Source of the DNA: a virus
Taxonomy: Duplodnaviria > Caudoviricetes
Length of the DNA: 64,000 bases
IMG/VR virus record: IMGVR_UViG_3300032214_001459
Span: 430-64,429 of that record
Direction: 5' to 3' (one strand)
Every line of letters starts with the position of its first letter. The stretch's first letter is position 1. Positions 1 to 64,000 of this stretch are shown in pieces. The position numbers were made by a program, and so were the translations under genes. The notes beneath the pieces are model-generated. The model ran no database searches, was not told the origin of the DNA, and was given only the letters and a program-made list of their open reading frames with translations.

Positions 1-350
1 TAGGGCTTCTGGTTGCGTGCCTCTAGGCGCACCTCTCTGGGGTGTCCCTCTGGCGTGTCTCTGGGGTGTGCCTCTCTGGGGTGTGTCTATTGGGGTGTCA
101 CTCTGGCTCACCTCTAGGGCGCTCTGGCGTGCCTCTGGCGTACCTCTAGGGGGTTGGGTTGGGGCTTGCCTCTGGGGTCTCTCTCTGGGGTCGCTCTGGG
201 TGGGGTGGAAAGTTATCTATTAGGGATAGTCACACCTGCCTCTGGGGTTGTGGCACTGCGAGGTGGTTTGGTTTGGGCTTGGTTATCGGAAGCCCCCCGT
301 CTGCTGGGGTGGTGGGTATGGGGTGTGGGGGTGGGTTTGGTGACCCCCTA
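1..350. repeat. Degenerate short-repeat, G/T-skewed tract (CCTCT(A/G)GG / CTCTGGGG units)
   Basis: Roughly 15 imperfect copies of (C/G)CTCT(A/G)GG(G/C) with many GGGG runs; very A-poor on + strand; overlapping ORFs are low-complexity W/G/L strings. Confidence 0.75.
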
Positions 351-431
351 GAAGCCCCGCTTTTTTAACGCTTTCCACAACACCCCTATTCCCGGGGGGA
401 GCCAAATAGCAGAAAATTGACTCCAGCTATT

Positions 432-626
432 TCACTTAGATTTATCCAAAGCGTAAAGCTTTTCTGCCCTCTTTTTTAGCTTTTTGTAGTATCGCGTTTC
501 TTTCGGATGCACTCCCGCGCAGCATGGGATTTCCTCATTCATTGCTAGCTCGACGAAGGCCTTATCTTCATATTCTTCTATTACTTCTTGAGTGTCCTGA
601 TACAGGCTGTCATGTGTTGTCCCCAT
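432..626 (-). CDS. Hypothetical protein
   Basis: Natural composition; start taken at MGTTHD (626) within ORF 432..653. Confidence 0.5.
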   Translation of the reverse strand: MGTTHDSLYQDTQEVIEEYEDKAFVELAMNEEIPCCAGVHPKETRYYKKLKKRAEKLYALDKSK

Positions 627-651
627 AATAAATACATCATATAATGAAAAC

Positions 652-882
652 ATGACACACGACTACATCTCCTACAACGACTTCCTTGCTGATGTCAGCA
701 TCCAGTACGAGCGTCAGAAGAACGATAAATACCCACTTCGCTATGGGCAGATGTACTTCAACCTGCTCGAAGAATCCAAGCCGGCACTTGCTAACCAACT
801 ACGGGAATCACTATATGACCCGTTCTATGTAGTACATGATGAGATTCCAGAGACTCACGCATTTGTAGAGTCCAAGTGGTAG
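652..882 (+). CDS. Hypothetical phage protein
   Basis: 76-aa ORF with RYGQMYFN motif; TATAAT 6 nt upstream of ATG. Confidence 0.7.
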   Translation: MTHDYISYNDFLADVSIQYERQKNDKYPLRYGQMYFNLLEESKPALANQLRESLYDPFYVVHDEIPETHAFVESKW

Positions 883-885
883 CTC

Positions 886-1044
886 TTATTTCTTACTTCC
901 TGTTTTAATTATTTCTTTTATCTTAAGGAACGAGCCTCGTTCCACTAGAGACTTAAGTAGCGATTCTATTTCTAGATTCTTTATATCTTCATCATCTGAT
1001 TTCTCAATAGTGATTATGAATGTCTGTTCATTGTTACTACTCAT
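886..1044 (-). CDS. Small hypothetical protein (52 aa, MSSNNEQTF...)
   Basis: Read manually; below the ORF-track cutoff; fills the gap convergently with 652..882. Confidence 0.45.
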   Translation of the reverse strand: MSSNNEQTFIITIEKSDDEDIKNLEIESLLKSLVERGSFLKIKEIIKTGSKK

Positions 1045-1283
1045 GTATTGCTAACCTGCTCGTTTCTCCGTAGAGGGATAATTTTATAAAGTGTCGCGGT
1101 TTATCAACTTAATTTATCTGGAATTATCTAGCTAATGGTAATACACCCGGGGTAAATATATATAGCAGTGTTCGTGCTTAGGATAAATTTATCCAGAAAA
1201 TAAGAAGAACTAAAAAAAATTTTCGATGCTTGCTAAAATGTTTAATAAATGACCCTTTGGAGTTACCGGCGCGCGGGGGGCGG

Positions 1284-1664
1284 CTAGAGCTGGGCGTTTA
1301 CGTATGACTTGTATTCTGGGCAAATAAAAGTAACTGAAGCAGCAATTATCGATGCAAAAAATTCATCATCATATGAACCAGAAGAATATTTTGTGAATAC
1401 ATCAATGATGTCTGAGAGTGTTGAACCAGTTGCAAATGAATCACAAACGATTGAACCAAATTCCAGTAAGTCAGCCTCAGTCCATGAACGAGCTTGCGCG
1501 GAAGAGCTGTATAGAGCGTCTAGATAGAGGTCGTACTTATTCGCTTCTGGTGCTGCTGCGGCAACTGTTGGTGGTGTTGTGACAAGAACTTCTCTGATTG
1601 TTTCTTTGCCACATCCAGAAAGGATTACAACTGCAGCAATGGACAAAAGTATTGATTTTTTCAT
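1284..1664 (-). CDS. Lipoprotein, DUF732-like
   Basis: Signal peptide with lipobox LSGC; C-terminal G-x-x-VC...ICP pattern typical of actinobacterial DUF732 proteins. Confidence 0.7.
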   Translation of the reverse strand: MKKSILLSIAAVVILSGCGKETIREVLVTTPPTVAAAAPEANKYDLYLDALYSSSAQARSWTEADLLEFGSIVCDSFATGSTLSDIIDVFTKYSSGSYDDEFFASIIAASVTFICPEYKSYVNAQL

Positions 1665-1735
1665 AATCCCCTATTTCTTTGATTTGTTTTTTAGAGCTTA
1701 TATGGAACCTGCCGTGCGTGCAAGTCTTCTTTTGG

Positions 1736-2584
1736 TTAGTCGAATTTTGAACCCAGTCTTCTGTGTGCCCACATTCCATAAAAAGAACGCTCGGAAGACT
1801 TGAATCCACCAAATACGGCATGGGCCATTAGGAATAAGTCAACTACAACCAGGTCGTTTTCCTCCCATGAGTGAATTTGTTGTAAATCTTCATCAAAATG
1901 TATAAGCTTCGTGAATCTCAACGCAAGCTCATAGAATCTTTCATTTTCCTCTTCTGAAGGTTTTCTTCCTTCAAATCTTTCTAGGTAAAAAGAATCTTCT
2001 CCATACTTGAATACGGCATTTAACCGTAGGGCGTGCCTCCCTGAAGGCTCGTATAGTTCTACGGCGTCATGTGTTGCTGGTTGTTGCTTTTCGTTTTTTG
2101 GTTTATCCCAATATTGAAATGCAGATACTTCGCACTTTTTTAGAAAAGATGTATCTTCTTCACTGAACGTGTCATACACGTCTGAGATATTGACGAACAG
2201 GGTTCTGCCGGCATCTTTTTCGCAAACAAATTTCTCCATATTCCACGTTGCACCTATTGCTGGGTTTTTATGACCCATGTGCTCTATGTGCCAAAGTAAT
2301 AAATATTCGTCTTTTGCAACATCATTACGACCCCATGTGCTCATTGAAAAAGAATGGTTCTCCTCATAGGGCCAGAATGTTTCTATGGGCGTGTTCGAAT
2401 TTGGGTGCCAATTCATGTGGTCACCGAAAGCTCTACTGATTGTCAATTGCTGCTCACGGGAAAACTTGAACCCACGGAAAACGATGATTGCTTGTTTTTT
2501 GAATAAATTTATGTATTCTGATAGATTGTTAACCAAGTGGTCGAAAGATTCAATCAATATTGGCTCTATAGCTTTTCTTGGCAT
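1736..2584 (-). CDS. TauD/TfdA-family Fe(II)/2-oxoglutarate dioxygenase
   Basis: IIVFRG, WHIE, GRTLF, HSWEENDLVVVD..MAHA..R motifs. Confidence 0.8.
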   Translation of the reverse strand: MPRKAIEPILIESFDHLVNNLSEYINLFKKQAIIVFRGFKFSREQQLTISRAFGDHMNWHPNSNTPIETFWPYEENHSFSMSTWGRNDVAKDEYLLLWHIEHMGHKNPAIGATWNMEKFVCEKDAGRTLFVNISDVYDTFSEEDTSFLKKCEVSAFQYWDKPKNEKQQPATHDAVELYEPSGRHALRLNAVFKYGEDSFYLERFEGRKPSEEENERFYELALRFTKLIHFDEDLQQIHSWEENDLVVVDLFLMAHAVFGGFKSSERSFYGMWAHRRLGSKFD

Positions 2585-2594
2585 TTTTTATTCC

Positions 2595-3269
2595 CTACTG
2601 GGTAATGTTGCTAAGTCTTATCATGTTATGAAGCAAGGCTAGCTTTGGTGTTGTCAGAAAAGACGTAACCACATATCTATCGCCACTAGATATCTTCTTT
2701 ACTCCGTGTTCGAAGAGTGGGCCTGAAGGCCAGGCTATTAATTGTCCTGATTTTGGCTTTATTTCTAGGTCTATGTCAGGGAAGAAGAGCTCTCCGCCTT
2801 CGTAGTCGTCGTTTATATAGAGGACCATCGCACCCTCGGTTATTGTCGTTGGGTGAAGGCTGGTTGGGTCGTAGTCCCTCATGTAATCGATTGAGTCACC
2901 TGACTCATTAAGGGAAACACCATCGCAGTGGACGCCCAGTGATGTTCCCTCTGGGTATTTCCTTAAAGCTGCTGGGTACAGAAACTGAACTTCTTGAGTA
3001 AATGAATACAAGAGCTCAGAAAGACCAAGTTTGGTGTATTTTCCCACGAGTTCGTGATTCGGACGTGGTGGCTCGTTTTCTCGACGTTGCTCTCCACGCT
3101 CATAGAAGTCATTCGGCCAGGAGTCTTGGTTCTTGCAAAATTCATAAAGCTCAAGACAGTCTTCTGTGCTTATGAAGTTATTAATTGATACAACTCTTTG
3201 TCTTAATGCTTCTTTGTGTATTTCCTTATGTATCAACACGTATTTTGAACCATTCCTAAATTGATTCAA
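2595..3269 (-). CDS. Prolyl-4-hydroxylase-like 2OG-Fe(II) oxygenase
   Basis: HCD, LYINDDYEGGELFFP, KPKSGQLIAWPS, HGV...SGDRY. Confidence 0.85.
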   Translation of the reverse strand: MNQFRNGSKYVLIHKEIHKEALRQRVVSINNFISTEDCLELYEFCKNQDSWPNDFYERGEQRRENEPPRPNHELVGKYTKLGLSELLYSFTQEVQFLYPAALRKYPEGTSLGVHCDGVSLNESGDSIDYMRDYDPTSLHPTTITEGAMVLYINDDYEGGELFFPDIDLEIKPKSGQLIAWPSGPLFEHGVKKISSGDRYVVTSFLTTPKLALLHNMIRLSNITQ

Positions 3270-4224
3270 CTAAATTTTTTGCCCAATGCCAATGTGCGTG
3301 CGAGCCGAAATGTGCCATTATCCGATTATCTTCTATTCGTAGAGTTTTTACTTTTAGTTTTTCTAATTCATTTATTGTGAAAGTAGAACTGTGTTTTTGC
3401 ATGCTCTTTGGCACTGAGTATCTGTCGTATCCGTAGTTGAAACAGCCATTAGACCTACTCTTTAGCTCTGCACAGCAGTCCTGGGCCCAATTGTCGTGAG
3501 CATACTTTCCGTACACCTCACCTGTTTCGCCATCAATACGTGGCTCATTCAATTGAAGGTAATTGACCGTGTATTTATTCTGAACAAAATGAGAAAAATG
3601 TTCAATAAGTTTATTCTCGTGATAATTTTCTATGTCTGTCCATATCTGCCATCTCAGAAGAATTCCATGAGCACGACATATTGCCTCTAGCGCGCTTAAA
3701 GCGACAATTGATTGAGCTACTGCCTGGTTTACAGTGTATGAGTTTTCTCGCATACCCCTGTAAGTATTTCCGTCAACAATTTCTCCATCCTCTTTCGCGT
3801 GCTCGTACCTTGTTAGTTCTGGGAATGTACATAGAACAATCTTCGGCGGCCCGTACATACGAATATAGGTGCTCAATATTCTTATCTGCTTCGCAATTGA
3901 GCAACCAGGTACCCCTAGGTTGACTACGTCATCAACTCCCATTAGCTCTTTGACAACGGTGGGCCAGATTAGGTTTTCTGGAACTCCAACTCCAAAAGTG
4001 TGAGAGCATCCAAGCGCAACCATGCTTGTGTTTTCATGGAACTCGATTGAGCGGAAGCCGTGCTTGTTAAATGAGTAGTCCAATAACTCTGGCATTGGGT
4101 ATTCACTGCCAAGATTAAATCTATTCGTTTTAAATGGAGAAACACGTTGAGAAAACGAGATGTGCCGAAATACGGTTTCATCAAGGTCCCCGTCCCAGTC
4201 TGGATATGGATGTTCTTCCTGCAT
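3256..4224 (-). CDS. SGNH/GDSL-hydrolase-like phage protein
   Basis: YSFNKHGFRS, ALGCSHTFGVG, NLGVPGCS, C-terminal HFGSHAH. Confidence 0.6.
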   Translation of the reverse strand: MQEEHPYPDWDGDLDETVFRHISFSQRVSPFKTNRFNLGSEYPMPELLDYSFNKHGFRSIEFHENTSMVALGCSHTFGVGVPENLIWPTVVKELMGVDDVVNLGVPGCSIAKQIRILSTYIRMYGPPKIVLCTFPELTRYEHAKEDGEIVDGNTYRGMRENSYTVNQAVAQSIVALSALEAICRAHGILLRWQIWTDIENYHENKLIEHFSHFVQNKYTVNYLQLNEPRIDGETGEVYGKYAHDNWAQDCCAELKSRSNGCFNYGYDRYSVPKSMQKHSSTFTINELEKLKVKTLRIEDNRIMAHFGSHAHWHWAKNLVESI

Positions 4225-4321
4225 AATTTGCCTAGTAGATATAAGGGGACTTTTTCCCGAATATCCTTCTCCAGAGCACCCTAATCATTGTGCGCAATTT
4301 CCTAAGTGTCATGCTGACATC

Positions 4322-5755
4322 TTATATGCAAATATTCATTCCTCTATGCATGGAATTCCACGCCACAACATCAGCCAAGTCGTTCAGCAAAGGCTGTCCC
4401 TTTATGTTAAGGCTTGTATTTAAAAGGATTGGAACACCAGAGTATTCGTGCCACTGTTTTAAAAGCTCGTAAAGACCAGCGTGTTGCTGTTTATTGACAG
4501 TTTGAACCCTTGAAGTGCCATCTTCATGAACCACAGAGGGAATCAACTCTGGTTTTTTGCATCTCACAGCGAATTGCATATACGGACTTGGATGGCTGAT
4601 TTCAAACCATTCTGAAGCATGCTCCTCCAGGACAACTGGGGCAAATGGTCGAAACATCTCTCTGCCCTTAACAGTATTGACCAAGTCTTTGCAGGAAGCT
4701 TCTCTTGGGTCTGCGAAAATGCTTCTATTCCCTAGAGCTCTTGGACCGTACTCTGCTCTTCCGCTTACAACTGCTGCAATTTTGTTCTCAATCAGTTCTT
4801 TTAATATTGAATCCACCGGATATTCGTTGCCAACATCTTTTCCAAGATATGGGCCTTGCCAATTTAGATGTTTTCCATACACAGCGGCTGCTGCTCCAAG
4901 ACTGCTCCCAGCATCCCCAGGATTCGGCATAATCCATACCTGATTATAGATGTCAAACAGCTTTGTATTTGCAGAACAGTTAAGGGCGCATCCACCCATA
5001 AATACCAGATTTTCTTTCCCAGTCTTTTTCTTGGCGAATACCATGAATTCAATAAGTCTTTTTTCATAGACAGCCTGAACGGCAGCTGCAATATCAAATT
5101 TATTTTGCTCTGTTGGTTTAACAGAAAATCCACTAACACCGTAATGAAAAAGCTCTGTCTGTTTATCTATGGAAGGGAATAAGGAGTTAATCTCAGAAAA
5201 GTAAATTGTGGGGTCGCCGTAGGCGGCCATTCCCATCATTATGTACTCTTCCTCGTTTGGCTTTAGTCCGATGTATTCCGTGAAAGCTGAGTAGAAAAGT
5301 CCGAAGCTGAATGGGTAGCTCCGAGAAAAAATTTTTTTTATTTCATTTCCGTTTCCAGACCAAATGCTGGTTGTTTCAAATTCCCCAATCGCGTCAAGGA
5401 CCACTATCGCAGCGTTATCAAAATTGCTTGTGTAGTAGCCGGCGCACGCATGAGAATAATGATGTTTAAAATTCAATATTTTTGACTTAGGGAAGTATTC
5501 TTTTACACCAGAATACGGAACGTTGCTTCCACCGAAAAGACCAACCCTAATCTTTTTCAAAAATGGCTTTTCGTAGTATCCAATGACATCTGGTTTTCCA
5601 TACTCAAGGGCTGCGTTAACAATTTCTTGATTCAGAAACCAATCATTTTTTATTTTGCTATACCTCTCGGAATGCGATGCGAAAAGGATGTTCCCGTCTT
5701 CAATTACAGACAGCGAAGCATCATGGGAGCAAGCGTTTATTCCGAAGATAATCAT
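4322..5755 (-). CDS. Carbamoyltransferase (NodU/CmcH family)
   Basis: HDAS, ERYSKIK, HHYSHA, DAIGE, GGCALN, PGDAGSSLGA, EYGPRALGNRS, FRPFAP, NTSLN motifs. Confidence 0.95.
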   Translation of the reverse strand: MIIFGINACSHDASLSVIEDGNILFASHSERYSKIKNDWFLNQEIVNAALEYGKPDVIGYYEKPFLKKIRVGLFGGSNVPYSGVKEYFPKSKILNFKHHYSHACAGYYTSNFDNAAIVVLDAIGEFETTSIWSGNGNEIKKIFSRSYPFSFGLFYSAFTEYIGLKPNEEEYIMMGMAAYGDPTIYFSEINSLFPSIDKQTELFHYGVSGFSVKPTEQNKFDIAAAVQAVYEKRLIEFMVFAKKKTGKENLVFMGGCALNCSANTKLFDIYNQVWIMPNPGDAGSSLGAAAAVYGKHLNWQGPYLGKDVGNEYPVDSILKELIENKIAAVVSGRAEYGPRALGNRSIFADPREASCKDLVNTVKGREMFRPFAPVVLEEHASEWFEISHPSPYMQFAVRCKKPELIPSVVHEDGTSRVQTVNKQQHAGLYELLKQWHEYSGVPILLNTSLNIKGQPLLNDLADVVAWNSMHRGMNICI

Positions 5756-5760
5756 AATTA

Positions 5761-6534
5761 TTAATAGTGATAGTGCCCGATTATGTTTTTGCGGAAAAAC
5801 CCAGGTAAACTTTTATGAGCACAATGAAGTGTGTTGCCAGACCAAAATAAAACATCTCCTGGCTGTGCTAGAAACGCTTCGGCTTTAAAAAAACCTTCTT
5901 CTAATGATTTTTCCACAAACTTTTCCATCATCACTGCATACTCCCTAACTATACGATGGTTTGGAAAAATTTTTGACAAATCTTCAGTTCGAGAACAGTT
6001 TTCTTGCTGAAGAAGGTTTTCTTCGTATTCTTTTTTGAAAGAAAGAAAATATGGATTATTCAGATAATCAAAATTATTGCTAGCTGGAATATATCCAAAT
6101 GGTCCAGATTCTATTTCAATTTTGTCAAGCGCAATCCACGCACCAACATGAGATTTATGCATTCTGTGATAATGCCTATCTTCATACAAACCAAAAAAAT
6201 CAGCAATGACGCTGTCGTAATGCCAGTCCTGGCCAACAGAAATCCAAGGCAAAAGAGATAGATGCAAATTTGGTTTATTGCCATCAAGCAGAACACTGAC
6301 AATATCTAAAATCTCTTTTGAATTAAGAAAATTACTTATATATTCATCTTCGGTGTGCATGTTGTCTCTGTACTCCCAACCAGAAATTTTCTGGTCTTCT
6401 TCAGTGCGTTTCCAGAGGTGATTATTTTCCTCGTAGTAAGTTTTATACTTTTCTAATCTATCCACTGATACCAAATTCTTAAAAATTACAAAACCCTGCT
6501 CATCGAAGTGCTTTTTTTCTGATTCGTAACTCAT
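5761..6534 (-). CDS. Phytanoyl-CoA dioxygenase (PhyH)-family protein
   Basis: FDEQGFVIF, WHYD, AWIALD...SGP...PAS, PGDVLFW...LH. Confidence 0.85.
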   Translation of the reverse strand: MSYESEKKHFDEQGFVIFKNLVSVDRLEKYKTYYEENNHLWKRTEEDQKISGWEYRDNMHTEDEYISNFLNSKEILDIVSVLLDGNKPNLHLSLLPWISVGQDWHYDSVIADFFGLYEDRHYHRMHKSHVGAWIALDKIEIESGPFGYIPASNNFDYLNNPYFLSFKKEYEENLLQQENCSRTEDLSKIFPNHRIVREYAVMMEKFVEKSLEEGFFKAEAFLAQPGDVLFWSGNTLHCAHKSLPGFFRKNIIGHYHY

Positions 6535-6929
6535 TCAACACCAACAACTGAGTACTTGCCGTAATGAAGTGTCTCTGCCGCATATTCCGGATTCAGAGTC
6601 TTGCGCCACCCGCCAATTGACTTCATGAGAACACCTGGCTTGCCTGTCGCGCTACAAGTTCTAGAAGCAATCTCTTCGTACTTCGAGATAATGCTGACAA
6701 TTCGTTTCAGGATGTCTTTATCGTCTGGATTAGATGGCTTTGTGTAGTAACGAAGCCCACCAAACTTTTCCTTAACTTGATAAATCTGGTATTTTGGGTC
6801 AGCTCCAGTTAATTCCTTATCACAATCCAAGACAAGTTGATACCAGCCCTCATCGACGTCTATCGACTTCCAGTATTCTGGAACTATCTTCTCTTTTAAT
6901 TTTTCAATCTGTAGCTGGAGCTCATTCAT
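6531..6929 (-). CDS. Conserved hypothetical phage protein
   Basis: GWYQL...QVKEKFGGLRYY...TCSATGKPG motif of a widespread phage family. Confidence 0.75.
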   Translation of the reverse strand: MNELQLQIEKLKEKIVPEYWKSIDVDEGWYQLVLDCDKELTGADPKYQIYQVKEKFGGLRYYTKPSNPDDKDILKRIVSIISKYEEIASRTCSATGKPGVLMKSIGGWRKTLNPEYAAETLHYGKYSVVGVE

Positions 6930-6935
6930 TTTGAT

Positions 6936-7187
6936 TTATCCAAATCTTTTCTTCATCACTTCTGCGATGTTTTCTTCTTCGTAGAATCTCATTGCATCTT
7001 CCATGCTTATTTCCTTCATATCCTGGAAGCCATCAACAATATTCTTCATTAATTCGGATGTTTCAACTAGCTCACCGTCAACAAGCGCTGTTTCATACAG
7101 TTCTTGTTTCTCGTCATCGACGGAAAGAACGAATAGTTTGATATGTTCCCCCATTGGGGTCATTCTGGAAAAAAATCTGTGTTTCAT
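6936..7187 (-). CDS. Hypothetical protein
   Basis: 83-aa ORF tightly packed in operon. Confidence 0.65.
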   Translation of the reverse strand: MKHRFFSRMTPMGEHIKLFVLSVDDEKQELYETALVDGELVETSELMKNIVDGFQDMKEISMEDAMRFYEEENIAEVMKKRFG

Positions 7188-7196
7188 TGCTTCAAC

Positions 7197-7349
7197 CTAC
7201 ACCTTTGGGACTTGGTAAATCTGCTCATCTATTATTTTCCCACAAGACCCGCAGAAAAGACCACGGCCACTCTGGTCCTCCCAATACAGCTGTTTGTTGA
7301 CGCAGTTGTGGGGTAGGCATGATAATAGTGATTTTAGTATATTTTTCAT
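7197..7349 (-). CDS. Small Cys-containing hypothetical protein (MKNILKS...)
   Basis: ATG immediately after tRNA 3' end; HNC...CGSCG possible Zn ribbon. Confidence 0.45.
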   Translation of the reverse strand: MKNILKSLLSCLPHNCVNKQLYWEDQSGRGLFCGSCGKIIDEQIYQVPKV

Positions 7350-7351
7350 AG

Positions 7352-7414
<63 letters not shown>

Positions 7415-7424
<10 letters not shown>

Positions 7425-7858
7425 TTGTTCTTTTTTATTTTATATGCCCACTCCGCGCTTCTTATCTTTCTGCATGCCCGACATTGCCTATTGTTGCCAT
7501 GCATGTAAGTATTTTCGGAATTGTACTCATGACCTTTGGGGCAATGTGTTTTAAGTGTTTGTGCTTTAACAAACCTACCCTTTGCGACGCAATCAGCCAT
7601 ATTCGATGCTTGTGTACCTGCGGTCAAATGGGCTGGGTTTACACATGGGGGGTTGTCACAAATATGCATAACCACTGGAGGATAAAAGCCATTGGCAAGG
7701 AGAAAAGAGTATCGATGGGCTCTTCCTTGTATGCCATTAACCTTGAAAGCTCCATACCCACCCCTGGTAAGTCCCCCGTTCCAAGTCCAGCATTCTTCAG
7801 GAGAGCCAGTGTGTACTTTGTCCCAAAACCTATCTGGTGTCTTATCTTTTGTGCTCAT
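7415..7858 (-). mobile_element. HNH homing endonuclease (HNH_3 type) inserted between two tRNA genes
   Basis: CWTW...GYG...AHRYS...VMHICDNPPCVNPAHL..GT..SNM..C and C-terminal THCPKGH...RQCRAC. Confidence 0.9.
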
Positions 7859-7872
7859 TACATCCTCTTTCG

Positions 7873-7947
7873 TGCCCCTGGTTGGAATTGAACCAACGTG
7901 GACCGCTACGGTTTCTACACCTTATAAGAGTGAGCCGATACAAGGGC
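7873..7947 (-). tRNA. Non-canonical tRNA-like gene, TAT (Ile) anticodon, lacking a D-arm
   Basis: Acceptor GCCCTTG/CAGGGGC+A, T-arm GTTGG-TTCAATT-CCAAC, anticodon loop CTTATAA, only 7 nt where the D-arm should be, 19-nt variable region. Confidence 0.7.
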
Positions 7948-7952
7948 GGGTC

Positions 7953-8279
7953 TCATTTGAAAACCTCTACCGTGCTGGCTATTCGTTCACGTAATGCACT
8001 GACGCTTCCAGATGCATTCATTTTCCCCTGGAAAACACCATTGTGGAAGACAAGAAGAGATGGTATCGACATGATGTCGAATTCTCTGGCTGTCACCATG
8101 TTCTCGTCTGTGTTTATTTTTGCAAAAACAACAGTGTCGGTAAATTCTTTTGACAATTCTTCAAGCAATGGAGAGAGTTTTAGGCATGGCCCACACCATG
8201 GTGCCCAGAAGTCCGCAATAACAATCTTGTCTGACGACTTTATTGTTTCATTGAATGTTTGGTCGGTAAGTTCTAACAT
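7953..8279 (-). CDS. trxA: Thioredoxin
   Basis: DFWAPWCGPC active site, IMSIP. Confidence 0.95.
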   Translation of the reverse strand: MLELTDQTFNETIKSSDKIVIADFWAPWCGPCLKLSPLLEELSKEFTDTVVFAKINTDENMVTAREFDIMSIPSLLVFHNGVFQGKMNASGSVSALRERIASTVEVFK

Positions 8280-8288
8280 GATTTAATA

Positions 8289-8747
8289 CTACTCCGTTTC
8301 GTCGTATTCTTTGTCGTACATCATTTTTATTACATCTTCTGGATAGATAAGAAAACCCTTTGCAGGGTTGTCCTGGCCACCAAAATCCCGTTTTGTTCCT
8401 TGATTAAATTTATCTGGATGTTTTCTCAAAAAGCGCTTCAGTCTTGCTACTGAGATTATTACAAAAGAGCCGTCCATCGCGTATATGTACACCCACCACT
8501 TTGCAGTGGTTATATTTATCCCGCTCTTAACCCAAATCTTTTCACCATTACCATCCGTGGTGCCGCGAGGATTCTGTTCTGTCTCGACGACCATGCGCCC
8601 ATTTCGGTATCTATCGCTTTTAACTTCAAAAGCCCCTTCGGAAAGCGTTGCGAAAAAAGACTTAACTAGTTCTTCGCCGGATTCACCATAAGACAAATCT
8701 TTTTTAAAGTCAAAAACTTTTTGGGGTATATCAAACTCTGCAGCCAT
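8289..8747 (-). CDS. Hypothetical protein, possible PD-(D/E)XK nuclease fold
   Basis: GESGE...FEVKSD...VVE...SGI..T.A.WW pattern. Confidence 0.55.
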   Translation of the reverse strand: MAAEFDIPQKVFDFKKDLSYGESGEELVKSFFATLSEGAFEVKSDRYRNGRMVVETEQNPRGTTDGNGEKIWVKSGINITTAKWWVYIYAMDGSFVIISVARLKRFLRKHPDKFNQGTKRDFGGQDNPAKGFLIYPEDVIKMMYDKEYDETE

Positions 8748-8798
8748 AGTGCACTAAGCATGGCATCAAAGTGGGAATAAATCAACCCGTGTTGGAGA

Positions 8799-9512
8799 TT
8801 AGTTTTTGTAAACTCTCCAGTTTCCAAGCTTGCCTGCGCTGTTGTCCATAATCCATTTTGCAAATTTGACGTTGCAATTAACGTCCTTGAGTCCGCTCAT
8901 TCTGTTTTTAACAGCATCCTCACCGCAGACCATGGCAACCTTTGACTTCCATGAAGAATTTATCTGGAGCAATCCAGTGTCGTATGACTTGTCCTTGTTT
9001 AGGTGGTATGTCATATTCCCATTCTTATCCCAGGTCGCATTTTGGGCATCTGGGCGGCAGTTGCTCTCGCGCCATGCGACATAGGAGAACACCTCAACTG
9101 GTTCCAAGCCAACTTCCTTGAACAATGGCTCCCACATTGGGCATCGCTTGTCTGGGTCACTCGGAATGTTGTAGACAGAACTCGCTGGGGGTGTTGGGAC
9201 GTTGCTGATTGGGAGGTTTAATTCCTGCAGTTTCTCTACGTGTTCACGACGGGTTATCGAGCCATAGACGCCATCAACCCGAACGGTCCCGATTGTCGTC
9301 TGGAGCGTTTTCACTCGCTGGCTATTCTCGCCAAAAGCATAAACATCTAGCAAAACAGCCTTTGCTTTAACTCCCTCCATCCTGTCTGGCGTTAAGACCA
9401 TGACAGCCGGGGGAGGCAACAGTGTGGCTACCTCCGCCTTTGTTGTCCCTGGGAGTGAAATCCCAAGAGCTCCAAAAAGTATAGAAATAGTCCATCCTGT
9501 GAGTTGTTTCAA
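8799..9512 (-). CDS. Secreted lytic transglycosylase (SLT/lysozyme-like) with peptidoglycan-binding segment
   Basis: Signal peptide; VDGVYG PG-binding motif; RESNC..AQN...DTGLLQIN catalytic motifs. Confidence 0.8.
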   Translation of the reverse strand: MKQLTGWTISILFGALGISLPGTTKAEVATLLPPPAVMVLTPDRMEGVKAKAVLLDVYAFGENSQRVKTLQTTIGTVRVDGVYGSITRREHVEKLQELNLPISNVPTPPASSVYNIPSDPDKRCPMWEPLFKEVGLEPVEVFSYVAWRESNCRPDAQNATWDKNGNMTYHLNKDKSYDTGLLQINSSWKSKVAMVCGEDAVKNRMSGLKDVNCNVKFAKWIMDNSAGKLGNWRVYKN

Positions 9513-9672
9513 TTGCTTGTCCTTCGTTCGGCGGATAAAAGTAGAGTTAGTATTTGCTCTATATGTAAGTGATTATTAACCCCGCCAAGGGGCGCTTATA
9601 AGTATACCAAATTCACGCGTGTGCGCAACATTTGTCAAAACCCTTGCTGTTAAAGGGTTTTATGGTCAACCA

Positions 9673-9924
9673 TTAGTCGACAAATATAAACTCTTCTGTA
9701 TCAATTGGGTCCATAGTGCAGACTATCCCAGTCTCGCTACTCACTGAAATGATTTTTATTTGCAACGAATCAAGAACACGCTCAACAAAATCTTCCGTAT
9801 TGACTCGCAACTCACTCATGTCCGATTCGTTTTCGTCGCCAGATGTCTGGAACGAAAGAACGACCTCGGAGATTGTGTTGGCAATTAATAATTTTGCTTC
9901 TGAGGTACTTTTTGGTTCTGACAT
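9673..9924 (-). CDS. Hypothetical protein
   Basis: Start at MSEPK preceded 6 nt upstream by TATGAT. Confidence 0.6.
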   Translation of the reverse strand: MSEPKSTSEAKLLIANTISEVVLSFQTSGDENESDMSELRVNTEDFVERVLDSLQIKIISVSSETGIVCTMDPIDTEEFIFVD

Positions 9925-9993
9925 GTTGACATCATAGTTCGTTCTGTGTATCATCTGGGGGCAGGTAAAAACCCATTAGGAATAGGAGAAATA

Positions 9994-10470
9994 ATGAATT
10001 TAGCACCAGTCACGATTTCTGGAAATCTCACAGGAGACCCAGAACTCACTTTTACGGCATCAGGACAAGCGCGTTGCGCATTCTCTGTCGCTGTAAATCA
10101 TGTTTGGTATGACCAAAGCAACGAGAAGCAGGAAAAGACAAGCTTCTTCAACGTTGTAGCTTGGAGATTTGCCGCCGAGCATGCAGCCAGAACCCTTGGA
10201 AAAGGACTTCCAGTTGTTGTTGTGGGCCGACTTGAGCAACGCTCTTACGATGACAAGGATGGGGCAAAGCGCTCAATCACAGAAGTCATTGCGGACACAG
10301 TTGCAATCGACACCAAGGGCCTTGAGGAAATTGTTCGCAGGACAAAGCAGTCAGGCGACACCCCAGCCCCAGCACGGACCAATAGCTCTGCACCAGCACC
10401 ACGTAGAGCAAAGCCAATGACAGCTGCCCCAGTTGGCGGCGGAATGATGGACGCAGAAGAGCCGTTCTAA
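9994..10470 (+). CDS. ssb: Single-stranded DNA-binding protein (actinobacterial type)
   Basis: GNLTGDPELTFT, GRLEQRSY, acidic C-terminus EEPF; AGGAG RBS before ATG 9994. Confidence 0.95.
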   Translation: MNLAPVTISGNLTGDPELTFTASGQARCAFSVAVNHVWYDQSNEKQEKTSFFNVVAWRFAAEHAARTLGKGLPVVVVGRLEQRSYDDKDGAKRSITEVIADTVAIDTKGLEEIVRRTKQSGDTPAPARTNSSAPAPRRAKPMTAAPVGGGMMDAEEPF

Positions 10471-10485
10471 GCAATTAAGTAATTT

Positions 10486-10540
10486 AAAGCGCCCGTTAAC
10501 CCATGGCAGAGACCATGGAACGGGCGCTTTTTATTTTTAT
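10486..10540 (+). terminator. Rho-independent terminator after ssb
   Basis: AAAGCGCCCGTT...AACGGGCGCTTT stem with inner CCATGG/CCATGG pair, followed by T-tract. Confidence 0.85.
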
Positions 10541-10620
10541 CGGTGAGGTTGTTGTTTTTGTCTCTGGCACATATTATTTAACTACTCTAATTAATCCACT
10601 TACCTAAGGAGTTACTAAAT

Positions 10621-10893
10621 ATGTCAGAGTACAACAAGCTCAAAGCTAAAGGAATGAAAAAAGGAAGACCCAAGTTCACTGGCGTTGAGAAGCAGCGCTC
10701 AATGGCACTTGCCGTAATGAGGCAGGAAGCAAGGCGTAGGGCTCACCTCGTACTGAAGAGTCGTCACTCTGATGAGTACGCCGAAATCTACGAAGCTGAA
10801 CTTTCAGCGCTAGCAAGCGAGCCCTCGGCTAAAGAGTTGGGTATCGTTGTAGCAAGTAAGCAATCTAAGAAGACACGTAAAACACAACAATAA
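10621..10893 (+). CDS. Basic hypothetical protein (possible DNA-binding)
   Basis: AAGGAG RBS; KKGRPK AT-hook-like motif, RQEARRRA. Confidence 0.7.
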   Translation: MSEYNKLKAKGMKKGRPKFTGVEKQRSMALAVMRQEARRRAHLVLKSRHSDEYAEIYEAELSALASEPSAKELGIVVASKQSKKTRKTQQ

Positions 10894-10903
10894 GGAGGCC
10901 ATC

Positions 10904-11212
10904 ATGGCTGCAAAGAAAAAGAAGAAGGTTGCGAAAAAGCAACCAGCAAGAAAGAAAGTAGTGAAGAAGAAGGCGGCCAAGAAGGCCGTTAAGAAGAAGG
11001 TAGCAAAGAAAAAGGCTGCACCAAAAAAGAAGGCAGTGAAGAAGGCTGTCAAGAAGACCGCCAAAAAGGTGGTCAAGAAGACTGCAAAAAAGATGGCAAG
11101 CAAGAAAGCTGCAAAGAAGAAGTCAGCACCTCGGAAGAAGAATAATCTTGCAAAAATTATTCAACTTCCAGTATCTCCGATTGTTGAATCAACCGAAGAT
11201 TCACTTATCTAG
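10904..11212 (+). CDS. Histone H1-like Lys/Ala-rich protein
   Basis: AAGGAGG RBS; tandem KKA(A/V)/KKV(A/V) repeats. Confidence 0.8.
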   Translation: MAAKKKKKVAKKQPARKKVVKKKAAKKAVKKKVAKKKAAPKKKAVKKAVKKTAKKVVKKTAKKMASKKAAKKKSAPRKKNNLAKIIQLPVSPIVESTEDSLI

Positions 11213-11509
11213 TTTCCGCAACACTTTCGTCGCGGTCTAATGCGCGGGCCCACCTGTTTTACCACCTCGGATACAGGAACGGCTCGCGCATTTGGATTTT
11301 CTGAATCCTTTTTCTCTTCTTCTGTTTCCTCGTTCATTGCTGGTCCTTATCGTTTACTAGCTCGCCAGTTTTGAACCTTCTTTTTGAATGTTCAAATATT
11401 GCAATTACATCCATATACGACTCAAAGCTGTCGTTTCTTAATTTTCCATCTGCGGCAGCAAGCTCTGACAGTAATTGATTGTCGTTTGAGTCTGTATTAG
11501 GGACGGTCA

Positions 11510-11692
11510 TTAGAACTCCTTATCACGTTTCCTTCTTGGGCGCTTAATCGCCTTTTTTCTTGATTGTCCATATTCTATTTCAACCCATTCGTCGAAATCT
11601 TCATATGCACCAGGGGTGTCGCGTATGTACCGCTCGTACTCTTTTATGAGTTCTACGTACTCTTCGTCGTCTTCGTAAAATTGATTAGGCAT
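11510..11692 (-). CDS. Hypothetical protein
   Basis: 60-aa ORF, acidic N-terminus and basic C-terminus. Confidence 0.6.
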   Translation of the reverse strand: MPNQFYEDDEEYVELIKEYERYIRDTPGAYEDFDEWVEIEYGQSRKKAIKRPRRKRDKEF

Positions 11693-11704
11693 AGTGTTTA
11701 CTTG

Positions 11705-11893
11705 TTAAAGATTACCAGACTCTGAGGTTTTCTTAGAGGAGCGTCTTTCAGCTCTTTTTGACTTCTTGGCCCTGTTTGATGGGAAACCCGAGTGAATCTC
11801 ACTTTTCTCTGCTGCGATAATGTCTGCAACCTCTTCATCCGAGAAATTGGACATGTAGGAGTCAATCATTTCTTTTGTTATCTTCCCACTCAT
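11705..11893 (-). CDS. Hypothetical protein
   Basis: 62-aa ORF, acidic N-terminus and basic C-terminus; GAGG RBS. Confidence 0.6.
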   Translation of the reverse strand: MSGKITKEMIDSYMSNFSDEEVADIIAAEKSEIHSGFPSNRAKKSKRAERRSSKKTSESGNL

Positions 11894-11895
11894 TG

Positions 11896-12054
11896 TTATT
11901 CCTCGATTTCTCTTCTTGAACGTCTACTTGCTCTTCCCTTTGGGCTGGCCGACAATTCCTCGGATACTTTTTCAACATCAGAGATTCCATACTTTTTCTT
12001 CAAGGCAGATAGGTAGTCTTTGTCCATGGAGTCGAGGTCTGTTATTTCACCCAT
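11896..12054 (-). CDS. Small hypothetical protein (52 aa, MGEITDLD...)
   Basis: Read manually; fills the gap between the 2706-aa gene and 11705..11893. Confidence 0.55.
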   Translation of the reverse strand: MGEITDLDSMDKDYLSALKKKYGISDVEKVSEELSASPKGRASRRSRREIEE

Positions 12055-12059
12055 TTTTA

Positions 12060-15000
12060 CTATTTATCATCCGTTTCTTTTTGAGTTTCAATTGGAAGGA
12101 AGCTATAAGAAGGAAGAGCCCCATTCGTTGCCCAGTCGTTGTTCCTTTTCGGGTTAGAAAATCCAAATTTATTCCAGTATTCTCCACTTGAATTCGTTGC
12201 CTCAATCTGAATCAAGGAAACATTATTGTTCTTTGCTTCATTCAGTATTGTCCCTAACATTGTCCTGCCTGTCCCTTCTTCTTTGTGAAGGCTAACAAGG
12301 TAGTCGATAGACAATACACGTCCATCCGAAACATCTCCAATGTTATTCCACCTCTTTGAGTACTCCCCAGAAATTGGAGCATTGCTAATGGCGGTTAGGG
12401 CTATTCCAGTTATTTCTCCGTCTTTATTTCTTGAAATATGCAGACCTGGAGGCCAAGGATTAAGGCTCGGGTCTAAATTTCTTCTATTTTCATCAAAAAT
12501 ACTTTGCAATTTCTCTAGAGTCTGATAAGCCAGACGAGATGATTCCTGCACCTTTGATACAGACTCAAGCTCCTCTAGTAACTCATCTATTCTGGCTTGT
12601 TTCTGGGCTTCTGGAAGATTGCCGTCATAGGCTTCGTCTAGTTGCTCGTCGATTCTCTCTGTGATTAGTCGAATTGTATCCTGTATATCCAGTGTTGCTT
12701 TTTCAACTTCATCAACAAGCTCTTTTGTAACATCTTTCTGTTGATAAGACGAGGTGGTCACTCCTTTTGATGAACTTCTAGATACTGCATCATCTATGAG
12801 TTTAAGTTGTTCTTTGAATTTATCATTTGCTCCAGAGCTAAGGCTCAGACCATCTGTCACTCTTTTATTTCTACCTTTTGACGCTGGCTTTCGTTTCAGG
12901 TCATCATGGCTATATCTAATACGTGTACCAGTCGAGCCGTCATCCTCAAAGTAGTCATAGTCAAACTCTGCTCTGTCGTTAAATTTACGAGTTAAGTCAA
13001 GATATTGATTAAAACGAATCTTATTCTTAATCTTAAGCGTTATTAATTCTTCTTGTTCGTCGGTGGATAGAGAGTCGAAGCTTCTAAGGGCATAATCTGG
13101 AGCAGGACGACTATCCGGCTTCTCTTCTCTTATTTTCTGTCGCTCAGATTCACTATTGTTTGTTTCGTTTAATTCAATATCGTCGTTAAGTATTTCAAAA
13201 CTAAAATCCTGTACACGAATTTCTAAATCCGACCAATCGTTGATTGTTTCATTGTTTTTGAGCATGTTTTCATATTTTTCATATATGCGTTTATATTCTT
13301 CTTCATAAGCGTCGGAGTTAAATGGTTCTACAACCGCCTGACGCTTCCTGATAGATATGTCATGCCTTGGGTTACGTATTCTTATTCCTAATTTTTTTGC
13401 TTCTTTTTCAATCTCGGATAGCGGAATGATATTTTCTGGTATGTTCATGGATTTTTCCATGTCCGTCAACACGGGGTATGGTTTTTTCCTCCACTTATTT
13501 GCAAGCTCTCCATCTGCATATGAAGAATCCATATAAAGTTCTATTAATCTATCCTGTTCCTCTATGGAATCTTCAGAAATGCGCCTATATCCATAATCCT
13601 TGAGGTCTTTAATTCTTTCTTTTCTTAATGTATTTATTCGTTTATTTTTTGCAATTGCAGAACTGACAATGTCGGCATCTATCTTTTCCGAAAAGATATT
13701 TAGTTCTCTGTCTGCACCAGAGCTAAGGCTTGGTCCATCATTTTTCTCTGCTTGCCCAAGCTTTAAACCCCACCCAAGGTCTGATGCCTCTAGCGGTACT
13801 AGTGGGTCAATCCAGTTGAACCCATCAAACAATCCGTCACTCTTCGAGTATCGCAGAATCCCGTTCTCATCTGTCCACATTTTGTCAAGAGCATCTCTTC
13901 CGATTGTGTCGCTTAGCTTATTAAGAACCAAGCTCCTAAATCCGGCATAACCTTCATTAGTGTCTCCATTGGCACTATCGTTTACTTGCAGCTCAAAGAA
14001 TCTCTGTTGTGCGCCAAGCAAGTTAGCTACTTGAGGCCAAACATCTTCACCAAAAGCTCCAAGCCATCCTATGTTCGAAGCCATCTCTCCGTGTCTAGTG
14101 AAGCCCTGCCCAGTGATTAGGTGCATGAATTCATGTGGAGTCGTATATGTCTCTCCAGAGTTATCCCAAGATGGTCTATACAGTGATGCAACTAGGTTTC
14201 TTACTAGAAGCGCTGCTGATACAAATCTTCCACCGTTTTCTGGTGGCTCTTCAGTTGTGTCTGGTATTTGTTTCCAGCCGACTGTTAGTGCTCGCTTTAC
14301 GTCTGGTCTATCTGGGTCTATTCCGGCATCTAGGAGGAGAGTTCTTACGCGAATTGCGTACCTTCTGGCGAATTCATCGTGGTGGGCAACGTTTGCATAT
14401 GCGCGCTGGAACATTTCCTTAACCCTCTTGCCTGCTGGAGAGTCTGAAAATTTAAATGTACTAAGTGGAGTTAGCTTTGTGTTATTTATAACTTCGGCCA
14501 TATTTCTTCCACCCGTTGCTGCGTCACCATTTGCAGACATGACTTTTGAGTCGGCCAAAATTTCTTCAGCTGGGTCATCAGGGAACATGTGTTTTTTCAC
14601 CAATGTCATAAACGGAATACCTGGTGTTGCCTGGTGATACTCGAACATTATTGTATTTAGTCTCGAATACTGGAAACTTCCTCTTTCCCGTGTCTGTAAT
14701 GCGGCTATTGGCACGGACATTATTATTTCATCGTTTATATCTCTAAGAACAAAAGAATTAACACCATCAATTGATTCCTGTCTGAATTCGCGCATCATGA
14801 ATTGCTGGCGCGACTCACCAAGGTCGTTTCTTAATTCTTGCATTTTTATAATTGATTTTGCCGCTGCTGAAGCCCATACATCAAGTGGTGGAAGCGCATA
14901 GTCCCGTGCGGCTTGAACAAACTCATCGTCACCAGCAAGGTCTGCTAGTTCACTGATAACTGGACCAAGTATCTTCTTTGTTGGAGAACCTGCAACTTCG

Positions 15001-18000
15001 ACTCTTGAGTGTCCAAGTCCTTTGAATATTTCGGCAAGTGATTCAATTGGTAGAATTTCTTCTTCAAGACTATTAAATCCAGGGTGTGGACTAAACTTGT
15101 CCTCACTCATTTGCGCTATTTGTAGCAAGAAGTCAAGGAAGTCATTTGTAGATACAGGGGTTCCATCTTTCTTCTTTATTTCTGAAGCCAACTTGTAGAT
15201 AAGTCTTTGGTCAATTGGGGTTGATGGTTCTTCCGGAAGAGAAGCTCTTTCAAAAGACTTTGCCACTCTCGTCAAAATTTCTTCATCGCTAACCATGCCG
15301 GAGCTCAATCCGAGAGCACCTCTCGACGTCATGCGGTTAAGAGCAGACCACTGTCTGTTAGACAACTGCCCGTTATTCTTGTAATACTGAGCCACAACAC
15401 TGCGAGAGAAGTTATCTTTTCTCTGAGAGGCAAGACGTATTATCTCCCTCTTTTCGTCATCCGAAAGATTTATCTTTGGCTGTGCACCAGATGAAAGAGA
15501 TGCGCCATCGGCGATTCGTTTGGCTTTTTTCTTTTCTTCTTCTCTTTGGCGTTTGAGCAGAGCGTTGTATTCTATCTTTGAGTAAACTTGGCCATACATT
15601 GCCCTAAATGTTTGTGTTGCTCCGTCCCGTGCCCCTTCAGCTTCTGCTACGTAGTAGTGGTTTCCGTTATCGACGTAATCTTGCTCATATGCTTTTAGTT
15701 TTTCATACTGATTTTCAAGCGATATAACAATACTTCTGGCGGCCAATCTATTTTCTGCTTCTAGTACTTGTTCTGATGCTTTGGCTGCACCACTGGAGTA
15801 ACCAGCTTCAAAATATCCACCGTTCTCGTGATAAATAGCTTGTTCTTTTAATTTATCTGAAACTTTTTGCCCATCAGAAATGTTCTGTTTCGTTGGTTTA
15901 CGGCCACGTGGTAAGTCACGCTTTTTCGCTCCAGAAGAAAGTGAAGGAGAACTAGTTCCACTAGCAAAAAGCTCTCCAAGTTCACTCAGCTTCGATGAGT
16001 GGTTAACTTTTTCTGAACCAATGTTATATTTTTCTGCTAGCGCGAGCATCAACTTACCGTGACCACGACGATGATAATCCTCGGGGACAAGGACGTCAGA
16101 TATGGTCAGCTTGCCTCGATTTCCAAGCTCGCCCCCAGTGTCGGTGCGTGCGTGAAGGACGCCAACTTCCAATCCGTTTGACCTCATTCTTACTGTGAGG
16201 TTCTGCTCCTCTGTATCATCAAATCTAGTTTTTAGTTCTGATTCTATGGACACCTTTATTGAGTCTCCATTTTTATCTTTAACAGTTAGTTGTACATCTC
16301 TATTTTTAATGCGATTTGATTCGCCAGAAACAGAAAGTTCATCTCTGTTAACCGCTATGGAAACCGAGTTAATGTCTAGATTTGCCCTATTTGCTTTAAT
16401 CCTGTCAATTACTTCGTTTAGATAGTCCCAACGACGACCGCCAGAACGTTCTGCGTGACCCACCGTCGGGTATGGGGTCAGGTCTCTATTAACTATTTTC
16501 CACAAATCATGATTGATTGATTCTCTTGCCACCGGAAGTTTTTGGCCCTTTGGAATAACCGAGCCATTCTTTTTTAGTAATTCAATTATTTCATCCTCTG
16601 GCACTGGTTGACCAACGTTGTAGAAATCAATATTTGTTAAATCATCAATATCATTAAGAATCGTTGCGATTCTTTCGAATTCAGGAACCCCGTAGTAGTT
16701 CTCTATAACCTCAAACGTGTCTCCCTTATTGAACCAACCACCCCTATCCACGAAACGTCTGTATTCTTGGTCAAATATCAAATCTGATTTACCGACACCA
16801 AAAATTGGATACCATTTCCCTACTGGATTGGCCTTTCCGCCTTTGCCCGTGCTCTGGTAGAAGGGTATTCTTATTCCGTTTACATCAACAAGTGCCATTG
16901 GTCTACCGGCAACTGTGAAAATTGGAGACTGTATCTGCTTGCCTGTTTCTGGGTCTATTAAATCAACTTCCGCTATTTGTAAATCTAAATTACGCAAATA
17001 ATCAATAGCAGAATTTACTTTTTCAAGTTGTTTTTTGCGTTCTTTTGGTGAGACTCTTGCCCCTGATGACAAAGATGGTGGCATGTCTTCTACATCGTCT
17101 GGAAGTGGCTCTATTAAGTCATTTACAAAGTTTGATAAATCCTCTTGTAGATTTCTTACTGGAGGATTTGATGTTCCATCAAATTGTGTTGCTGCGGCAA
17201 ATGCTCTACCGTCATCAGAAAGTGCAGAACTATGGTGAAGGTCTTGGTCGGGCCAGAAATCTCTCTGGTATTTGAATAAGGCAGAAGCGAGTCCTCTCCT
17301 CTTGTGCTTGTCATCAATCGCAATTTCGTTAACTATTGATGTTGAATCTTCCCCAGATGGGGTCATGACTGACATAGCCCCAACTAAACCATTTTTCTTA
17401 TTTCTTATATATTTTTCATCTGTCATTCTACTTATTACGGATATACCGACTTCGTCTAGTGGTTTTCCGTAGAAGGAGAGAAGTTCTTGTTCTCTTTTTT
17501 CAACAAATGCATCGAGTTTTGTCTTTTCAAAAACATAAACATTGTCACCAAGTGGACCAGTAGCGAATATCACATATTCTTTATTTTTTCCACTTTCATC
17601 CCTAAAGCTAATCGTGCGTATAGGTGTGGCAAAATTGTCATTTTCTCTATTATCTAAATCACTAACAATATTTAACTTCTGTGAGCCAGATTCGGGAACG
17701 TTTAAGCCAGAAGCCAGGGAAATTGAGTAGTCAAGTCGAGCCAATTCTCTGTCTTCTTCTGAAGACGATGAGAATACCTGTTCCGATGCTGCTGAGTTTA
17801 CTTCTCTCTTCGCTGAGCGCTGTTTAGATGTTCTGCCAGAAGATAGAGCGAGTTCTAGTGATTCATTATCATCCCACGGTCTGCTTTCTGAACCATCACC
17901 AAGAAAACTTTCAATATCTTTTCTTAATTTTTCATTTATTGCATTTTTTCTCACCTCTTGGTTTGGGTGGAAGTAAGCAACAACACCCTCTGCAAATGTT

Positions 18001-20180
18001 TCGGCTGGATTGGTGTGTCCGTATGATGTGATGACACGCGGAACGTCGTTTGTTTCATCTACGGGAACCTTGTCATCCCATAGTTTCATCAGTGGTAGGT
18101 CCCTATCTGTTTGCTTGTAATACTCAGAAAGCAAAAGCGCATTTAGGTAGTTGTCATCGTTTATATTGCCTGAACCAAAGAAATTAGTTCTGTTTTTCTT
18201 TCCTTGCTCGGTGTCTTTGACTGCTCTGAAAACGAGCCAGTGACCCCATTCGTGGACAATCGTCCCACTGATTGATTTGTCTATATGCGCATCAGTTATC
18301 AATGGCATATGCGTATCAGACCACAGAAGAGGTGTCTCTTCTCCTGGTACTGAACCCTCTCTATCGATAAGGGCGCGCTTGTTGAATATTAGAAGATTTG
18401 TACCAGGGGACAATCTTGCTCTAACAAATGGTTTTTTAGACAAAAATCTTTCATTTTGCAGTCTTGTTAATTTTTGACTGACCGATGGAATCGCTTCGTA
18501 TGTTTCAACACCTTTTGCCGACATTACTCCGATGGATGGAGCACCATGGTTTTCGAATGCCCATTTAACAGCTGGAGAAGAGTCGAGCAAAGCCTCCACC
18601 GCATCTCGTGATGCTTTAACGTTTTCTGGGGAGTAGTCGACTTCGTCCCATGGCGAATTCGCCATCATTTCGTCGTAATACTTTTTAAATGCAGCTCTTG
18701 GTCCTTCGATTTCATATGCACCTGGAGCAATGTCATCAACCCACATTCTGAAGTGTCCATCCTGCGAGTCTGGAACAATCAAATCTGCTATCTGTTTGCT
18801 ACTAAGCCCTTTTAGCCAGTCATTCTTGTATGCATTTATCTTTCCGCCAAGAACACTATCGTCGCCGTAATTGTAGTTAGTCGAACGATGCTTCTTAAGC
18901 ATTTCTCGTTCATTTTTTTGAAACGATATAACTGGACGCTTTTTATTGTTATCCAGTTTTATTATTGGGCGCTCCTGTGAGCCAGATGACAAACTTGGTT
19001 GCTGATTCTGCTTTGCAGCCTTAATAAACTCTTCTTTTGCTGCTCTAAATTTTTTTATTTCTGCATCAAATTTTTCATTATCTTTCTGCAGTTTGTTTTT
19101 TCTCTTTTCAGAATCAAGAAGATTAGTTGGCCAATCTCTTTCAAGAGCACCGTTTATTATTGCCGACATAACACGGCCCGTGGCTTGTGCGTCGGCGTCT
19201 GCGGTATGGTGTTTTTCTCCTAGCTCAACCTCTAAATACTTGGTTATCGCGGCAAGACCGTTTGATGGTTTCTTGTTTCCTTCAGAGTCAATAAGAAATG
19301 GCCCATCCTGATTTTCTTCAGACCACTTCGGAAGAGTCATGTCTGCTATGTCTTTTGTGTCCAGGTATCCACCGGGACGCCATTCAATTCCGGCATCGCT
19401 AAGCGTCTGTTCTAGAACGTCTTTGTCAAACGCAGCATTCTGTACACCAAAAATTGCATCTTCTCCAGCGAATTCAACGAGCGCCCTGTGAGCTTCGGCC
19501 ATAGACATCTGTTTGGATAGCCATTCGTCTGTTAGCTGGTTTCCGTCTTTATCTTTTAATTCTCTTGCCGACCATTCGCCAAGCGGCTCTTTTGGATTCA
19601 TGAATAGATTCAGGCGAGCTATTTCTTTATCGCCCTTCATTCTCACAACGCCAAATTGAACTGGCTGACCATTGGCTGACGGTTCTCTGAATTCGTCAAA
19701 TACAAGACCAGTTGTTTCGTAGTCAAAGAAGTTTATTTCGGTATCGTCGTAAATCTCTTTAAACTCTTCCCATGTTTTTGCTTTGCCAAATCTTTCTTCA
19801 GCACTTCCAATAAATGGGCCATATGTGGGTTTTCGTGGGAAAGATGGTTTTTTATCTTTTTCTCCACTAGATAGAGATAATTTTGGGGCATTAGGCATCG
19901 ACGATGGGGTTGGGTCTGGTTGCTCCCAGCCCGGCCACCCATCGAAAATTGTTCCATCTCCGTCGACGTCAACTCTGGTGCGGGGATTCAGGTCTCCATC
20001 TGGGACGCCAAGTCCACGAGCTCCGCGCCTTCTTTCACCACCTATATTTGGTCGGTCAACGAGTCTGCTTGCTGCCGATGAGCCGATTCGCCGGCCTATT
20101 GCCTTGACGTTAATTTCCTCTTTTTTACCACGACGTGACAGGCTAAAGGGAATCTCGAACTCATTATTTTGCGAAGACAT
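12060..20180 (-). CDS. 2706-aa multidomain (polyvalent) protein: DEDDh 3'-5' exonuclease, zincin metallopeptidase-like, three GNAT-like domains
   Basis: FFDYETTG...QNAAFD...LDT...HTADAD (about 19150-19745); HEWGH...PAETFAEG (about 17900-18300); GNAT motif A RRGLAS, RRGHG, GTGRTML; HEFMH; about 10 xL(S/A)SG linkers. Confidence 0.85.
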   Translation of the reverse strand: MSSQNNEFEIPFSLSRRGKKEEINVKAIGRRIGSSAASRLVDRPNIGGERRRGARGLGVPDGDLNPRTRVDVDGDGTIFDGWPGWEQPDPTPSSMPNAPKLSLSSGEKDKKPSFPRKPTYGPFIGSAEERFGKAKTWEEFKEIYDDTEINFFDYETTGLVFDEFREPSANGQPVQFGVVRMKGDKEIARLNLFMNPKEPLGEWSARELKDKDGNQLTDEWLSKQMSMAEAHRALVEFAGEDAIFGVQNAAFDKDVLEQTLSDAGIEWRPGGYLDTKDIADMTLPKWSEENQDGPFLIDSEGNKKPSNGLAAITKYLEVELGEKHHTADADAQATGRVMSAIINGALERDWPTNLLDSEKRKNKLQKDNEKFDAEIKKFRAAKEEFIKAAKQNQQPSLSSGSQERPIIKLDNNKKRPVISFQKNEREMLKKHRSTNYNYGDDSVLGGKINAYKNDWLKGLSSKQIADLIVPDSQDGHFRMWVDDIAPGAYEIEGPRAAFKKYYDEMMANSPWDEVDYSPENVKASRDAVEALLDSSPAVKWAFENHGAPSIGVMSAKGVETYEAIPSVSQKLTRLQNERFLSKKPFVRARLSPGTNLLIFNKRALIDREGSVPGEETPLLWSDTHMPLITDAHIDKSISGTIVHEWGHWLVFRAVKDTEQGKKNRTNFFGSGNINDDNYLNALLLSEYYKQTDRDLPLMKLWDDKVPVDETNDVPRVITSYGHTNPAETFAEGVVAYFHPNQEVRKNAINEKLRKDIESFLGDGSESRPWDDNESLELALSSGRTSKQRSAKREVNSAASEQVFSSSSEEDRELARLDYSISLASGLNVPESGSQKLNIVSDLDNRENDNFATPIRTISFRDESGKNKEYVIFATGPLGDNVYVFEKTKLDAFVEKREQELLSFYGKPLDEVGISVISRMTDEKYIRNKKNGLVGAMSVMTPSGEDSTSIVNEIAIDDKHKRRGLASALFKYQRDFWPDQDLHHSSALSDDGRAFAAATQFDGTSNPPVRNLQEDLSNFVNDLIEPLPDDVEDMPPSLSSGARVSPKERKKQLEKVNSAIDYLRNLDLQIAEVDLIDPETGKQIQSPIFTVAGRPMALVDVNGIRIPFYQSTGKGGKANPVGKWYPIFGVGKSDLIFDQEYRRFVDRGGWFNKGDTFEVIENYYGVPEFERIATILNDIDDLTNIDFYNVGQPVPEDEIIELLKKNGSVIPKGQKLPVARESINHDLWKIVNRDLTPYPTVGHAERSGGRRWDYLNEVIDRIKANRANLDINSVSIAVNRDELSVSGESNRIKNRDVQLTVKDKNGDSIKVSIESELKTRFDDTEEQNLTVRMRSNGLEVGVLHARTDTGGELGNRGKLTISDVLVPEDYHRRGHGKLMLALAEKYNIGSEKVNHSSKLSELGELFASGTSSPSLSSGAKKRDLPRGRKPTKQNISDGQKVSDKLKEQAIYHENGGYFEAGYSSGAAKASEQVLEAENRLAARSIVISLENQYEKLKAYEQDYVDNGNHYYVAEAEGARDGATQTFRAMYGQVYSKIEYNALLKRQREEEKKKAKRIADGASLSSGAQPKINLSDDEKREIIRLASQRKDNFSRSVVAQYYKNNGQLSNRQWSALNRMTSRGALGLSSGMVSDEEILTRVAKSFERASLPEEPSTPIDQRLIYKLASEIKKKDGTPVSTNDFLDFLLQIAQMSEDKFSPHPGFNSLEEEILPIESLAEIFKGLGHSRVEVAGSPTKKILGPVISELADLAGDDEFVQAARDYALPPLDVWASAAAKSIIKMQELRNDLGESRQQFMMREFRQESIDGVNSFVLRDINDEIIMSVPIAALQTRERGSFQYSRLNTIMFEYHQATPGIPFMTLVKKHMFPDDPAEEILADSKVMSANGDAATGGRNMAEVINNTKLTPLSTFKFSDSPAGKRVKEMFQRAYANVAHHDEFARRYAIRVRTLLLDAGIDPDRPDVKRALTVGWKQIPDTTEEPPENGGRFVSAALLVRNLVASLYRPSWDNSGETYTTPHEFMHLITGQGFTRHGEMASNIGWLGAFGEDVWPQVANLLGAQQRFFELQVNDSANGDTNEGYAGFRSLVLNKLSDTIGRDALDKMWTDENGILRYSKSDGLFDGFNWIDPLVPLEASDLGWGLKLGQAEKNDGPSLSSGADRELNIFSEKIDADIVSSAIAKNKRINTLRKERIKDLKDYGYRRISEDSIEEQDRLIELYMDSSYADGELANKWRKKPYPVLTDMEKSMNIPENIIPLSEIEKEAKKLGIRIRNPRHDISIRKRQAVVEPFNSDAYEEEYKRIYEKYENMLKNNETINDWSDLEIRVQDFSFEILNDDIELNETNNSESERQKIREEKPDSRPAPDYALRSFDSLSTDEQEELITLKIKNKIRFNQYLDLTRKFNDRAEFDYDYFEDDGSTGTRIRYSHDDLKRKPASKGRNKRVTDGLSLSSGANDKFKEQLKLIDDAVSRSSSKGVTTSSYQQKDVTKELVDEVEKATLDIQDTIRLITERIDEQLDEAYDGNLPEAQKQARIDELLEELESVSKVQESSRLAYQTLEKLQSIFDENRRNLDPSLNPWPPGLHISRNKDGEITGIALTAISNAPISGEYSKRWNNIGDVSDGRVLSIDYLVSLHKEEGTGRTMLGTILNEAKNNNVSLIQIEATNSSGEYWNKFGFSNPKRNNDWATNGALPSYSFLPIETQKETDDK

Positions 20181-20237
20181 TTCGCTTGCAATGATACCAC
20201 TATGCCTAAAAGGTCAAGAGTTTATAATTAGTGAAAA

Positions 20238-20612
20238 CTACTTTAATCTGGTATTGCATTTTTTGCATATTTTTGCCCACGGATACAACAACATCTCGTT
20301 TAGTGGGTGGTCGCACTCAAGCAGCGTTCTTGCCTCGATGTTAAGTGTTTGTCTAATCCATGCAGAAACTGTCATATTTGATAACGCTGAAGCCTGCCTC
20401 CACCTATCCCTGTCGGTATCCGTACATCTAATCAACTGTTGAACCTGGGCTGGACCATCATCTTCTTTTTCTACTGGCTGAATGGTCATATCTAGCGTTT
20501 CAGCCAACTTATCCATGGCTGGGCCGATGTTTGAATGTACGAAACCTTTATCTATTTGACTGTTATTTTCAGATGACATCATCTTCCTCTTCCGATTCAT
20601 CCACACTATCAT
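20238..20612 (-). CDS. Hypothetical protein, possible ribbon-helix-helix plus Zn finger
   Basis: LIRC...RWRQAS...TVSAWIR; CDHP...CKKC. Confidence 0.6.
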   Translation of the reverse strand: MIVWMNRKRKMMSSENNSQIDKGFVHSNIGPAMDKLAETLDMTIQPVEKEDDGPAQVQQLIRCTDTDRDRWRQASALSNMTVSAWIRQTLNIEARTLLECDHPLNEMLLYPWAKICKKCNTRLK

Positions 20613-21225
20613 CTAATTCTGTTGAGATTATTTCTGCATCTATGATGTCGGAATCAACTGGACCCATTAGAGCTTTTATTGTGTCGGCCGGAAGAACCCC
20701 AGATATTGCCATCAATTCAAGGAGCTTCTTTGCCTCGGATTCTGGGTCAAAACCTATTGCCGGCCTTGTTACGCCTTCTTGCCCAGCAATCGTTGCTCTT
20801 ACGTTCTGAGTGCTGTTCACGTCCATCTGAACGTTGATGTTTGTACTCTCCATGCCGAGCAATTTTGTTCTTCTGTCCATAATTGAAAGGACCTGCTGAA
20901 TAGCTTTCATGTCTGGCTCTATCTGCTGCTCAGAACCATCGTCCATTACTTGTCGTCTGTGTTGAGTCATGGGCCAAATTGCCTGCTGGAGATTGTCTAG
21001 CCGTTCAAGCTCCATGCGTAATACTTCCGGGTAGGCAAGAACCGCTTCTTTGTTCATCTTTTCAAGCTGTCGCTGGATTGCTTTAGCGACAACGCTGTTC
21101 GATATTCCAAATCTTCTAGCTATCTCGTTTATTGATGTTCCAGCTTGGCGCATTTTGAATATGCGCATATCACGTTCGCTTAAAAATTCCCTAGTTGTTA
21201 TTGGCTTAGATTTATCCTCGCTCAT
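20569..21225 (-). CDS. HTH protein, probable terminase small subunit
   Basis: N-terminal HTH (GTSINEIARRFG), ELERLD.LQ.AIWP, IMDRRTKLLG pattern seen in actinophage TerS-like proteins; ATGA overlap with primase stop. Confidence 0.6.
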   Translation of the reverse strand: MSEDKSKPITTREFLSERDMRIFKMRQAGTSINEIARRFGISNSVVAKAIQRQLEKMNKEAVLAYPEVLRMELERLDNLQQAIWPMTQHRRQVMDDGSEQQIEPDMKAIQQVLSIMDRRTKLLGMESTNINVQMDVNSTQNVRATIAGQEGVTRPAIGFDPESEAKKLLELMAISGVLPADTIKALMGPVDSDIIDAEIISTELDDSVDESEEEDDVI

Positions 21226-23018
21226 GGCCCAACTTTCATCCAATCTAGAACTTCAAATGGGAATCTCTTCCCACGCTTCATTTTCAGTGGCCACGGACGC
21301 TCTTCTCGCGAACCTCTAAAGTGTTTAACGTCATAAACATAATCGCCTAGAGCAGTTGGGTCTGGTTGTAAAGAGATACCAAACTCTGGCCACCTCGACC
21401 AAACAGCAGAACCAAATGGTCGTAAGTCTCGTGTAGACATTGTTGACCCAAGAGGAGCATGGTGTTCAATCCATAGTGCGCAATTGTATACAGTCCTAAT
21501 TGTGTCTAGATATTTCGCTACCTCAAGTGCTACTGACTCCGAAGTTCTTCCACCTGGGTCAAGAAAAGCCTTGTAGAGCGGTCCAATAATAAGCATCTGT
21601 GGTTGCACTTCTTCGATTGCTTCTTCAAGGATTGACCTATCTTGTGCTTTCAGTAAGTCCATTCCTGATGGCTTGGTCAAGATGTAGGCATCTAGTTTTT
21701 CAACCTTTGATAACCCCATTGCTTCTGAAGCAATCTGCCTGGATGTTCTTCTGATTATCTTCTCTGGGTTTTCAAGGTCGACGGTCAGGGTTCTTATTTG
21801 AGGCATTCTCTGAAACGAAAAAGGGTGGATTCCGGCGGAGCAACAGATGGCTATTTGTCGCGCGAGCATCGTTTTTCCAACACCCTCTGCAGCAACAACA
21901 ATCACTCTCTCCATGCGCTCAACCAATCCTGGTATAACCCATTCATGTGTTTCGTTTGTTGACTCAGCAAGGAAGTCATTCCACTGAACCAATCTTCCGG
22001 TGTCGAGTACATGTCCAACTGTTGATGATGCGACTATTAAGTTGCTCTTTGCAATCTTCTGTTTTGCGGTTAGGTCGTCCCTATTTAGCAGCTCATTGAG
22101 CTTGATGAGTGTTAGCTCTTCTGCTGATAATTCTTCAATTTCTTTTTCTGGTTCTTGTGTCTGCTCAAAGTACTGCGATGAGTCAAACGGGATGAGGTCT
22201 TCAATTTTTTCACCAGAACCAAGATGGTCGGTTATATCCTTTGTCGACGGACAAATCCATAACTGCGAGTCACAGCCAGCAGACTGCAATTCCGTGAAAA
22301 CATCAAGTGCGTGCTTCTTTCCTATTTCGTCGTTGTCCGCAACAATTTCGATTATTCCACCAGCAAGAGCCTCGGTGTGAATGTCCAGCCACTTCCCAGC
22401 ACCTCCAGGCATTGTCGTGGCGACAATTCCCATGTCAATGAGAGTGTCGGCGTCTTTTTCGCCTTCCACCAACCAAATCGGAATGTTTTTTGATTTAGCC
22501 TCAAGAACTGCTGGAAGATTATAAAGAACCTTTGGCGTCTCTCCAAGTGAATAGACCCAGCCACCAGAGCCATCAGGCTTTCTCTGTCTAAATGTTTTCT
22601 TGCCATCTTCATCGACAAGGCGCATCTTTTGAAACAGTAGGACACCATGTTCGTCTGTGTAATCATATGCTTTTACGAATTTTGGCTTAGAAGTGCTTGG
22701 CGGGTTGACCTGTGTATTTTTTGTAGCACTCGGTCTAACTTCATTAAATACATTCTTTGATGGCACAAACTTCCCATCTGGCGGCATGAGGTCGGAAACC
22801 TTTAGGCCAACTGAGTTGCAAATTTTTTCAACATCACAAGACATTGCTCGGTGACATGTAACAAGCGTCCGCCCGTCTCCACCTTGACCAATTGCAAGCG
22901 AAGGATTGTTGTCGTCCTCTCTACACGGACAGCGCGCCTGCCAGCCATTTCCTGTTTGGCGAACTCCGCTAAGCCTGCTTAAAAAGTTGGAAGTTTGTTC
23001 TGATGGATTTTGTGCCAT
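21222..23018 (-). CDS. DNA primase-helicase (Zn finger + TOPRIM + RepA/AAA_25 helicase)
   Basis: ARCPC..D..PSL, LVEGEKDAD, IVADNDE.G, Walker A AAEGVGKT, RPFGSAVW. Confidence 0.9.
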   Translation of the reverse strand: MAQNPSEQTSNFLSRLSGVRQTGNGWQARCPCREDDNNPSLAIGQGGDGRTLVTCHRAMSCDVEKICNSVGLKVSDLMPPDGKFVPSKNVFNEVRPSATKNTQVNPPSTSKPKFVKAYDYTDEHGVLLFQKMRLVDEDGKKTFRQRKPDGSGGWVYSLGETPKVLYNLPAVLEAKSKNIPIWLVEGEKDADTLIDMGIVATTMPGGAGKWLDIHTEALAGGIIEIVADNDEIGKKHALDVFTELQSAGCDSQLWICPSTKDITDHLGSGEKIEDLIPFDSSQYFEQTQEPEKEIEELSAEELTLIKLNELLNRDDLTAKQKIAKSNLIVASSTVGHVLDTGRLVQWNDFLAESTNETHEWVIPGLVERMERVIVVAAEGVGKTMLARQIAICCSAGIHPFSFQRMPQIRTLTVDLENPEKIIRRTSRQIASEAMGLSKVEKLDAYILTKPSGMDLLKAQDRSILEEAIEEVQPQMLIIGPLYKAFLDPGGRTSESVALEVAKYLDTIRTVYNCALWIEHHAPLGSTMSTRDLRPFGSAVWSRWPEFGISLQPDPTALGDYVYDVKHFRGSREERPWPLKMKRGKRFPFEVLDWMKVGP

Positions 23019-23027
23019 TTCTGTAAC

Positions 23028-23360
23028 CTATCCCCCGAACTTGAATCCGAGCAAAATATTTATTGGCTCTTTTGGCACTAGTGATACACCGAGTCTTCTC
23101 CTGAGAGTTTTTCTTTCTCTTTCAGTTTTCCCTCCCCAGATACCGTGTGGTTCGTGGAGCAGCGAGTACTGGAGGCATTCTTCTGATACCTCGCATTCTC
23201 CGCATATTGATTTTGCGAGAATCGTATTTTCTCTTCCTTTTACATAACTCCGTGAATAGGAGTCACCAGATTTTTCCGCAAATGGAAAAAATATGTTTGG
23301 GTCGTGTCCGAGGCACTTGCCGTTCTTTGGTGGTTTAGCCGATACTTTAGAGTCGCTCAC
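23028..23360 (-). CDS. whiB: WhiB-family transcription factor
   Basis: C...FFP...AKSICGECEVSEECL...GIWGGKTERER. Confidence 0.92.
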   Translation of the reverse strand: MSDSKVSAKPPKNGKCLGHDPNIFFPFAEKSGDSYSRSYVKGRENTILAKSICGECEVSEECLQYSLLHEPHGIWGGKTERERKTLRRRLGVSLVPKEPINILLGFKFGG

Positions 23361-23396
23361 GAATCCCCCGTTTAGTTAAGTGGTAAGGACGACATC

Positions 23397-23804
23397 CTAC
23401 TTATTTCGTGTCAGCTTTTCAACATCCAAAGCAGAAAGATAAATAACGGCATTTCTAATTACTAGCTTTCCGTTTATGTCTTCGGCCATGACATCCACGG
23501 CATCTAGTGGAACTCCAAATCTTGAAGAAAGAGTGGCCCTGGTTTTATCAATCCTCATCTCTTCTAAACCAAGGTCTGGCTCATCTATGAGCAAAATAGG
23601 ACCACGAACAAGCGATTTCATTTCTACATCTCGTTGTTTTGCGCGAAAGCACCACGCGCAAGCAATATCACCAGTCGCAGCACGCTTGCGAATCTCCGTA
23701 TGTCCACAAGATAACTCGTGATGGTACGTGACGTTTCCCCAGCTGCCACTTTTAGTGACAGTCAGTATTTGTCTTCTTGGAGCTTTTCTGTGGTCAGTTG
23801 TCAT
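23397..23804 (-). CDS. Hypothetical protein
   Basis: LSCGH...CAWC Zn-binding pattern; operon packing. Confidence 0.65.
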   Translation of the reverse strand: MTTDHRKAPRRQILTVTKSGSWGNVTYHHELSCGHTEIRKRAATGDIACAWCFRAKQRDVEMKSLVRGPILLIDEPDLGLEEMRIDKTRATLSSRFGVPLDAVDVMAEDINGKLVIRNAVIYLSALDVEKLTRNK

Positions 23805-23822
23805 GACCGTCCAGATGTATTT

Positions 23823-24116
23823 TTACTTGAAGAGTTTCTTGAAGAATCTTCTAAGTGAGCGCTTCTGCTTTTGAACGTTCTTGTCGATTGTGACATTGAC
23901 AAGGTTTGCCTTGCTTGCAACATCGTCAAGTACGTGATTAACGAACTTTTCTGCGTTAACAAAAGATATCGTCGAATCACCGACTTTGATTTCGGTCTTC
24001 TTTGCTTCAGCTGACTTCTTTGGTGCTGCCTTCTTAGCAGGTGCCTTTTTCGCAGCTGCTTTTTTTGCAGGACTCTTTTTATTAGCTGTTTTCTTTGATT
24101 TGCTGTTATCTGCCAT
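23823..24116 (-). CDS. Lys/Ala-rich histone-like protein
   Basis: PAKKA repeats at N-terminus; TAGAGT 7 nt upstream of ATG. Confidence 0.7.
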   Translation of the reverse strand: MADNSKSKKTANKKSPAKKAAAKKAPAKKAAPKKSAEAKKTEIKVGDSTISFVNAEKFVNHVLDDVASKANLVNVTIDKNVQKQKRSLRRFFKKLFK

Positions 24117-24198
24117 GACAAAGACTCTAGTCGATGGATTTGGGTCGTAGGGGATGGTGCTTCCCCTGGAACCGAGTATTTTCCCTTAATATCTCACG

Positions 24199-24831
24199 GT
24201 GGACGATTATATTGACGATTTTGGCAAATGTGCTCTTGCCTTAACGTCGGCCCAATTGGCAAAAGATACTGCTGTAAAAGAGCATGGAATTGGGGAAGAT
24301 ATAGCAACCCACTTCATAGGCTGGGTTGGCCCGAGTCTAATGATAATTGCTCAGATGAAATCAGAGATATCAAAAGAACCGCACGCCAAAAGGTTTACCA
24401 AATGCAAAAAGCTTTGTTTGATGATGAGAAAATACTGGGGAGTAACCGGGATTACGATGGTCGCAGAAGGGTACTGTTCTTCAAGCGCGGAAAAGACAAA
24501 AGGGATTGAACTTGCCGATGCCTTCCTAGACCCAGATATGCCCGTTAAGGAATGCATAACCATCACACACGTAAGCATGACGGATGACGGGGAGATAATG
24601 CCAGTCGCCATGTTAGCCGCCCCTTACAAGGTAAACCTAGGGAAAACCATTGATTGGGACGAAATCCTTATCTATCCGGAAAACGGCGAAAGTCACACCA
24701 GACACGCCCTCTACCCAATAATGCTAAGCAAGACAATGGATGAGAAGTTTGATTCATCAATCCCAATGTCTCAATACAATGAAATAAGAGATGAAATTTC
24801 CAGGATTGGCTTTCTTCTCCAGGAATTTTAG
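24199..24831 (+). CDS. Hypothetical protein
   Basis: 210-aa ORF, GTG start. Confidence 0.7.
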   Translation: MDDYIDDFGKCALALTSAQLAKDTAVKEHGIGEDIATHFIGWVGPSLMIIAQMKSEISKEPHAKRFTKCKKLCLMMRKYWGVTGITMVAEGYCSSSAEKTKGIELADAFLDPDMPVKECITITHVSMTDDGEIMPVAMLAAPYKVNLGKTIDWDEILIYPENGESHTRHALYPIMLSKTMDEKFDSSIPMSQYNEIRDEISRIGFLLQEF

Positions 24832-24850
24832 TAAGCTGTATAATAGTTAA

Positions 24851-25186
24851 ATGAATCAGCCATTTTATTCGAGCCCTGGTTTTGGCGGGCAAGATGAAAA
24901 TGAAGAAATTGACGGTGTTACGTATTTAAGGGCAACCCGTACTCCGTGCCTAGTTTGCGGACACCCAACTGGCGACTGTGTAAATGAAAAAGAAAATAAT
25001 GAAATAATTCAGCTATGGGGATATAATACAAACTCATCTCTTGATGCAAATCAGGTTTTCGTAATTACTGAAGATTACTGGATTCCATTTGAAATAGCTC
25101 CTGGAATTAATACAAGAATTCTTAAATATAAAAAGGGCAAACAAATACCCTTAATTACAGCCAGGGAACTTGGCCTAATAAAATAA
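24851..25186 (+). CDS. Hypothetical protein
   Basis: CLVCGHPTGDC motif; TATAAT 6 nt upstream of ATG. Confidence 0.7.
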   Translation: MNQPFYSSPGFGGQDENEEIDGVTYLRATRTPCLVCGHPTGDCVNEKENNEIIQLWGYNTNSSLDANQVFVITEDYWIPFEIAPGINTRILKYKKGKQIPLITARELGLIK

Positions 25187-25273
25187 AAATTAGTTGGATG
25201 CTAGACCATTTCAGTATTCATGTTTACTGTACACTCGTCTCTCTCATCACTAGCCAATTACAGGAATGGAAAC

Positions 25274-27199
25274 ATGTCAACTCTTAGTCAATCTTTTGTC
25301 GACTCTTACAAAATGAAGCAAGCGCCATGGGGATTTAATGGAATGGGGGAAATAGTATTTCTCCGTACCTATAGCCGCAAAAAGGAAAATGGGAATAACG
25401 AGACATGGGTTGAGACGCTCCAGCGTGTCATCAACGGTGCAATTGAGGTTGGCGTTGACTACACCCAAGAAGAGGCAGAAGCGCTATTTGACCACTGCTT
25501 TAACTTACGATGCTCATTCTCTGGTCGCTCACTATGGCAACTTGGCACACCGCTTGTCCAGAAGCTCAATGCAACATCTCTTAACAACTGCTATTTCACG
25601 AACATCGAAAAGATTGAGGATTTTGAGCTCTTGTTCGAATACCTAATGCTTGGTGGTGGTGTTGGATTCTCTGTTGAGCGCTCAAAGATTCACGACCTAC
25701 CAAAGATTAAGTCTGGTGTAACGATTACACATGAACGTAGTAACGACGCAGACATCATCGTCCCTGACTCACGTCAAGGATGGAAGCGACTTCTTCATGC
25801 AGTACTAAAGTCATATTTTGATACTGGTAAGTCTTTCTCGTACTCCACGGTTCTCATTCGTGAGTATGGCGCACCATTAAAGACATTTGGTGGTACAGCA
25901 TCAGGTCCTGGCGCGCTGATTGATGGGATTGCTGACATTAGTAAAGTTATGCAAAACCGCGAAGGGAAAAAACTTCGTTCAATTGACGTACTTGACATTT
26001 GCAACATCATTGGTCGCATCGTTGTTTCTGGTTCGTCGCGTCGTTCAGCGCAGATTGCAATGGGTGACCCGGATGACGTTCTTTTCCTTCGTGCAAAAAA
26101 TTGGGCATCTGGAAACATTCCTGCGTGGAGAGCGAACTCAAATAACTCCATTTATGCTGACCACTACGACGAAATAATGACCGAACTCTGGAAGGGCTAT
26201 GACGGAACTGGCGAGCCTTACGGCTTGCTGAATCGTCGCCTAGCAAGAAAGTATGGTCGACTCGGCGAGGCAAAGCCAGATAACTCAATTGAGGGCTTCA
26301 ACCCATGCGCAGAAATCGCATTGGCTGATGGCGAATCATGCAACCTTGCAACAATCTTTTTACCAAATGTGGAATCTTTGGAGCAATTCCAAGAAATTTC
26401 ACGTTTGCTTTATAAGACGCAAAAGCAAATTACCCGCATGGCGTACCCATATGAAAAGACAACGAATATCGTCAGCAAGAATGCGCGACTTGGACAGTCT
26501 GTTACTGGAATCCTTCAGTGTTCAGAAGAGCAGGTTTCATGGTTGTCACCTGCATACGAATACCTGCAGGAATTTGATAAGCAGTACTCCGCTGAGCGTG
26601 GATGGCCAGAATCGGTTCGTTTGACCACGGTTCAGCCTTCAGGAACGCTGTCCCTGCTCCCAGGCGTGACTCCAGGGATTCACCCAGCATTCGCTCCGTT
26701 CTACACCAGGCGTGTTCGCTTCGGCTCCTCAGACCCCCTTGTGGACGCTTGTCGCAAGCGCGGATACAAGATTCAGTGGGATATTGGTATCGACGGTAGA
26801 GAGGACCACACACGCTATGTGGTGGACTTCCCGTGCATGTCGCCAGAGGGTTCGGTTCTAGCTTCAGCAATGACCGCAGTAGAGCAGCTTGAGTGGGTGA
26901 AGAAGATGCAGACCGAGTGGGCAGATAATGCTGTCTCCGTAACCGTCTATTACCGCAAAGAGGAGCTTGGAGAAATCCAGGAGTGGCTCTCAAAGAACTA
27001 CGACAAGAGCGTTAAGTCAGTTTCGTTCTTGCTCCATGTTGACCACAACTTCTCTTTGCCTCCATACGAGGAAATAACCAAGGAGGAGTACGAAAAGATG
27101 CTCGCCAAGATTGATTTCTCTACGCCATTACAGGATGTGGCTTTCATGGGAGATTTGGACTTGGACAATTGCGCCACAGGGGCATGCCCGATAAAGTAA
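25274..27199 (+). CDS. nrdJ: Class II (adenosylcobalamin-dependent) ribonucleotide reductase
   Basis: RTYSR, GRSLWQLG, NNCY, GGGVG, RRSAQI, NPCAE, ESCNL, TTVQPSGT, C-terminal CATGACPIK. Confidence 0.93.
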   Translation: MSTLSQSFVDSYKMKQAPWGFNGMGEIVFLRTYSRKKENGNNETWVETLQRVINGAIEVGVDYTQEEAEALFDHCFNLRCSFSGRSLWQLGTPLVQKLNATSLNNCYFTNIEKIEDFELLFEYLMLGGGVGFSVERSKIHDLPKIKSGVTITHERSNDADIIVPDSRQGWKRLLHAVLKSYFDTGKSFSYSTVLIREYGAPLKTFGGTASGPGALIDGIADISKVMQNREGKKLRSIDVLDICNIIGRIVVSGSSRRSAQIAMGDPDDVLFLRAKNWASGNIPAWRANSNNSIYADHYDEIMTELWKGYDGTGEPYGLLNRRLARKYGRLGEAKPDNSIEGFNPCAEIALADGESCNLATIFLPNVESLEQFQEISRLLYKTQKQITRMAYPYEKTTNIVSKNARLGQSVTGILQCSEEQVSWLSPAYEYLQEFDKQYSAERGWPESVRLTTVQPSGTLSLLPGVTPGIHPAFAPFYTRRVRFGSSDPLVDACRKRGYKIQWDIGIDGREDHTRYVVDFPCMSPEGSVLASAMTAVEQLEWVKKMQTEWADNAVSVTVYYRKEELGEIQEWLSKNYDKSVKSVSFLLHVDHNFSLPPYEEITKEEYEKMLAKIDFSTPLQDVAFMGDLDLDNCATGACPIK

Positions 27200-27206
27200 T
27201 CGGTAT

Positions 27207-27283
27207 GCGTCGGTAGCTCAATCGGATAGAGCAACAGACTTCTAATCTGTAGGTTGTAGGTTCGAGTCCTACCCGGCGCGCCA
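27207..27283 (+). tRNA. tRNA-Arg(TCT)
   Basis: Canonical cloverleaf, loop CTTCTAA, encoded CCA. Confidence 0.95.
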
Positions 27284-27302
27284 TAACTAGGAAAGAGTAA
27301 AG

Positions 27303-27974
27303 ATGAAATCACAAAGTTTTGGTTTTGTTCGTCTTGATTCATGTATGGCAGATGACATCTCTGTTGTTAATTCGGCAAGAGTTTCATTTGCTAAGTCTCA
27401 GCAAGAGATGGATGATTCGGGGAGAGGTTTAATCAACTTCCTCATGCGCGAAAAACACGGAACCCCATTCGAGCACAATTCATTCCGCTTTCATGTTAAA
27501 TGTCCAGTCTTTGTTGCTAGGGAGTGGTTTCGGCACAGGATTGGCTCATTCAACGAATTTTCAGCAAGATACAGCGAGGTGGGCGAGGACTTTTTTGTAC
27601 CGTACCAAAACGATGTTAGGTCGCAAGTCGGAAAGCCAGGAGCCTACGAGTTTCATATAGTTGAAGAAGACATTGCCAATCAAGCAATAGAGATAATTAA
27701 TCAAGCCAACATCAGCGCTTATGAAGCATATAAAAAACTTATAGATATGGGCATTGCGAAAGAGCTATCAAGGACAGTTCTTCCAGTCGGCATGTACACA
27801 CAGTTTTACTGGACTGTAAATGCTCGTTCTTTAATGAATTTTCTTTCTTTGCGTTTGTCAAAAACTGCTCAGCTTGATATTAGAAGGTACGCAAAGTCTG
27901 TTGAGGCTATTTTTGCAGACAAGATGCCAGTTACCTATAAGGCTTGGGTTGAGAATGGAATGAACTGCCCTTAG
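27303..27974 (+). CDS. thyX: Flavin-dependent thymidylate synthase
   Basis: ARVSF, HGTPFEH, REWFRHR..SFNEFSARY, NARSLMNFL.LR. Confidence 0.96.
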   Translation: MKSQSFGFVRLDSCMADDISVVNSARVSFAKSQQEMDDSGRGLINFLMREKHGTPFEHNSFRFHVKCPVFVAREWFRHRIGSFNEFSARYSEVGEDFFVPYQNDVRSQVGKPGAYEFHIVEEDIANQAIEIINQANISAYEAYKKLIDMGIAKELSRTVLPVGMYTQFYWTVNARSLMNFLSLRLSKTAQLDIRRYAKSVEAIFADKMPVTYKAWVENGMNCP

Positions 27975-27980
27975 GCGTAA

Positions 27981-28562
27981 TCATTCGTCAAGCAGACGCT
28001 CTATGTCGTTGCATAGGTTCTCGTATTCTTGTTCTGGTGACTCGCAATACCCATCACGGTGAGCCCACCAAAGCAAAACCCCATTTGCTTTTCTAACTCT
28101 CTGTACGCCATTTCTATCGACCAAGAATTTCTCGAAGTTCCCGTTCATTGGAGCCTTTTCTCCTTCTGGATTTAAGCTCTTGTATAGGGGGTGAACATCT
28201 GGCTTTTCCTCTTCTCCATCACGGGCTTCCCGGGAAACAACCATCTCCGAGAACGGATATGTAACGTTCCACTCTGCACGTCCGTACTCCTCGGCATCCT
28301 TTGCTCCAGTTATGCCATTCTCGTACTTGCCGTAAGTTACTCCTGCTCCGCAGTAATCGTTTGTTGGAACAGCGATTACTTCAAAACCCCTGTGCTTGTA
28401 CTTCTGGTAAACCTTTTCCAGAATCCCATACTGCTCAGCATTGCCACAGTGCCCAGTAACGTTCGCAAAAAGAGTGACTTTCCCGGAAATCTCGTCAATC
28501 AAATTGACTTTTCCATCTGAATCCATCAAAACAACGTCTTTTAGTGAATTTTGTGTTTCCAT
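27981..28562 (-). CDS. Glutathione peroxidase-family protein
   Basis: GKVTLFANVTGHCG, GFEVIAVPTND, NFEKFLVDRNG. Confidence 0.88.
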   Translation of the reverse strand: METQNSLKDVVLMDSDGKVNLIDEISGKVTLFANVTGHCGNAEQYGILEKVYQKYKHRGFEVIAVPTNDYCGAGVTYGKYENGITGAKDAEEYGRAEWNVTYPFSEMVVSREARDGEEEKPDVHPLYKSLNPEGEKAPMNGNFEKFLVDRNGVQRVRKANGVLLWWAHRDGYCESPEQEYENLCNDIERLLDE

Positions 28563-28676
28563 ATTTGTAATTATATCAATTGTAAGTCCTGGTAATAAGA
28601 CTTACTATTGCTATGATTCATAGCGAGGGGGCATTCACTTAGGTGGTGCTGAAACTGACTTTGTCTACCCTCACGG

Positions 28677-28752
28677 TGGCGAGTAGCTCAGTTGGCAGAG
28701 CAGCGGACTGTTAATCCGCTTGTCGTAGGTTCGAGCCCTACCTCGCCAGCCA
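28677..28752 (+). tRNA. tRNA-Asn(GTT)
   Basis: Canonical cloverleaf, loop CTGTTAA, encoded CCA. Confidence 0.95.
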
Positions 28753-28965
28753 GTATTGAATGGCTATATTCATCACTAAAGCGTTTATGTAAATAGAAAA
28801 GTATTTAGTTGTTAGTTTCATTATTTATGCTTTCTCTGTTCTAGGGAGATTTATATCTCTATTAGATAGTCCATTTTGTACTCTCTATTACATAGTCCGC
28901 TTCGTCCCATTCATTGATGCAAAATAGGAAAATGACCGGGATGAATGCCAATACCTCGCCAGCCA
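28739..28965 (+). repeat. 14-bp direct repeat of tRNA-Asn 3' end (TACCTCGCCAGCCA) flanking an AT-rich insert
   Basis: Copies at 28739-28752 and 28952-28965; internal 17-bp near-repeat TCTCTATTA(G/C)ATAGTCC at 28856 and 28882. Confidence 0.75.
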
Positions 28966-29048
28966 CTATACTGATGACGGCCTCTTGCTGGAGGGCGTCA
29001 TTATCATTTCTGTCGGTGCGCAGTCAGAGCGTCTAGCAAGCACCATCT

Positions 29049-29138
29049 GGAGCGATGGCAGAGAGGCTTATTGCACCTGTCTTGAAAACAGGAGTCCGTT
29101 TGCGCGGACCGGGGGTTCAAATCCCTCTCGCTCCTCCA
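29049..29138 (+). tRNA. tRNA-Ser(TGA)
   Basis: Cloverleaf with long variable arm, loop CTTGAAA, encoded CCA. Confidence 0.93.
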
Positions 29139-29157
29139 TTTATGTTATTGTTTTGCG

Positions 29158-29236
29158 CACGCAGAAGCATCAGCGGTAGAGCACCCGTGGAATCTAACGG
29201 ACGGTCTCTGGGTTCGACTCCCAGACTGCGTGTCCA
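29158..29236 (+). tRNA. Non-canonical tRNA-like gene, undetermined anticodon
   Basis: CACGCAG/CTGCGTG acceptor + T + CCA, 6-bp T stem TCTGGG/CCCAGA with TTCGACT loop, bulged D stem, 8-nt anticodon loop GGAATCTA. Confidence 0.7.
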
Positions 29237-29311
29237 GCCCCTTTAGCTCAGTGGTAGAGCACCTCACTTGTAATGAGGTGGTCCTCGGTTCAATCCCGAG
29301 AGGGGGCTCCA
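29237..29311 (+). tRNA. tRNA-Thr(TGT)
   Basis: Canonical cloverleaf, loop CTTGTAA, encoded CCA. Confidence 0.95.
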
Positions 29312-29355
29312 ATTGTCTCGGAACGGAGACATTTACGGCGTAGTAGTATTGCTCT

Positions 29356-30141
29356 ATGGGTATAAAGCTGTATAAAAACATCGAGATAGGTGATATTGGG
29401 CCTACCCCAGCAATACCATTTATCAGCGATGACAAGCTATCAACCGAGAAAAAAACCATAATGGCATTTGGTTCTTCGCTTGGTAGGCCAATTGCATACA
29501 AACAGGAACAAGCAGGACAGTTAGTACAGCATGTTCTTCCAGTATTCAAGACCGAGCATGGACAGATATCAACATCGTCTAAATCAAACCTAGAGCTCCA
29601 CACCGAGACAGCCTTTCATCCATTTAAGCCGTCGTACGTTCTCCTTTTGTGCTTAAGGGGAGATGCTGGTGCGGTAACCACATACGCAAACACTGAAGAC
29701 ATAGTTAAGAAGATAAGTAAAAAATCACTCGAATTGCTTCAGCAGTCAATTTATGCAACAAGAATAGATGACAGCTTTCGTTCGAATGGTGAGCCAGATT
29801 TTGAAATGATTGTAAAAATATTGAAAAAGAATTCAAATGATGGATTCGACATAACCTACGATAAACATTTCATGCGTGGAATAACAAGCGAAGCGCAGGA
29901 AGCTCTAGACGAACTCAACGAAGCAATAAATGAAAGCGTGCAGGATATTGTTTTGGAGCAGGGTGATTTATTGGTAATTGATAATAGAACTACAGTCCAT
30001 GGAAGAAAGCCATTTGCCGCAAGATATGACGGAACCGACAGGTGGGTAATGAGACTGCTTGTCGTAGACTACTCAATACCTAGACAACACTTAAGAGGAA
30101 ATACAATCGTTACAGATTTTGGCAAACAGACAACGCTATGA
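29356..30141 (+). CDS. Clavaminate synthase/asparagine oxygenase-like (TauD-fold) dioxygenase
   Basis: LELHTETAFH, LLLCLR, GDLLVIDN..TVHGR.PF.ARYDGTDRW. Confidence 0.88.
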   Translation: MGIKLYKNIEIGDIGPTPAIPFISDDKLSTEKKTIMAFGSSLGRPIAYKQEQAGQLVQHVLPVFKTEHGQISTSSKSNLELHTETAFHPFKPSYVLLLCLRGDAGAVTTYANTEDIVKKISKKSLELLQQSIYATRIDDSFRSNGEPDFEMIVKILKKNSNDGFDITYDKHFMRGITSEAQEALDELNEAINESVQDIVLEQGDLLVIDNRTTVHGRKPFAARYDGTDRWVMRLLVVDYSIPRQHLRGNTIVTDFGKQTTL

Positions 30142-30410
30142 ATAGAAACAAAACATCTGCATACCCAGTCGCCGTTATTGAATCTAGATACAGCGGAACA
30201 TACGAGGGTGGGAAGTGGCACGCAATCCCAAGATATGACGAAGTAGTTTCGCTTGAGTCTTATGACGACTACAGGAACGGTGACGATTGTTCGGCTGTCG
30301 ATTTCTGGGATTCAACGGATGCGTTACTGATAGGCGTTGGAGAAACTCCAGAACTGGCCATAGCTGACATGTGGCTGAAGATTTCATCCATCACACCCGA
30401 AGATTGGTAG
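30138..30410 (+). CDS. Hypothetical protein
   Basis: SRYSGTYEGGKW...GVGETPELA; ATGA overlap. Confidence 0.7.
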   Translation: MNRNKTSAYPVAVIESRYSGTYEGGKWHAIPRYDEVVSLESYDDYRNGDDCSAVDFWDSTDALLIGVGETPELAIADMWLKISSITPEDW

Positions 30411-30476
30411 CATCTTTTTTAGAGATACTTCACCTATTTCACATCTCGGTAAGAGATTGGGTGCAATAATGTACTC

Positions 30477-30623
30477 ATGTTTATTTTTCTAATTATCTCA
30501 GTAGCGTTGGTCGTATTAACACACAAATTCATAATGGCAGCAGTCAATAATTACGAATACCACGGAAGCAATACCGCAAGACAAGAGTGGATTAATTTCG
30601 AGAGGGAAAGACTCGGGCGCTAA
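30477..30623 (+). CDS. Small membrane-anchored protein (48 aa)
   Basis: Read manually: MFIFLIISVALVVL... hydrophobic N-terminus. Confidence 0.45.
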   Translation: MFIFLIISVALVVLTHKFIMAAVNNYEYHGSNTARQEWINFERERLGR

Positions 30624-30865
30624 GGCTCGATAAAGATACATTCCCCAGGGCACTCTTCGGCTGCCTCTATAACGTCAGAGAGTCTTTCGTCTGCGAAAGA
30701 TGCCATTCCTGCTGCTCCCTCCGGGTTCCCCACAGCGGCCGCATAAATCTTGTCCCCTTCTTTTACATACGCAAGACCGTCTGGCATCATGTGGAAAACA
30801 TCTGGGGCTATCTCCGCGCAAAGACCATCTCCAGTGCATAAGTCTTGGTCAATCCAAACTCTCAT
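30620..30865 (-). CDS. Ferredoxin (single-cluster, actinobacterial type)
   Basis: MRVWIDQDLCTGDGLC..IAPDVF...AAEECPGECI; TAATG coupling to upstream gene. Confidence 0.9.
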   Translation of the reverse strand: MRVWIDQDLCTGDGLCAEIAPDVFHMMPDGLAYVKEGDKIYAAAVGNPEGAAGMASFADERLSDVIEAAEECPGECIFIEP

Positions 30866-31320
30866 TATTTTTCCCTTGTAATTGGTCCACCAGTTACCCA
30901 AGCTCTACAAGTTCTCTTTGATGCGCATTTAAAGTCAAATGCTTCGCAGTAGCCAAGTTGGCCTGCGCCATCTATTGCTTCCCACTCGTCTTTCCTCTCG
31001 CCACCAGTAACACCACCCTCTATGCATGCCATCATGGATGGGGTTTTTATAAAAAGCGAACAGTTGCCGCATAGTTGTTTCTTCGCCGAAGCGGAGTCAA
31101 CTTCCCATTCTTTTGCAATCTTTTTCCAATAGTCTTCATTTGGCTCAGCTGGATTTAATGGTCCGTACATTGCTGTATCAATAGCCTTTTTACGATTCCG
31201 CAGATTAACAGCAATATCCTTTGTGGCTGTAGGGCATTTACCGGACGAAGAAGCGTCTTTTTCTTCGAATCGAAAACCTTTCACAACACCACTGTATGTG
31301 CCCCACGTTTCGTTACTCAT
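30865..31320 (-). CDS. Cys-rich hypothetical phage protein
   Basis: CPTAT...YGPLNP...CGNC...GYCEAFDFKCASKRTC. Confidence 0.7.
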   Translation of the reverse strand: MSNETWGTYSGVVKGFRFEEKDASSSGKCPTATKDIAVNLRNRKKAIDTAMYGPLNPAEPNEDYWKKIAKEWEVDSASAKKQLCGNCSLFIKTPSMMACIEGGVTGGERKDEWEAIDGAGQLGYCEAFDFKCASKRTCRAWVTGGPITREK

Positions 31321-31321
31321 A

Positions 31322-31603
31322 TTACTCTTCGCTATCTGGGATACCGTTACCGTTTTTATCTTCGGCATTTCTCCCGGTTGAAATCATCAATCCGGCTAGC
31401 GTACCAGTAATAAAGGTTGCCACAGAGGAGAGCACGCCAAAGAACATCTTGTCGTTTTCGGCTTGAGCACCAATCGGTTGCGTAACGAATACGAGTGCCC
31501 AAAGGACTCCAACGGTTGTGATGAGGAGAACAAATCCAAGCATGCAGCCAATAACAAACTTAAGGCGAGCATCTAGTTCGGCTGCTGTTAGGCGTGGTCT
31601 CAT
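31322..31603 (-). CDS. Two-TM membrane protein
   Basis: Two hydrophobic segments, C-terminal DKNGNGIPD. Confidence 0.7.
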   Translation of the reverse strand: MRPRLTAAELDARLKFVIGCMLGFVLLITTVGVLWALVFVTQPIGAQAENDKMFFGVLSSVATFITGTLAGLMISTGRNAEDKNGNGIPDSEE

Positions 31604-31833
31604 GGGGCTACTACCTCTCCTGTTGTTGTTTCTGTTACTTCTGCGCTTGGGTCCCATCCAAGCAGCGTTTCTGTACACGCGCCATCTACTTTGCATTCTG
31701 GTGGCTCACATTCACTTTTGCCCCAGTTCTCGGGGTCTTGGCATGCATAACGATATCCACCATCATAGCCGCAGGCTGAAACTGCAATCAGCATGATTGG
31801 AAGCAGTTTAATTAATCGTGTTGACTTGTGCAT
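31600..31833 (-). CDS. Small lipoprotein
   Basis: Lipobox VSAC; YRYACQDPENW..ECEPP.C...G.C. Confidence 0.7.
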   Translation of the reverse strand: MHKSTRLIKLLPIMLIAVSACGYDGGYRYACQDPENWGKSECEPPECKVDGACTETLLGWDPSAEVTETTTGEVVAP

Positions 31834-31926
31834 GCGCTGGCACCCATCAATTCGGCGCAAGTACAATCGTTCGCGCACCAAGTCTCACAACTGCAATGTG
31901 CACATTGGCACTCAGACTTTTCATGG

Positions 31927-32199
31927 CTACCGGGCATCATTTTCCTTTGCTTTTACTGGAGCTTTTTTGTCAACCTTGTTAAACACATCATTGATTTCAG
32001 AACTTGAAAGTTTTCCATCTTCCAAAAATGCCCGCGAGAGGCCCTCGATTACGACTGCAACCCCTGCAATTCCAGCCATGAAGACAGCTTTGTGTACCGG
32101 AACACCAGCGATAGTTCCTGCACCGATAACACCAAGACCAGATGCGGCGAAAGTAGCAAGAATTCTAAGTAAAACATTTACAGTTAAGTCCTTTTTCAT
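31927..32199 (-). CDS. Holin-like membrane protein
   Basis: Two TM segments, DGKLSSSEIND and basic tail. Confidence 0.55.
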   Translation of the reverse strand: MKKDLTVNVLLRILATFAASGLGVIGAGTIAGVPVHKAVFMAGIAGVAVVIEGLSRAFLEDGKLSSSEINDVFNKVDKKAPVKAKENDAR

Positions 32200-32223
32200 A
32201 CAACCATTATCCCATACTTGCGG

Positions 32224-32625
32224 TTATTTGATTTTGAACTCAGCCCATGTTTTGTCGCCAATTCCAAAGTATTCCCTAGCAAGACCAGACTGGATTATGT
32301 CAATATTCAAGCAGGCTGTTTTCGGGTCATCCACGTTGTCGGATGAGAAGATTCTTGCCAATATCCGTCCGTATTTATCGTTTTTGTCAGGAATTGTATT
32401 TACAAAAACCCATTTATGGTTTGTGAGCCACTCTTCTGTGAATTTCTTGGCTTTAAGACCGAGCTCTTTTTCGGCAAGGTCTTTAGTACGTGATTCTGGA
32501 GTATTTACCCCGTACAGGCGAACCCTCATTTTGTGATGAATATTAAACCCAAGGTCGACCATTAATTCGATTGTGTCTCCATCAATGACCTTTAAGAGCG
32601 TTGCCCCATACCAGAATCGTTCCAT
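32224..32625 (-). CDS. SNase-like (thermonuclease) protein
   Basis: KVIDGDT, RVRLYGVNTPE, DKYGRILA, GLAREY. Confidence 0.9.
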   Translation of the reverse strand: MERFWYGATLLKVIDGDTIELMVDLGFNIHHKMRVRLYGVNTPESRTKDLAEKELGLKAKKFTEEWLTNHKWVFVNTIPDKNDKYGRILARIFSSDNVDDPKTACLNIDIIQSGLAREYFGIGDKTWAEFKIK

Positions 32626-34154
32626 TAGTACTTGGATATTCCGTTATTTTTGCCTGGCGTTCTCTTCGGTGCTGGTGGGCCAACTTGTGGCTTTGGCTTA
32701 AAAAACCCTGGGTCTGGGTTCTTATCCTTGTCAACTCGTGGACCTCTAGCAGGACCACTGGCCTGTTCTGTCCTGTCGGCTCCAGGTCGTGTGGCAGAAG
32801 GATTGCTGGTTCGTGGGTATCTGTCAGCAGGCTTTTGGTCACGTGGGCTTGATGGGGAAGGTTTCTGACCAGGAGGATACTTCTTGCCTGGCTCTGGATA
32901 CCTATCCGCTGGTTTCTGGTCGCGCGGCTTTGATGGGGAAGGCTTCTGTCCTGGTGGGTACTTCTTCTCAGGGTCGGGATACCTATCTGCAGGCTTTCCT
33001 GGCTCGTAACCCTTTGGATAAGGAGGGTTTGGCTTGGGGTTAGGCTTTTTAGGTGGTTCTGAACTGGTTGCTGGTTTCTTTGATTCTCCAGCACGAACCC
33101 TTCTATCGTATTCAGCTCTTGCTGCCCTGCGGGCTGCACGCTCTTTTTCGTCACGGTCTTCTTTTTTGGCGTTTGCAGTAATTCCCTGTTTCTTCAATTG
33201 ATTTCTAACAAAACGCTTTCTATCTTCATCCTGAGTGAATTTGGCTCTTGCTTCAGCTCTTGCGTCTCTTTCGTTTTCTGGTCTGTCATAAATCTGATTC
33301 TGAATTTGACCTTTGCCGTCTTCCTCGGGGACAATCCTTCCCATTCGTGTCGGCGTTATTCCTCTTCTTGCTAACTCGCGTCGGACTTCTTGTCTTCTTC
33401 GCTTTTCAAGGAATGAGTTACTTAGTTTCTTGTATGGCTCTCTTTGTTTTTTAGGCTTGGCTTGCTCGTTTTCTGTACCGTCGAAAACTGTTCCGTCACC
33501 ATCACGGTCGATTTCGTCTTCTGGATTGCTTCCTGGTGGTGGTGCGCCTCCAGCGCGTTGTCCTATCGATTGTCCAAGAGCAGAGCCGCCAGCTTTTACT
33601 TCAATTTCTTCGAATTCTTCTGACTTCTTTTTTGAGTTCTCATATCTTTCAAGAAGTCTTCTTCCTTTTGCCGCCAATGCAGCAGCATCTTCTGCATTCT
33701 TTGGAACTCTCTCGCCCCAAGCCGTAGCGGACAACGCAAGCCTTGTTGCTCTTCCTTTTTCATCAACCATTGGTCCGGATGGATTTGTGAAGAAGCGTGT
33801 GAGGAATGAACCTTTTCTTCTCATCTTCTCTGGAGTATCTGCTGGCCCTTTTACTCCAGGCTTCAAATTTGCGCCTTCAGTGCGCTTGAAGAACTTTCTT
33901 CCTTCAGCAGTAAGACCACCATCTGGGTCCTTTAGTGCTGACTTTTCTTCTCTTTCATCGAACTTGTCTGACAGTTCGTCAAAAACTCGTGCGCCGTAAT
34001 ACTCGTCATAGAGTGGCGTTCCTTCAAGATGTACTTTTCCATCTTCTGTGGGTTCGATTATCAAATCGCTCTTTATGAAAATCTCTTCGATTTTGAGCAA
34101 TTCTTCGTACATTGAGTCAATTTCGTTGTTATCCATGATTACCAATTCTCGCAC
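32625..34154 (-). CDS. Head-module protein with DxDGDG module and Pro-rich tandem repeats
   Basis: KDPDGGLT...GANLKPG...RRKGSF domain; DRDGDGTVFDG; directly downstream of MCP. Confidence 0.75.
   Translation of the reverse strand: MRELVIMDNNEIDSMYEELLKIEEIFIKSDLIIEPTEDGKVHLEGTPLYDEYYGARVFDELSDKFDEREEKSALKDPDGGLTAEGRKFFKRTEGANLKPGVKGPADTPEKMRRKGSFLTRFFTNPSGPMVDEKGRATRLALSATAWGERVPKNAEDAAALAAKGRRLLERYENSKKKSEEFEEIEVKAGGSALGQSIGQRAGGAPPPGSNPEDEIDRDGDGTVFDGTENEQAKPKKQREPYKKLSNSFLEKRRRQEVRRELARRGITPTRMGRIVPEEDGKGQIQNQIYDRPENERDARAEARAKFTQDEDRKRFVRNQLKKQGITANAKKEDRDEKERAARRAARAEYDRRVRAGESKKPATSSEPPKKPNPKPNPPYPKGYEPGKPADRYPDPEKKYPPGQKPSPSKPRDQKPADRYPEPGKKYPPGQKPSPSSPRDQKPADRYPRTSNPSATRPGADRTEQASGPARGPRVDKDKNPDPGFFKPKPQVGPPAPKRTPGKNNGISKY
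32815..32998 (-). repeat. In-frame tandem repeat, 27-aa (81-nt) unit KPADRYPxPxKKYPPGQKPSPSxPRDQ, about 2.3 copies
   Basis: Visible in translation and DNA. Confidence 0.85.
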
Positions 34155-34167
34155 ATAAATGTCCGTA

Positions 34168-34214
34168 CAAAAGAAACACCCCCGATTTCGCCATTATGGC
34201 TACTCTCGGGGGTG
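34168..34214 (-). terminator. Rho-independent terminator after major capsid gene
   Basis: CACCCCCGA/TCGGGGGTG stem followed on minus strand by TTTCTTTT. Confidence 0.8.
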
Positions 34215-34243
34215 AGACTTAATTTTGCCTTAAAGGCTGAGTA

Positions 34244-35626
34244 TTACGGTGCCGTTGGAGCGTTGTCGAATGTGACTTCAACGAATGCTTCTGGACGCTT
34301 GACAGCGAGAGCAAGTCTCTGTTCTGCCAAAACGACGATTGCGTTGCGCACGAAGAAGTCGCTGTGCTGTTCGCTGATGCGAATGCTTGCTTCTTCTCTG
34401 TCGTACAACTGAGCGCCGGTTCCGAACGCACCAACAAGTGCCTTGCCTTCGGTCATTGCTGGAGTGTCAATGATTGGCATTCTCCATACCTTTGGCTCGC
34501 CACCCATTGCAACTGACACAGCAACCAAGTACTGGCCATTGCCATCCTTGGTCAACTCGATGTCTTCCCAATCGTTCGGGTGCAACACGATACCCGATGG
34601 CTCGTAGTAAGCCAAGAAGGAGAGTGTTGCAGCACGACGGAGAGCGTCTGCCTTGGTGTCACCCATACCAGCTGTTGCCGAGTAGGCACCAGATGACCAT
34701 GAGTATTGCTGAACGTTTGGTGTGTTCATGATTCCGAGGAGGTTTTCGCCAGCACCGTTACCGTTGAGGATTTGATTATCCTCAAGAAGACGGAGACCGT
34801 ACATCAACTCGTTGTCGATGATTGAGCGCAACTGTGGCTCATCGGCGAGGACGTTGCGGTGTGCAGCTTCCCAGTGTGCCAATGTGCGGATAGGAGCTTG
34901 CTCACCAACGAATGCGAATGAAGATTGTGGCTTCAAACCAAATGCTGTTCCAGCTGATGTTCTTTCAGCAACTGATGATGCCGAGTTTACTCCAGCTCCA
35001 GCCTGAAGGGTTGTGAAACCAAGCTGACGGAAGTACTCGATAACTGCTGCGTTTGTTCTACGAACTGGGAACAAGTCACGAACACGCTTCGTACGCATCG
35101 GAGGAAGAACCATTGCATCGCGCTGAACTGTTCCAAACTCACCGAGGCGGCTGTTTGTTACTGCAGTTGTTGGCAATGCTGTGTAAATGTCCTTCTGCTG
35201 AATGCCGAAGTTGTGTGTTGTCAATGAAGTTGCAACCTGCCATGGTGATGACATGTTTGCACCGTTACGACCGTTAGCCAATGACTTGAATTCTGGTGAA
35301 TCCAAGAACATCTGACCAATTGTCTTAACTTCATGTGAAGAAAGTTGTCTGAAGTCTGCTGATGCAGCTGCGTATGCGGCTGAAACAGTTTCTCCTTGTG
35401 GCTGATTTGACCATGACTCAACTGAGCCCATTGTCTCGAGGTCGGACAAGAGTGACTTAATTTCCTTGATGTCTCTCATGTTCTTATCGAAAGCTGTTTT
35501 CTGGTCTGCCGAAACTACAACAGTTCCTTCTTCGATTTTGAATGAATCTGCAATGGCCTTGTTTTCTGCCATCTTACCGCGAAGAGCTGATTGCAACTCT
35601 TCTGTTCTTGCTGTGTCTTGCGACAT
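34244..35626 (-). CDS. Major capsid protein (HK97 fold)
   Basis: VRDLFP, KPQS, IRTLAHW, L.D.PQL.SII...L.YGL...ED.QILNGNG.G.NL.GI, F.RN.I..LAE.RLALAV.RPEAF. Confidence 0.95.
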   Translation of the reverse strand: MSQDTARTEELQSALRGKMAENKAIADSFKIEEGTVVVSADQKTAFDKNMRDIKEIKSLLSDLETMGSVESWSNQPQGETVSAAYAAASADFRQLSSHEVKTIGQMFLDSPEFKSLANGRNGANMSSPWQVATSLTTHNFGIQQKDIYTALPTTAVTNSRLGEFGTVQRDAMVLPPMRTKRVRDLFPVRRTNAAVIEYFRQLGFTTLQAGAGVNSASSVAERTSAGTAFGLKPQSSFAFVGEQAPIRTLAHWEAAHRNVLADEPQLRSIIDNELMYGLRLLEDNQILNGNGAGENLLGIMNTPNVQQYSWSSGAYSATAGMGDTKADALRRAATLSFLAYYEPSGIVLHPNDWEDIELTKDGNGQYLVAVSVAMGGEPKVWRMPIIDTPAMTEGKALVGAFGTGAQLYDREEASIRISEQHSDFFVRNAIVVLAEQRLALAVKRPEAFVEVTFDNAPTAP

Positions 35627-35778
35627 ATTTTTTCTCCTATTGAGATGTGAGGGTTGATTATGTTTACTTACCGTGGCTTAGGTAAGCACCCAGCCCTGTG
35701 ATATCAAAATTAACAGATATTTGTCACTACTTAGTGCAACTAATTAAGTTTCACAACAAAAGTGTGTAAATATATAAT

Positions 35779-36855
35779 TTACTTTTTTTTGTTCAATCTT
35801 TGGCTCAATGGAACCTTTGGATTTTTCTTAGCAAGCACTGTTCTGACGGCAGATTCCATTCGTTCTTTTTCTCTGTTTTGAATGTTTCTGCGCCCAAGCG
35901 ATGTTGACCCAGTTCTGTTCGAATAATCAGTCATATTCGTGCATGGCATCCAGACGACTCGTCCGTTTTTGGACATTCTTCGGCTTATTCCTATGCAGCC
36001 AAGCTGACGCGAACGAGCTCTTGCTGACTCTTGGTCCAAGAACACGTCTTGCGCATTTTCATTGACATATTCAGGGCCGATTGATTTACCAGAAACAATT
36101 CCAACTCCAGGAACGCCAACTATCCCCCGTATCGGCTTTTCTTGCAGTTCCTCAAATTGTTGATTTGGGTTCATTCGCCTTCTTCCCTTTGCCCTGGTCT
36201 TTGGACCAGACGACTCGGGGACTACTGTTCTCCACTTAGGACCTTCTGCGAGGTTGGAAATTCTGTCCATCTCTTCCATTGTCGAACATGGCATCCAATT
36301 GCCGTCTTTATCCTTGTGCACACCAGAACAACCAATCATTTTTGCGACATTCATCGCTTCCTGAAGTTTTTTGTCTGACTTTATTCTTATTTCATTGAAT
36401 AGATTTAGCAATTTTGTTTCTGAATCAGAGTCAGCAAAGTAGCTTTTCCGCGCAGAACGACCAGCATCGGCTGCAGCCTGAGTGTTTGCAACAAACTGCT
36501 TTCCAAGTTTGCTTCCTTTTTTCTTTTTTGCATTTGTTGCTTTTTTCTGAGCGTCACTAAGCTTTGACCATGCCTTTTTAGGCAGATACCGAGTCGTTCC
36601 ACCATCCCTGATAGCTGGCTTGCCGTCGGATGTAGTCCATTTTTCTTTTGTCCAGTCAGAAAGAGAACGCTGGGTCTTGGACTTACCCCCACGATAACCA
36701 CCGCCATTTTTCTTGTATGCAGCAGCTAGGAGTTGCGCCTTCCTGGCCGACCATTGACCGCTGCGACCACCAAGGGAGCCATTCAAAATCCTATTTTTAA
36801 GGCTCTCCCGTAGCTTTGGCTTCGTATATGTCGATGCTCTTTTTCTTTCGCTCAT
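35779..36855 (-). CDS. Basic phage head-module protein with two GC.G....WMPC repeats
   Basis: YTKPKLRE...GQWSARKAQLLA..YK..GGGY, WTKEKW, RYLPKKAW; GCSGVH...WMPC and GCIGIS...WMPC. Confidence 0.75.
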   Translation of the reverse strand: MSERKRASTYTKPKLRESLKNRILNGSLGGRSGQWSARKAQLLAAAYKKNGGGYRGGKSKTQRSLSDWTKEKWTTSDGKPAIRDGGTTRYLPKKAWSKLSDAQKKATNAKKKKGSKLGKQFVANTQAAADAGRSARKSYFADSDSETKLLNLFNEIRIKSDKKLQEAMNVAKMIGCSGVHKDKDGNWMPCSTMEEMDRISNLAEGPKWRTVVPESSGPKTRAKGRRRMNPNQQFEELQEKPIRGIVGVPGVGIVSGKSIGPEYVNENAQDVFLDQESARARSRQLGCIGISRRMSKNGRVVWMPCTNMTDYSNRTGSTSLGRRNIQNREKERMESAVRTVLAKKNPKVPLSQRLNKKK

Positions 36856-37616
36856 GAGAGCCTCTTCAGTCTTGACTTTATTGATTCAGAATACCTATGC
36901 TCAGGTCTTACTGACTTTTCTGAAATTTCTTCAATCCTTTTTGATAGCGCACTTGAGCGTCTAGTCAATCTAGTTCCATCAAGATTGCTCACCATTGACT
37001 TTCGAGCAAATCTTCTCATTTGGCCTTCGCCAACATAGTTGTTGATTTTATCTATTGAGTGGTTTGTGATTCTCTTAGAGTCCTTTTGTACTATCTGGTT
37101 GATTGAGGAATCAAATCCAATACCGTAAGCAGACAGAGACGTTATAACAGAACTCTTTTTTAATCTACTCTTAAATGAGCCGGCTTTAAATGCGACCATG
37201 TTTATCTTTGCGGTCACATTAGAGAATTTACGTATTTGCTTTCCAGAATGTTGCGAAGATTCCTTGCCTTCCGAGAGGATGCTTCTTTCTTTAAATGCCT
37301 TTCCTCTTGTTTTTCTATCAAACTCAGTTTTTATTGCTGGGACTATCGTTGACTCGATATTTGATACGTCCATTATTGATTTACTGATATATGTTTCAAA
37401 AAGCGCAGCAGTATTACCCGTGATTGACTTGAACTCAGTTATTTCTACACCGTCAGGCATCGACTTACTATCAATGGAGCCAGTCTTGAGGATGTGCTGA
37501 GTGACCGACTTACCGTACTCATTGATACCGTGAACAGAAACCATTCCCTCTTCTCGAACAGCTATAACCAGTGGTGTATTTCTTACTGAGTCTTTTATTA
37601 CTGCATATGTTTTCAT
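36852..37616 (-). CDS. Hypothetical protein
   Basis: 254-aa ORF, coupled to neighbours. Confidence 0.7.
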   Translation of the reverse strand: MKTYAVIKDSVRNTPLVIAVREEGMVSVHGINEYGKSVTQHILKTGSIDSKSMPDGVEITEFKSITGNTAALFETYISKSIMDVSNIESTIVPAIKTEFDRKTRGKAFKERSILSEGKESSQHSGKQIRKFSNVTAKINMVAFKAGSFKSRLKKSSVITSLSAYGIGFDSSINQIVQKDSKRITNHSIDKINNYVGEGQMRRFARKSMVSNLDGTRLTRRSSALSKRIEEISEKSVRPEHRYSESIKSRLKRLS

Positions 37617-39619
37617 TAGTTACCACCACGCACTACTGATTTTAGTTTTTCTTTTTGGGAGTTAAGTGATTCAATTCTTAGAGAAAATAGCTTGTCAATG
37701 ATGTTTATATGTATTTTTTCTCCAGTGGAGAGTCCATATTTGTCAAGTTCTCCAATCACTTCTTGCTTATTAATTGAACGAGCCCTGTTTATAAGCTGGG
37801 AAAGATACTTCATAAATATGATTCTTTGTTCAACTTTCAAGGCTTGGTAGTACTCTGAGTATGAAGGTATCAACTGTGATTCGTAGTAATTATCAATTGC
37901 CATTTTCATTCTTTTTGTGATTTCTATCTTCGACAAGTCAATAAGGCCTGACGAGTTATTGTTCGCAACGATTGCGCGAACCCCATCACTTGTCTCTACT
38001 GGGTATATCGATGTCATTGGTCTTTCTCTCTGGTCTGTTAGATAGTCAGACACCATGATTCTCGCAACATCAATAGGCTCTAGGTCATTAAATTTAATGT
38101 TTGGATTAAATTTGGAGCCAGGAATAACGCTCTCGATATCTTGCCTCATATACATTCTGTTATTGTTTTTTGCTGCAGCAAATACAACTTCCGGGGACTG
38201 CAGACCGAGCTTTCTCTGTATGTTTGAGGCAAATTTTTCAGCTAGATGTTGGAATGCTTTAGGGTCCTTGTATAGGAACCACTTACCGTCACCAGCCGCA
38301 ACAAGCGACACAGCATCTGAAAGTTCCTGTCTAGCGAGTATTGATGGGTCACGAAGTATTTGTTCGATTATCTCTGGTGAGATTTCTGAGAGTTTTCCAC
38401 CATTTGCAATATGGTTTATTGCTTGCTCGAGGTTGGTTATGAGTTTTACGTTCTTTTCTTCTTTTAGCGGGCTTGATGAGCTTGGTATCTTTGGTGAAGA
38501 CAGTTTTCTATTCTTTATAAGCTCATCCACCCACTTAGGGCTTCCTGAAATTAGATTATTTGGATTCTTTATTCCACGGAAATCTTCTGAGTACCTAATT
38601 CCATCGCCCATTTCGTTTGCGACGAACTTGAGACGTGACGAAGGGTCCTTCCCGATAGGAGTTGACATTGCTGTGCTTACAGTTCTTCCGAGTTTTCTTC
38701 TTTCTCCAACCGTTAGCTTGCGAGCTTTCTCCAGACTTATAGTGGAACCGCCTGGAATAACGTAGACAAGCGATGAGATGCCGGTATTTGAAAGCATTCC
38801 GAGCTCTTCGTTCCCAACATCTTCCATTGTGAGTAGCGAGCGAAGGTAAGTTGCTCCCTCCATGTCCCTGTTGTCTGGAATGGCTCTCAACACCTTGTCT
38901 GGAACAACTGGTTCTAGAACAAAACCATCTCGCCTAACCATTCTTCGGATTAGCTCATTGGATGATTTGTTGTATTTTCCAATTTCATCAACAAGTGAGG
39001 ATGAGCCAAGTCTTCTGGCTGAAGGGTTATCAAAAGACACCTTCGGTATTTGTGGAGCCCGTGATGAAATTATCGAGCTAGGTGCGGCAACTCCAGTTAT
39101 ATCTCTTCCACTAGTGCGGCTTACGTTGCCCCTTACGGCCCTGCGTACCGCGCTGATGGCAAGACCAAGCGGGGAAGGAATGTCAAAAAGCTTTGCTCCA
39201 CACGTAGATAGACGGGAGTCGGTGAATCGACCACCATACTGATATCCCTCTGGGCATCGGTATCCTCTATTTTGACCAGGCAGCGAGCCACCTATTCCGC
39301 TCGGCTTGCCTGGAGTTAATGTCCGGTAAACCGTGGAGCGAACTGGGGAGCGAAGTGGGTCGGAGTCTCCGGGTATTGCAAGACTAGTTAATGTCGAGCC
39401 AAGTTTTCTAACAGCGTTGGCCTTGAACTGAATTGAATTAGAGCTTTTATCTTTTCTTCTCGTATTTCCATTCAATCTAGATACTGCTTTGTAGTCAACG
39501 AATAGTTGATTAACCGCGCCTATGCCTCTTATTGCATCAGTGTTCGATTTAAGAAATAAATCAGCAACTATCGTCCGCTTTACCTTTACTTCAGGGCAGC
39601 AGTCTTGATTAATTTCCAC
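37616..39619 (-). CDS. Head-module protein with CPxG..FTD..C leader and degenerate HipA/PI3K-like kinase fold
   Basis: Likely GTG start at 39619 after GGAAGAG (ORF track 39712); LYK...LAEKFAS...LGL.SPEV...DYL.DQRER pattern. Confidence 0.65.
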   Translation of the reverse strand: MEINQDCCPEVKVKRTIVADLFLKSNTDAIRGIGAVNQLFVDYKAVSRLNGNTRRKDKSSNSIQFKANAVRKLGSTLTSLAIPGDSDPLRSPVRSTVYRTLTPGKPSGIGGSLPGQNRGYRCPEGYQYGGRFTDSRLSTCGAKLFDIPSPLGLAISAVRRAVRGNVSRTSGRDITGVAAPSSIISSRAPQIPKVSFDNPSARRLGSSSLVDEIGKYNKSSNELIRRMVRRDGFVLEPVVPDKVLRAIPDNRDMEGATYLRSLLTMEDVGNEELGMLSNTGISSLVYVIPGGSTISLEKARKLTVGERRKLGRTVSTAMSTPIGKDPSSRLKFVANEMGDGIRYSEDFRGIKNPNNLISGSPKWVDELIKNRKLSSPKIPSSSSPLKEEKNVKLITNLEQAINHIANGGKLSEISPEIIEQILRDPSILARQELSDAVSLVAAGDGKWFLYKDPKAFQHLAEKFASNIQRKLGLQSPEVVFAAAKNNNRMYMRQDIESVIPGSKFNPNIKFNDLEPIDVARIMVSDYLTDQRERPMTSIYPVETSDGVRAIVANNNSSGLIDLSKIEITKRMKMAIDNYYESQLIPSYSEYYQALKVEQRIIFMKYLSQLINRARSINKQEVIGELDKYGLSTGEKIHINIIDKLFSLRIESLNSQKEKLKSVVRGGN

Positions 39620-40253
39620 AACACTCTTCCTCGAGTGATTTTGTATTCTCGTAAGGCATTGATTTTTCTTGTCCGTTTTCGTCTTCTCCAGAGATTTCCC
39701 AATTTTTATCATCTCTCAACATCTTGCAGAATGAATCTTCCATTTCTAGGAAGTCTCTGAGAACATCAATTGCGTGCATAACGTCATTCTCCGTAACAAC
39801 TGACTTAAATTGGAAATCTTCATTTTCGAAGTCATGAAAGAAGACATCTTCCTCTAATGACTTCTTCCCACCAAGCTCACGCACGATGTTCTTTGGTTTT
39901 TTCCCAGACAAAGATGAATTGAATTGAGAGTCTGTCCAGTTTGTGAGTTTTCGAAGCTTCTTCTTGCAGTTCTTCATCGTTGGGTGATGGCACCCTTCAT
40001 TTGGCCATAGACCCGTTGTTTCATGGTGAAGCCATGCACATATATTTGACAGTGGATAAAGCTCTGGGTGATTAGCAAGTATCAATCTGCAGCGTCTGAA
40101 TCCACCCGGCTTCTTCATGATTGGACGCCAGTAGCGCAGCAGACGCTCCAGGTTGCCACGTCGTGGGCCGTAGCCTCTTAAGATGTCTCCAGTGACAAGC
40201 TCTTGTGGGAGTATCCCGCCAAGTGGGTCGGCTTTAATGTTTTCGCTTGTCAT
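39609..40253 (-). CDS. Conserved hypothetical phage protein
   Basis: GNLERLLRYW...PGGFRRC...CAWLHH.TTG.WP motif. Confidence 0.75.
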   Translation of the reverse strand: MTSENIKADPLGGILPQELVTGDILRGYGPRRGNLERLLRYWRPIMKKPGGFRRCRLILANHPELYPLSNICAWLHHETTGLWPNEGCHHPTMKNCKKKLRKLTNWTDSQFNSSLSGKKPKNIVRELGGKKSLEEDVFFHDFENEDFQFKSVVTENDVMHAIDVLRDFLEMEDSFCKMLRDDKNWEISGEDENGQEKSMPYENTKSLEEECCGN

Positions 40254-40753
40254 TATTCTTCAATCTCCCTGAGCATGGACATGGCTGTCCATATAGACTT
40301 TCTCTCCTCGGTTGAGGAAAATCGCATTAATTTGTTCTCAATAGACTTTACCACTTGTCCGTCGCAGCAAGATTTACCAGATAACTGCTCTATTGATTTA
40401 CTAAATCTTGAAGCATCTTCATTTTTCTGAGAAATACTTCTCTTATTTCTGCCAAGAGATGTTTGCACGGACACTCCATCTAGAACTTCTTTCGGTATCT
40501 CTTTACTTTTTTGAATAAATATCATTTCCCATGTTTCTTTATTCTCGCCATCGTCACCATCCCAGAAAACCTTGTGGAATGGGGTTGTTTTGATTCTCTT
40601 TATGTTTCGAGCTCTAGCGACATGTGACTGAAAATCTACCATCATTACTGTTCCATCATCTTTTTCTATTGCCCCATCCATGTCGTCTGCAGAGGCGTCC
40701 AAGATGTAATAAAGCTTGCTACCACCAGATGAGCCAACTAGTGCCGCTTTCAT
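40253..40753 (-). CDS. Hypothetical protein
   Basis: 166-aa ORF, coupled to neighbours. Confidence 0.7.
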   Translation of the reverse strand: MKAALVGSSGGSKLYYILDASADDMDGAIEKDDGTVMMVDFQSHVARARNIKRIKTTPFHKVFWDGDDGENKETWEMIFIQKSKEIPKEVLDGVSVQTSLGRNKRSISQKNEDASRFSKSIEQLSGKSCCDGQVVKSIENKLMRFSSTEERKSIWTAMSMLREIEE

Positions 40754-43700
40754 ATACCAGAGCCAACTTTCGAAACAACTCTTGGCTTCTGGCCCTTACG
40801 CATTTCCTTTAGAAGTTCTTCTACAGTCTTTTTTATCTCTGCAGCTATTTCTTTCTTCAAGAGAGTCTCAACATCTTCTATACCACGCGAAGCTTTTGAG
40901 TGGGTTCTTGGGTTTTCGATGTTCAATCCTTGTGGGTGAGCGATTTTTACCTTTGAGAAACCAAGCTTTGAGTACTTATCTTTGACTTTCTTCGACATTC
41001 TGTATTCGCGTAACTTTGCCATGCTTTCGGTATTTATCTGACCAGGACCACCAACTGAATAGAAGTAATTTATTTCTTCCTGAGTGAATCCCATATCCCT
41101 CAATGACGCGGCAATTGACTCATCATTCACTACGTCCGAGATGTCTTCTTTTTCGCTTAATTTTGACAGCTTGGAATATGGGTAGTTAATTGAATCAACT
41201 TCATCTGCATCAAAACCACCAAGTATGTGTGCTTCGAAATTCTCATTTCCCTTTGTTTTGCTGTTACGGGATACTCTTGAAAAATCTCCGTCGACAGATG
41301 AGGCAAGAAGATTAACTAGCGCATCAGAGGAATCTGAGTTGGTATTAGGATTTTGAGAGTACGAAATGGCATGAGCTATATCGTCCCTGGATGTAGAGTC
41401 CATCCTTACCGGCCTGTGTCCGTTCTTTATACCGGAGCCCCTACCGTATGATGTCCTCTTTGATACCTCTGGCTTCAGAACTATCTCGACATCACCAAGG
41501 GAAGTCAATCCGTCTCCAACTATATCGCTATCTTGCACCTCAAATACTGCATCTGGGCCAACGTTGCCAACTCTATTTTTTATAACATCATTTTTCTTTT
41601 TCTGAATATCAGATTTATGAACCAGATATCCAGAGACGGGCATAAGGTCGTCTCTGACGTCCTTGGTAAGCCCTACGCTTTCGTAGTATTTTCGGATTCT
41701 TCCATATTCATCTTTGTTCTTACCAAAATCTGGTGATTCAAAACCTTTGAACGAAGAGAACCATTCAGCAGCAACGTCTTTCTTTGTGCTTTCTTTTTTA
41801 TCTCTATTTTTACCAACAGAGCGACCAGTGCTTTCGTCTACCACTGTTTTGTTATTGGTTGTTTTCTTGGTTGCGCCTGACTGACGCACTGGTACTTCTG
41901 GCTTCTCTATTTGAGCACCGGAAGCAAGTGAGAAATCTTGGAATCTGGTTTCGCCTATATCCTCAATACCCGGCTCAACCGGAATATTAATGCGTTCTGC
42001 CATTCTTGTCATGCGGTCATATAGCTTCCAACGCTTTTTGGGGTCAGTTTCAACTCTGTAGTCGTCATAGACCTTGTGAATTACTTCCTTTTCCACTGCA
42101 GACTGTGGAGTATGGAATTGCAACTCAAACCTGGTTCCATCTGGATGTACTGCGGCAATATTTATCCCCTGATATGGGTCGCCTGTTTTCCAATAGTTTT
42201 TAACAGTAAGTTTATATCCAGCTGACTGCAATTCATCGATTACAGATTTTGCTCCGCTCACATAGTTTTCCGGAGTGTATGTCATCGTGTACCTTATTAC
42301 ATCAGACATGTCTGCAGCTGCCTCTTCGGCCGTCCTGCTTCCTCTTTCGTCATTTATCTTTCTTGCTAGAGATTTAACTGATTTAAATCGTGCAGCTAGA
42401 CCAATCATTACAGCGCCATGCTTGTTGGAAAGGTCGATTAGGGTTTTAGTTATTTCTTTTTCTACAGGCTTTAGTTTTTCTCGTTGCTTGTCTGCTGCGT
42501 CAACAACATCTTCTGCGTACTTTCCGCTTTCTGGCAGTGGATTGTCCGGCTCAACTAGGTCGTATCCACCGTAGTTTGACTTACCTGGCTTCTGTTCGCC
42601 CCATGGTTTTTCAATCTTTCTAAGGTCTATGACTCGAGCTTGGATTGTCTGATTTTCAAGAGCCCTATTCATGGCGACCCTGTTATGACCATCCGATATG
42701 TACATCTTCCCGTCTACATCGATTACGAGGTTCGGGTAATATCCCTCTCTGAATGGCTCCTGACCAGATACAACTTTGTCTATAGAAGAACCTTTTAGGT
42801 GTGATTCAGTTGGAAGAATGTCTGATGATAAATCAACTTCAGTTACCTCAACTCCATCCCACCCATCCCATGCTTTTGATTCTTCAACTGATTTAACCTC
42901 GGAGTACTCAGGTTCCCATTTCATTCCATACTCACGAACAGACCTATCTCTGTTTTCCTTTAGGCCAGGAGACCTGCGCTCCCTCTTTGCGCTCAATCCC
43001 TCGATGCTTACTGGATATAGCTCAGCATCTTTAATTTTTTGCGCTAAATCTTTCACAGAATCTTGCGCGGTTTTTATATGCGCATCGAACTCCTCTTTGG
43101 ACATTGGGGTAGTTTCACCATCCTCGTAAGGAACAACCTTTCCGACAGTTTTTCCTTTTATCTCCATGTGCTCCTGGAAAACCTTTGCAAGAGTCAATGA
43201 TTCAAAAATTGATGTTTGTAGTTCATTTACCTGAACTTCGATTTTTTCATTTTCCGGAAGATGGTCATTAAGCATCTTTATTGCTGCCCACCTATGGTGG
43301 CCATCAACTACATATCCATCCCTAGAGGTTAATATTGCCCCTTGGAACCATGCGTTTTCAAGGAATGCATCTCTATTTTTATTAAACTCATCCGAACCAG
43401 GTGTGCCCCAAGATTCTCTCAAAGTCATGTATTCGTTATACATGTTTTCTGTCTGTTGATGTATCTGAATGTTGCGTAGTTGTTTTTGAGAAGCGTAAAG
43501 CTCATCTGGCTTTTTAGACTTACGCACTACAGATTGCTCTCCATCCGGAAGAACTTTCTTTAGGAATTCAATCAATTCTGGTTCTGTTGATACTTCAACC
43601 TTGGACCATTCTGTATTTTCAAAAACCCACTGTTTGTCTTCTTCTGAAACATCTGCAAACTTACTTGGATTTCCGAGTTTTTTTGAAATATCTTTATATC

Positions 43701-46700
43701 TCTTAGAGTCTTCATCTGAAAGGCCTGGCTTAGATTCATACTTTCCAGAAACGTGACCATACTTGAGTGCTCTCATCGCTGGCGAGTTTGCGCTCTTTGC
43801 AGGACCACCACTTTGTGGCATGTTTTCTCTTTTTACACCGATATTTTCGCTACAGAATACGTTCTTCTTTTTTTCATACAATGCACAAAGGTCTATGTCG
43901 TGTGTTTCCATGAAGTTCTTGATGTAGCTATTCTTCTCTGCGCCAGAAAGACCCAGCTTGTCTGCTTCATCTGATGCAACAGACTTCAGCTCAACTTCTG
44001 TCTGTAGCGCGGCATTCTTAACCATTTTGCGCTCACCCTTGTCAGGTACCTCTACTTCGTAACCAAGCGCCATTAGGGCTATTGCTCGGTCGGCAGAGTC
44101 GGTTATGTAGATTGGATTATCGGACAGCACGCTTTGTTGGCTAGAGCGCTCTAAACCAAAATCTGCTTTTAATCTTTCATCATCAAGCCTGTCTAATGCT
44201 CGACCACCAATTCCAGCCTCACGCAACTTGATGAAATCGTCTTTTGCACTTTTTGCTGTAGCGGCTTGAGATTTTCTATCTCTAAAATTGTTAACTCTTC
44301 TTGAAAGTCTGCTAGTTCTTCTTGTTTCTCCATCGGTGGAAACAGCCCCAGAAGAAAGACCAAGTGAGCGCACTTTCCCAGAAGTTGACAAATCTGATAT
44401 CTCGTCTTCATTCATCCGGACGCGAACTCTTCTGTCAAAACCGGAATGCAATTTTTGAGCAGCAGTTTCTATTCTGTTTATTATCTGCTCATTTGATTCA
44501 GTATTTAGTATCTCCTCAACTGAAACGGCGAGATTTCTATCCTCGTCCATCAAGGCCGCAATAGAGGATTTTAACGATTCAGACCTTTCCCCTGGTTTTC
44601 CAATTACTTCACTGTATTTCTCATGTCTTTTAGCTCTCAGGGACTCAGTTGTAGATTCGGAGCCAGATGAAAGCGTTAAAAACTTTTCTGAAGAAGTTTC
44701 ACCAAATTCTGCTCCAGCTGTAGAAACCTCAGAGACGATTGACTCGCTGGTCTCAGTCACCTTTATCGCATCATCAGACTTCGTTCCAGATACTTCATCT
44801 TTTCTCTTAACTGCATGCCTGTCGGCGACGAGCTGTATCTTCTTCTTTGCACCTTGTCTCCAGATTGCATCACCGGGACCATCACCAATCGATTTTGACA
44901 AATCATCAAGAACGTCAACAGTGTCCTTTTGCGATGAAATCTCTACTATGAGACTTCCGTCCTTATCTCTTCCTACAACGCGCAACTTTCCTGGTGGTAT
45001 TACGAATTGCTGCTCATCGCCCTTCTTGGCTAACGGGAATAGCCCCCTGTCGCCTTCTTTGACCTGAATAACAACACGCTTTTTCTTACTACCCTTTTCC
45101 GGCTTCCCAGGCTTCATTGAGCGTGAAAGAACCTTGCCTTGACCAAACGAGTCGATATCTATTTCTTTGCCTGGCTTGACACGAGAGAGCTTTGATGAAT
45201 CTAAGAAAACTTCCATCTCGAATGGAGTTGTTATATCCGAAGCATCAATAGCTTCCATTGCAGGTATGAGTATATTTTCAACCTGCTCATCTAGTGAGCC
45301 CTCATCTACCGATGATGGGTCGGAGTCAAGGCCGAGCCTCTTTAACCTGTTGTTTCTCTTGTTTATGGCTCTTCCAACAACAACTTGTTTTTCTGGCTCA
45401 AGCATCTGCGTTATCTCTGCAGTATTGAAGTCATCTATTTCTTTTACTGCTTCGAACTGCTGCTTGGTGATATTCCGCCTGTGCTTGGCTCTTTCCTTCT
45501 TTGCATTTAGGGCAATTTGTTCTTTGCTCTTCATCTTTTGAGGCTTGAGTTTTCCCCTCTTAGCCTCATCAACAGCCTTGCGTGATGCTGTAATTTCTTT
45601 GGTAATTTCTGCTTTCAATTCATTTCGGATTGCTCTCTCTGGTCTTGTGTCGCCAGCGGCTCTCTGATTTACTATGTGCTGCTGGATAAATATCTCCCTG
45701 TCAGCAACTGCGGTTATGTATTCATCACTGTCGGGCTTAAGCGAGGAAGCCTTCAGGTCGTAGTCTGCAATTGTCTTCATCAGTGACTTTTCATCTAGAG
45801 ATTCAGCCTCGCCGCGTAGGGAGTCAATACGAGCTTCTGTCTCTCGGCGTTTAATCATTTCTTCTGTTGCTGGTTTTTTGGCCTTATTAATCTCAAGCGC
45901 CATATCAGTTATTTCTTTATCTGACTTAGACTTTCCGTCAGAGTTGAAATCTCTATTTTTTGCAATTTCTTTTTTCTTCTTTTCCTCCAATAAGCGAAGC
46001 GGTGATTTTATTCTCTCTATTTCTTCGTCTATAGATTCAAGGGGAAGCCCGGCTTTTTCAATATCACTTCTCTCTTTTTCAAGATTGCTCAATATATCTT
46101 CCCGTATTTCAATCTCAAAAATAGTGTCAGCAAGTTTTTCGGCCAGTCCGTTTTGGTCTAAATCTTTTATTTCTTCCCTGTGCGCAGCTAGTTCGCGTTC
46201 TTCGCGTTTTATGGCAATTGCCTTTTTATCTAATTCAATTGCAGAGCGTAGATGCTTTCTGACAGGAAGAACATCTTCGCCTCTTTCATACGGCGAGAAG
46301 TATGACTCCTCGAGCTTCTCGAGCATTTCAAGGTCGGTTACTGCTCTGGCCTCAGAAGCTTTTGCTCCTATTGCGTCATCCATGAACCCAAGCGCATCAT
46401 CTATGTCGTCACCGAATATTAGACCTTCTTCCCTTAGTCCCCAAAGTTCGGCCGTTGATTCAAGGGCGTAAACCTCCATGTTCCCGCCTCTTAGCGAACC
46501 TTGTGGATAGCTTCCAGCAAGAAATGCAACATTTTCAATTTTTGACATTGCTTCTTCGAGCGAGCTTATGTTTATATCGTCCTGAGAGCCGACCACCAGT
46601 GCCGAAAGGTCCATTCCAGTTAATTTTCTAAAATCAGAAACCTCTTTAACAGCTCCGGTAAGTTTCCCTCCCTTGACCACCGGAACCTCTATGTGCCCAA

Positions 46701-48453
46701 GGGTGTCTATCTGTTGTTTTACTGCCGTAAGGAATGCTTCGCCCTGGATTGTATGGGCAATTTCGTGCAACATAATATGGCGGGCAAAAGAACGTGGCCC
46801 ATCAATTAATCCAGCCATGCCACGTGCTGTGTATTCGGTGTTAATAAGAAAGTCGGCTACAGAAGCCATTGCTTCAGCATCAGTCTTTGCGCCAACTGCT
46901 GAAACAACCAGTCTCTCGCTCGGAGACATGTTGGGGATGCCATCCTCGCCCTCCTGGTTGGTCATTATCTGTTCAAGATTTATTCTTATAACCGATTTTA
47001 TATTTGCGCCTTTAGTGTCAGCATCCCAAAGCGTATCCGCCTCAGAGTTATGAGGGAGAGGAGCTTGACGAAACTGCACCGTTCCTATCGTCCTCATGTG
47101 TTCTGGTCGAATTACAAATTGTTCAAGCAGAGAGTCAAGCATTGCCCTTTCTGTCTCGTAAAATCTTTTTTTATCAGCAGTAAATAATGCTAGTTTTTCT
47201 TCATCAGTTAGCGATGACCATTCAGGGATTGATTCAAGTCTTGATGAAATAAATTCATTTACTTCGCTCTCAGACAACCTTCCCTCAATATTTATATCCC
47301 AAATTCCTCTATTTGATAATATTTTAAGTAATGCATGCCTGTCTGCGTTTACTGCTCTTTGCTCCGGAGTGAAATCACCAGTGACCATTCTTGACTCAAG
47401 CTTTTGAATAACACTCTCAGAGCGAGCAAGATTCTTCTGTGCGATTACGGTTGCATTCTTAAACCATCTCAACCTACCTGGAACGTCAACAGTCTCTGCC
47501 GGGATTGTCGGTATCCTTTCACCTGTCTCTAAATCGAAAGATGGACTTCTTCCAGGCAGTTCGGTGCCTGGTCTGGCGATGCCAAGTCTTTCTCTCCATG
47601 TTGACTTCGCTCCAGAGGCAAGTGAAAGCGAATCGTCATTAACTTTCATTAAATCTGAAATCTTTTCAGCTATAAATTTAGCTGCCCTTTCAGCACTGAT
47701 GCCAAAACAATTTGAACCAAGATGGTCGGTGAACTGGTTAGCTGCTGGCGTACCTGGTGGGCACCTAAACTTATTGGCGGCATCCCTCATTATCCCGAAT
47801 CGTCCTGCGGTCCTAGCTAGGAGATTTCCGCCAGGAATCCTCGACTCAAGTGATTGGCCAGGAAGTCCAGCCTTAAACTCCATCTTTGGGTTACTTACGT
47901 AGTTGCTTTTTTTTCTTCTCTGCGCGCGCGACAAACCAAGACGTGGATATGCCATATCTATATTAACTTCCGACTCAGGTATTACGTCGCCTGTTTTTTT
48001 ATTAACCTGATACTTAGTGAACTGAATCTGTGGTTTTTCTTTTCTTATCTTTTGTGCAGCCTGGAAGTTAATATCCGGTTCTGTTTTAATCCACCCAAAA
48101 TTTGCATCCAGATTCATGGAGCGCTTTGACTTCCAACTAGGGTACAAAACTAGACTGCGACCCTCTTCCCATGCCTGGTTGTCCTCAACGCGAATCCCTG
48201 GAGAAGTTTCAGTAACCCCGGGTTTTGTGGTTCCAGTAAATTCACGCTTCTTATTATCAGTATCTTCATACGTTGGCTTTTTACCCATTGCCGCCTTAAC
48301 TGCAACATCGGCATTAAGTCTTGAAGAACTGAGAGACTGAACTACAGACGCACGAAATTCAATCGCTTTAGAATTGAAATTATTGCAGCACGATAGAGGC
48401 GATATCAATCGTTGAGAAACGATTACTCGTGTCTTGTTTCTATCACCCGTCAT
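40750..48453 (-). CDS. 2567-aa multidomain protein: zincin, ART-like, two ParB-like domains, RelA/SpoT-like nucleotidyltransferase
   Basis: HEIAH...ESTAELW; DEQQFVIPPG; DGHHRWAA; DGHNRVA; RFKSVKSLARK/DVIRY/YQGIN/FELQFHT; four xL(S/A)SG linkers. Confidence 0.85.
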   Translation of the reverse strand: MTGDRNKTRVIVSQRLISPLSCCNNFNSKAIEFRASVVQSLSSSRLNADVAVKAAMGKKPTYEDTDNKKREFTGTTKPGVTETSPGIRVEDNQAWEEGRSLVLYPSWKSKRSMNLDANFGWIKTEPDINFQAAQKIRKEKPQIQFTKYQVNKKTGDVIPESEVNIDMAYPRLGLSRAQRRKKSNYVSNPKMEFKAGLPGQSLESRIPGGNLLARTAGRFGIMRDAANKFRCPPGTPAANQFTDHLGSNCFGISAERAAKFIAEKISDLMKVNDDSLSLASGAKSTWRERLGIARPGTELPGRSPSFDLETGERIPTIPAETVDVPGRLRWFKNATVIAQKNLARSESVIQKLESRMVTGDFTPEQRAVNADRHALLKILSNRGIWDINIEGRLSESEVNEFISSRLESIPEWSSLTDEEKLALFTADKKRFYETERAMLDSLLEQFVIRPEHMRTIGTVQFRQAPLPHNSEADTLWDADTKGANIKSVIRINLEQIMTNQEGEDGIPNMSPSERLVVSAVGAKTDAEAMASVADFLINTEYTARGMAGLIDGPRSFARHIMLHEIAHTIQGEAFLTAVKQQIDTLGHIEVPVVKGGKLTGAVKEVSDFRKLTGMDLSALVVGSQDDINISSLEEAMSKIENVAFLAGSYPQGSLRGGNMEVYALESTAELWGLREEGLIFGDDIDDALGFMDDAIGAKASEARAVTDLEMLEKLEESYFSPYERGEDVLPVRKHLRSAIELDKKAIAIKREERELAAHREEIKDLDQNGLAEKLADTIFEIEIREDILSNLEKERSDIEKAGLPLESIDEEIERIKSPLRLLEEKKKKEIAKNRDFNSDGKSKSDKEITDMALEINKAKKPATEEMIKRRETEARIDSLRGEAESLDEKSLMKTIADYDLKASSLKPDSDEYITAVADREIFIQQHIVNQRAAGDTRPERAIRNELKAEITKEITASRKAVDEAKRGKLKPQKMKSKEQIALNAKKERAKHRRNITKQQFEAVKEIDDFNTAEITQMLEPEKQVVVGRAINKRNNRLKRLGLDSDPSSVDEGSLDEQVENILIPAMEAIDASDITTPFEMEVFLDSSKLSRVKPGKEIDIDSFGQGKVLSRSMKPGKPEKGSKKKRVVIQVKEGDRGLFPLAKKGDEQQFVIPPGKLRVVGRDKDGSLIVEISSQKDTVDVLDDLSKSIGDGPGDAIWRQGAKKKIQLVADRHAVKRKDEVSGTKSDDAIKVTETSESIVSEVSTAGAEFGETSSEKFLTLSSGSESTTESLRAKRHEKYSEVIGKPGERSESLKSSIAALMDEDRNLAVSVEEILNTESNEQIINRIETAAQKLHSGFDRRVRVRMNEDEISDLSTSGKVRSLGLSSGAVSTDGETRRTSRLSRRVNNFRDRKSQAATAKSAKDDFIKLREAGIGGRALDRLDDERLKADFGLERSSQQSVLSDNPIYITDSADRAIALMALGYEVEVPDKGERKMVKNAALQTEVELKSVASDEADKLGLSGAEKNSYIKNFMETHDIDLCALYEKKKNVFCSENIGVKRENMPQSGGPAKSANSPAMRALKYGHVSGKYESKPGLSDEDSKRYKDISKKLGNPSKFADVSEEDKQWVFENTEWSKVEVSTEPELIEFLKKVLPDGEQSVVRKSKKPDELYASQKQLRNIQIHQQTENMYNEYMTLRESWGTPGSDEFNKNRDAFLENAWFQGAILTSRDGYVVDGHHRWAAIKMLNDHLPENEKIEVQVNELQTSIFESLTLAKVFQEHMEIKGKTVGKVVPYEDGETTPMSKEEFDAHIKTAQDSVKDLAQKIKDAELYPVSIEGLSAKRERRSPGLKENRDRSVREYGMKWEPEYSEVKSVEESKAWDGWDGVEVTEVDLSSDILPTESHLKGSSIDKVVSGQEPFREGYYPNLVIDVDGKMYISDGHNRVAMNRALENQTIQARVIDLRKIEKPWGEQKPGKSNYGGYDLVEPDNPLPESGKYAEDVVDAADKQREKLKPVEKEITKTLIDLSNKHGAVMIGLAARFKSVKSLARKINDERGSRTAEEAAADMSDVIRYTMTYTPENYVSGAKSVIDELQSAGYKLTVKNYWKTGDPYQGINIAAVHPDGTRFELQFHTPQSAVEKEVIHKVYDDYRVETDPKKRWKLYDRMTRMAERINIPVEPGIEDIGETRFQDFSLASGAQIEKPEVPVRQSGATKKTTNNKTVVDESTGRSVGKNRDKKESTKKDVAAEWFSSFKGFESPDFGKNKDEYGRIRKYYESVGLTKDVRDDLMPVSGYLVHKSDIQKKKNDVIKNRVGNVGPDAVFEVQDSDIVGDGLTSLGDVEIVLKPEVSKRTSYGRGSGIKNGHRPVRMDSTSRDDIAHAISYSQNPNTNSDSSDALVNLLASSVDGDFSRVSRNSKTKGNENFEAHILGGFDADEVDSINYPYSKLSKLSEKEDISDVVNDESIAASLRDMGFTQEEINYFYSVGGPGQINTESMAKLREYRMSKKVKDKYSKLGFSKVKIAHPQGLNIENPRTHSKASRGIEDVETLLKKEIAAEIKKTVEELLKEMRKGQKPRVVSKVGSGI

Positions 48454-48473
48454 AGCGGGTATCCATGATGCCG

Positions 48474-50141
48474 TTAGTCGATGTTGTTTTCGAGAAGCTG
48501 GAATTCAACAAGGGCCGCCATGAAATCTGCATCATTTACAACCTCGTCACTCTTTTCCTTGCTTCCTGCGAGCCAATTTGCAGGGATAAGACTCTCCAAC
48601 TTTAGCTCACGTGCTCTCTTCATGATGTGACGCTTAGCTTTGTCTTTATCCTTTGCTCTACCAAAAGCTTGAACAGCATTTCGTAGGTCGTTCTCAGATG
48701 CAATTGGGTACGAGCCATCTGGCATCGCCGAGCCCTCTTTGGACATCGACTCTCTCTGCTCATCGGTGAATGCTCTCTTAAGAGCAATCTCTGCTGCTTC
48801 TGCTTCAATCTCTTCTGCTTCTTCTGGCTCGTACTTGTCGTAACCGAGAATTTCTCCGTCCAAAGCAACAAAAACGTCATACGACTTTCCGTCAATTCCG
48901 TCAATTTCTACAGCGTATGCATCGAAGCCTTCAAAAACATCTGGCTCAACAGCAACTACGTGGCCTTCGATTGACTTAACGGCAATCTCTGCTGCTTCAG
49001 AAAAATCGACAAGCTTCAAACTCGTGTAGTCCGACTTCTGCTCAAATTCTTCTGAGTCAAGTTTATGGAATCCCATAATCTCAGCAGTTGTTCCATCAAC
49101 GAACACTTCTTTTACTGAGCCGTCTTTCGTCTGTACGTCGATGACGAACATGTCAGCGTCTGATGAATATCCAGAGTCAACCACGAAGCCATCGAATGCT
49201 TTTTCGGCAAGTCCCTCAACATGGAGTAGTCCTGGAAGACCCTTCTCTGATACACAACCGCCTGGGCAGTCATCGCAAACCGACATTCCTGCAGGGTGCG
49301 CTTTTCTGTCAAGAGCACAAACAAAACCATCAATGCCGATTTCTTCGGACTTGATTCCGAGCGAAGCAATACGCTCTTCTCTTAGGTTGTTCCAGTCTTC
49401 GTCTGCTGCATTAAAAAGAACTTGTTCATCAACTTCTTCCTCGGACTCAAGACCTTTCTCTGACATTTTCTTCATTTTGCGAACGTAATTCAATGCCTTC
49501 ATAATGTCGTCTTCTGACATTTCATCTTCAGGAACTTCTGTTTCTGCTGACACTTCTTCATCGATTTCTTCGTCAACAGCCATGCCGCCCTTTTCGCCCA
49601 TGCGACGACTCTTCATCCAGTTAAGCGCCTTTTCAAGCTCCTCTTCCGAAACGTCTTCATCGCCCATATCTTCTGCGACTACTTCTTCTTCATCTTCTTC
49701 TTCATCTTCTTCTTCATCTTCGTCGTCCTCTGCCATCATGTCCACCATCTGTGTGTCCATGCCTTTTTCTTCCGGCTTCTTAAGGTCTGGCTTCGTCATG
49801 CCAACGGCATCTTCTGGGACTTCACCGTCTCCAGTTACATCTTCTGATTCTTCGTCTTCTTCTTCGTTGCTTCCGTCTGGAAGAGAAATCATTTTCTTCT
49901 TCTTCTTTTTTGGCATTGAATTTTCAGCATCAACCATGTCGGCGTCGACCATGTCCTCCATAGGAACCATCTTCATCTGTAAAGGTGTTGCGCCACATTT
50001 TGCGCATAGTTCTGCACCCTTTACAAAGCCACATTCGGTAGGGGCGGCACCCTTGGCGCACTTCAGCACGTTTCCATCAGCATCGATGCTTACATTGGCC
50101 TTTTCGTCGTAGCTCATATGACTCCTGAAATTTGCAGGCAA
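48474..50141 (-). CDS. Acidic scaffold-like head protein with PepSY-like repeats
   Basis: Long E/D tracts; two PepSY-like segments (AAEIAVKSIEG.VV.VE...Y.VEI....DVFV...G); AMPDGSYPI...DLRNA motif; position after protease gene. Confidence 0.65.
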   Translation of the reverse strand: MPANFRSHMSYDEKANVSIDADGNVLKCAKGAAPTECGFVKGAELCAKCGATPLQMKMVPMEDMVDADMVDAENSMPKKKKKKMISLPDGSNEEEDEESEDVTGDGEVPEDAVGMTKPDLKKPEEKGMDTQMVDMMAEDDEDEEEDEEEDEEEVVAEDMGDEDVSEEELEKALNWMKSRRMGEKGGMAVDEEIDEEVSAETEVPEDEMSEDDIMKALNYVRKMKKMSEKGLESEEEVDEQVLFNAADEDWNNLREERIASLGIKSEEIGIDGFVCALDRKAHPAGMSVCDDCPGGCVSEKGLPGLLHVEGLAEKAFDGFVVDSGYSSDADMFVIDVQTKDGSVKEVFVDGTTAEIMGFHKLDSEEFEQKSDYTSLKLVDFSEAAEIAVKSIEGHVVAVEPDVFEGFDAYAVEIDGIDGKSYDVFVALDGEILGYDKYEPEEAEEIEAEAAEIALKRAFTDEQRESMSKEGSAMPDGSYPIASENDLRNAVQAFGRAKDKDKAKRHIMKRARELKLESLIPANWLAGSKEKSDEVVNDADFMAALVEFQLLENNID

Positions 50142-50257
50142 TCACCAGTTGGTGTCACCGTTTGTTAATGGTCTAAATTATAACCTACCACGCGCCTCTA
50201 CAATGGATTAGCAATATTTAGTCGTTTAGATGGAAATGTAGACCCTGGACCTTCGTC

Positions 50258-53200
50258 TTACTTCTTGTCTTTATCTTTCTTAAGGATAACTCTTTTACCG
50301 AGTTCGGAGGCGTCATCTCCATACAGAGTCCTGCCTTCCTCCCTCAATCTCTTTGTTGCATTGCGTAATTGTTCAGCACTAAATATGTCATCAATCTTGT
50401 AGTTAGTTCCAAAAATTTCATTAAAACGATTTACAACATTCTGTAGTTCGCCCTGACTGAATCTTCTTTCGTCACCAGTTTTCTTTGAGAATGTGGCTCC
50501 CTTTCTGGCAGCAACACCCTTGTGGGAGACCGTGAAGTCAGAAGAATTAAGGATGTAGTCCCTATTCCGTCTAGTGTTTTTGGCTTTATCGGCAGCGTGC
50601 TTTGACTGAGTAAATTCATACAGGGCTTCATACACGGAGTGCTTCGATGCTGCCAGCTCTTGGTCTAGCTTTTTGCCAGATTCATCTTTCTTCCATACCG
50701 ACTTTGCATCAGGAATCATCCCTGTTCTAATCATCTCATTTATATATGTAGTTGGGACTCCACCGGCCTCCCAGTTCCTGGCAATCTCTCTCGTATTCAG
50801 GCCGACATCGTCAACCCCGAAAGACTCGACCATTCTCCTCTTAAGCTCTTCATGCCACTTATCGCTCTTATCGATACCAAGTGATTCAAGGAGCTGGTCT
50901 ACGTCAAACTGCTCTCGGCTGGTCTTGTCTGATGGGGCTGAAGCTGCTTCTACGACAGACTGCTTAACCAGGTCGCTTGGAGTGTCATCTCCACCAAATA
51001 CTGCCTCTTCAAGAAGCATCTCTTCGGCCATTGAACCAAATTCAGACTCACCGCGCTTCTTGCTGAATATTCCAGTAGACCTGAATTTTCCGGTTTCACT
51101 TACTTCGCCAAGTGAGGCATATTCCTTTTGACTTATTACGCCGTTCTCTTCCTTGTCAATCCAATAAGGGAATGCGTCCTTGCCGAATGTCTCGATGATG
51201 AATCTGTCGCGCATATTGGCTCTACCAAGGTTTTCGACGAACTTTTCGGATGGGGTCATTTCACTGACTCCTTCTTCTTTTTCTGACGTTGGGGCGAATA
51301 GTCTCCAGGCATCAAACCCATCCTGCTTGCCAATTTCTGAAAGCAAGAAACGAACTGCGTCGTGGGTTACGCCAGCGTCGTCATCTGAAAGTTTTGCAAT
51401 ATCTGATTTACCTAGAGCCAGCATCTTCCCAAGCTCGTCGTTGTTCAGCGGACGTGTCTGTGTCCAACGCGCAATCATTCTACTGTTTGGGTTGTCTGGG
51501 TCCGATGGGTAGCTAGAGAACTCGGTTGGAATTCTTACTGCATCCCTAAGTTTTGAAACAGGGACAAACCATTCGTCTGGGTTTACTTCATCTTTTATTT
51601 GATTTGATGAAACTTTCCCAATTTTAACCTTTGGTCTTGCGGCCATGCCCTTAGATACTGAATTGATTACATTCTTTATTTCGATGTTTTTCCGTTCAGC
51701 TGTTGTGTCTTCTGGGTCAAGTGCGATTCCGCGCTCTCTAACTCCACGCCAAAACTTCATTGCGTATTCGAGTTTGCGCTTTGCCTTATCGTTTCTTCTA
51801 GGGTCACCGTCAATGCGTATTGCCGCAAGGTCGCGAGGGCCAGCTATATTCGCGGCAAATTTCTTTCCGCTAACACGCTGATTTTTTGCTCCAGCACCGA
51901 TATCGTCGCTGCCACTTGAAAGGCTTATTGCTCTCAGTCTTCGCGCGTATCTACCCTCGGGGGTATTTGCCCCAGAGGCGAGAGCTAGGTCGTCGAATTC
52001 TTCTGCAGATGGAGCTGGCTTGCGCTTTTTAGGGACCTTTTTTGAACGAAGTATGTTCCTATCTGCAACGCTTTGTCTGTCTTGTTCGTTGAATGGAAGG
52101 CGTCTATTTGCTCTATTTGTCTTCTTTTTAGCTCCTGAAGAAAGAGACAGAGAAAGTAAATCAGAATCGTCGCCGTTATCTCCGTCGTATTCATCGTCAT
52201 CCGGTCCGGCTACATCTTTGAAATCAGGGTCACCAGAGTCAAAACCGCCAGATTCGTCCTCCACTTCTGGTTCATCATCTTCTTCTGGAGCGACATCTTT
52301 AGTCTTTCCCTGTGACTTGACGTATCTATCGAAAGACTCATCCAATCTCTTTCTGCGTTCTTTTCTGGCAGCATCGCGTGCTTCTGTATCACCAGAGTAA
52401 GGAACGTAGAAACCAGCAGGGGCCTGAAGCTCGTCATATATTCCATCTGGATTTTCTGCAATTTTATCTTTTGCACTTTTTATAGATGCATTTTGTGAAT
52501 CATCAAAATAAAGTTTTGCAAGAACTGCGCCAATATCTATTTGCTCTTGAGCTCTGGTTATTGCAATATATACCTTGTTGTGCTCTTCTCTGCGCATCAA
52601 TTGCAGCTGTCTCTCGACAGCAAGTCTGTCCTTTGGACTTAACTTTGCTAATTCTTCTTCTGGTATTACTGGGACCATGTCTTCAGGATTTTTGAAATCA
52701 TCAGCGAGTCTGACCCTCTTCCACTCCCTGCCCTTGGAAACATGAACCGTCATAATGTCGGTATCTGTGTTCCCTTCCGTGGCAAGTTGTCTAACCCTAT
52801 TTCCTAGTTCATTGGCAAGACGCGCAGTTTCTTCGCTGTCTTTTCCTTGTATAAAGAACCCAGGAAGCGAAGCTCTTGGCACAGAACTATCTGGTAAATC
52901 ACCTTTCATTGGTGGGACAAAATCATCGGGTGTGTCTGATGGGAATGTCTGAGCTGTACCAACTTGCTGTATTAGTCCCTGCCTAAATTCAATTACAGCA
53001 TCTGGGTATTCTGCTTTCATCTTCTTTATGACTTTTGATATATCTCCGTGATAATCAATTTTTCCTGGTTTCCCATCTTCGATAGGGCCCCATGTTTTTT
53101 TAACTTTGTTCCATCTTCTGAACTTGTACTTTCCTCCATTTGCTCCTTCGCCAGCGATTATCAATGCCCCGGATGGCTTCCCATCATCTCCAATATGAAG

Positions 53201-56200
53201 TTTTACGAACACCTCACCATCAGACACGCTCTCTTCTTTTTTAGGTATTATCCAAGAGATTTTCTGGCTACTTCCAGCTTTTGTTCCAGGCTTAAGTTTC
53301 CCAACTCTGTCCATCTCGTCGGTAGTTATATAATCTTTACCAGATTCCATGTCAGGAAGGTTTATACCCTCGCGCATTGGTCTTAATCCCTGATACTTAA
53401 TCTCATTGCCATTTATGTCTGTATATTTTTGGCCCTGTGGACGGAGAAGGTCTTTAAAGAACCTAGCCCCCTTCGCATCTCCTCTTACTCCGCCATCCTT
53501 TGATTTAGGGTATGCAAGGTTGTGTAAAGTCCGGAGTTCTGATTCTCCACCCTTAATCATCTTGTCAATTTTTGCCAACATCTCGTCTTTTGATGGGTAT
53601 CTGCCCTTTTTCTTGTCAAATCTCCATACGTCTTTAAGTAGTTTCGATGGTTTTGGTCTTCCTTCGATTCCAAACTTCTTATCTAGGTCGCCAACAATCC
53701 AGTCGAGCTGAGTGAAGAAATCAAGAAACTTTTCATGCGTATCCGCAGGTATGCCTATGGCTGGAATTTTTCCGTCAGCTCCACCTGGGGCGTATTCATC
53801 TCTAAGCTCGTTGATGGACTTGAGCATCGAGTCTCTTCCATCTTTTTCCAGTATTTCTATAAGGTCTACAGCGACACCATCGAGGGTGTACTTCTCGGAA
53901 ACTGTTCTCAATCTTCCAGCTAGCTCTTGTGGATTTTTTATATCTTCTATTCCGTCAAGGTCCAGGTATGCAATTTGATGCGCATTGATGCCATCCTGGA
54001 TTACCTTCAATGCTTCAACCATTACTCCTGAGTTAGTCGAAGTTAGAACAGCATCGGCGCCAGTCATGTCCTCCACTATCTGACCTTCAGCGCGTGGAAC
54101 ATGTTCGTCGTAAAGTTTTGAAATGATGTCTTTTACTTCTTTTTCGTTTTTGCCCTTAAAGTCGACCGCTCTTCCGCCAAGCTTGTATTTAACTTCTATG
54201 AATCTAAGTTTCTTTTCAAGGTCTTTTTTAGGAAGTATTTTCCCATCTGGTCCGTTTATGTTGAGCGCGTTTATAACAACATTTTGCGCCTCGCCGACAA
54301 CATGGTGCCATATGTTTTTTTCTGGTGTTCCCATGTTTTGATAAAAGTTAAAATCGTCTATATTGCCTTGCATCAGCACGACATTGGCCAAATATGCAGG
54401 CATTGCTCCATACCGGAATGAACGTGTTAGAGGAAGTCTGAATGTTGCATTAGCTTTCTCCAGGGCATCCATGGCTCCTCTGAACCCATAGATTGCTTGA
54501 CGTGAGTCGCCGACCATTATTATTGGCATGTTCTTTGCATTGTCGGCAAGTACTTTTGCCAATACGGGGTTTACGTCTTGGGCTTCGTCGAACATGAATA
54601 CATCAAGAGGCTTATCACTCGTAACAGAAACAATCGATACAGTTCCGGTTACTTGTCTATTACCTGACAGCTCACCCTTTTTTGTTTCTTTCTTCGATGG
54701 AGGATTTAGCTTCCGTATTACTGCGGCAACCTTTTCTCCAGTTTCTGGAATCTTGAATTCTACAAGGTCACCAACCTTTATCTTTCCTGCATCCATGTCC
54801 TCAACGGTTCCAAGTTTGACTTTATCAAATACAGTTTCGTTTGGTCTATGGCCAATCAAACCTTTGTCATACCTGAGGTCTGGATTTGTTAGGGCCCACA
54901 TCTTGATTTGATAGTCCTGCGGGATGAGCACGTTTGATTTTGGGTCAACTGTTTCATCCCAAAGCATTTGTGCATATTGAACCATTTTTTCATCGATTGA
55001 ATCTTCGGTTGGTACTGGTTCGCCCTTTTGTAATGCCTGAATTTTTTCTATATCACGAAGTAGGAAATGTTGTTTTGACAGCTTCTCATCCGAACTTTCA
55101 GCAAACCTGCCAAGAGCTTTTTTGAGATTTTGGGAAATAGTAAAACCATCATCAGTTTCTTCGTCAACAATCCCATCTTTAGAAAGGCGTTCTGCGATAT
55201 TCGGTGCAGAGTCATAGCTTGTGTACCCAAGCTCTCTGTACCCTGGTATCTCTCCTGTGAATTCCTTTGTTTCTCCCTCAAACGTGGTTGCAACGTTTAC
55301 GGTGTTACGTTTTGCTCCTCGCAACTTCTTAGAGTCTCTTGGACCAACTCCAAGCTGTATCTTTCTAGTCGTTCCAGCCCCATAGAACGCATCTCCAGTT
55401 CCAAGAACAAGTGACCAATAAGCTATTTGGTTACCGGTTGCAACACCTGTATTTCTAGGCATTACTCTGTTGCCGTCTTTTGCATTTCCCCTGTTAAATA
55501 CTGTGTAGTAAATTTGCTTACCAGGGTAAAGTGCTGCAACAGCACGAGCATTCTGCTTGAGGTTAGTGGTCTTTCCGGAACCAGCGCCTGCACCAATTGC
55601 AACAATTCCTGATGTCTCACTTTCCAACATATGAACAAGCGTGTCTATTGAAGCCTTTTGTTGTTCTGTTGGTTCAAATTCATCAGGAAGGAACTTATAC
55701 TTTTCTCTATACGAGACAGAGTCGTCTAGTCTTGGAATCGTTGTTTTACCGTCAAGGCTGACGATTGGTTTTGCACCACTCGAAAGAGAAAGTGCTCCAG
55801 ATTCATCAAGAATCCTTCCACTGGAGTCTCTTTGAGTTATGCCTGAGCCATATTCTTTTTCATCGCCAAAGTATCTAAGTTCTTTTACTTTTCTAACACC
55901 AACTTGAGTGCCAGATGAAAGAGCGATTACAGAGTCCTTTGCCTCATCGGTTGCAGCGCCAACAGCTTCTGTGGCTTTTTCTGTAACATCTGGTTTACCT
56001 TTGCGCTCAGTGTCTGGAACACCTGCAAGTCTCCTCATCGTTGGAGACCTATCCATAATGTAATCAGCGGCTTGCTGCGCTTTTTCCATCGCCTTAATAA
56101 ATGCGCCTGGGTCTTCTTTGAGGTTTGAAATCCAACTCTTTATATAGACAACATGGTCTTTTCTTACTTCTGGTGTTATTCCGACTGCTGCTAGAAGAAA

Positions 56201-59200
56201 TGAAGAACCCATTTCTGCAATCAGCTCCTCTGATGCACGAATCTTTTTATTTTTTCCGTAATCTCTTACAGTTTGCCTATCTATACGTGCCGCGCCACCT
56301 GTCCAGTGAGTTAGTTCATGGAAGAGTGTTCCGTAATACTGTTCTGGAGACTTGAACATTTCGTACAAAGGCATCTGTATTAAATCTTCGCTTGGGGAAA
56401 AGAAAGCCCCATCTCCACCAAACTTAATGACTGGCTTAATTTCTTCTATTACTGCCTCAGCATCTTTTATTTTAAGTGCAGGGTCAAGACGTTCTTTGCC
56501 AACATCCAACAGCTTCTTTACGTATGCATCTGGGAGACCTTCAATGTCGTCCAAGTTGTATACAGTCTGAACAATAAAATATTTACCAGTAGAACCCTCT
56601 CTCGGGACAAGGATATTTACCCCATCCTTGCCATCCTTCACCTTCCCACCGAACTTCGCCCATTGCGTTTTGCCAGCCCAGAAATTTCCCCTGTATTTAT
56701 TTTGTCTATGAGAATTAGCGAGCAAGAGTGAGTTCATGCCCTGGTATAGGCGACTTCTTGTTGGGTTTTTTGCGTAAAGAGTAGGGGTTCTCCAAGGTAC
56801 GTCCCAGTACGTTGCAGTTGGATTTTTTTCCATCTCGATGAGAGCTTCAAGAATGGACTTTCCTATTTCGTCATAAATCTTTTTATTTTCACCAGATGAC
56901 AAAGAAAGACCATCAGCCTTATCGGCCAAGGTTTTTGATGCTGGCTTGTCGCCAAAGACACTGCCAGATGAAAGAGCCAAGTTGTACTCAGGGACCTTGT
57001 TGGTGTCTGACTCCATCTTCTCAATAGGAACACGACGCTTGGATTCTTTGCCAGCAGAAGCAATATCTTCAATGTACTTTTCTGTTATTGCAGAACGAGC
57101 ATTCCAGAGAGAATCCTGTTCTTTGGAAATCATTCTTGTTGCTACGTCGCTAGCTTCAATATTCTTCTTATCTTTAATCGTGGATACACGTGAATACTTA
57201 TTTATGTCGCCAATCCACTCATACGACCTATCGCGGATTGCTTCTAGCTTTCCTGCTTCATTGCTTCCAGGCTTTACTGACTCAAGTCTTACATTCGTAT
57301 CCCGAACGGTTGCCTTGTGCTTTGCTAAAGAGCCATTGTTGAGAGCATCCATGGCATCATCAACGATGTCCATATAATCCTGGAACTCATCGTCTCCACC
57401 AGTAACCAGGTCAAATGCCTTCTTTGTGTCAAAGCCATTAGCTTCAACTATTCCATCTCCACCGAGCATGTCTGCAATATCGGTTGTTATGTCATCTTTG
57501 ATTAGAGGGTTCTCTTCAAGGTAATCATGCACCTGGTCGAGTAATCCGTTTCCTTCATCGGTTGTTGTTATGTCGTAGTTGTAGTAGTCGCGACCCCTAC
57601 CACCAGAAGAGAGGGATGGGCTCTCTTCTGTCGCTGGCTTCGATGGGAGATTTCTTGAGTCTCTGCTTACGAGCTTTCCGCTACGTCTATCAACGAGTCT
57701 GTCTGCAAATTGATTTCCCTTGCCGAGCTTCCAGTATTCTTTGTTTTCACTATTGAGGTTTGCTGGCTTAAGGCTTGCCTGATATGCGAGTTCGCCAATT
57801 TCGTCAGCATAAACCTCGTCCCATTGCGCAAGGATTCTGTTGGTTCCCTTGTCTTTCCCTGTATTTATTTTCTGCTCAGCTCTGACGTAGTAGAGGTCTG
57901 GAACAGAGTTATACCCGATGACTACTTGCTGGTCCTTTGTGGAAGGAAGAATCATTTCATTCCCTCTACGCTCAACGCGGCCACCGGATATAGCCATTAT
58001 GTTCCCTCTGCCAATTTGATTCATTGTTTCGCGAAGGTCGAATCTGTCTGGCTCATATCCTCTAGAAGTGGCCCAGTCGTCGCTTGCCCCAGAAGAAAGT
58101 GATACGCCGTCTTTTTCTTTGCGCATTTTGCGCATGTGTCGTTGTTCGCGCTTTCTAACTTCCATTCTAGTTAGACCAAGCTCTTCCGCAACATCTTGCA
58201 GAGAAGCTCCAGTTGTCATTCTCTTGCGATAAATCTCTTCATCACTCATGTCTTTTGGCTTTTTGCGAGAAGTGACTTTTGGTCTTTCTTCTTCTGGGCC
58301 CATCATGTCAAGAAGAGTGTCGTAGAAATCTACATTTGTATCGCTCTCGTAATTTTCTTCGTCAAAATTTGGTCTTGTATCGTCGTCTGCTCCAGAAGAG
58401 AGGGAGAGTGAACTTCTCTTCTTTGCTTCTTTTTTCTTTCTTAATGGGACTGGCGATAATGAGTCAAAACCGTATTGACGCATCCAGTCGGATAGGCCAT
58501 CTTTCCCATCTGGACCAATACCCCTAAATCCAGTTGCATCTGGTCTGTTGTTATACATGAATTCATGCATCGCATCTTCCATGCCGTTGTAGAATTCGTT
58601 GTCATCACCACGTGATGCTTCAAGGAAGGTGCCAGCGCGCATAACCATTCCCGAATACCAATCTCGGTAATCGACAGAGGAAGTGTTTTTATCGCTAAAT
58701 TTTGCTGGACGTCTATTTGTATCGTCACCAAGCCACATGACTCTGGCTTGATTGACGCCCATCTCTCTTCCGCGTAGGTAATCAGGGGACCTGTAGGCAT
58801 CTGGCTTATATCTAGGAACATCAGTCCAGCCGTACCCGGAGTCTTTCCAGTCTTTAATTACTTCTTCAAACTTCTTACGCTTTTCAAGTTCTTCCGGAGA
58901 TACAAGTGACTCAAATTTTGGGTCACCAGAGTGGCGGGTGAGTCTCTTTTCCTGCTCACCAGAAGATAGCGATGGTGTTTTTTCTTTATCGGTTTTTGGC
59001 TTCTTGCTGAAGTCGAGTTCACCGCGTTTTACTTTTTCCTTCTTTGCAGGAGCTTTCTTCGCAACTGCTTTCTTCGCAGCTTTCTTTACTGGTTTTGCGT
59101 CGCCATCGAGAATGTCACTTACATCATCTGCTTCGTATTTTGGTTCTCTACTGGTAATCGTTTTGCCAGGCTTCTCCTTGCCGCCTTCGCCAGGGATATT

Positions 59201-61090
59201 TGCAACGTCTCTTCTTTGTGATGAGGAAAGCTTTGGGTTATTGACTGAACCAGGTCCGTCTGGAGTTGGGTCTGGTTGTTCCCATCCTGGGATGTTGTCA
59301 AAAAGAGTTCCGTCTCTGTTCTTGTCGACTCTTGTTCGCGGGTCAAGGTCGCCTTCCGGCATACCAAATCCACGACCCCTGCGTTTGCCGCCACCGATAT
59401 TTGGTCTATCAATTGCTCTTGAGCCGAGCGACCGACCTATTCTGTAACCGAGGGCTTTACCCTCTATCTCATGTTCTGAGAATTTTTTTTTTAAGTTGTG
59501 GAGAGCCGTATCGACTGCGTCTATGAGGTTTTCAGTTACCCCGGAGATAATGACTATTCCTTCTGAGTCAACAAAAGTCTCTGCTCTGTGGTAATCAAAT
59601 ATTGGGTCAAGGGCTGTTTTTACTCTAAATGCAAAACTTGGCTCGACTGGTATTACGTACGACTTCTCACCCATATCATCGTCATCGCCGAACTCTGCAA
59701 GATTCTTGTACTTGTTTCTTTTCTTCTTTTTCTTGCCAACCGCATTTCTAACAATTCCAAGAACAAACTCGCCTGGATACTTGAGTTCAAGAACATCAAT
59801 AATTGCATTTTCTGCTTCGGAAACATGCTCTTCAAGTTCTTTGGAGCCACTGCTCAAAACAATTCCATTTGGAATAACTGCAAATCTGCATTTTCCTTCT
59901 GGTTCGACTGGCATGTCAATGATTTTGCACTTTGAGCCGCCTTGGTAGAAGACGCAGTTTGAGCACTTAACACCGATGCGTGCTACTTCGTTTTCTTCTG
60001 CAGGGCTATATCCAGCCCATACACCGTTTGAATCTTCATTGAATTTACCGTGGCGTGAAACTATCTTCAGCAAGGCATCGCGAAGGTCTGCCTCTTCCTT
60101 ATCCAAAGATGGTTTTGCGTTTGAATCATACTGAACTGCAGGAAGAGGAATCATTGTTAGTCCATCGCCACTTGGCTTTACGGCGACTGGTATGGATGGC
60201 ATCTGTTGAGGTCTAATCACGCGCTGTGGCTCGTTTGCCGGCATAGGCCTTCCGCTAACCATAGGCATAGGTGCTGACTGTGGAGTGCGAACTGGAGACT
60301 GTGGAATGCTGATTACCTCAGGCGTCCCAAACATGTATCGACCTTGGCTTCTCATGAAGCCACACTTGTACTTCTTGGCACCACTCATCTCGTGGCGCGT
60401 GAATACAACTTCGTCACCATCTATTGAGTGAACAGAAACTTTCGCGCCAAAAAGATTTGAAAGTTCTTTTTCCATTTCTTCGTAGCCGTTGCTCTCATCC
60501 CTCTGAGGCATCATCGCGATAGGAGTTCCATATGCAGAATCGTCTGCCTTTACGGATATCGTTCCTGTCAGCTGATTTGCTCCGTGCAGAACAGGGCTGA
60601 CTTCATAAAGTTCAACTTCATAAAGAATATTCGCTTGTGCCTTTTGGTCAAACTGAGCTCTTAGGGTCTTATAGCCAATAGACCACTCTTGTTCTTCCCC
60701 AAAGAAAGCAACGTTAAGAAATGCCTCTTTGCCTTTTTCTGAATTCAAATTGAACTGGACCTTTGCGAACAAACCGCCTATGCCAGCAATCTTCATTTTC
60801 AACGGAAGACGTGGGTCCTGTGGTCCAACCTCGTAAATTTCTAGAACTTTTCCGATAGGGTCGTTCCAGTTGTGGCCCCATACAACTCTTGGCTTTCTGC
60901 GGAGCAGACTCTTAGTAAAAGCCCCCGAAGCACAAACATCACCAACTGAGTCTTTATTGCCAATTCCGGCCACGAAGCATTCGACTATTCCCTCGGCCTC
61001 ATCAAGATTGATTGGTCCGTTTACTGACTTTGCGCCATGTGCCGACGTTGCTTTGTATTCGAATGCTTCATTTGACATTTTTGGAACCAA
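50258..61090 (-). CDS. 3610-aa prohead protease fusion: HK97-type protease + ArdC-like + SF1 (UvrD-like) helicase
   Basis: GNKDSVGD...GAF..SL...WGHNWNDPIGK...EWSIGY...LYEVSPV..GAN (about 60550-61000); PW...Y.GMN.LLL and FHELTHWTG...EELIAEMGS (about 56060-56880); GAGSGKTT, DEAQD, GDSRQAIYGFRGA, SFRYG, TVHVSKGREW, YIAITRA (about 52540-55680). Confidence 0.9.
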   Translation of the reverse strand: MVPKMSNEAFEYKATSAHGAKSVNGPINLDEAEGIVECFVAGIGNKDSVGDVCASGAFTKSLLRRKPRVVWGHNWNDPIGKVLEIYEVGPQDPRLPLKMKIAGIGGLFAKVQFNLNSEKGKEAFLNVAFFGEEQEWSIGYKTLRAQFDQKAQANILYEVELYEVSPVLHGANQLTGTISVKADDSAYGTPIAMMPQRDESNGYEEMEKELSNLFGAKVSVHSIDGDEVVFTRHEMSGAKKYKCGFMRSQGRYMFGTPEVISIPQSPVRTPQSAPMPMVSGRPMPANEPQRVIRPQQMPSIPVAVKPSGDGLTMIPLPAVQYDSNAKPSLDKEEADLRDALLKIVSRHGKFNEDSNGVWAGYSPAEENEVARIGVKCSNCVFYQGGSKCKIIDMPVEPEGKCRFAVIPNGIVLSSGSKELEEHVSEAENAIIDVLELKYPGEFVLGIVRNAVGKKKKKRNKYKNLAEFGDDDDMGEKSYVIPVEPSFAFRVKTALDPIFDYHRAETFVDSEGIVIISGVTENLIDAVDTALHNLKKKFSEHEIEGKALGYRIGRSLGSRAIDRPNIGGGKRRGRGFGMPEGDLDPRTRVDKNRDGTLFDNIPGWEQPDPTPDGPGSVNNPKLSSSQRRDVANIPGEGGKEKPGKTITSREPKYEADDVSDILDGDAKPVKKAAKKAVAKKAPAKKEKVKRGELDFSKKPKTDKEKTPSLSSGEQEKRLTRHSGDPKFESLVSPEELEKRKKFEEVIKDWKDSGYGWTDVPRYKPDAYRSPDYLRGREMGVNQARVMWLGDDTNRRPAKFSDKNTSSVDYRDWYSGMVMRAGTFLEASRGDDNEFYNGMEDAMHEFMYNNRPDATGFRGIGPDGKDGLSDWMRQYGFDSLSPVPLRKKKEAKKRSSLSLSSGADDDTRPNFDEENYESDTNVDFYDTLLDMMGPEEERPKVTSRKKPKDMSDEEIYRKRMTTGASLQDVAEELGLTRMEVRKREQRHMRKMRKEKDGVSLSSGASDDWATSRGYEPDRFDLRETMNQIGRGNIMAISGGRVERRGNEMILPSTKDQQVVIGYNSVPDLYYVRAEQKINTGKDKGTNRILAQWDEVYADEIGELAYQASLKPANLNSENKEYWKLGKGNQFADRLVDRRSGKLVSRDSRNLPSKPATEESPSLSSGGRGRDYYNYDITTTDEGNGLLDQVHDYLEENPLIKDDITTDIADMLGGDGIVEANGFDTKKAFDLVTGGDDEFQDYMDIVDDAMDALNNGSLAKHKATVRDTNVRLESVKPGSNEAGKLEAIRDRSYEWIGDINKYSRVSTIKDKKNIEASDVATRMISKEQDSLWNARSAITEKYIEDIASAGKESKRRVPIEKMESDTNKVPEYNLALSSGSVFGDKPASKTLADKADGLSLSSGENKKIYDEIGKSILEALIEMEKNPTATYWDVPWRTPTLYAKNPTRSRLYQGMNSLLLANSHRQNKYRGNFWAGKTQWAKFGGKVKDGKDGVNILVPREGSTGKYFIVQTVYNLDDIEGLPDAYVKKLLDVGKERLDPALKIKDAEAVIEEIKPVIKFGGDGAFFSPSEDLIQMPLYEMFKSPEQYYGTLFHELTHWTGGAARIDRQTVRDYGKNKKIRASEELIAEMGSSFLLAAVGITPEVRKDHVVYIKSWISNLKEDPGAFIKAMEKAQQAADYIMDRSPTMRRLAGVPDTERKGKPDVTEKATEAVGAATDEAKDSVIALSSGTQVGVRKVKELRYFGDEKEYGSGITQRDSSGRILDESGALSLSSGAKPIVSLDGKTTIPRLDDSVSYREKYKFLPDEFEPTEQQKASIDTLVHMLESETSGIVAIGAGAGSGKTTNLKQNARAVAALYPGKQIYYTVFNRGNAKDGNRVMPRNTGVATGNQIAYWSLVLGTGDAFYGAGTTRKIQLGVGPRDSKKLRGAKRNTVNVATTFEGETKEFTGEIPGYRELGYTSYDSAPNIAERLSKDGIVDEETDDGFTISQNLKKALGRFAESSDEKLSKQHFLLRDIEKIQALQKGEPVPTEDSIDEKMVQYAQMLWDETVDPKSNVLIPQDYQIKMWALTNPDLRYDKGLIGHRPNETVFDKVKLGTVEDMDAGKIKVGDLVEFKIPETGEKVAAVIRKLNPPSKKETKKGELSGNRQVTGTVSIVSVTSDKPLDVFMFDEAQDVNPVLAKVLADNAKNMPIIMVGDSRQAIYGFRGAMDALEKANATFRLPLTRSFRYGAMPAYLANVVLMQGNIDDFNFYQNMGTPEKNIWHHVVGEAQNVVINALNINGPDGKILPKKDLEKKLRFIEVKYKLGGRAVDFKGKNEKEVKDIISKLYDEHVPRAEGQIVEDMTGADAVLTSTNSGVMVEALKVIQDGINAHQIAYLDLDGIEDIKNPQELAGRLRTVSEKYTLDGVAVDLIEILEKDGRDSMLKSINELRDEYAPGGADGKIPAIGIPADTHEKFLDFFTQLDWIVGDLDKKFGIEGRPKPSKLLKDVWRFDKKKGRYPSKDEMLAKIDKMIKGGESELRTLHNLAYPKSKDGGVRGDAKGARFFKDLLRPQGQKYTDINGNEIKYQGLRPMREGINLPDMESGKDYITTDEMDRVGKLKPGTKAGSSQKISWIIPKKEESVSDGEVFVKLHIGDDGKPSGALIIAGEGANGGKYKFRRWNKVKKTWGPIEDGKPGKIDYHGDISKVIKKMKAEYPDAVIEFRQGLIQQVGTAQTFPSDTPDDFVPPMKGDLPDSSVPRASLPGFFIQGKDSEETARLANELGNRVRQLATEGNTDTDIMTVHVSKGREWKRVRLADDFKNPEDMVPVIPEEELAKLSPKDRLAVERQLQLMRREEHNKVYIAITRAQEQIDIGAVLAKLYFDDSQNASIKSAKDKIAENPDGIYDELQAPAGFYVPYSGDTEARDAARKERRKRLDESFDRYVKSQGKTKDVAPEEDDEPEVEDESGGFDSGDPDFKDVAGPDDDEYDGDNGDDSDLLSLSLSSGAKKKTNRANRRLPFNEQDRQSVADRNILRSKKVPKKRKPAPSAEEFDDLALASGANTPEGRYARRLRAISLSSGSDDIGAGAKNQRVSGKKFAANIAGPRDLAAIRIDGDPRRNDKAKRKLEYAMKFWRGVRERGIALDPEDTTAERKNIEIKNVINSVSKGMAARPKVKIGKVSSNQIKDEVNPDEWFVPVSKLRDAVRIPTEFSSYPSDPDNPNSRMIARWTQTRPLNNDELGKMLALGKSDIAKLSDDDAGVTHDAVRFLLSEIGKQDGFDAWRLFAPTSEKEEGVSEMTPSEKFVENLGRANMRDRFIIETFGKDAFPYWIDKEENGVISQKEYASLGEVSETGKFRSTGIFSKKRGESEFGSMAEEMLLEEAVFGGDDTPSDLVKQSVVEAASAPSDKTSREQFDVDQLLESLGIDKSDKWHEELKRRMVESFGVDDVGLNTREIARNWEAGGVPTTYINEMIRTGMIPDAKSVWKKDESGKKLDQELAASKHSVYEALYEFTQSKHAADKAKNTRRNRDYILNSSDFTVSHKGVAARKGATFSKKTGDERRFSQGELQNVVNRFNEIFGTNYKIDDIFSAEQLRNATKRLREEGRTLYGDDASELGKRVILKKDKDKK

Positions 61091-61186
61091 CTTCTCTCGG
61101 CTGCTAGTCGATATTAAACGAAAAACATGTTCCAGAATGTAAGTATTTTAAAAAACTGAATGTTTTACAGAAATAGTTTAATGAAA

Positions 61187-63256
61187 CTATCCAACCTGTC
61201 CAAACGTCCATGCATTTTTTGCTTCTGTTTCAGAAATTTCCAATTGGTCTTTGGCGAGAATGTTCGCATACATACCAACAATCTCTTCTCTAAAGACGGA
61301 GAATCTCTGCTCTTCTCCTGCATGAGAGAATGACTTCATCATCATTTCCTCCATCGAGGAACGAATTCCAGAGTTCATTGAGACTATTCGTGATATCTGT
61401 GAATCAATATTTTTCTTGATTGTTGCAGGGGCAATCGTTCTTGGCTTGAGTCCCTTTTGAGAATATGATTCTTTTCTGAACTCAAAAGAGTCGTTGATTA
61501 TTGCCGAGATAACAGGGCGAAGGTCATCTTCCATCTGCTTATTCCACGTCTCTGTGGCAAAAATTGAATCAAGGTCAAGGGTTCCGGACATGAGAGCTTT
61601 CTTTGACTTGCTACTTCCAGCTTTCTCCAAGACGACTCTTTGCTGTCTTTCGACGACTCTTTCAATTCCCCTAGAGAGGATTTCAGACCAGCGCTCAATC
61701 GCCATTTCCGATTTATCAAAATCCTCTGCTAGTGCTGTTTTGTACTGAAAACCATCCTGTGGGTCGCTTGCCATTCCTTGTGGGATTGGAGCTGCCCCAG
61801 TAGCTGGAGCCATTCCGGCGACCTCTGGTGGGAGCGTTGTTTGAGCCATATCGCCAGCACCAGTAGCGGCGACCTCAGCCATTGCGCCCTGCATTGTGTT
61901 TGGGTCAAGCGGAGGAACAGCACCCTCTACAGGCGGCATCCCTGGCATCCCTGGCATTGGAGGCATTCCTGGTGCCCCAGGAGCGCCGCCAGGTATCTGT
62001 GCAGCGTTCTCTTCCATCTTCTTTTTCGTATTAGCAATAGGAATCAAGTTTGGATTCATAAGCAAAGAGTCAGCAAGGTCTGCTTCAACTTCTTTTCTTC
62101 CGCTTGCAATTCTGTATTCGTTCACAGAGATAAGACCCTGACCGAGTTCTTCTTTTAGGTATCTCTCACGTTCCTGCTTGTAAAGCAACAAGATTGGAAC
62201 TTCGCTTGTATCGAAGTCGAGGTAGTACTTTTCATCAAGTTCATCAAGCGCTCTTGCTATTGGCTCCAGGTGGGGAAGCATTGTCTCAACCCAAAAAACT
62301 CTTATCTCTTCAGATGAGTTGCTGAATGTTCTTCCCGAAGCATTTCCAATTACAGATTCTGGAACTCCAAACGCAGCAAGAATTTCTTCTTTGGTGATTT
62401 GGCGCATCTGTATATAGGCAGCATCTCTTGGGTTTGCAGATGTATCAACAAAGTCGACACCTTCGTCGGCAGCAATGACTGTGGTGTGTCCAGTTTTTCC
62501 TAAATTACCCCTAAATCTATTACGTAATTCTTCCTTGTCATCTTCATCAATCTCGCCCCTAACAACAAGCAAACCGCCAGGTCTTCCGTCGTTAAGAAGA
62601 TAGTTTCTGTTGTACAACTTGGCTAAGTTTTCTATCTCTACAGCGACTCCGGATGCTTCCAATGGGGTTAGAGACAAGTATGGGTCGAGTGGGTGTGGTC
62701 TTCTAATCCAGACAACATCCTCTGGCTTCATGATTATCTTTTTGCCATAAGGCATCTGTACTTCGTAACCAGACACAAATGTCCTGGCGTCAGGGATTGG
62801 TGCGGTTGATTGTGGTGGCAAAAGGTTCAAACCGATGACTCCACCATCACGCCCACGAATCTTCTCTATGAATGCACCACGAGTTCCAAGGAGCAATTGA
62901 GCTGAAAGTCTGTATCTAAAAATAAAAGAGTTTTCGCCAATGTTCGATTTAACGTTGAGAAGCTCAAGCAGTGAAGAGCGTTTTGCCTCACGGCCAACTA
63001 CGATTTCTCCGTCCTTCGAATTATCTTTTCTTAGGATGATTGGGAGTCTTGCTTGGTTCCCGGCAATTGCATCAATACACCTGTTAACCCAGGTGATTTT
63101 TTGCATACCTTCCCTGTAGGCACGCTCAATATCCCATGAGTCTCTGTATGGCTTATCTGAGTAACTTGGGTTGCTGGATACAGGGGCACCATAACCAATG
63201 GCAGACTTATTTTGTTTTTGACCAAGAGACTTATTTTCTGATGGATTCCAAGGCAT
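61187..63256 (-). CDS. Portal protein (HK97 family)
   Basis: WVNRCIDAIA...LP, LLLGTRGAFI, LTPLE, NDGRPGG, ILAAFGVPES.IG; Pro/Met-rich C-terminal extension. Confidence 0.92.
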   Translation of the reverse strand: MPWNPSENKSLGQKQNKSAIGYGAPVSSNPSYSDKPYRDSWDIERAYREGMQKITWVNRCIDAIAGNQARLPIILRKDNSKDGEIVVGREAKRSSLLELLNVKSNIGENSFIFRYRLSAQLLLGTRGAFIEKIRGRDGGVIGLNLLPPQSTAPIPDARTFVSGYEVQMPYGKKIIMKPEDVVWIRRPHPLDPYLSLTPLEASGVAVEIENLAKLYNRNYLLNDGRPGGLLVVRGEIDEDDKEELRNRFRGNLGKTGHTTVIAADEGVDFVDTSANPRDAAYIQMRQITKEEILAAFGVPESVIGNASGRTFSNSSEEIRVFWVETMLPHLEPIARALDELDEKYYLDFDTSEVPILLLYKQERERYLKEELGQGLISVNEYRIASGRKEVEADLADSLLMNPNLIPIANTKKKMEENAAQIPGGAPGAPGMPPMPGMPGMPPVEGAVPPLDPNTMQGAMAEVAATGAGDMAQTTLPPEVAGMAPATGAAPIPQGMASDPQDGFQYKTALAEDFDKSEMAIERWSEILSRGIERVVERQQRVVLEKAGSSKSKKALMSGTLDLDSIFATETWNKQMEDDLRPVISAIINDSFEFRKESYSQKGLKPRTIAPATIKKNIDSQISRIVSMNSGIRSSMEEMMMKSFSHAGEEQRFSVFREEIVGMYANILAKDQLEISETEAKNAWTFGQVG

Positions 63257-63259
63257 ATT

Positions 63260-63460
63260 TTACTCAAGTCCTAACAACAAACCAAATAGACCGCACGTCA
63301 GTCCGGCAACCACTAATCCCGCTGGCGGGAATATTAAACCTGCTCCAATACTCGTACATAGTATAAATGAAACCATGAACAGATTAGCGAACGTACGTCT
63401 GTTTAGTTTGGGTTTTATCAAGGACTTGAACTTATTGGGCAGAGTGCTCAGTTTGGGCAT
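63260..63460 (-). CDS. Small membrane protein upstream of portal
   Basis: G.GLIFPPAGLVVAG hydrophobic motif typical of the gene preceding portal in HK97-like modules. Confidence 0.7.
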   Translation of the reverse strand: MPKLSTLPNKFKSLIKPKLNRRTFANLFMVSFILCTSIGAGLIFPPAGLVVAGLTCGLFGLLLGLE

Positions 63461-63514
63461 ATAACATACAGTAGCCTATAAACACGAGTAACGACATTAG
63501 GGAATGCAAATCTG

Positions 63515-64000
63515 ATGGCTAATAAACCAAATTGGGATGAGGTACTAAAGTATCTCACGCCAAAGGAGACTCCATTCTGCCCAGAAGAGCCTTCTCTCAA
63601 TCAGAAGGTTTTTCTCAGAACCCATGCGCTCGAAGCCCTTTTTGGAGGTGCTGCTGGTGGTGGTAAGTCTTCGGCTTTACTGATGTCGGCACTTCAATAC
63701 GTAGATATTCCTGGTTATTCAGCAATTCTCTTTCGTAGAACTTTTGCTGACTTGTCGCTACCTGGAGCGTTGATGGACCGTTTTAAGTCCTGGATGTCTC
63801 ACTACGACGATATCCACTGGAACAGCAATACGTTCATTGCTACATTCCCATCTGGGGCAAGAATATCTTTTGGATACCTGAATAACGTTAATGACTATCT
63901 TCGTTATAAGGGTTCGGAATTCCAATTCATAGGGATGGACGAGGTCACGGAAATACGAGAGTCCGACTATAGATACCTCTTTTCCCGTTTGCGCCGCCCC
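63515..64000 (+). CDS. terL: Terminase large subunit (5' part, runs off the window)
   Basis: Manual translation MANKPNWDE...; Walker A GGAAGGGKS, ILFRRT, Walker B FIGMDEVT, YLFSRLR. Confidence 0.9.
   Translation, partial: MANKPNWDEVLKYLTPKETPFCPEEPSLNQKVFLRTHALEALFGGAAGGGKSSALLMSALQYVDIPGYSAILFRRTFADLSLPGALMDRFKSWMSHYDDIHWNSNTFIATFPSGARISFGYLNNVNDYLRYKGSEFQFIGMDEVTEIRESDYRYLFSRLRRP

Follow-up and report, generated by a model that had tools for sequence, protein, structure and literature searches.

The window analysed here, a 64,000-nt stretch of tailed-phage DNA (Caudoviricetes; IMG/VR record IMGVR_UViG_3300032214_001459, positions 430 to 64,429), contains a frame of 3610 codons that begins as a prohead protease and continues into modules resembling enzymes that protect and unwind DNA. 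The frame starts 96 nt downstream of the portal gene, in the head module between the portal and capsid genes (Table 1), and an ATG five codons into it (at 61078) is a likelier start than the TTG. Why should a head maturation protease be joined to such cargo? We suggest, with a probability of roughly 0.55, that the gene encodes a capsid-targeted, self-dicing 'polyvalent' cargo polyprotein, the first module of which is the phage's only prohead protease.

Table 1. Features of the polyprotein gene, its sister genes and neighbouring head genes (window coordinates; aa, residues of the encoded protein)
Feature	Position	Strand	Residues (aa)	Basis or remark
Major capsid protein, 460 aa	34244..35626	(-)		~100-aa N-terminal region preceding capsid fold
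Sister polyprotein, 2706 aa	12060..20180	(-)		N-terminal leader, 9 LSSG and 2 variant junctions
Sister polyprotein, 2567 aa	40750..48453	(-)		2 LSSG and 2 LASG junctions, one HExxH motif
Portal gene, directly upstream of polyprotein ORF	61187..63256	(-)		PHROG portal, E 1.8e-62
3610-aa polyprotein ORF	50258..61090	(-)		Open frame from TTG; full-length homologues exist
Peptidase_S78 (HK97-type prohead protease) domain	60557..60988	(-)	35-178	Pfam and PHROG profiles
Cys4 cluster	59888..59965	(-)	376-401 (C376, C379, C388, C401)	Aligned homologues
Junction LSSG	59846..59857	(-)	412	Weakest: conserved stretch; VGSG/VGSS in 3/9 near homologues covering site
Run of ten A's on coding strand	59483..59492	(-)	533-536	Candidate programmed slippage site
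Shared leader	59219..59497	(-)	532-624	56% identical to aa 13-104 of 2706-aa sister
Lys/Ala-rich low-complexity patch	59039..59086	(-)	669-684	Public-run contigs break here
Junction	58958..58969	(-)	708	10/10 near homologues
Junction	58391..58402	(-)	897	7/10 near homologues
Sigma-70 region-4-like HTH	58118..58216	(-)	959-991, within 101-aa segment 900-1000	Sigma70_r4 profile
Junction	58088..58099	(-)	998	10/10 near homologues
Junction	57602..57613	(-)	1160	10/10 near homologues
Junction	56963..56974	(-)	1373	10/10 near homologues
Junction, immediately ahead of ArdC	56891..56902	(-)	1397	9/10 near homologues
ArdC module, junction on each side	55913..56893	(-)	1400-1726	ArdcN and MPTase-PolyVal, HELTH
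Junction, immediately behind ArdC	55910..55921	(-)	1724	10/10 near homologues
Junction, ahead of helicase	55775..55786	(-)	1769	10/10 near homologues
UvrD-like SF1 helicase module	52136..55777	(-)	1772-2985	Pfam and motifs; two large insertions
Junction, behind helicase	52133..52144	(-)	2983	10/10 near homologues
Junction, LASG variant	51971..51982	(-)	3037	9/10 near homologues
Junction, ahead of C-terminal module	51911..51922	(-)	3057	10/10 near homologues
C-terminal 551-aa module	50261..51913	(-)		Length kept across family

The protease assignment rests on two profile families. Residues 35–178 matched PF04586 (E 2e-10, 41.5 bits against a cut-off of 21; 47.1 bits in a six-frame search) and residues 30–196 the PHROG head maturation protease profile; the score for the NCBIfam equivalog TIGR01543, 44.7 bits, lay under its cut-off of 59. 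H73, S137 and H169 do not vary across alignments of 112 and of 26 sequences, and we take them to be candidates for the His-Ser-His type catalytic triad of S78 enzymes. A single S78 locus, always within a giant frame, is present in each of five large related records (four rated complete), and to judge from S78-profile searches this domain is the phage's only prohead protease. The four cysteines of the adjoining Cys4 cluster are likewise invariant, in 26 of 26 and in 21 of 21 aligned sequences. An AlphaFold2 model of aa 5–414 (21 sequences) was poor (mean pLDDT 47.6), and a profile of the same region matched none of the solved structures (best E 0.23). A first-pass annotation had described a giant frame right after the portal gene, starting with a normal HK97-type protease of ~180 aa and continuing with a Cys4 cluster (about 59885–59970) and a histone-like KKAAKK patch; all of these were found again, except that 'histone-like' holds for the composition of the Lys/Ala patch only.

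Further along the chain, the same annotation had placed a sigma70-r4-like HTH (about 58140–58210), a complete ArdC-like pair and a full SF1 helicase with large insertions. Indeed, the Peptidase_S78, ArdcN, MPTase-PolyVal and UvrD profiles were all matched, and the HTH was recovered, passing its cut-off of 24.1 bits only as an isolated segment (Sigma70_r4: 20.9 bits in the whole protein, 27.7 bits with the 97-aa inter-junction segment alone); PF04545 is precomputed for many homologues of the polyprotein. In the ArdC module, ArdcN (PF08401) covers aa 1403–1495 (E 1.2e-12) and MPTase-PolyVal (PF18818) aa 1543–1668 (E 7.9e-36), with HELTH at aa 1591–1595, of which H1591, E1592 and H1595 are invariant in aligned homologues. 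Residues 1427–1687 matched the solved chains of IncW plasmid ArdC (6sna and 6i89; E 8e-32) over chain residues 26–293, that is, nearly full length and across both domains. By these matches the module is complete, combining a predicted ssDNA-binding N domain and an HExxH metallopeptidase in one unit; while IncW ArdC is free-standing and transferred by conjugation, here it is a junction-bounded part of a head-module polyprotein. The helicase ATPase profiles PF00580 (40.4 bits, cut-off 23) and PF13245 (31.4 bits, cut-off 25.1) were exceeded, whereas the helicase C-terminal profile PF13361 reached 25.2 bits, under its cut-off of 25.6, and covers aa 2776–2851 only. Walker A lies at 1835, DEAQD at 2168, motif III at 2194 and later motifs at 2781 and 2841, positions that we presume to represent motifs I, II, III, V and VI, and the gaps separating motifs measure 326 and 575 aa. 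The C-terminal module yielded a predicted fold (pLDDT 77.3) for which Foldseek returned no matches at E <= 0.001 in PDB or BFVD and the ESM Atlas no usable one, and a Pfam search at E <= 1 of six unexplained polyprotein segments gave sub-threshold matches only.

The modules are separated by a recurrent peptide. Twelve [LFM]-[SA]-S-G words, 11 LSSG and one LASG, lie between modules of the 3610-aa protein, with LSSG expected 0.10 times and none of 2000 shuffles attaining 11; all 12 fall outside Pfam domain envelopes, which make up 41% of the chain (P ~0.002). Within the window, LSSG occurs 11, 9 and 2 times in three giant frames, the polyprotein and two sisters, and only three times elsewhere in six frames; in two complete relatives, 29 of 39 and 22 of 26 motif occurrences fall in giant ORFs. 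Among 120 homologues, LSSG was observed 1015 times against 10.9 expected (~93-fold enriched), FSSG 150 against 5.5, LASG 79 against 12.1 and MSSG 43 against 3.9, while the control words LSAG, LSSA and GSSL stayed at or below expectation. Eight of the 12 junctions are kept in 10 of 10 near homologues, within linkers that are otherwise variable and charged. The gene had been read at first pass as a protease fused to ~3400 aa of cargo; the domains are all present, but the chain is better described as a punctuated polyprotein in which 12 conserved junctions bound every recognisable module.

Two sister polyproteins extend this arrangement. The 2706-aa sister carries DnaQ-like exonuclease and GNAT modules and, by Pfam, no protease of its own; the 2567-aa sister includes a head-morphogenesis region (PHROG 7625) and lies in the same gene block as the portal and capsid genes. 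The ~90-aa leader that the 2706-aa sister has in common with the 3610-aa protein was found in 30 proteins among 1.84 billion representatives. It stands at the exact N-terminus in 19 of them, each of which has its first junction at aa 103–141; in ten giant-chain matches (nine known S78 polyproteins and one 856-aa entry) it lies at about aa 469–643, and in the one remaining match at aa 378–444. From its position, the leader with its immediate junction in the sister resembles a removable targeting propeptide, and the leader, rather than protease fusion, may be the signal that targets cargo. The first-pass annotation had held that fusion to the protease guarantees encapsidation of DNA-protecting and unwinding enzymes. 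The idea of such enzymes, made late and carried in the capsid, matches the published concept of polyvalent proteins (PMC5512222, in its general outline) and is well supported by context, but the leader is common to a protease-less sister, and fusion may not be what targets.

At the start of the internal leader, the coding strand carries ten consecutive A's. Among 51 distinct related loci, 49 have 9–11 A's at this place, and in 46 of these 49 the zero frame is open; the frame with an extra A meets a stop within six codons in 47 of the 49, and that with one A fewer within five codons in all 49. The run is invariant in DNA between variable flanks, and the ORF's other six KKK triplets use both AAA and AAG. 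No pairs of a conserved RNA structure were predicted around the run, and none of the public runs listed with this stretch is of RNA. The layout is that of Thermus thermophilus dnaX (tau/gamma), where, as far as the account of Atkins et al. (2016; PMC5009743) is drawn on here, a long zero-frame ORF contains a homopolymer of at least nine A or T with stops in both other frames, so that slipped transcripts give a truncated product, and short and long products arise at ~1:1. By analogy, the A10 run probably yields a short protease form besides the long cargo form. Slippage is demonstrated for dnaX, whereas here it is a candidate process in a phage head gene, and its products would differ by ~3,070 aa of cargo.

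Based on these results, we envisage the following course. The polyprotein gene would be expressed late, together with the portal and capsid genes, and slippage of RNA polymerase or ribosome on A10 would give two products: one of ~540 aa, comprising the protease, the Cys4 domain and a small domain, and one of full length. The shared ~90-aa leader would bring the long form and the protease-less sisters into the prohead. There S78, as the likeliest enzyme, would cleave the chains at the [LFM]-[SA]-S-G junctions, in cis and in trans. The 3610-aa protein would thereby fall into ~13 pieces, among them a 36.6-kDa ArdC, a 135-kDa SF1 helicase, a 12-kDa sigma-region-4 HTH protein, a 62-kDa C-terminal module and short spacers. 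Ejected together with the DNA when the next cell is infected, the ArdC and helicase pieces would act on the entering DNA before phage gene expression. More tentatively, and at less than even odds, the whole might follow a retrovirus-like logic in which A10 slippage sets the ratio of short to long form, the internal leader drags ~3,000 aa of cargo along and S78 dices three polyproteins (~8,900 aa) at one code into ~30 injected proteins, including ArdC, helicase, exonuclease, acetyltransferases and a free sigma-region-4 domain.

The alternative that survives best concerns the enzyme. The same polyprotein and code might be cut by a zinc metallopeptidase, for which an HExxH module in one of the sisters and the MPTase of ArdC type are candidates. 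Cutting could then take place in the cytoplasm, in the head or once the proteins have been injected, and S78 would mature the capsid only; we regard this as rather unlikely. An initial Leu, Phe or Met in the junction is also what a zinc protease cleaving ahead of hydrophobic residues could accept. The window's polyproteins contain four HExxH motifs (aa 1591 in the 3610-aa protein, aa 643 and 2016 in the 2706-aa and aa 563 in the 2567-aa sister), and a sister polyprotein of the relative G006 has three, one of them similarly placed at aa 555. For polyvalent proteins, autoprocessing by their MPTase domains has been proposed (Iyer et al., 2017; PMC5512222, in the passages bearing on this), and MPTase-PolyVal occurs once per record in five of five large related records. 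In addition, a 1595–1648-aa protein encoded outside the head module in relatives G001 and G002, which may be the tape measure, has one common L-[SA]-S-G in a Gly/Pro-rich linker, a junction that a prohead-confined protease would not reach. However, 14 of 14 S78 polyproteins without MPTase-PolyVal contain no HExxH anywhere and yet have 5–12 junctions, so that a zinc enzyme would always need to act in trans. Moreover, PF18818 is absent from the 48-kb G006 record (30% complete), which with an 11-kb record represents the relatives found for the MPTase-less homologue P0107; HExxH modules other than ArdC stayed under all Pfam cut-offs (best, Peptidase_Mx, 18.6 bits against 27); and, in the relevant part of PMC5512222, pSa ArdC and RP4 TraC1 are transferred uncut despite their MPTase. 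As to S78 itself, protease sequence and preference for LSSG, FSSG or LASG did not covary, and a complex prediction of protease aa 1–195 with a 40-aa junction segment (score 0.01) speaks neither for nor against S78. The window's capsid and portal proteins contain no LSSG; the capsid protein offers only L-[ST]-S-[HR] close to where its propeptide should end, and the occurrence of this word at aa 94–97 in capsid proteins of 10 of 10 records says little because these proteins are 77–93% identical.

It is also conceivable, although we consider it improbable, that the junctions stay uncut and serve as flexible linkers or module-swap recombination joints within one giant multidomain chain. Among relatives, insertions adjoin junctions and Pfam content varies, as joints of this kind would lead one to expect, and N4 virion RNA polymerase is packaged unprocessed (PMC5512222, in its section on that enzyme). 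A linker, on the other hand, needs no invariant four-residue word, and permuted words are not enriched; some junctions stand in tandem, 20–54 aa apart; the leader-plus-junction layout at the N-terminus of the 19 sister proteins resembles a removable propeptide; and the same chain contains a protease.

Less probable still is a polyprotein that is produced and cut up solely within the producing cell, without packaging, as a late co-expression of replication or defence proteins. The predicted short slippage product, which would lack the leader, fits such a scheme. Anti-restriction that is made late would presumably be useful only when carried to the next cell, though, and the gene's place between portal and capsid genes, the sister with a head-morphogenesis-type region in the same block and a leader layout like that of known prohead-targeting propeptides also speak for packaging.

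The reading that we prefer, a cargo polyprotein headed by its own protease, has its nearest counterpart in the polyvalent proteins (Iyer, Burroughs, Anand, de Souza and Aravind, 2017; PMC5512222), described in the portion of that work used here as giant multidomain proteins of phages and conjugative elements that are proposed to be packaged and injected, with embedded peptidases proposed to free the domains as in RNA-virus polyproteins. The present protein shares with them many unrelated domains (ArdC-N, MPTase-PolyVal, helicase, HTH) and a virion-gene context, and its number of unrelated conflict-type domains lies within the 2–15 per polypeptide by which such proteins are defined. It differs in that their assemblin-like peptidase, where present, is C-terminal, whereas the protease here is N-terminal in 111 of 119 relatives; in that UvrD-type helicases appear in the corresponding text for actinomycete plasmids only; and in that the text on polyvalent proteins names no junction peptide, common leader or slippery run.

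Prohead processing in T4 and giant phages offers a second comparison. There, according to the pertinent sections of PMC10052503, the proteases of T4 (gp21), SPN3US and phiKZ strip N-terminal propeptides of 20–254 aa from ejected head proteins, the SPN3US cleavage motif is A-X-E, and in T4 such propeptides direct proteins to the core of the prohead. The short recurrent motif and the N-terminal leader followed by a junction (19/19) are similar, but in those phages, to the extent that this source covers them, cargo and protease are encoded in separate genes, whereas here there are three polyproteins (~8,900 aa), one fused to the protease, which moreover is of the S78 (HK97) type and would use a different motif. 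Head-packaged anti-restriction as such has precedents. T4 IPI* is carried in the head and injected with the DNA. So are the Dar proteins of P1 (DarA, DarB, DdrB), of which DdrB is proteolytically processed before packaging (PMC5512222, in its treatment of Dar). Dar and IPI*, however, are unrelated proteins made from separate genes, without a junction code.

The fused form itself was absent from 50,697 GenBank phage records: tblastn with the first 3000 aa matched 273 records, none at 80% coverage or above, and the best matches covered ArdC only (~10%) or the protease (6%). Nor did a 15.5-kb stretch have any megablast match among GenBank phages. In open-access PMC and bioRxiv literature we found no description of this architecture or junction motif and, within the text available there, no mention of a motif at which a prohead protease of HK97 type cleaves.

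If the proposed course holds, abundant lake phages of ~134–170 kb would load their capsids in bulk and by module, with one leader and one cut-site code, which would also account for the free swapping of cargo modules among relatives. Should S78 be the enzyme that cuts, its cut site would be defined, and site and leader could be used to package foreign proteins into phage heads. The A10 run would be a second natural case of dnaX-type slippage setting a protein ratio, in a virus structural gene, and the predicted pieces would form a testable list of proteins sent ahead of phage gene expression, including ArdC, so far known from conjugative plasmids.

All of this presupposes that the frame is genuine. 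Contigs of four out of four public runs stop at 59040–59100, in the Lys/Ala patch, with several differing continuations, and none spans this interval with 31 nt on either side; adjoining contigs overlap there by ~26–30 nt, the depth spike of 47x in run X4 fits a repeat common to other organisms, and one contig from an independent study covers 49900–59094. Among the 119 homologues listed (120 with the window's own copy), drawn from several sources, 111 have the S78 domain N-terminal on a chain of 2000–4760 aa, with ArdC and helicase families listed in most; the other eight begin within the chain and so look like gene calls that were truncated or split. S78 and MPTase share one open frame of 2954–3723 aa in all five large related records, two of them with terminal repeats. 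An assembly chimera joined at the low-complexity repeat, which the broken contigs might suggest, is therefore so improbable that we set it aside, and the misassembly considered at first pass is answered by the homologues. As a minor observation on the leader, homologue P0068 is a downstream gene call, the N-terminus of which begins within it.

The source record, a linear viral contig, has an estimated completeness of about 40%; 64,000 of its 64,429 bases were analyzed. On its minus strand, frame 50258..61090 comprises 3610 open codons and follows the portal gene (61187..63256; PHROG portal, E 1.8e-62) at a distance of 96 nt, in a head-gene block that extends on the same strand to the major capsid protein (34244..35626; PHROG 10, E 5.2e-57). 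The first-pass annotation had read this ORF as a prohead protease in the slot after portal, fused to a Cys4 cluster, a histone-like KKAAKK patch, a sigma-70 region-4-like HTH, a complete ArdC pair and an SF1 helicase. Profile searches for Peptidase_S78, ArdcN, MPTase-PolyVal and UvrD recovered every one of the listed elements, the Cys4 cluster and the Lys/Ala patch were located as well, and the observation as such is confirmed. The polyprotein matches the PHROG families anti-restriction protein, DNA helicase and head maturation protease; two solved ArdC chains, 6sna and 6i89, match it almost end to end (E 8e-32), and the helicase motifs lie where they had been placed. The HTH is present at about 58140-58210; the sigma-70 region-4 profile stays below its cut-off of 24.1 bits in the whole chain (20.9 bits) and exceeds it in the isolated 97-aa piece between two junctions (27.7 bits).

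Modules of the polyprotein (amino acid positions or lengths) and the two sister polyproteins of the window (nucleotide positions)
Feature	Position or length	Strand	Basis or remark
Peptidase_S78	aa 35-178		profile search
Cys4 cluster	aa 376-401		invariant in 26/26 aligned homologues
Lys/Ala patch	aa 669-684		
HTH piece	aa 900-1000		delimited exactly by junctions
ArdC unit	aa 1400-1726		delimited exactly by junctions
ArdcN	aa 1403-1495		profile search
MPTase-PolyVal	aa 1543-1668		profile search
Helicase unit	aa 1772-2985		delimited exactly by junctions
UvrD-helicase/AAA_19	around aa 1814-2206		profile search
UvrD_C	aa 2776-2851		profile search
C-terminal unit	551 aa		delimited exactly by junctions
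Spacers, several	20-54 aa		delimited by junctions
2706-aa sister	12060-20180	-	N-terminal leader; 9 LSSG and 2 variant junctions
2567-aa sister	40750-48453	-	2 LSSG and 2 LASG junctions; HExxH at aa 563

A chimeric assembly is very unlikely. A whole-length search returned 171 proteins at E <= 0.001; the 120 listed come from several data sources, measure 2000-4760 aa and nearly all contain S78, ArdcN and MPTase, usually with the UvrD families. Apart from the window's own copy, 111 of 119 listed homologues carry the protease domain at the N-terminus, and the remaining eight start within the chain, so that they represent truncated or split gene calls. Pentapeptide-repeat, extra SF2 helicase, KTSC, RNase_T or extra HTH families occur in the same protease-led chain of some listed homologues. 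In IMG/VR, relatives of the first 416 residues are encoded in 420 stretches. Five large related records measure 134-170 kb, four of them being rated complete and two having terminal repeats; each has one S78 locus and one MPTase match, and in all five these share a single open frame (2954-3723 aa). In four of four public runs from lakes or fresh water, contigs break at 59040-59100, in low-complexity sequence coding for Lys/Ala, and continue in several different ways; the pieces meet with overlaps of about 26-30 nt, no contig in these runs crosses the site with 31 nt to spare on each side, and depth spikes there to 47x in one run. A contig from an independent study spans 49900-59094. We read these breaks as a repeat common to Lys/Ala-rich genes of other organisms in the samples, and not as a false join.

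The modules are separated by a recurrent tetrapeptide, [LFM]-[SA]-S-G. The polyprotein contains eleven copies of LSSG, where 0.10 are expected (eleven reached in 0/2000 shuffles), and one LASG. All twelve junctions fall between recognisable domains and none within a Pfam envelope (P ~0.002). LSSG also occurs nine times in the 2706-aa and twice in the 2567-aa sister polyprotein, and only three times in all window frames outside the three giant ORFs; in two complete relatives, the giant ORFs hold 29/39 and 22/26 of the motif occurrences in frames of at least 100 aa. Among the 120 listed homologues, LSSG (1015 observed versus 10.9 expected), FSSG (150 versus 5.5), LASG (79 versus 12.1) and MSSG (43 versus 3.9) are enriched, in contrast to the control words LSAG (5 versus 12.1), LSSA (11 versus 10.5) and GSSL (14 versus 10.9). 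Flanking residues are charged or small, with R/K/G/S before and R/K/A after the motif. Eight of the twelve sites are kept in 10/10 near homologues, at identities down to 54%, the conserved junctions forming invariant islands amid variable linkers, and motif-poor homologues retain three to five junctions, at the main joints. The junctions are probably processing sites.

A leader of about 90 residues (aa 532-624) recurs at aa 13-104 of the 2706-aa sister (56% identity, E 1.5e-19), and a weaker, partial copy (aa 182-226, 39% identity to the sister's leader) is found in the 509-aa ORF that follows the capsid gene (32625-34154, minus strand). A HMMER search with the first 105 residues of this sister against 1.84 billion representatives found the leader in 30 proteins. 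It occupies the exact N-terminus in 19 of them (166-4703 aa long), all with the first junction at residues 103-141; ten others are giant chains with the leader at about aa 469-643 (nine among the listed S78 polyproteins, and one 856-aa entry), and in one it is at aa 378-444. Both the N-terminal and the internal placement recur in complete genomes of two relatives, G001 and G002. In phage SPN3US, prohead proteases remove propeptides from ejected head proteins, and in T4 such propeptides direct proteins to the prohead core (PMC10052503); the present arrangement, about 100 aa of leader and then the recurrent motif, shares this layout. Neither sister has its own S78. In the 2706-aa sister, an RNase_T/DnaQ-like exonuclease spans aa 151-337; the protein also has matches to GNAT acetyltransferases and HExxH motifs at aa 643 and 2016, one of the two weakly matching Peptidase_Mx (18.6 bits versus a cut-off of 27). 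In the 2567-aa sister, aa 1974-2180 match a "head morphogenesis" PHROG and, far below threshold, the NCBIfam XopAD/skwp model (86 bits versus 2000).

On the coding strand, a run of ten A residues (59483-59492; aa 533-536) is placed after a conserved 120-aa domain and before the leader. A run of A9-A11 is present in 49 of 51 distinct related loci covering the site (43 A10, three A11, three A9); it is invariant in the DNA, its flanks variable. The zero frame stays open past the run in 46/49 loci, while the frame reached by one extra A meets a stop within six codons in 47/49, and that reached by one A fewer within five codons in 49/49. Lysine codons of the ORF are 162 AAA and 172 AAG, and its six other KKK triplets mix both. 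No conserved RNA structure was found around the run. This layout of a run with nearby off-frame stops matches dnaX of Thermus thermophilus, in which slippage on a run of nine yields about equal amounts of short and long products (PMC5009743). Two database homologues, P0068 and P0013, begin within the leader just past the run, indicating that the long ORF is split there in some assemblies, which fits a difference or an error in run length. Programmed slippage at the run is likely.

Taken together, we favor a capsid-targeted cargo polyprotein that would be diced at its junctions and made in a short and a long form, with a probability of roughly 0.55; that the cargo is packaged and ejected is, by itself, probable. 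The earlier proposal that fusion to the protease encapsidates DNA-protecting and unwinding enzymes is partly supported. Phages and conjugative elements are already known to encode polyvalent proteins, in which ArdC-N, MPTase and helicases are joined with many other domains; these proteins have been proposed to be packaged and injected, and to be released by embedded peptidases (PMC5512222). According to that source, their assemblin-like peptidases are "always at the C termini" and "rather limited in their distribution"; here, in contrast, the peptidase is N-terminal and itself the maturation protease, and an explicit family-wide junction word, a shared leader and a candidate slippage site are added. 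The fused protease-cargo form was found in none of 50,697 GenBank phage records, and no description of it was found in the open-access literature.

The weakest link of this explanation is the identity of the cutting enzyme. Iyer et al. proposed MPTases as processing enzymes (PMC5512222). A zinc protease acting at the junctions in place of S78 would also accord with the four HExxH motifs in the window's three polyproteins and with three HExxH in a sister polyprotein of G006, a relative whose 48-kb record, 30% complete, has no MPTase match. Moreover, orthologues of 1648 aa (G001:92500-97650) and 1595 aa (G002:48900-53900) share one junction-like L-[SA]-S-G at aa 581-586, in a Gly/Pro-rich linker and outside the head module; these proteins, which have no PHROG family match, may be tape measures. 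We consider a zinc protease the less likely candidate and give S78 about an even chance. In favor of S78, 14/14 S78 polyproteins lacking MPTase-PolyVal contain no HExxH, yet have 5-12 junctions. S78 is also the sole protease always in cis, the only S78 of the complete genomes, and extremely conserved. The junction, in which a hydrophobic residue stands two positions ahead of a small one, fits assemblin-type and T4-type sites. In the capsid protein (34244-35626, minus strand), L-[ST]-S-[HR] (aa 94-97) and E-F-K-[SAT] (aa 108-113) lie near the expected end of an N-terminal propeptide-like region and are present in 10/10 related capsid proteins (77-93% identical); either could be a maturation site.

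Directly after the polyprotein, a 555-aa ORF (48474-50141, minus strand), rich in Cys at its N-terminus and bearing a very acidic stretch of Asp/Glu, has no family match and may be a scaffold. The window also encodes five tRNAs (Met, Arg(tct), Asn, Ser(tga) and Thr(tgt); at 7351-7424, 27207-27283 and 28677-29311), a ribonucleotide reductase (25220-27199), a Nol-like carbamoyltransferase (4322-5755) and a primase/helicase (21222-23018).
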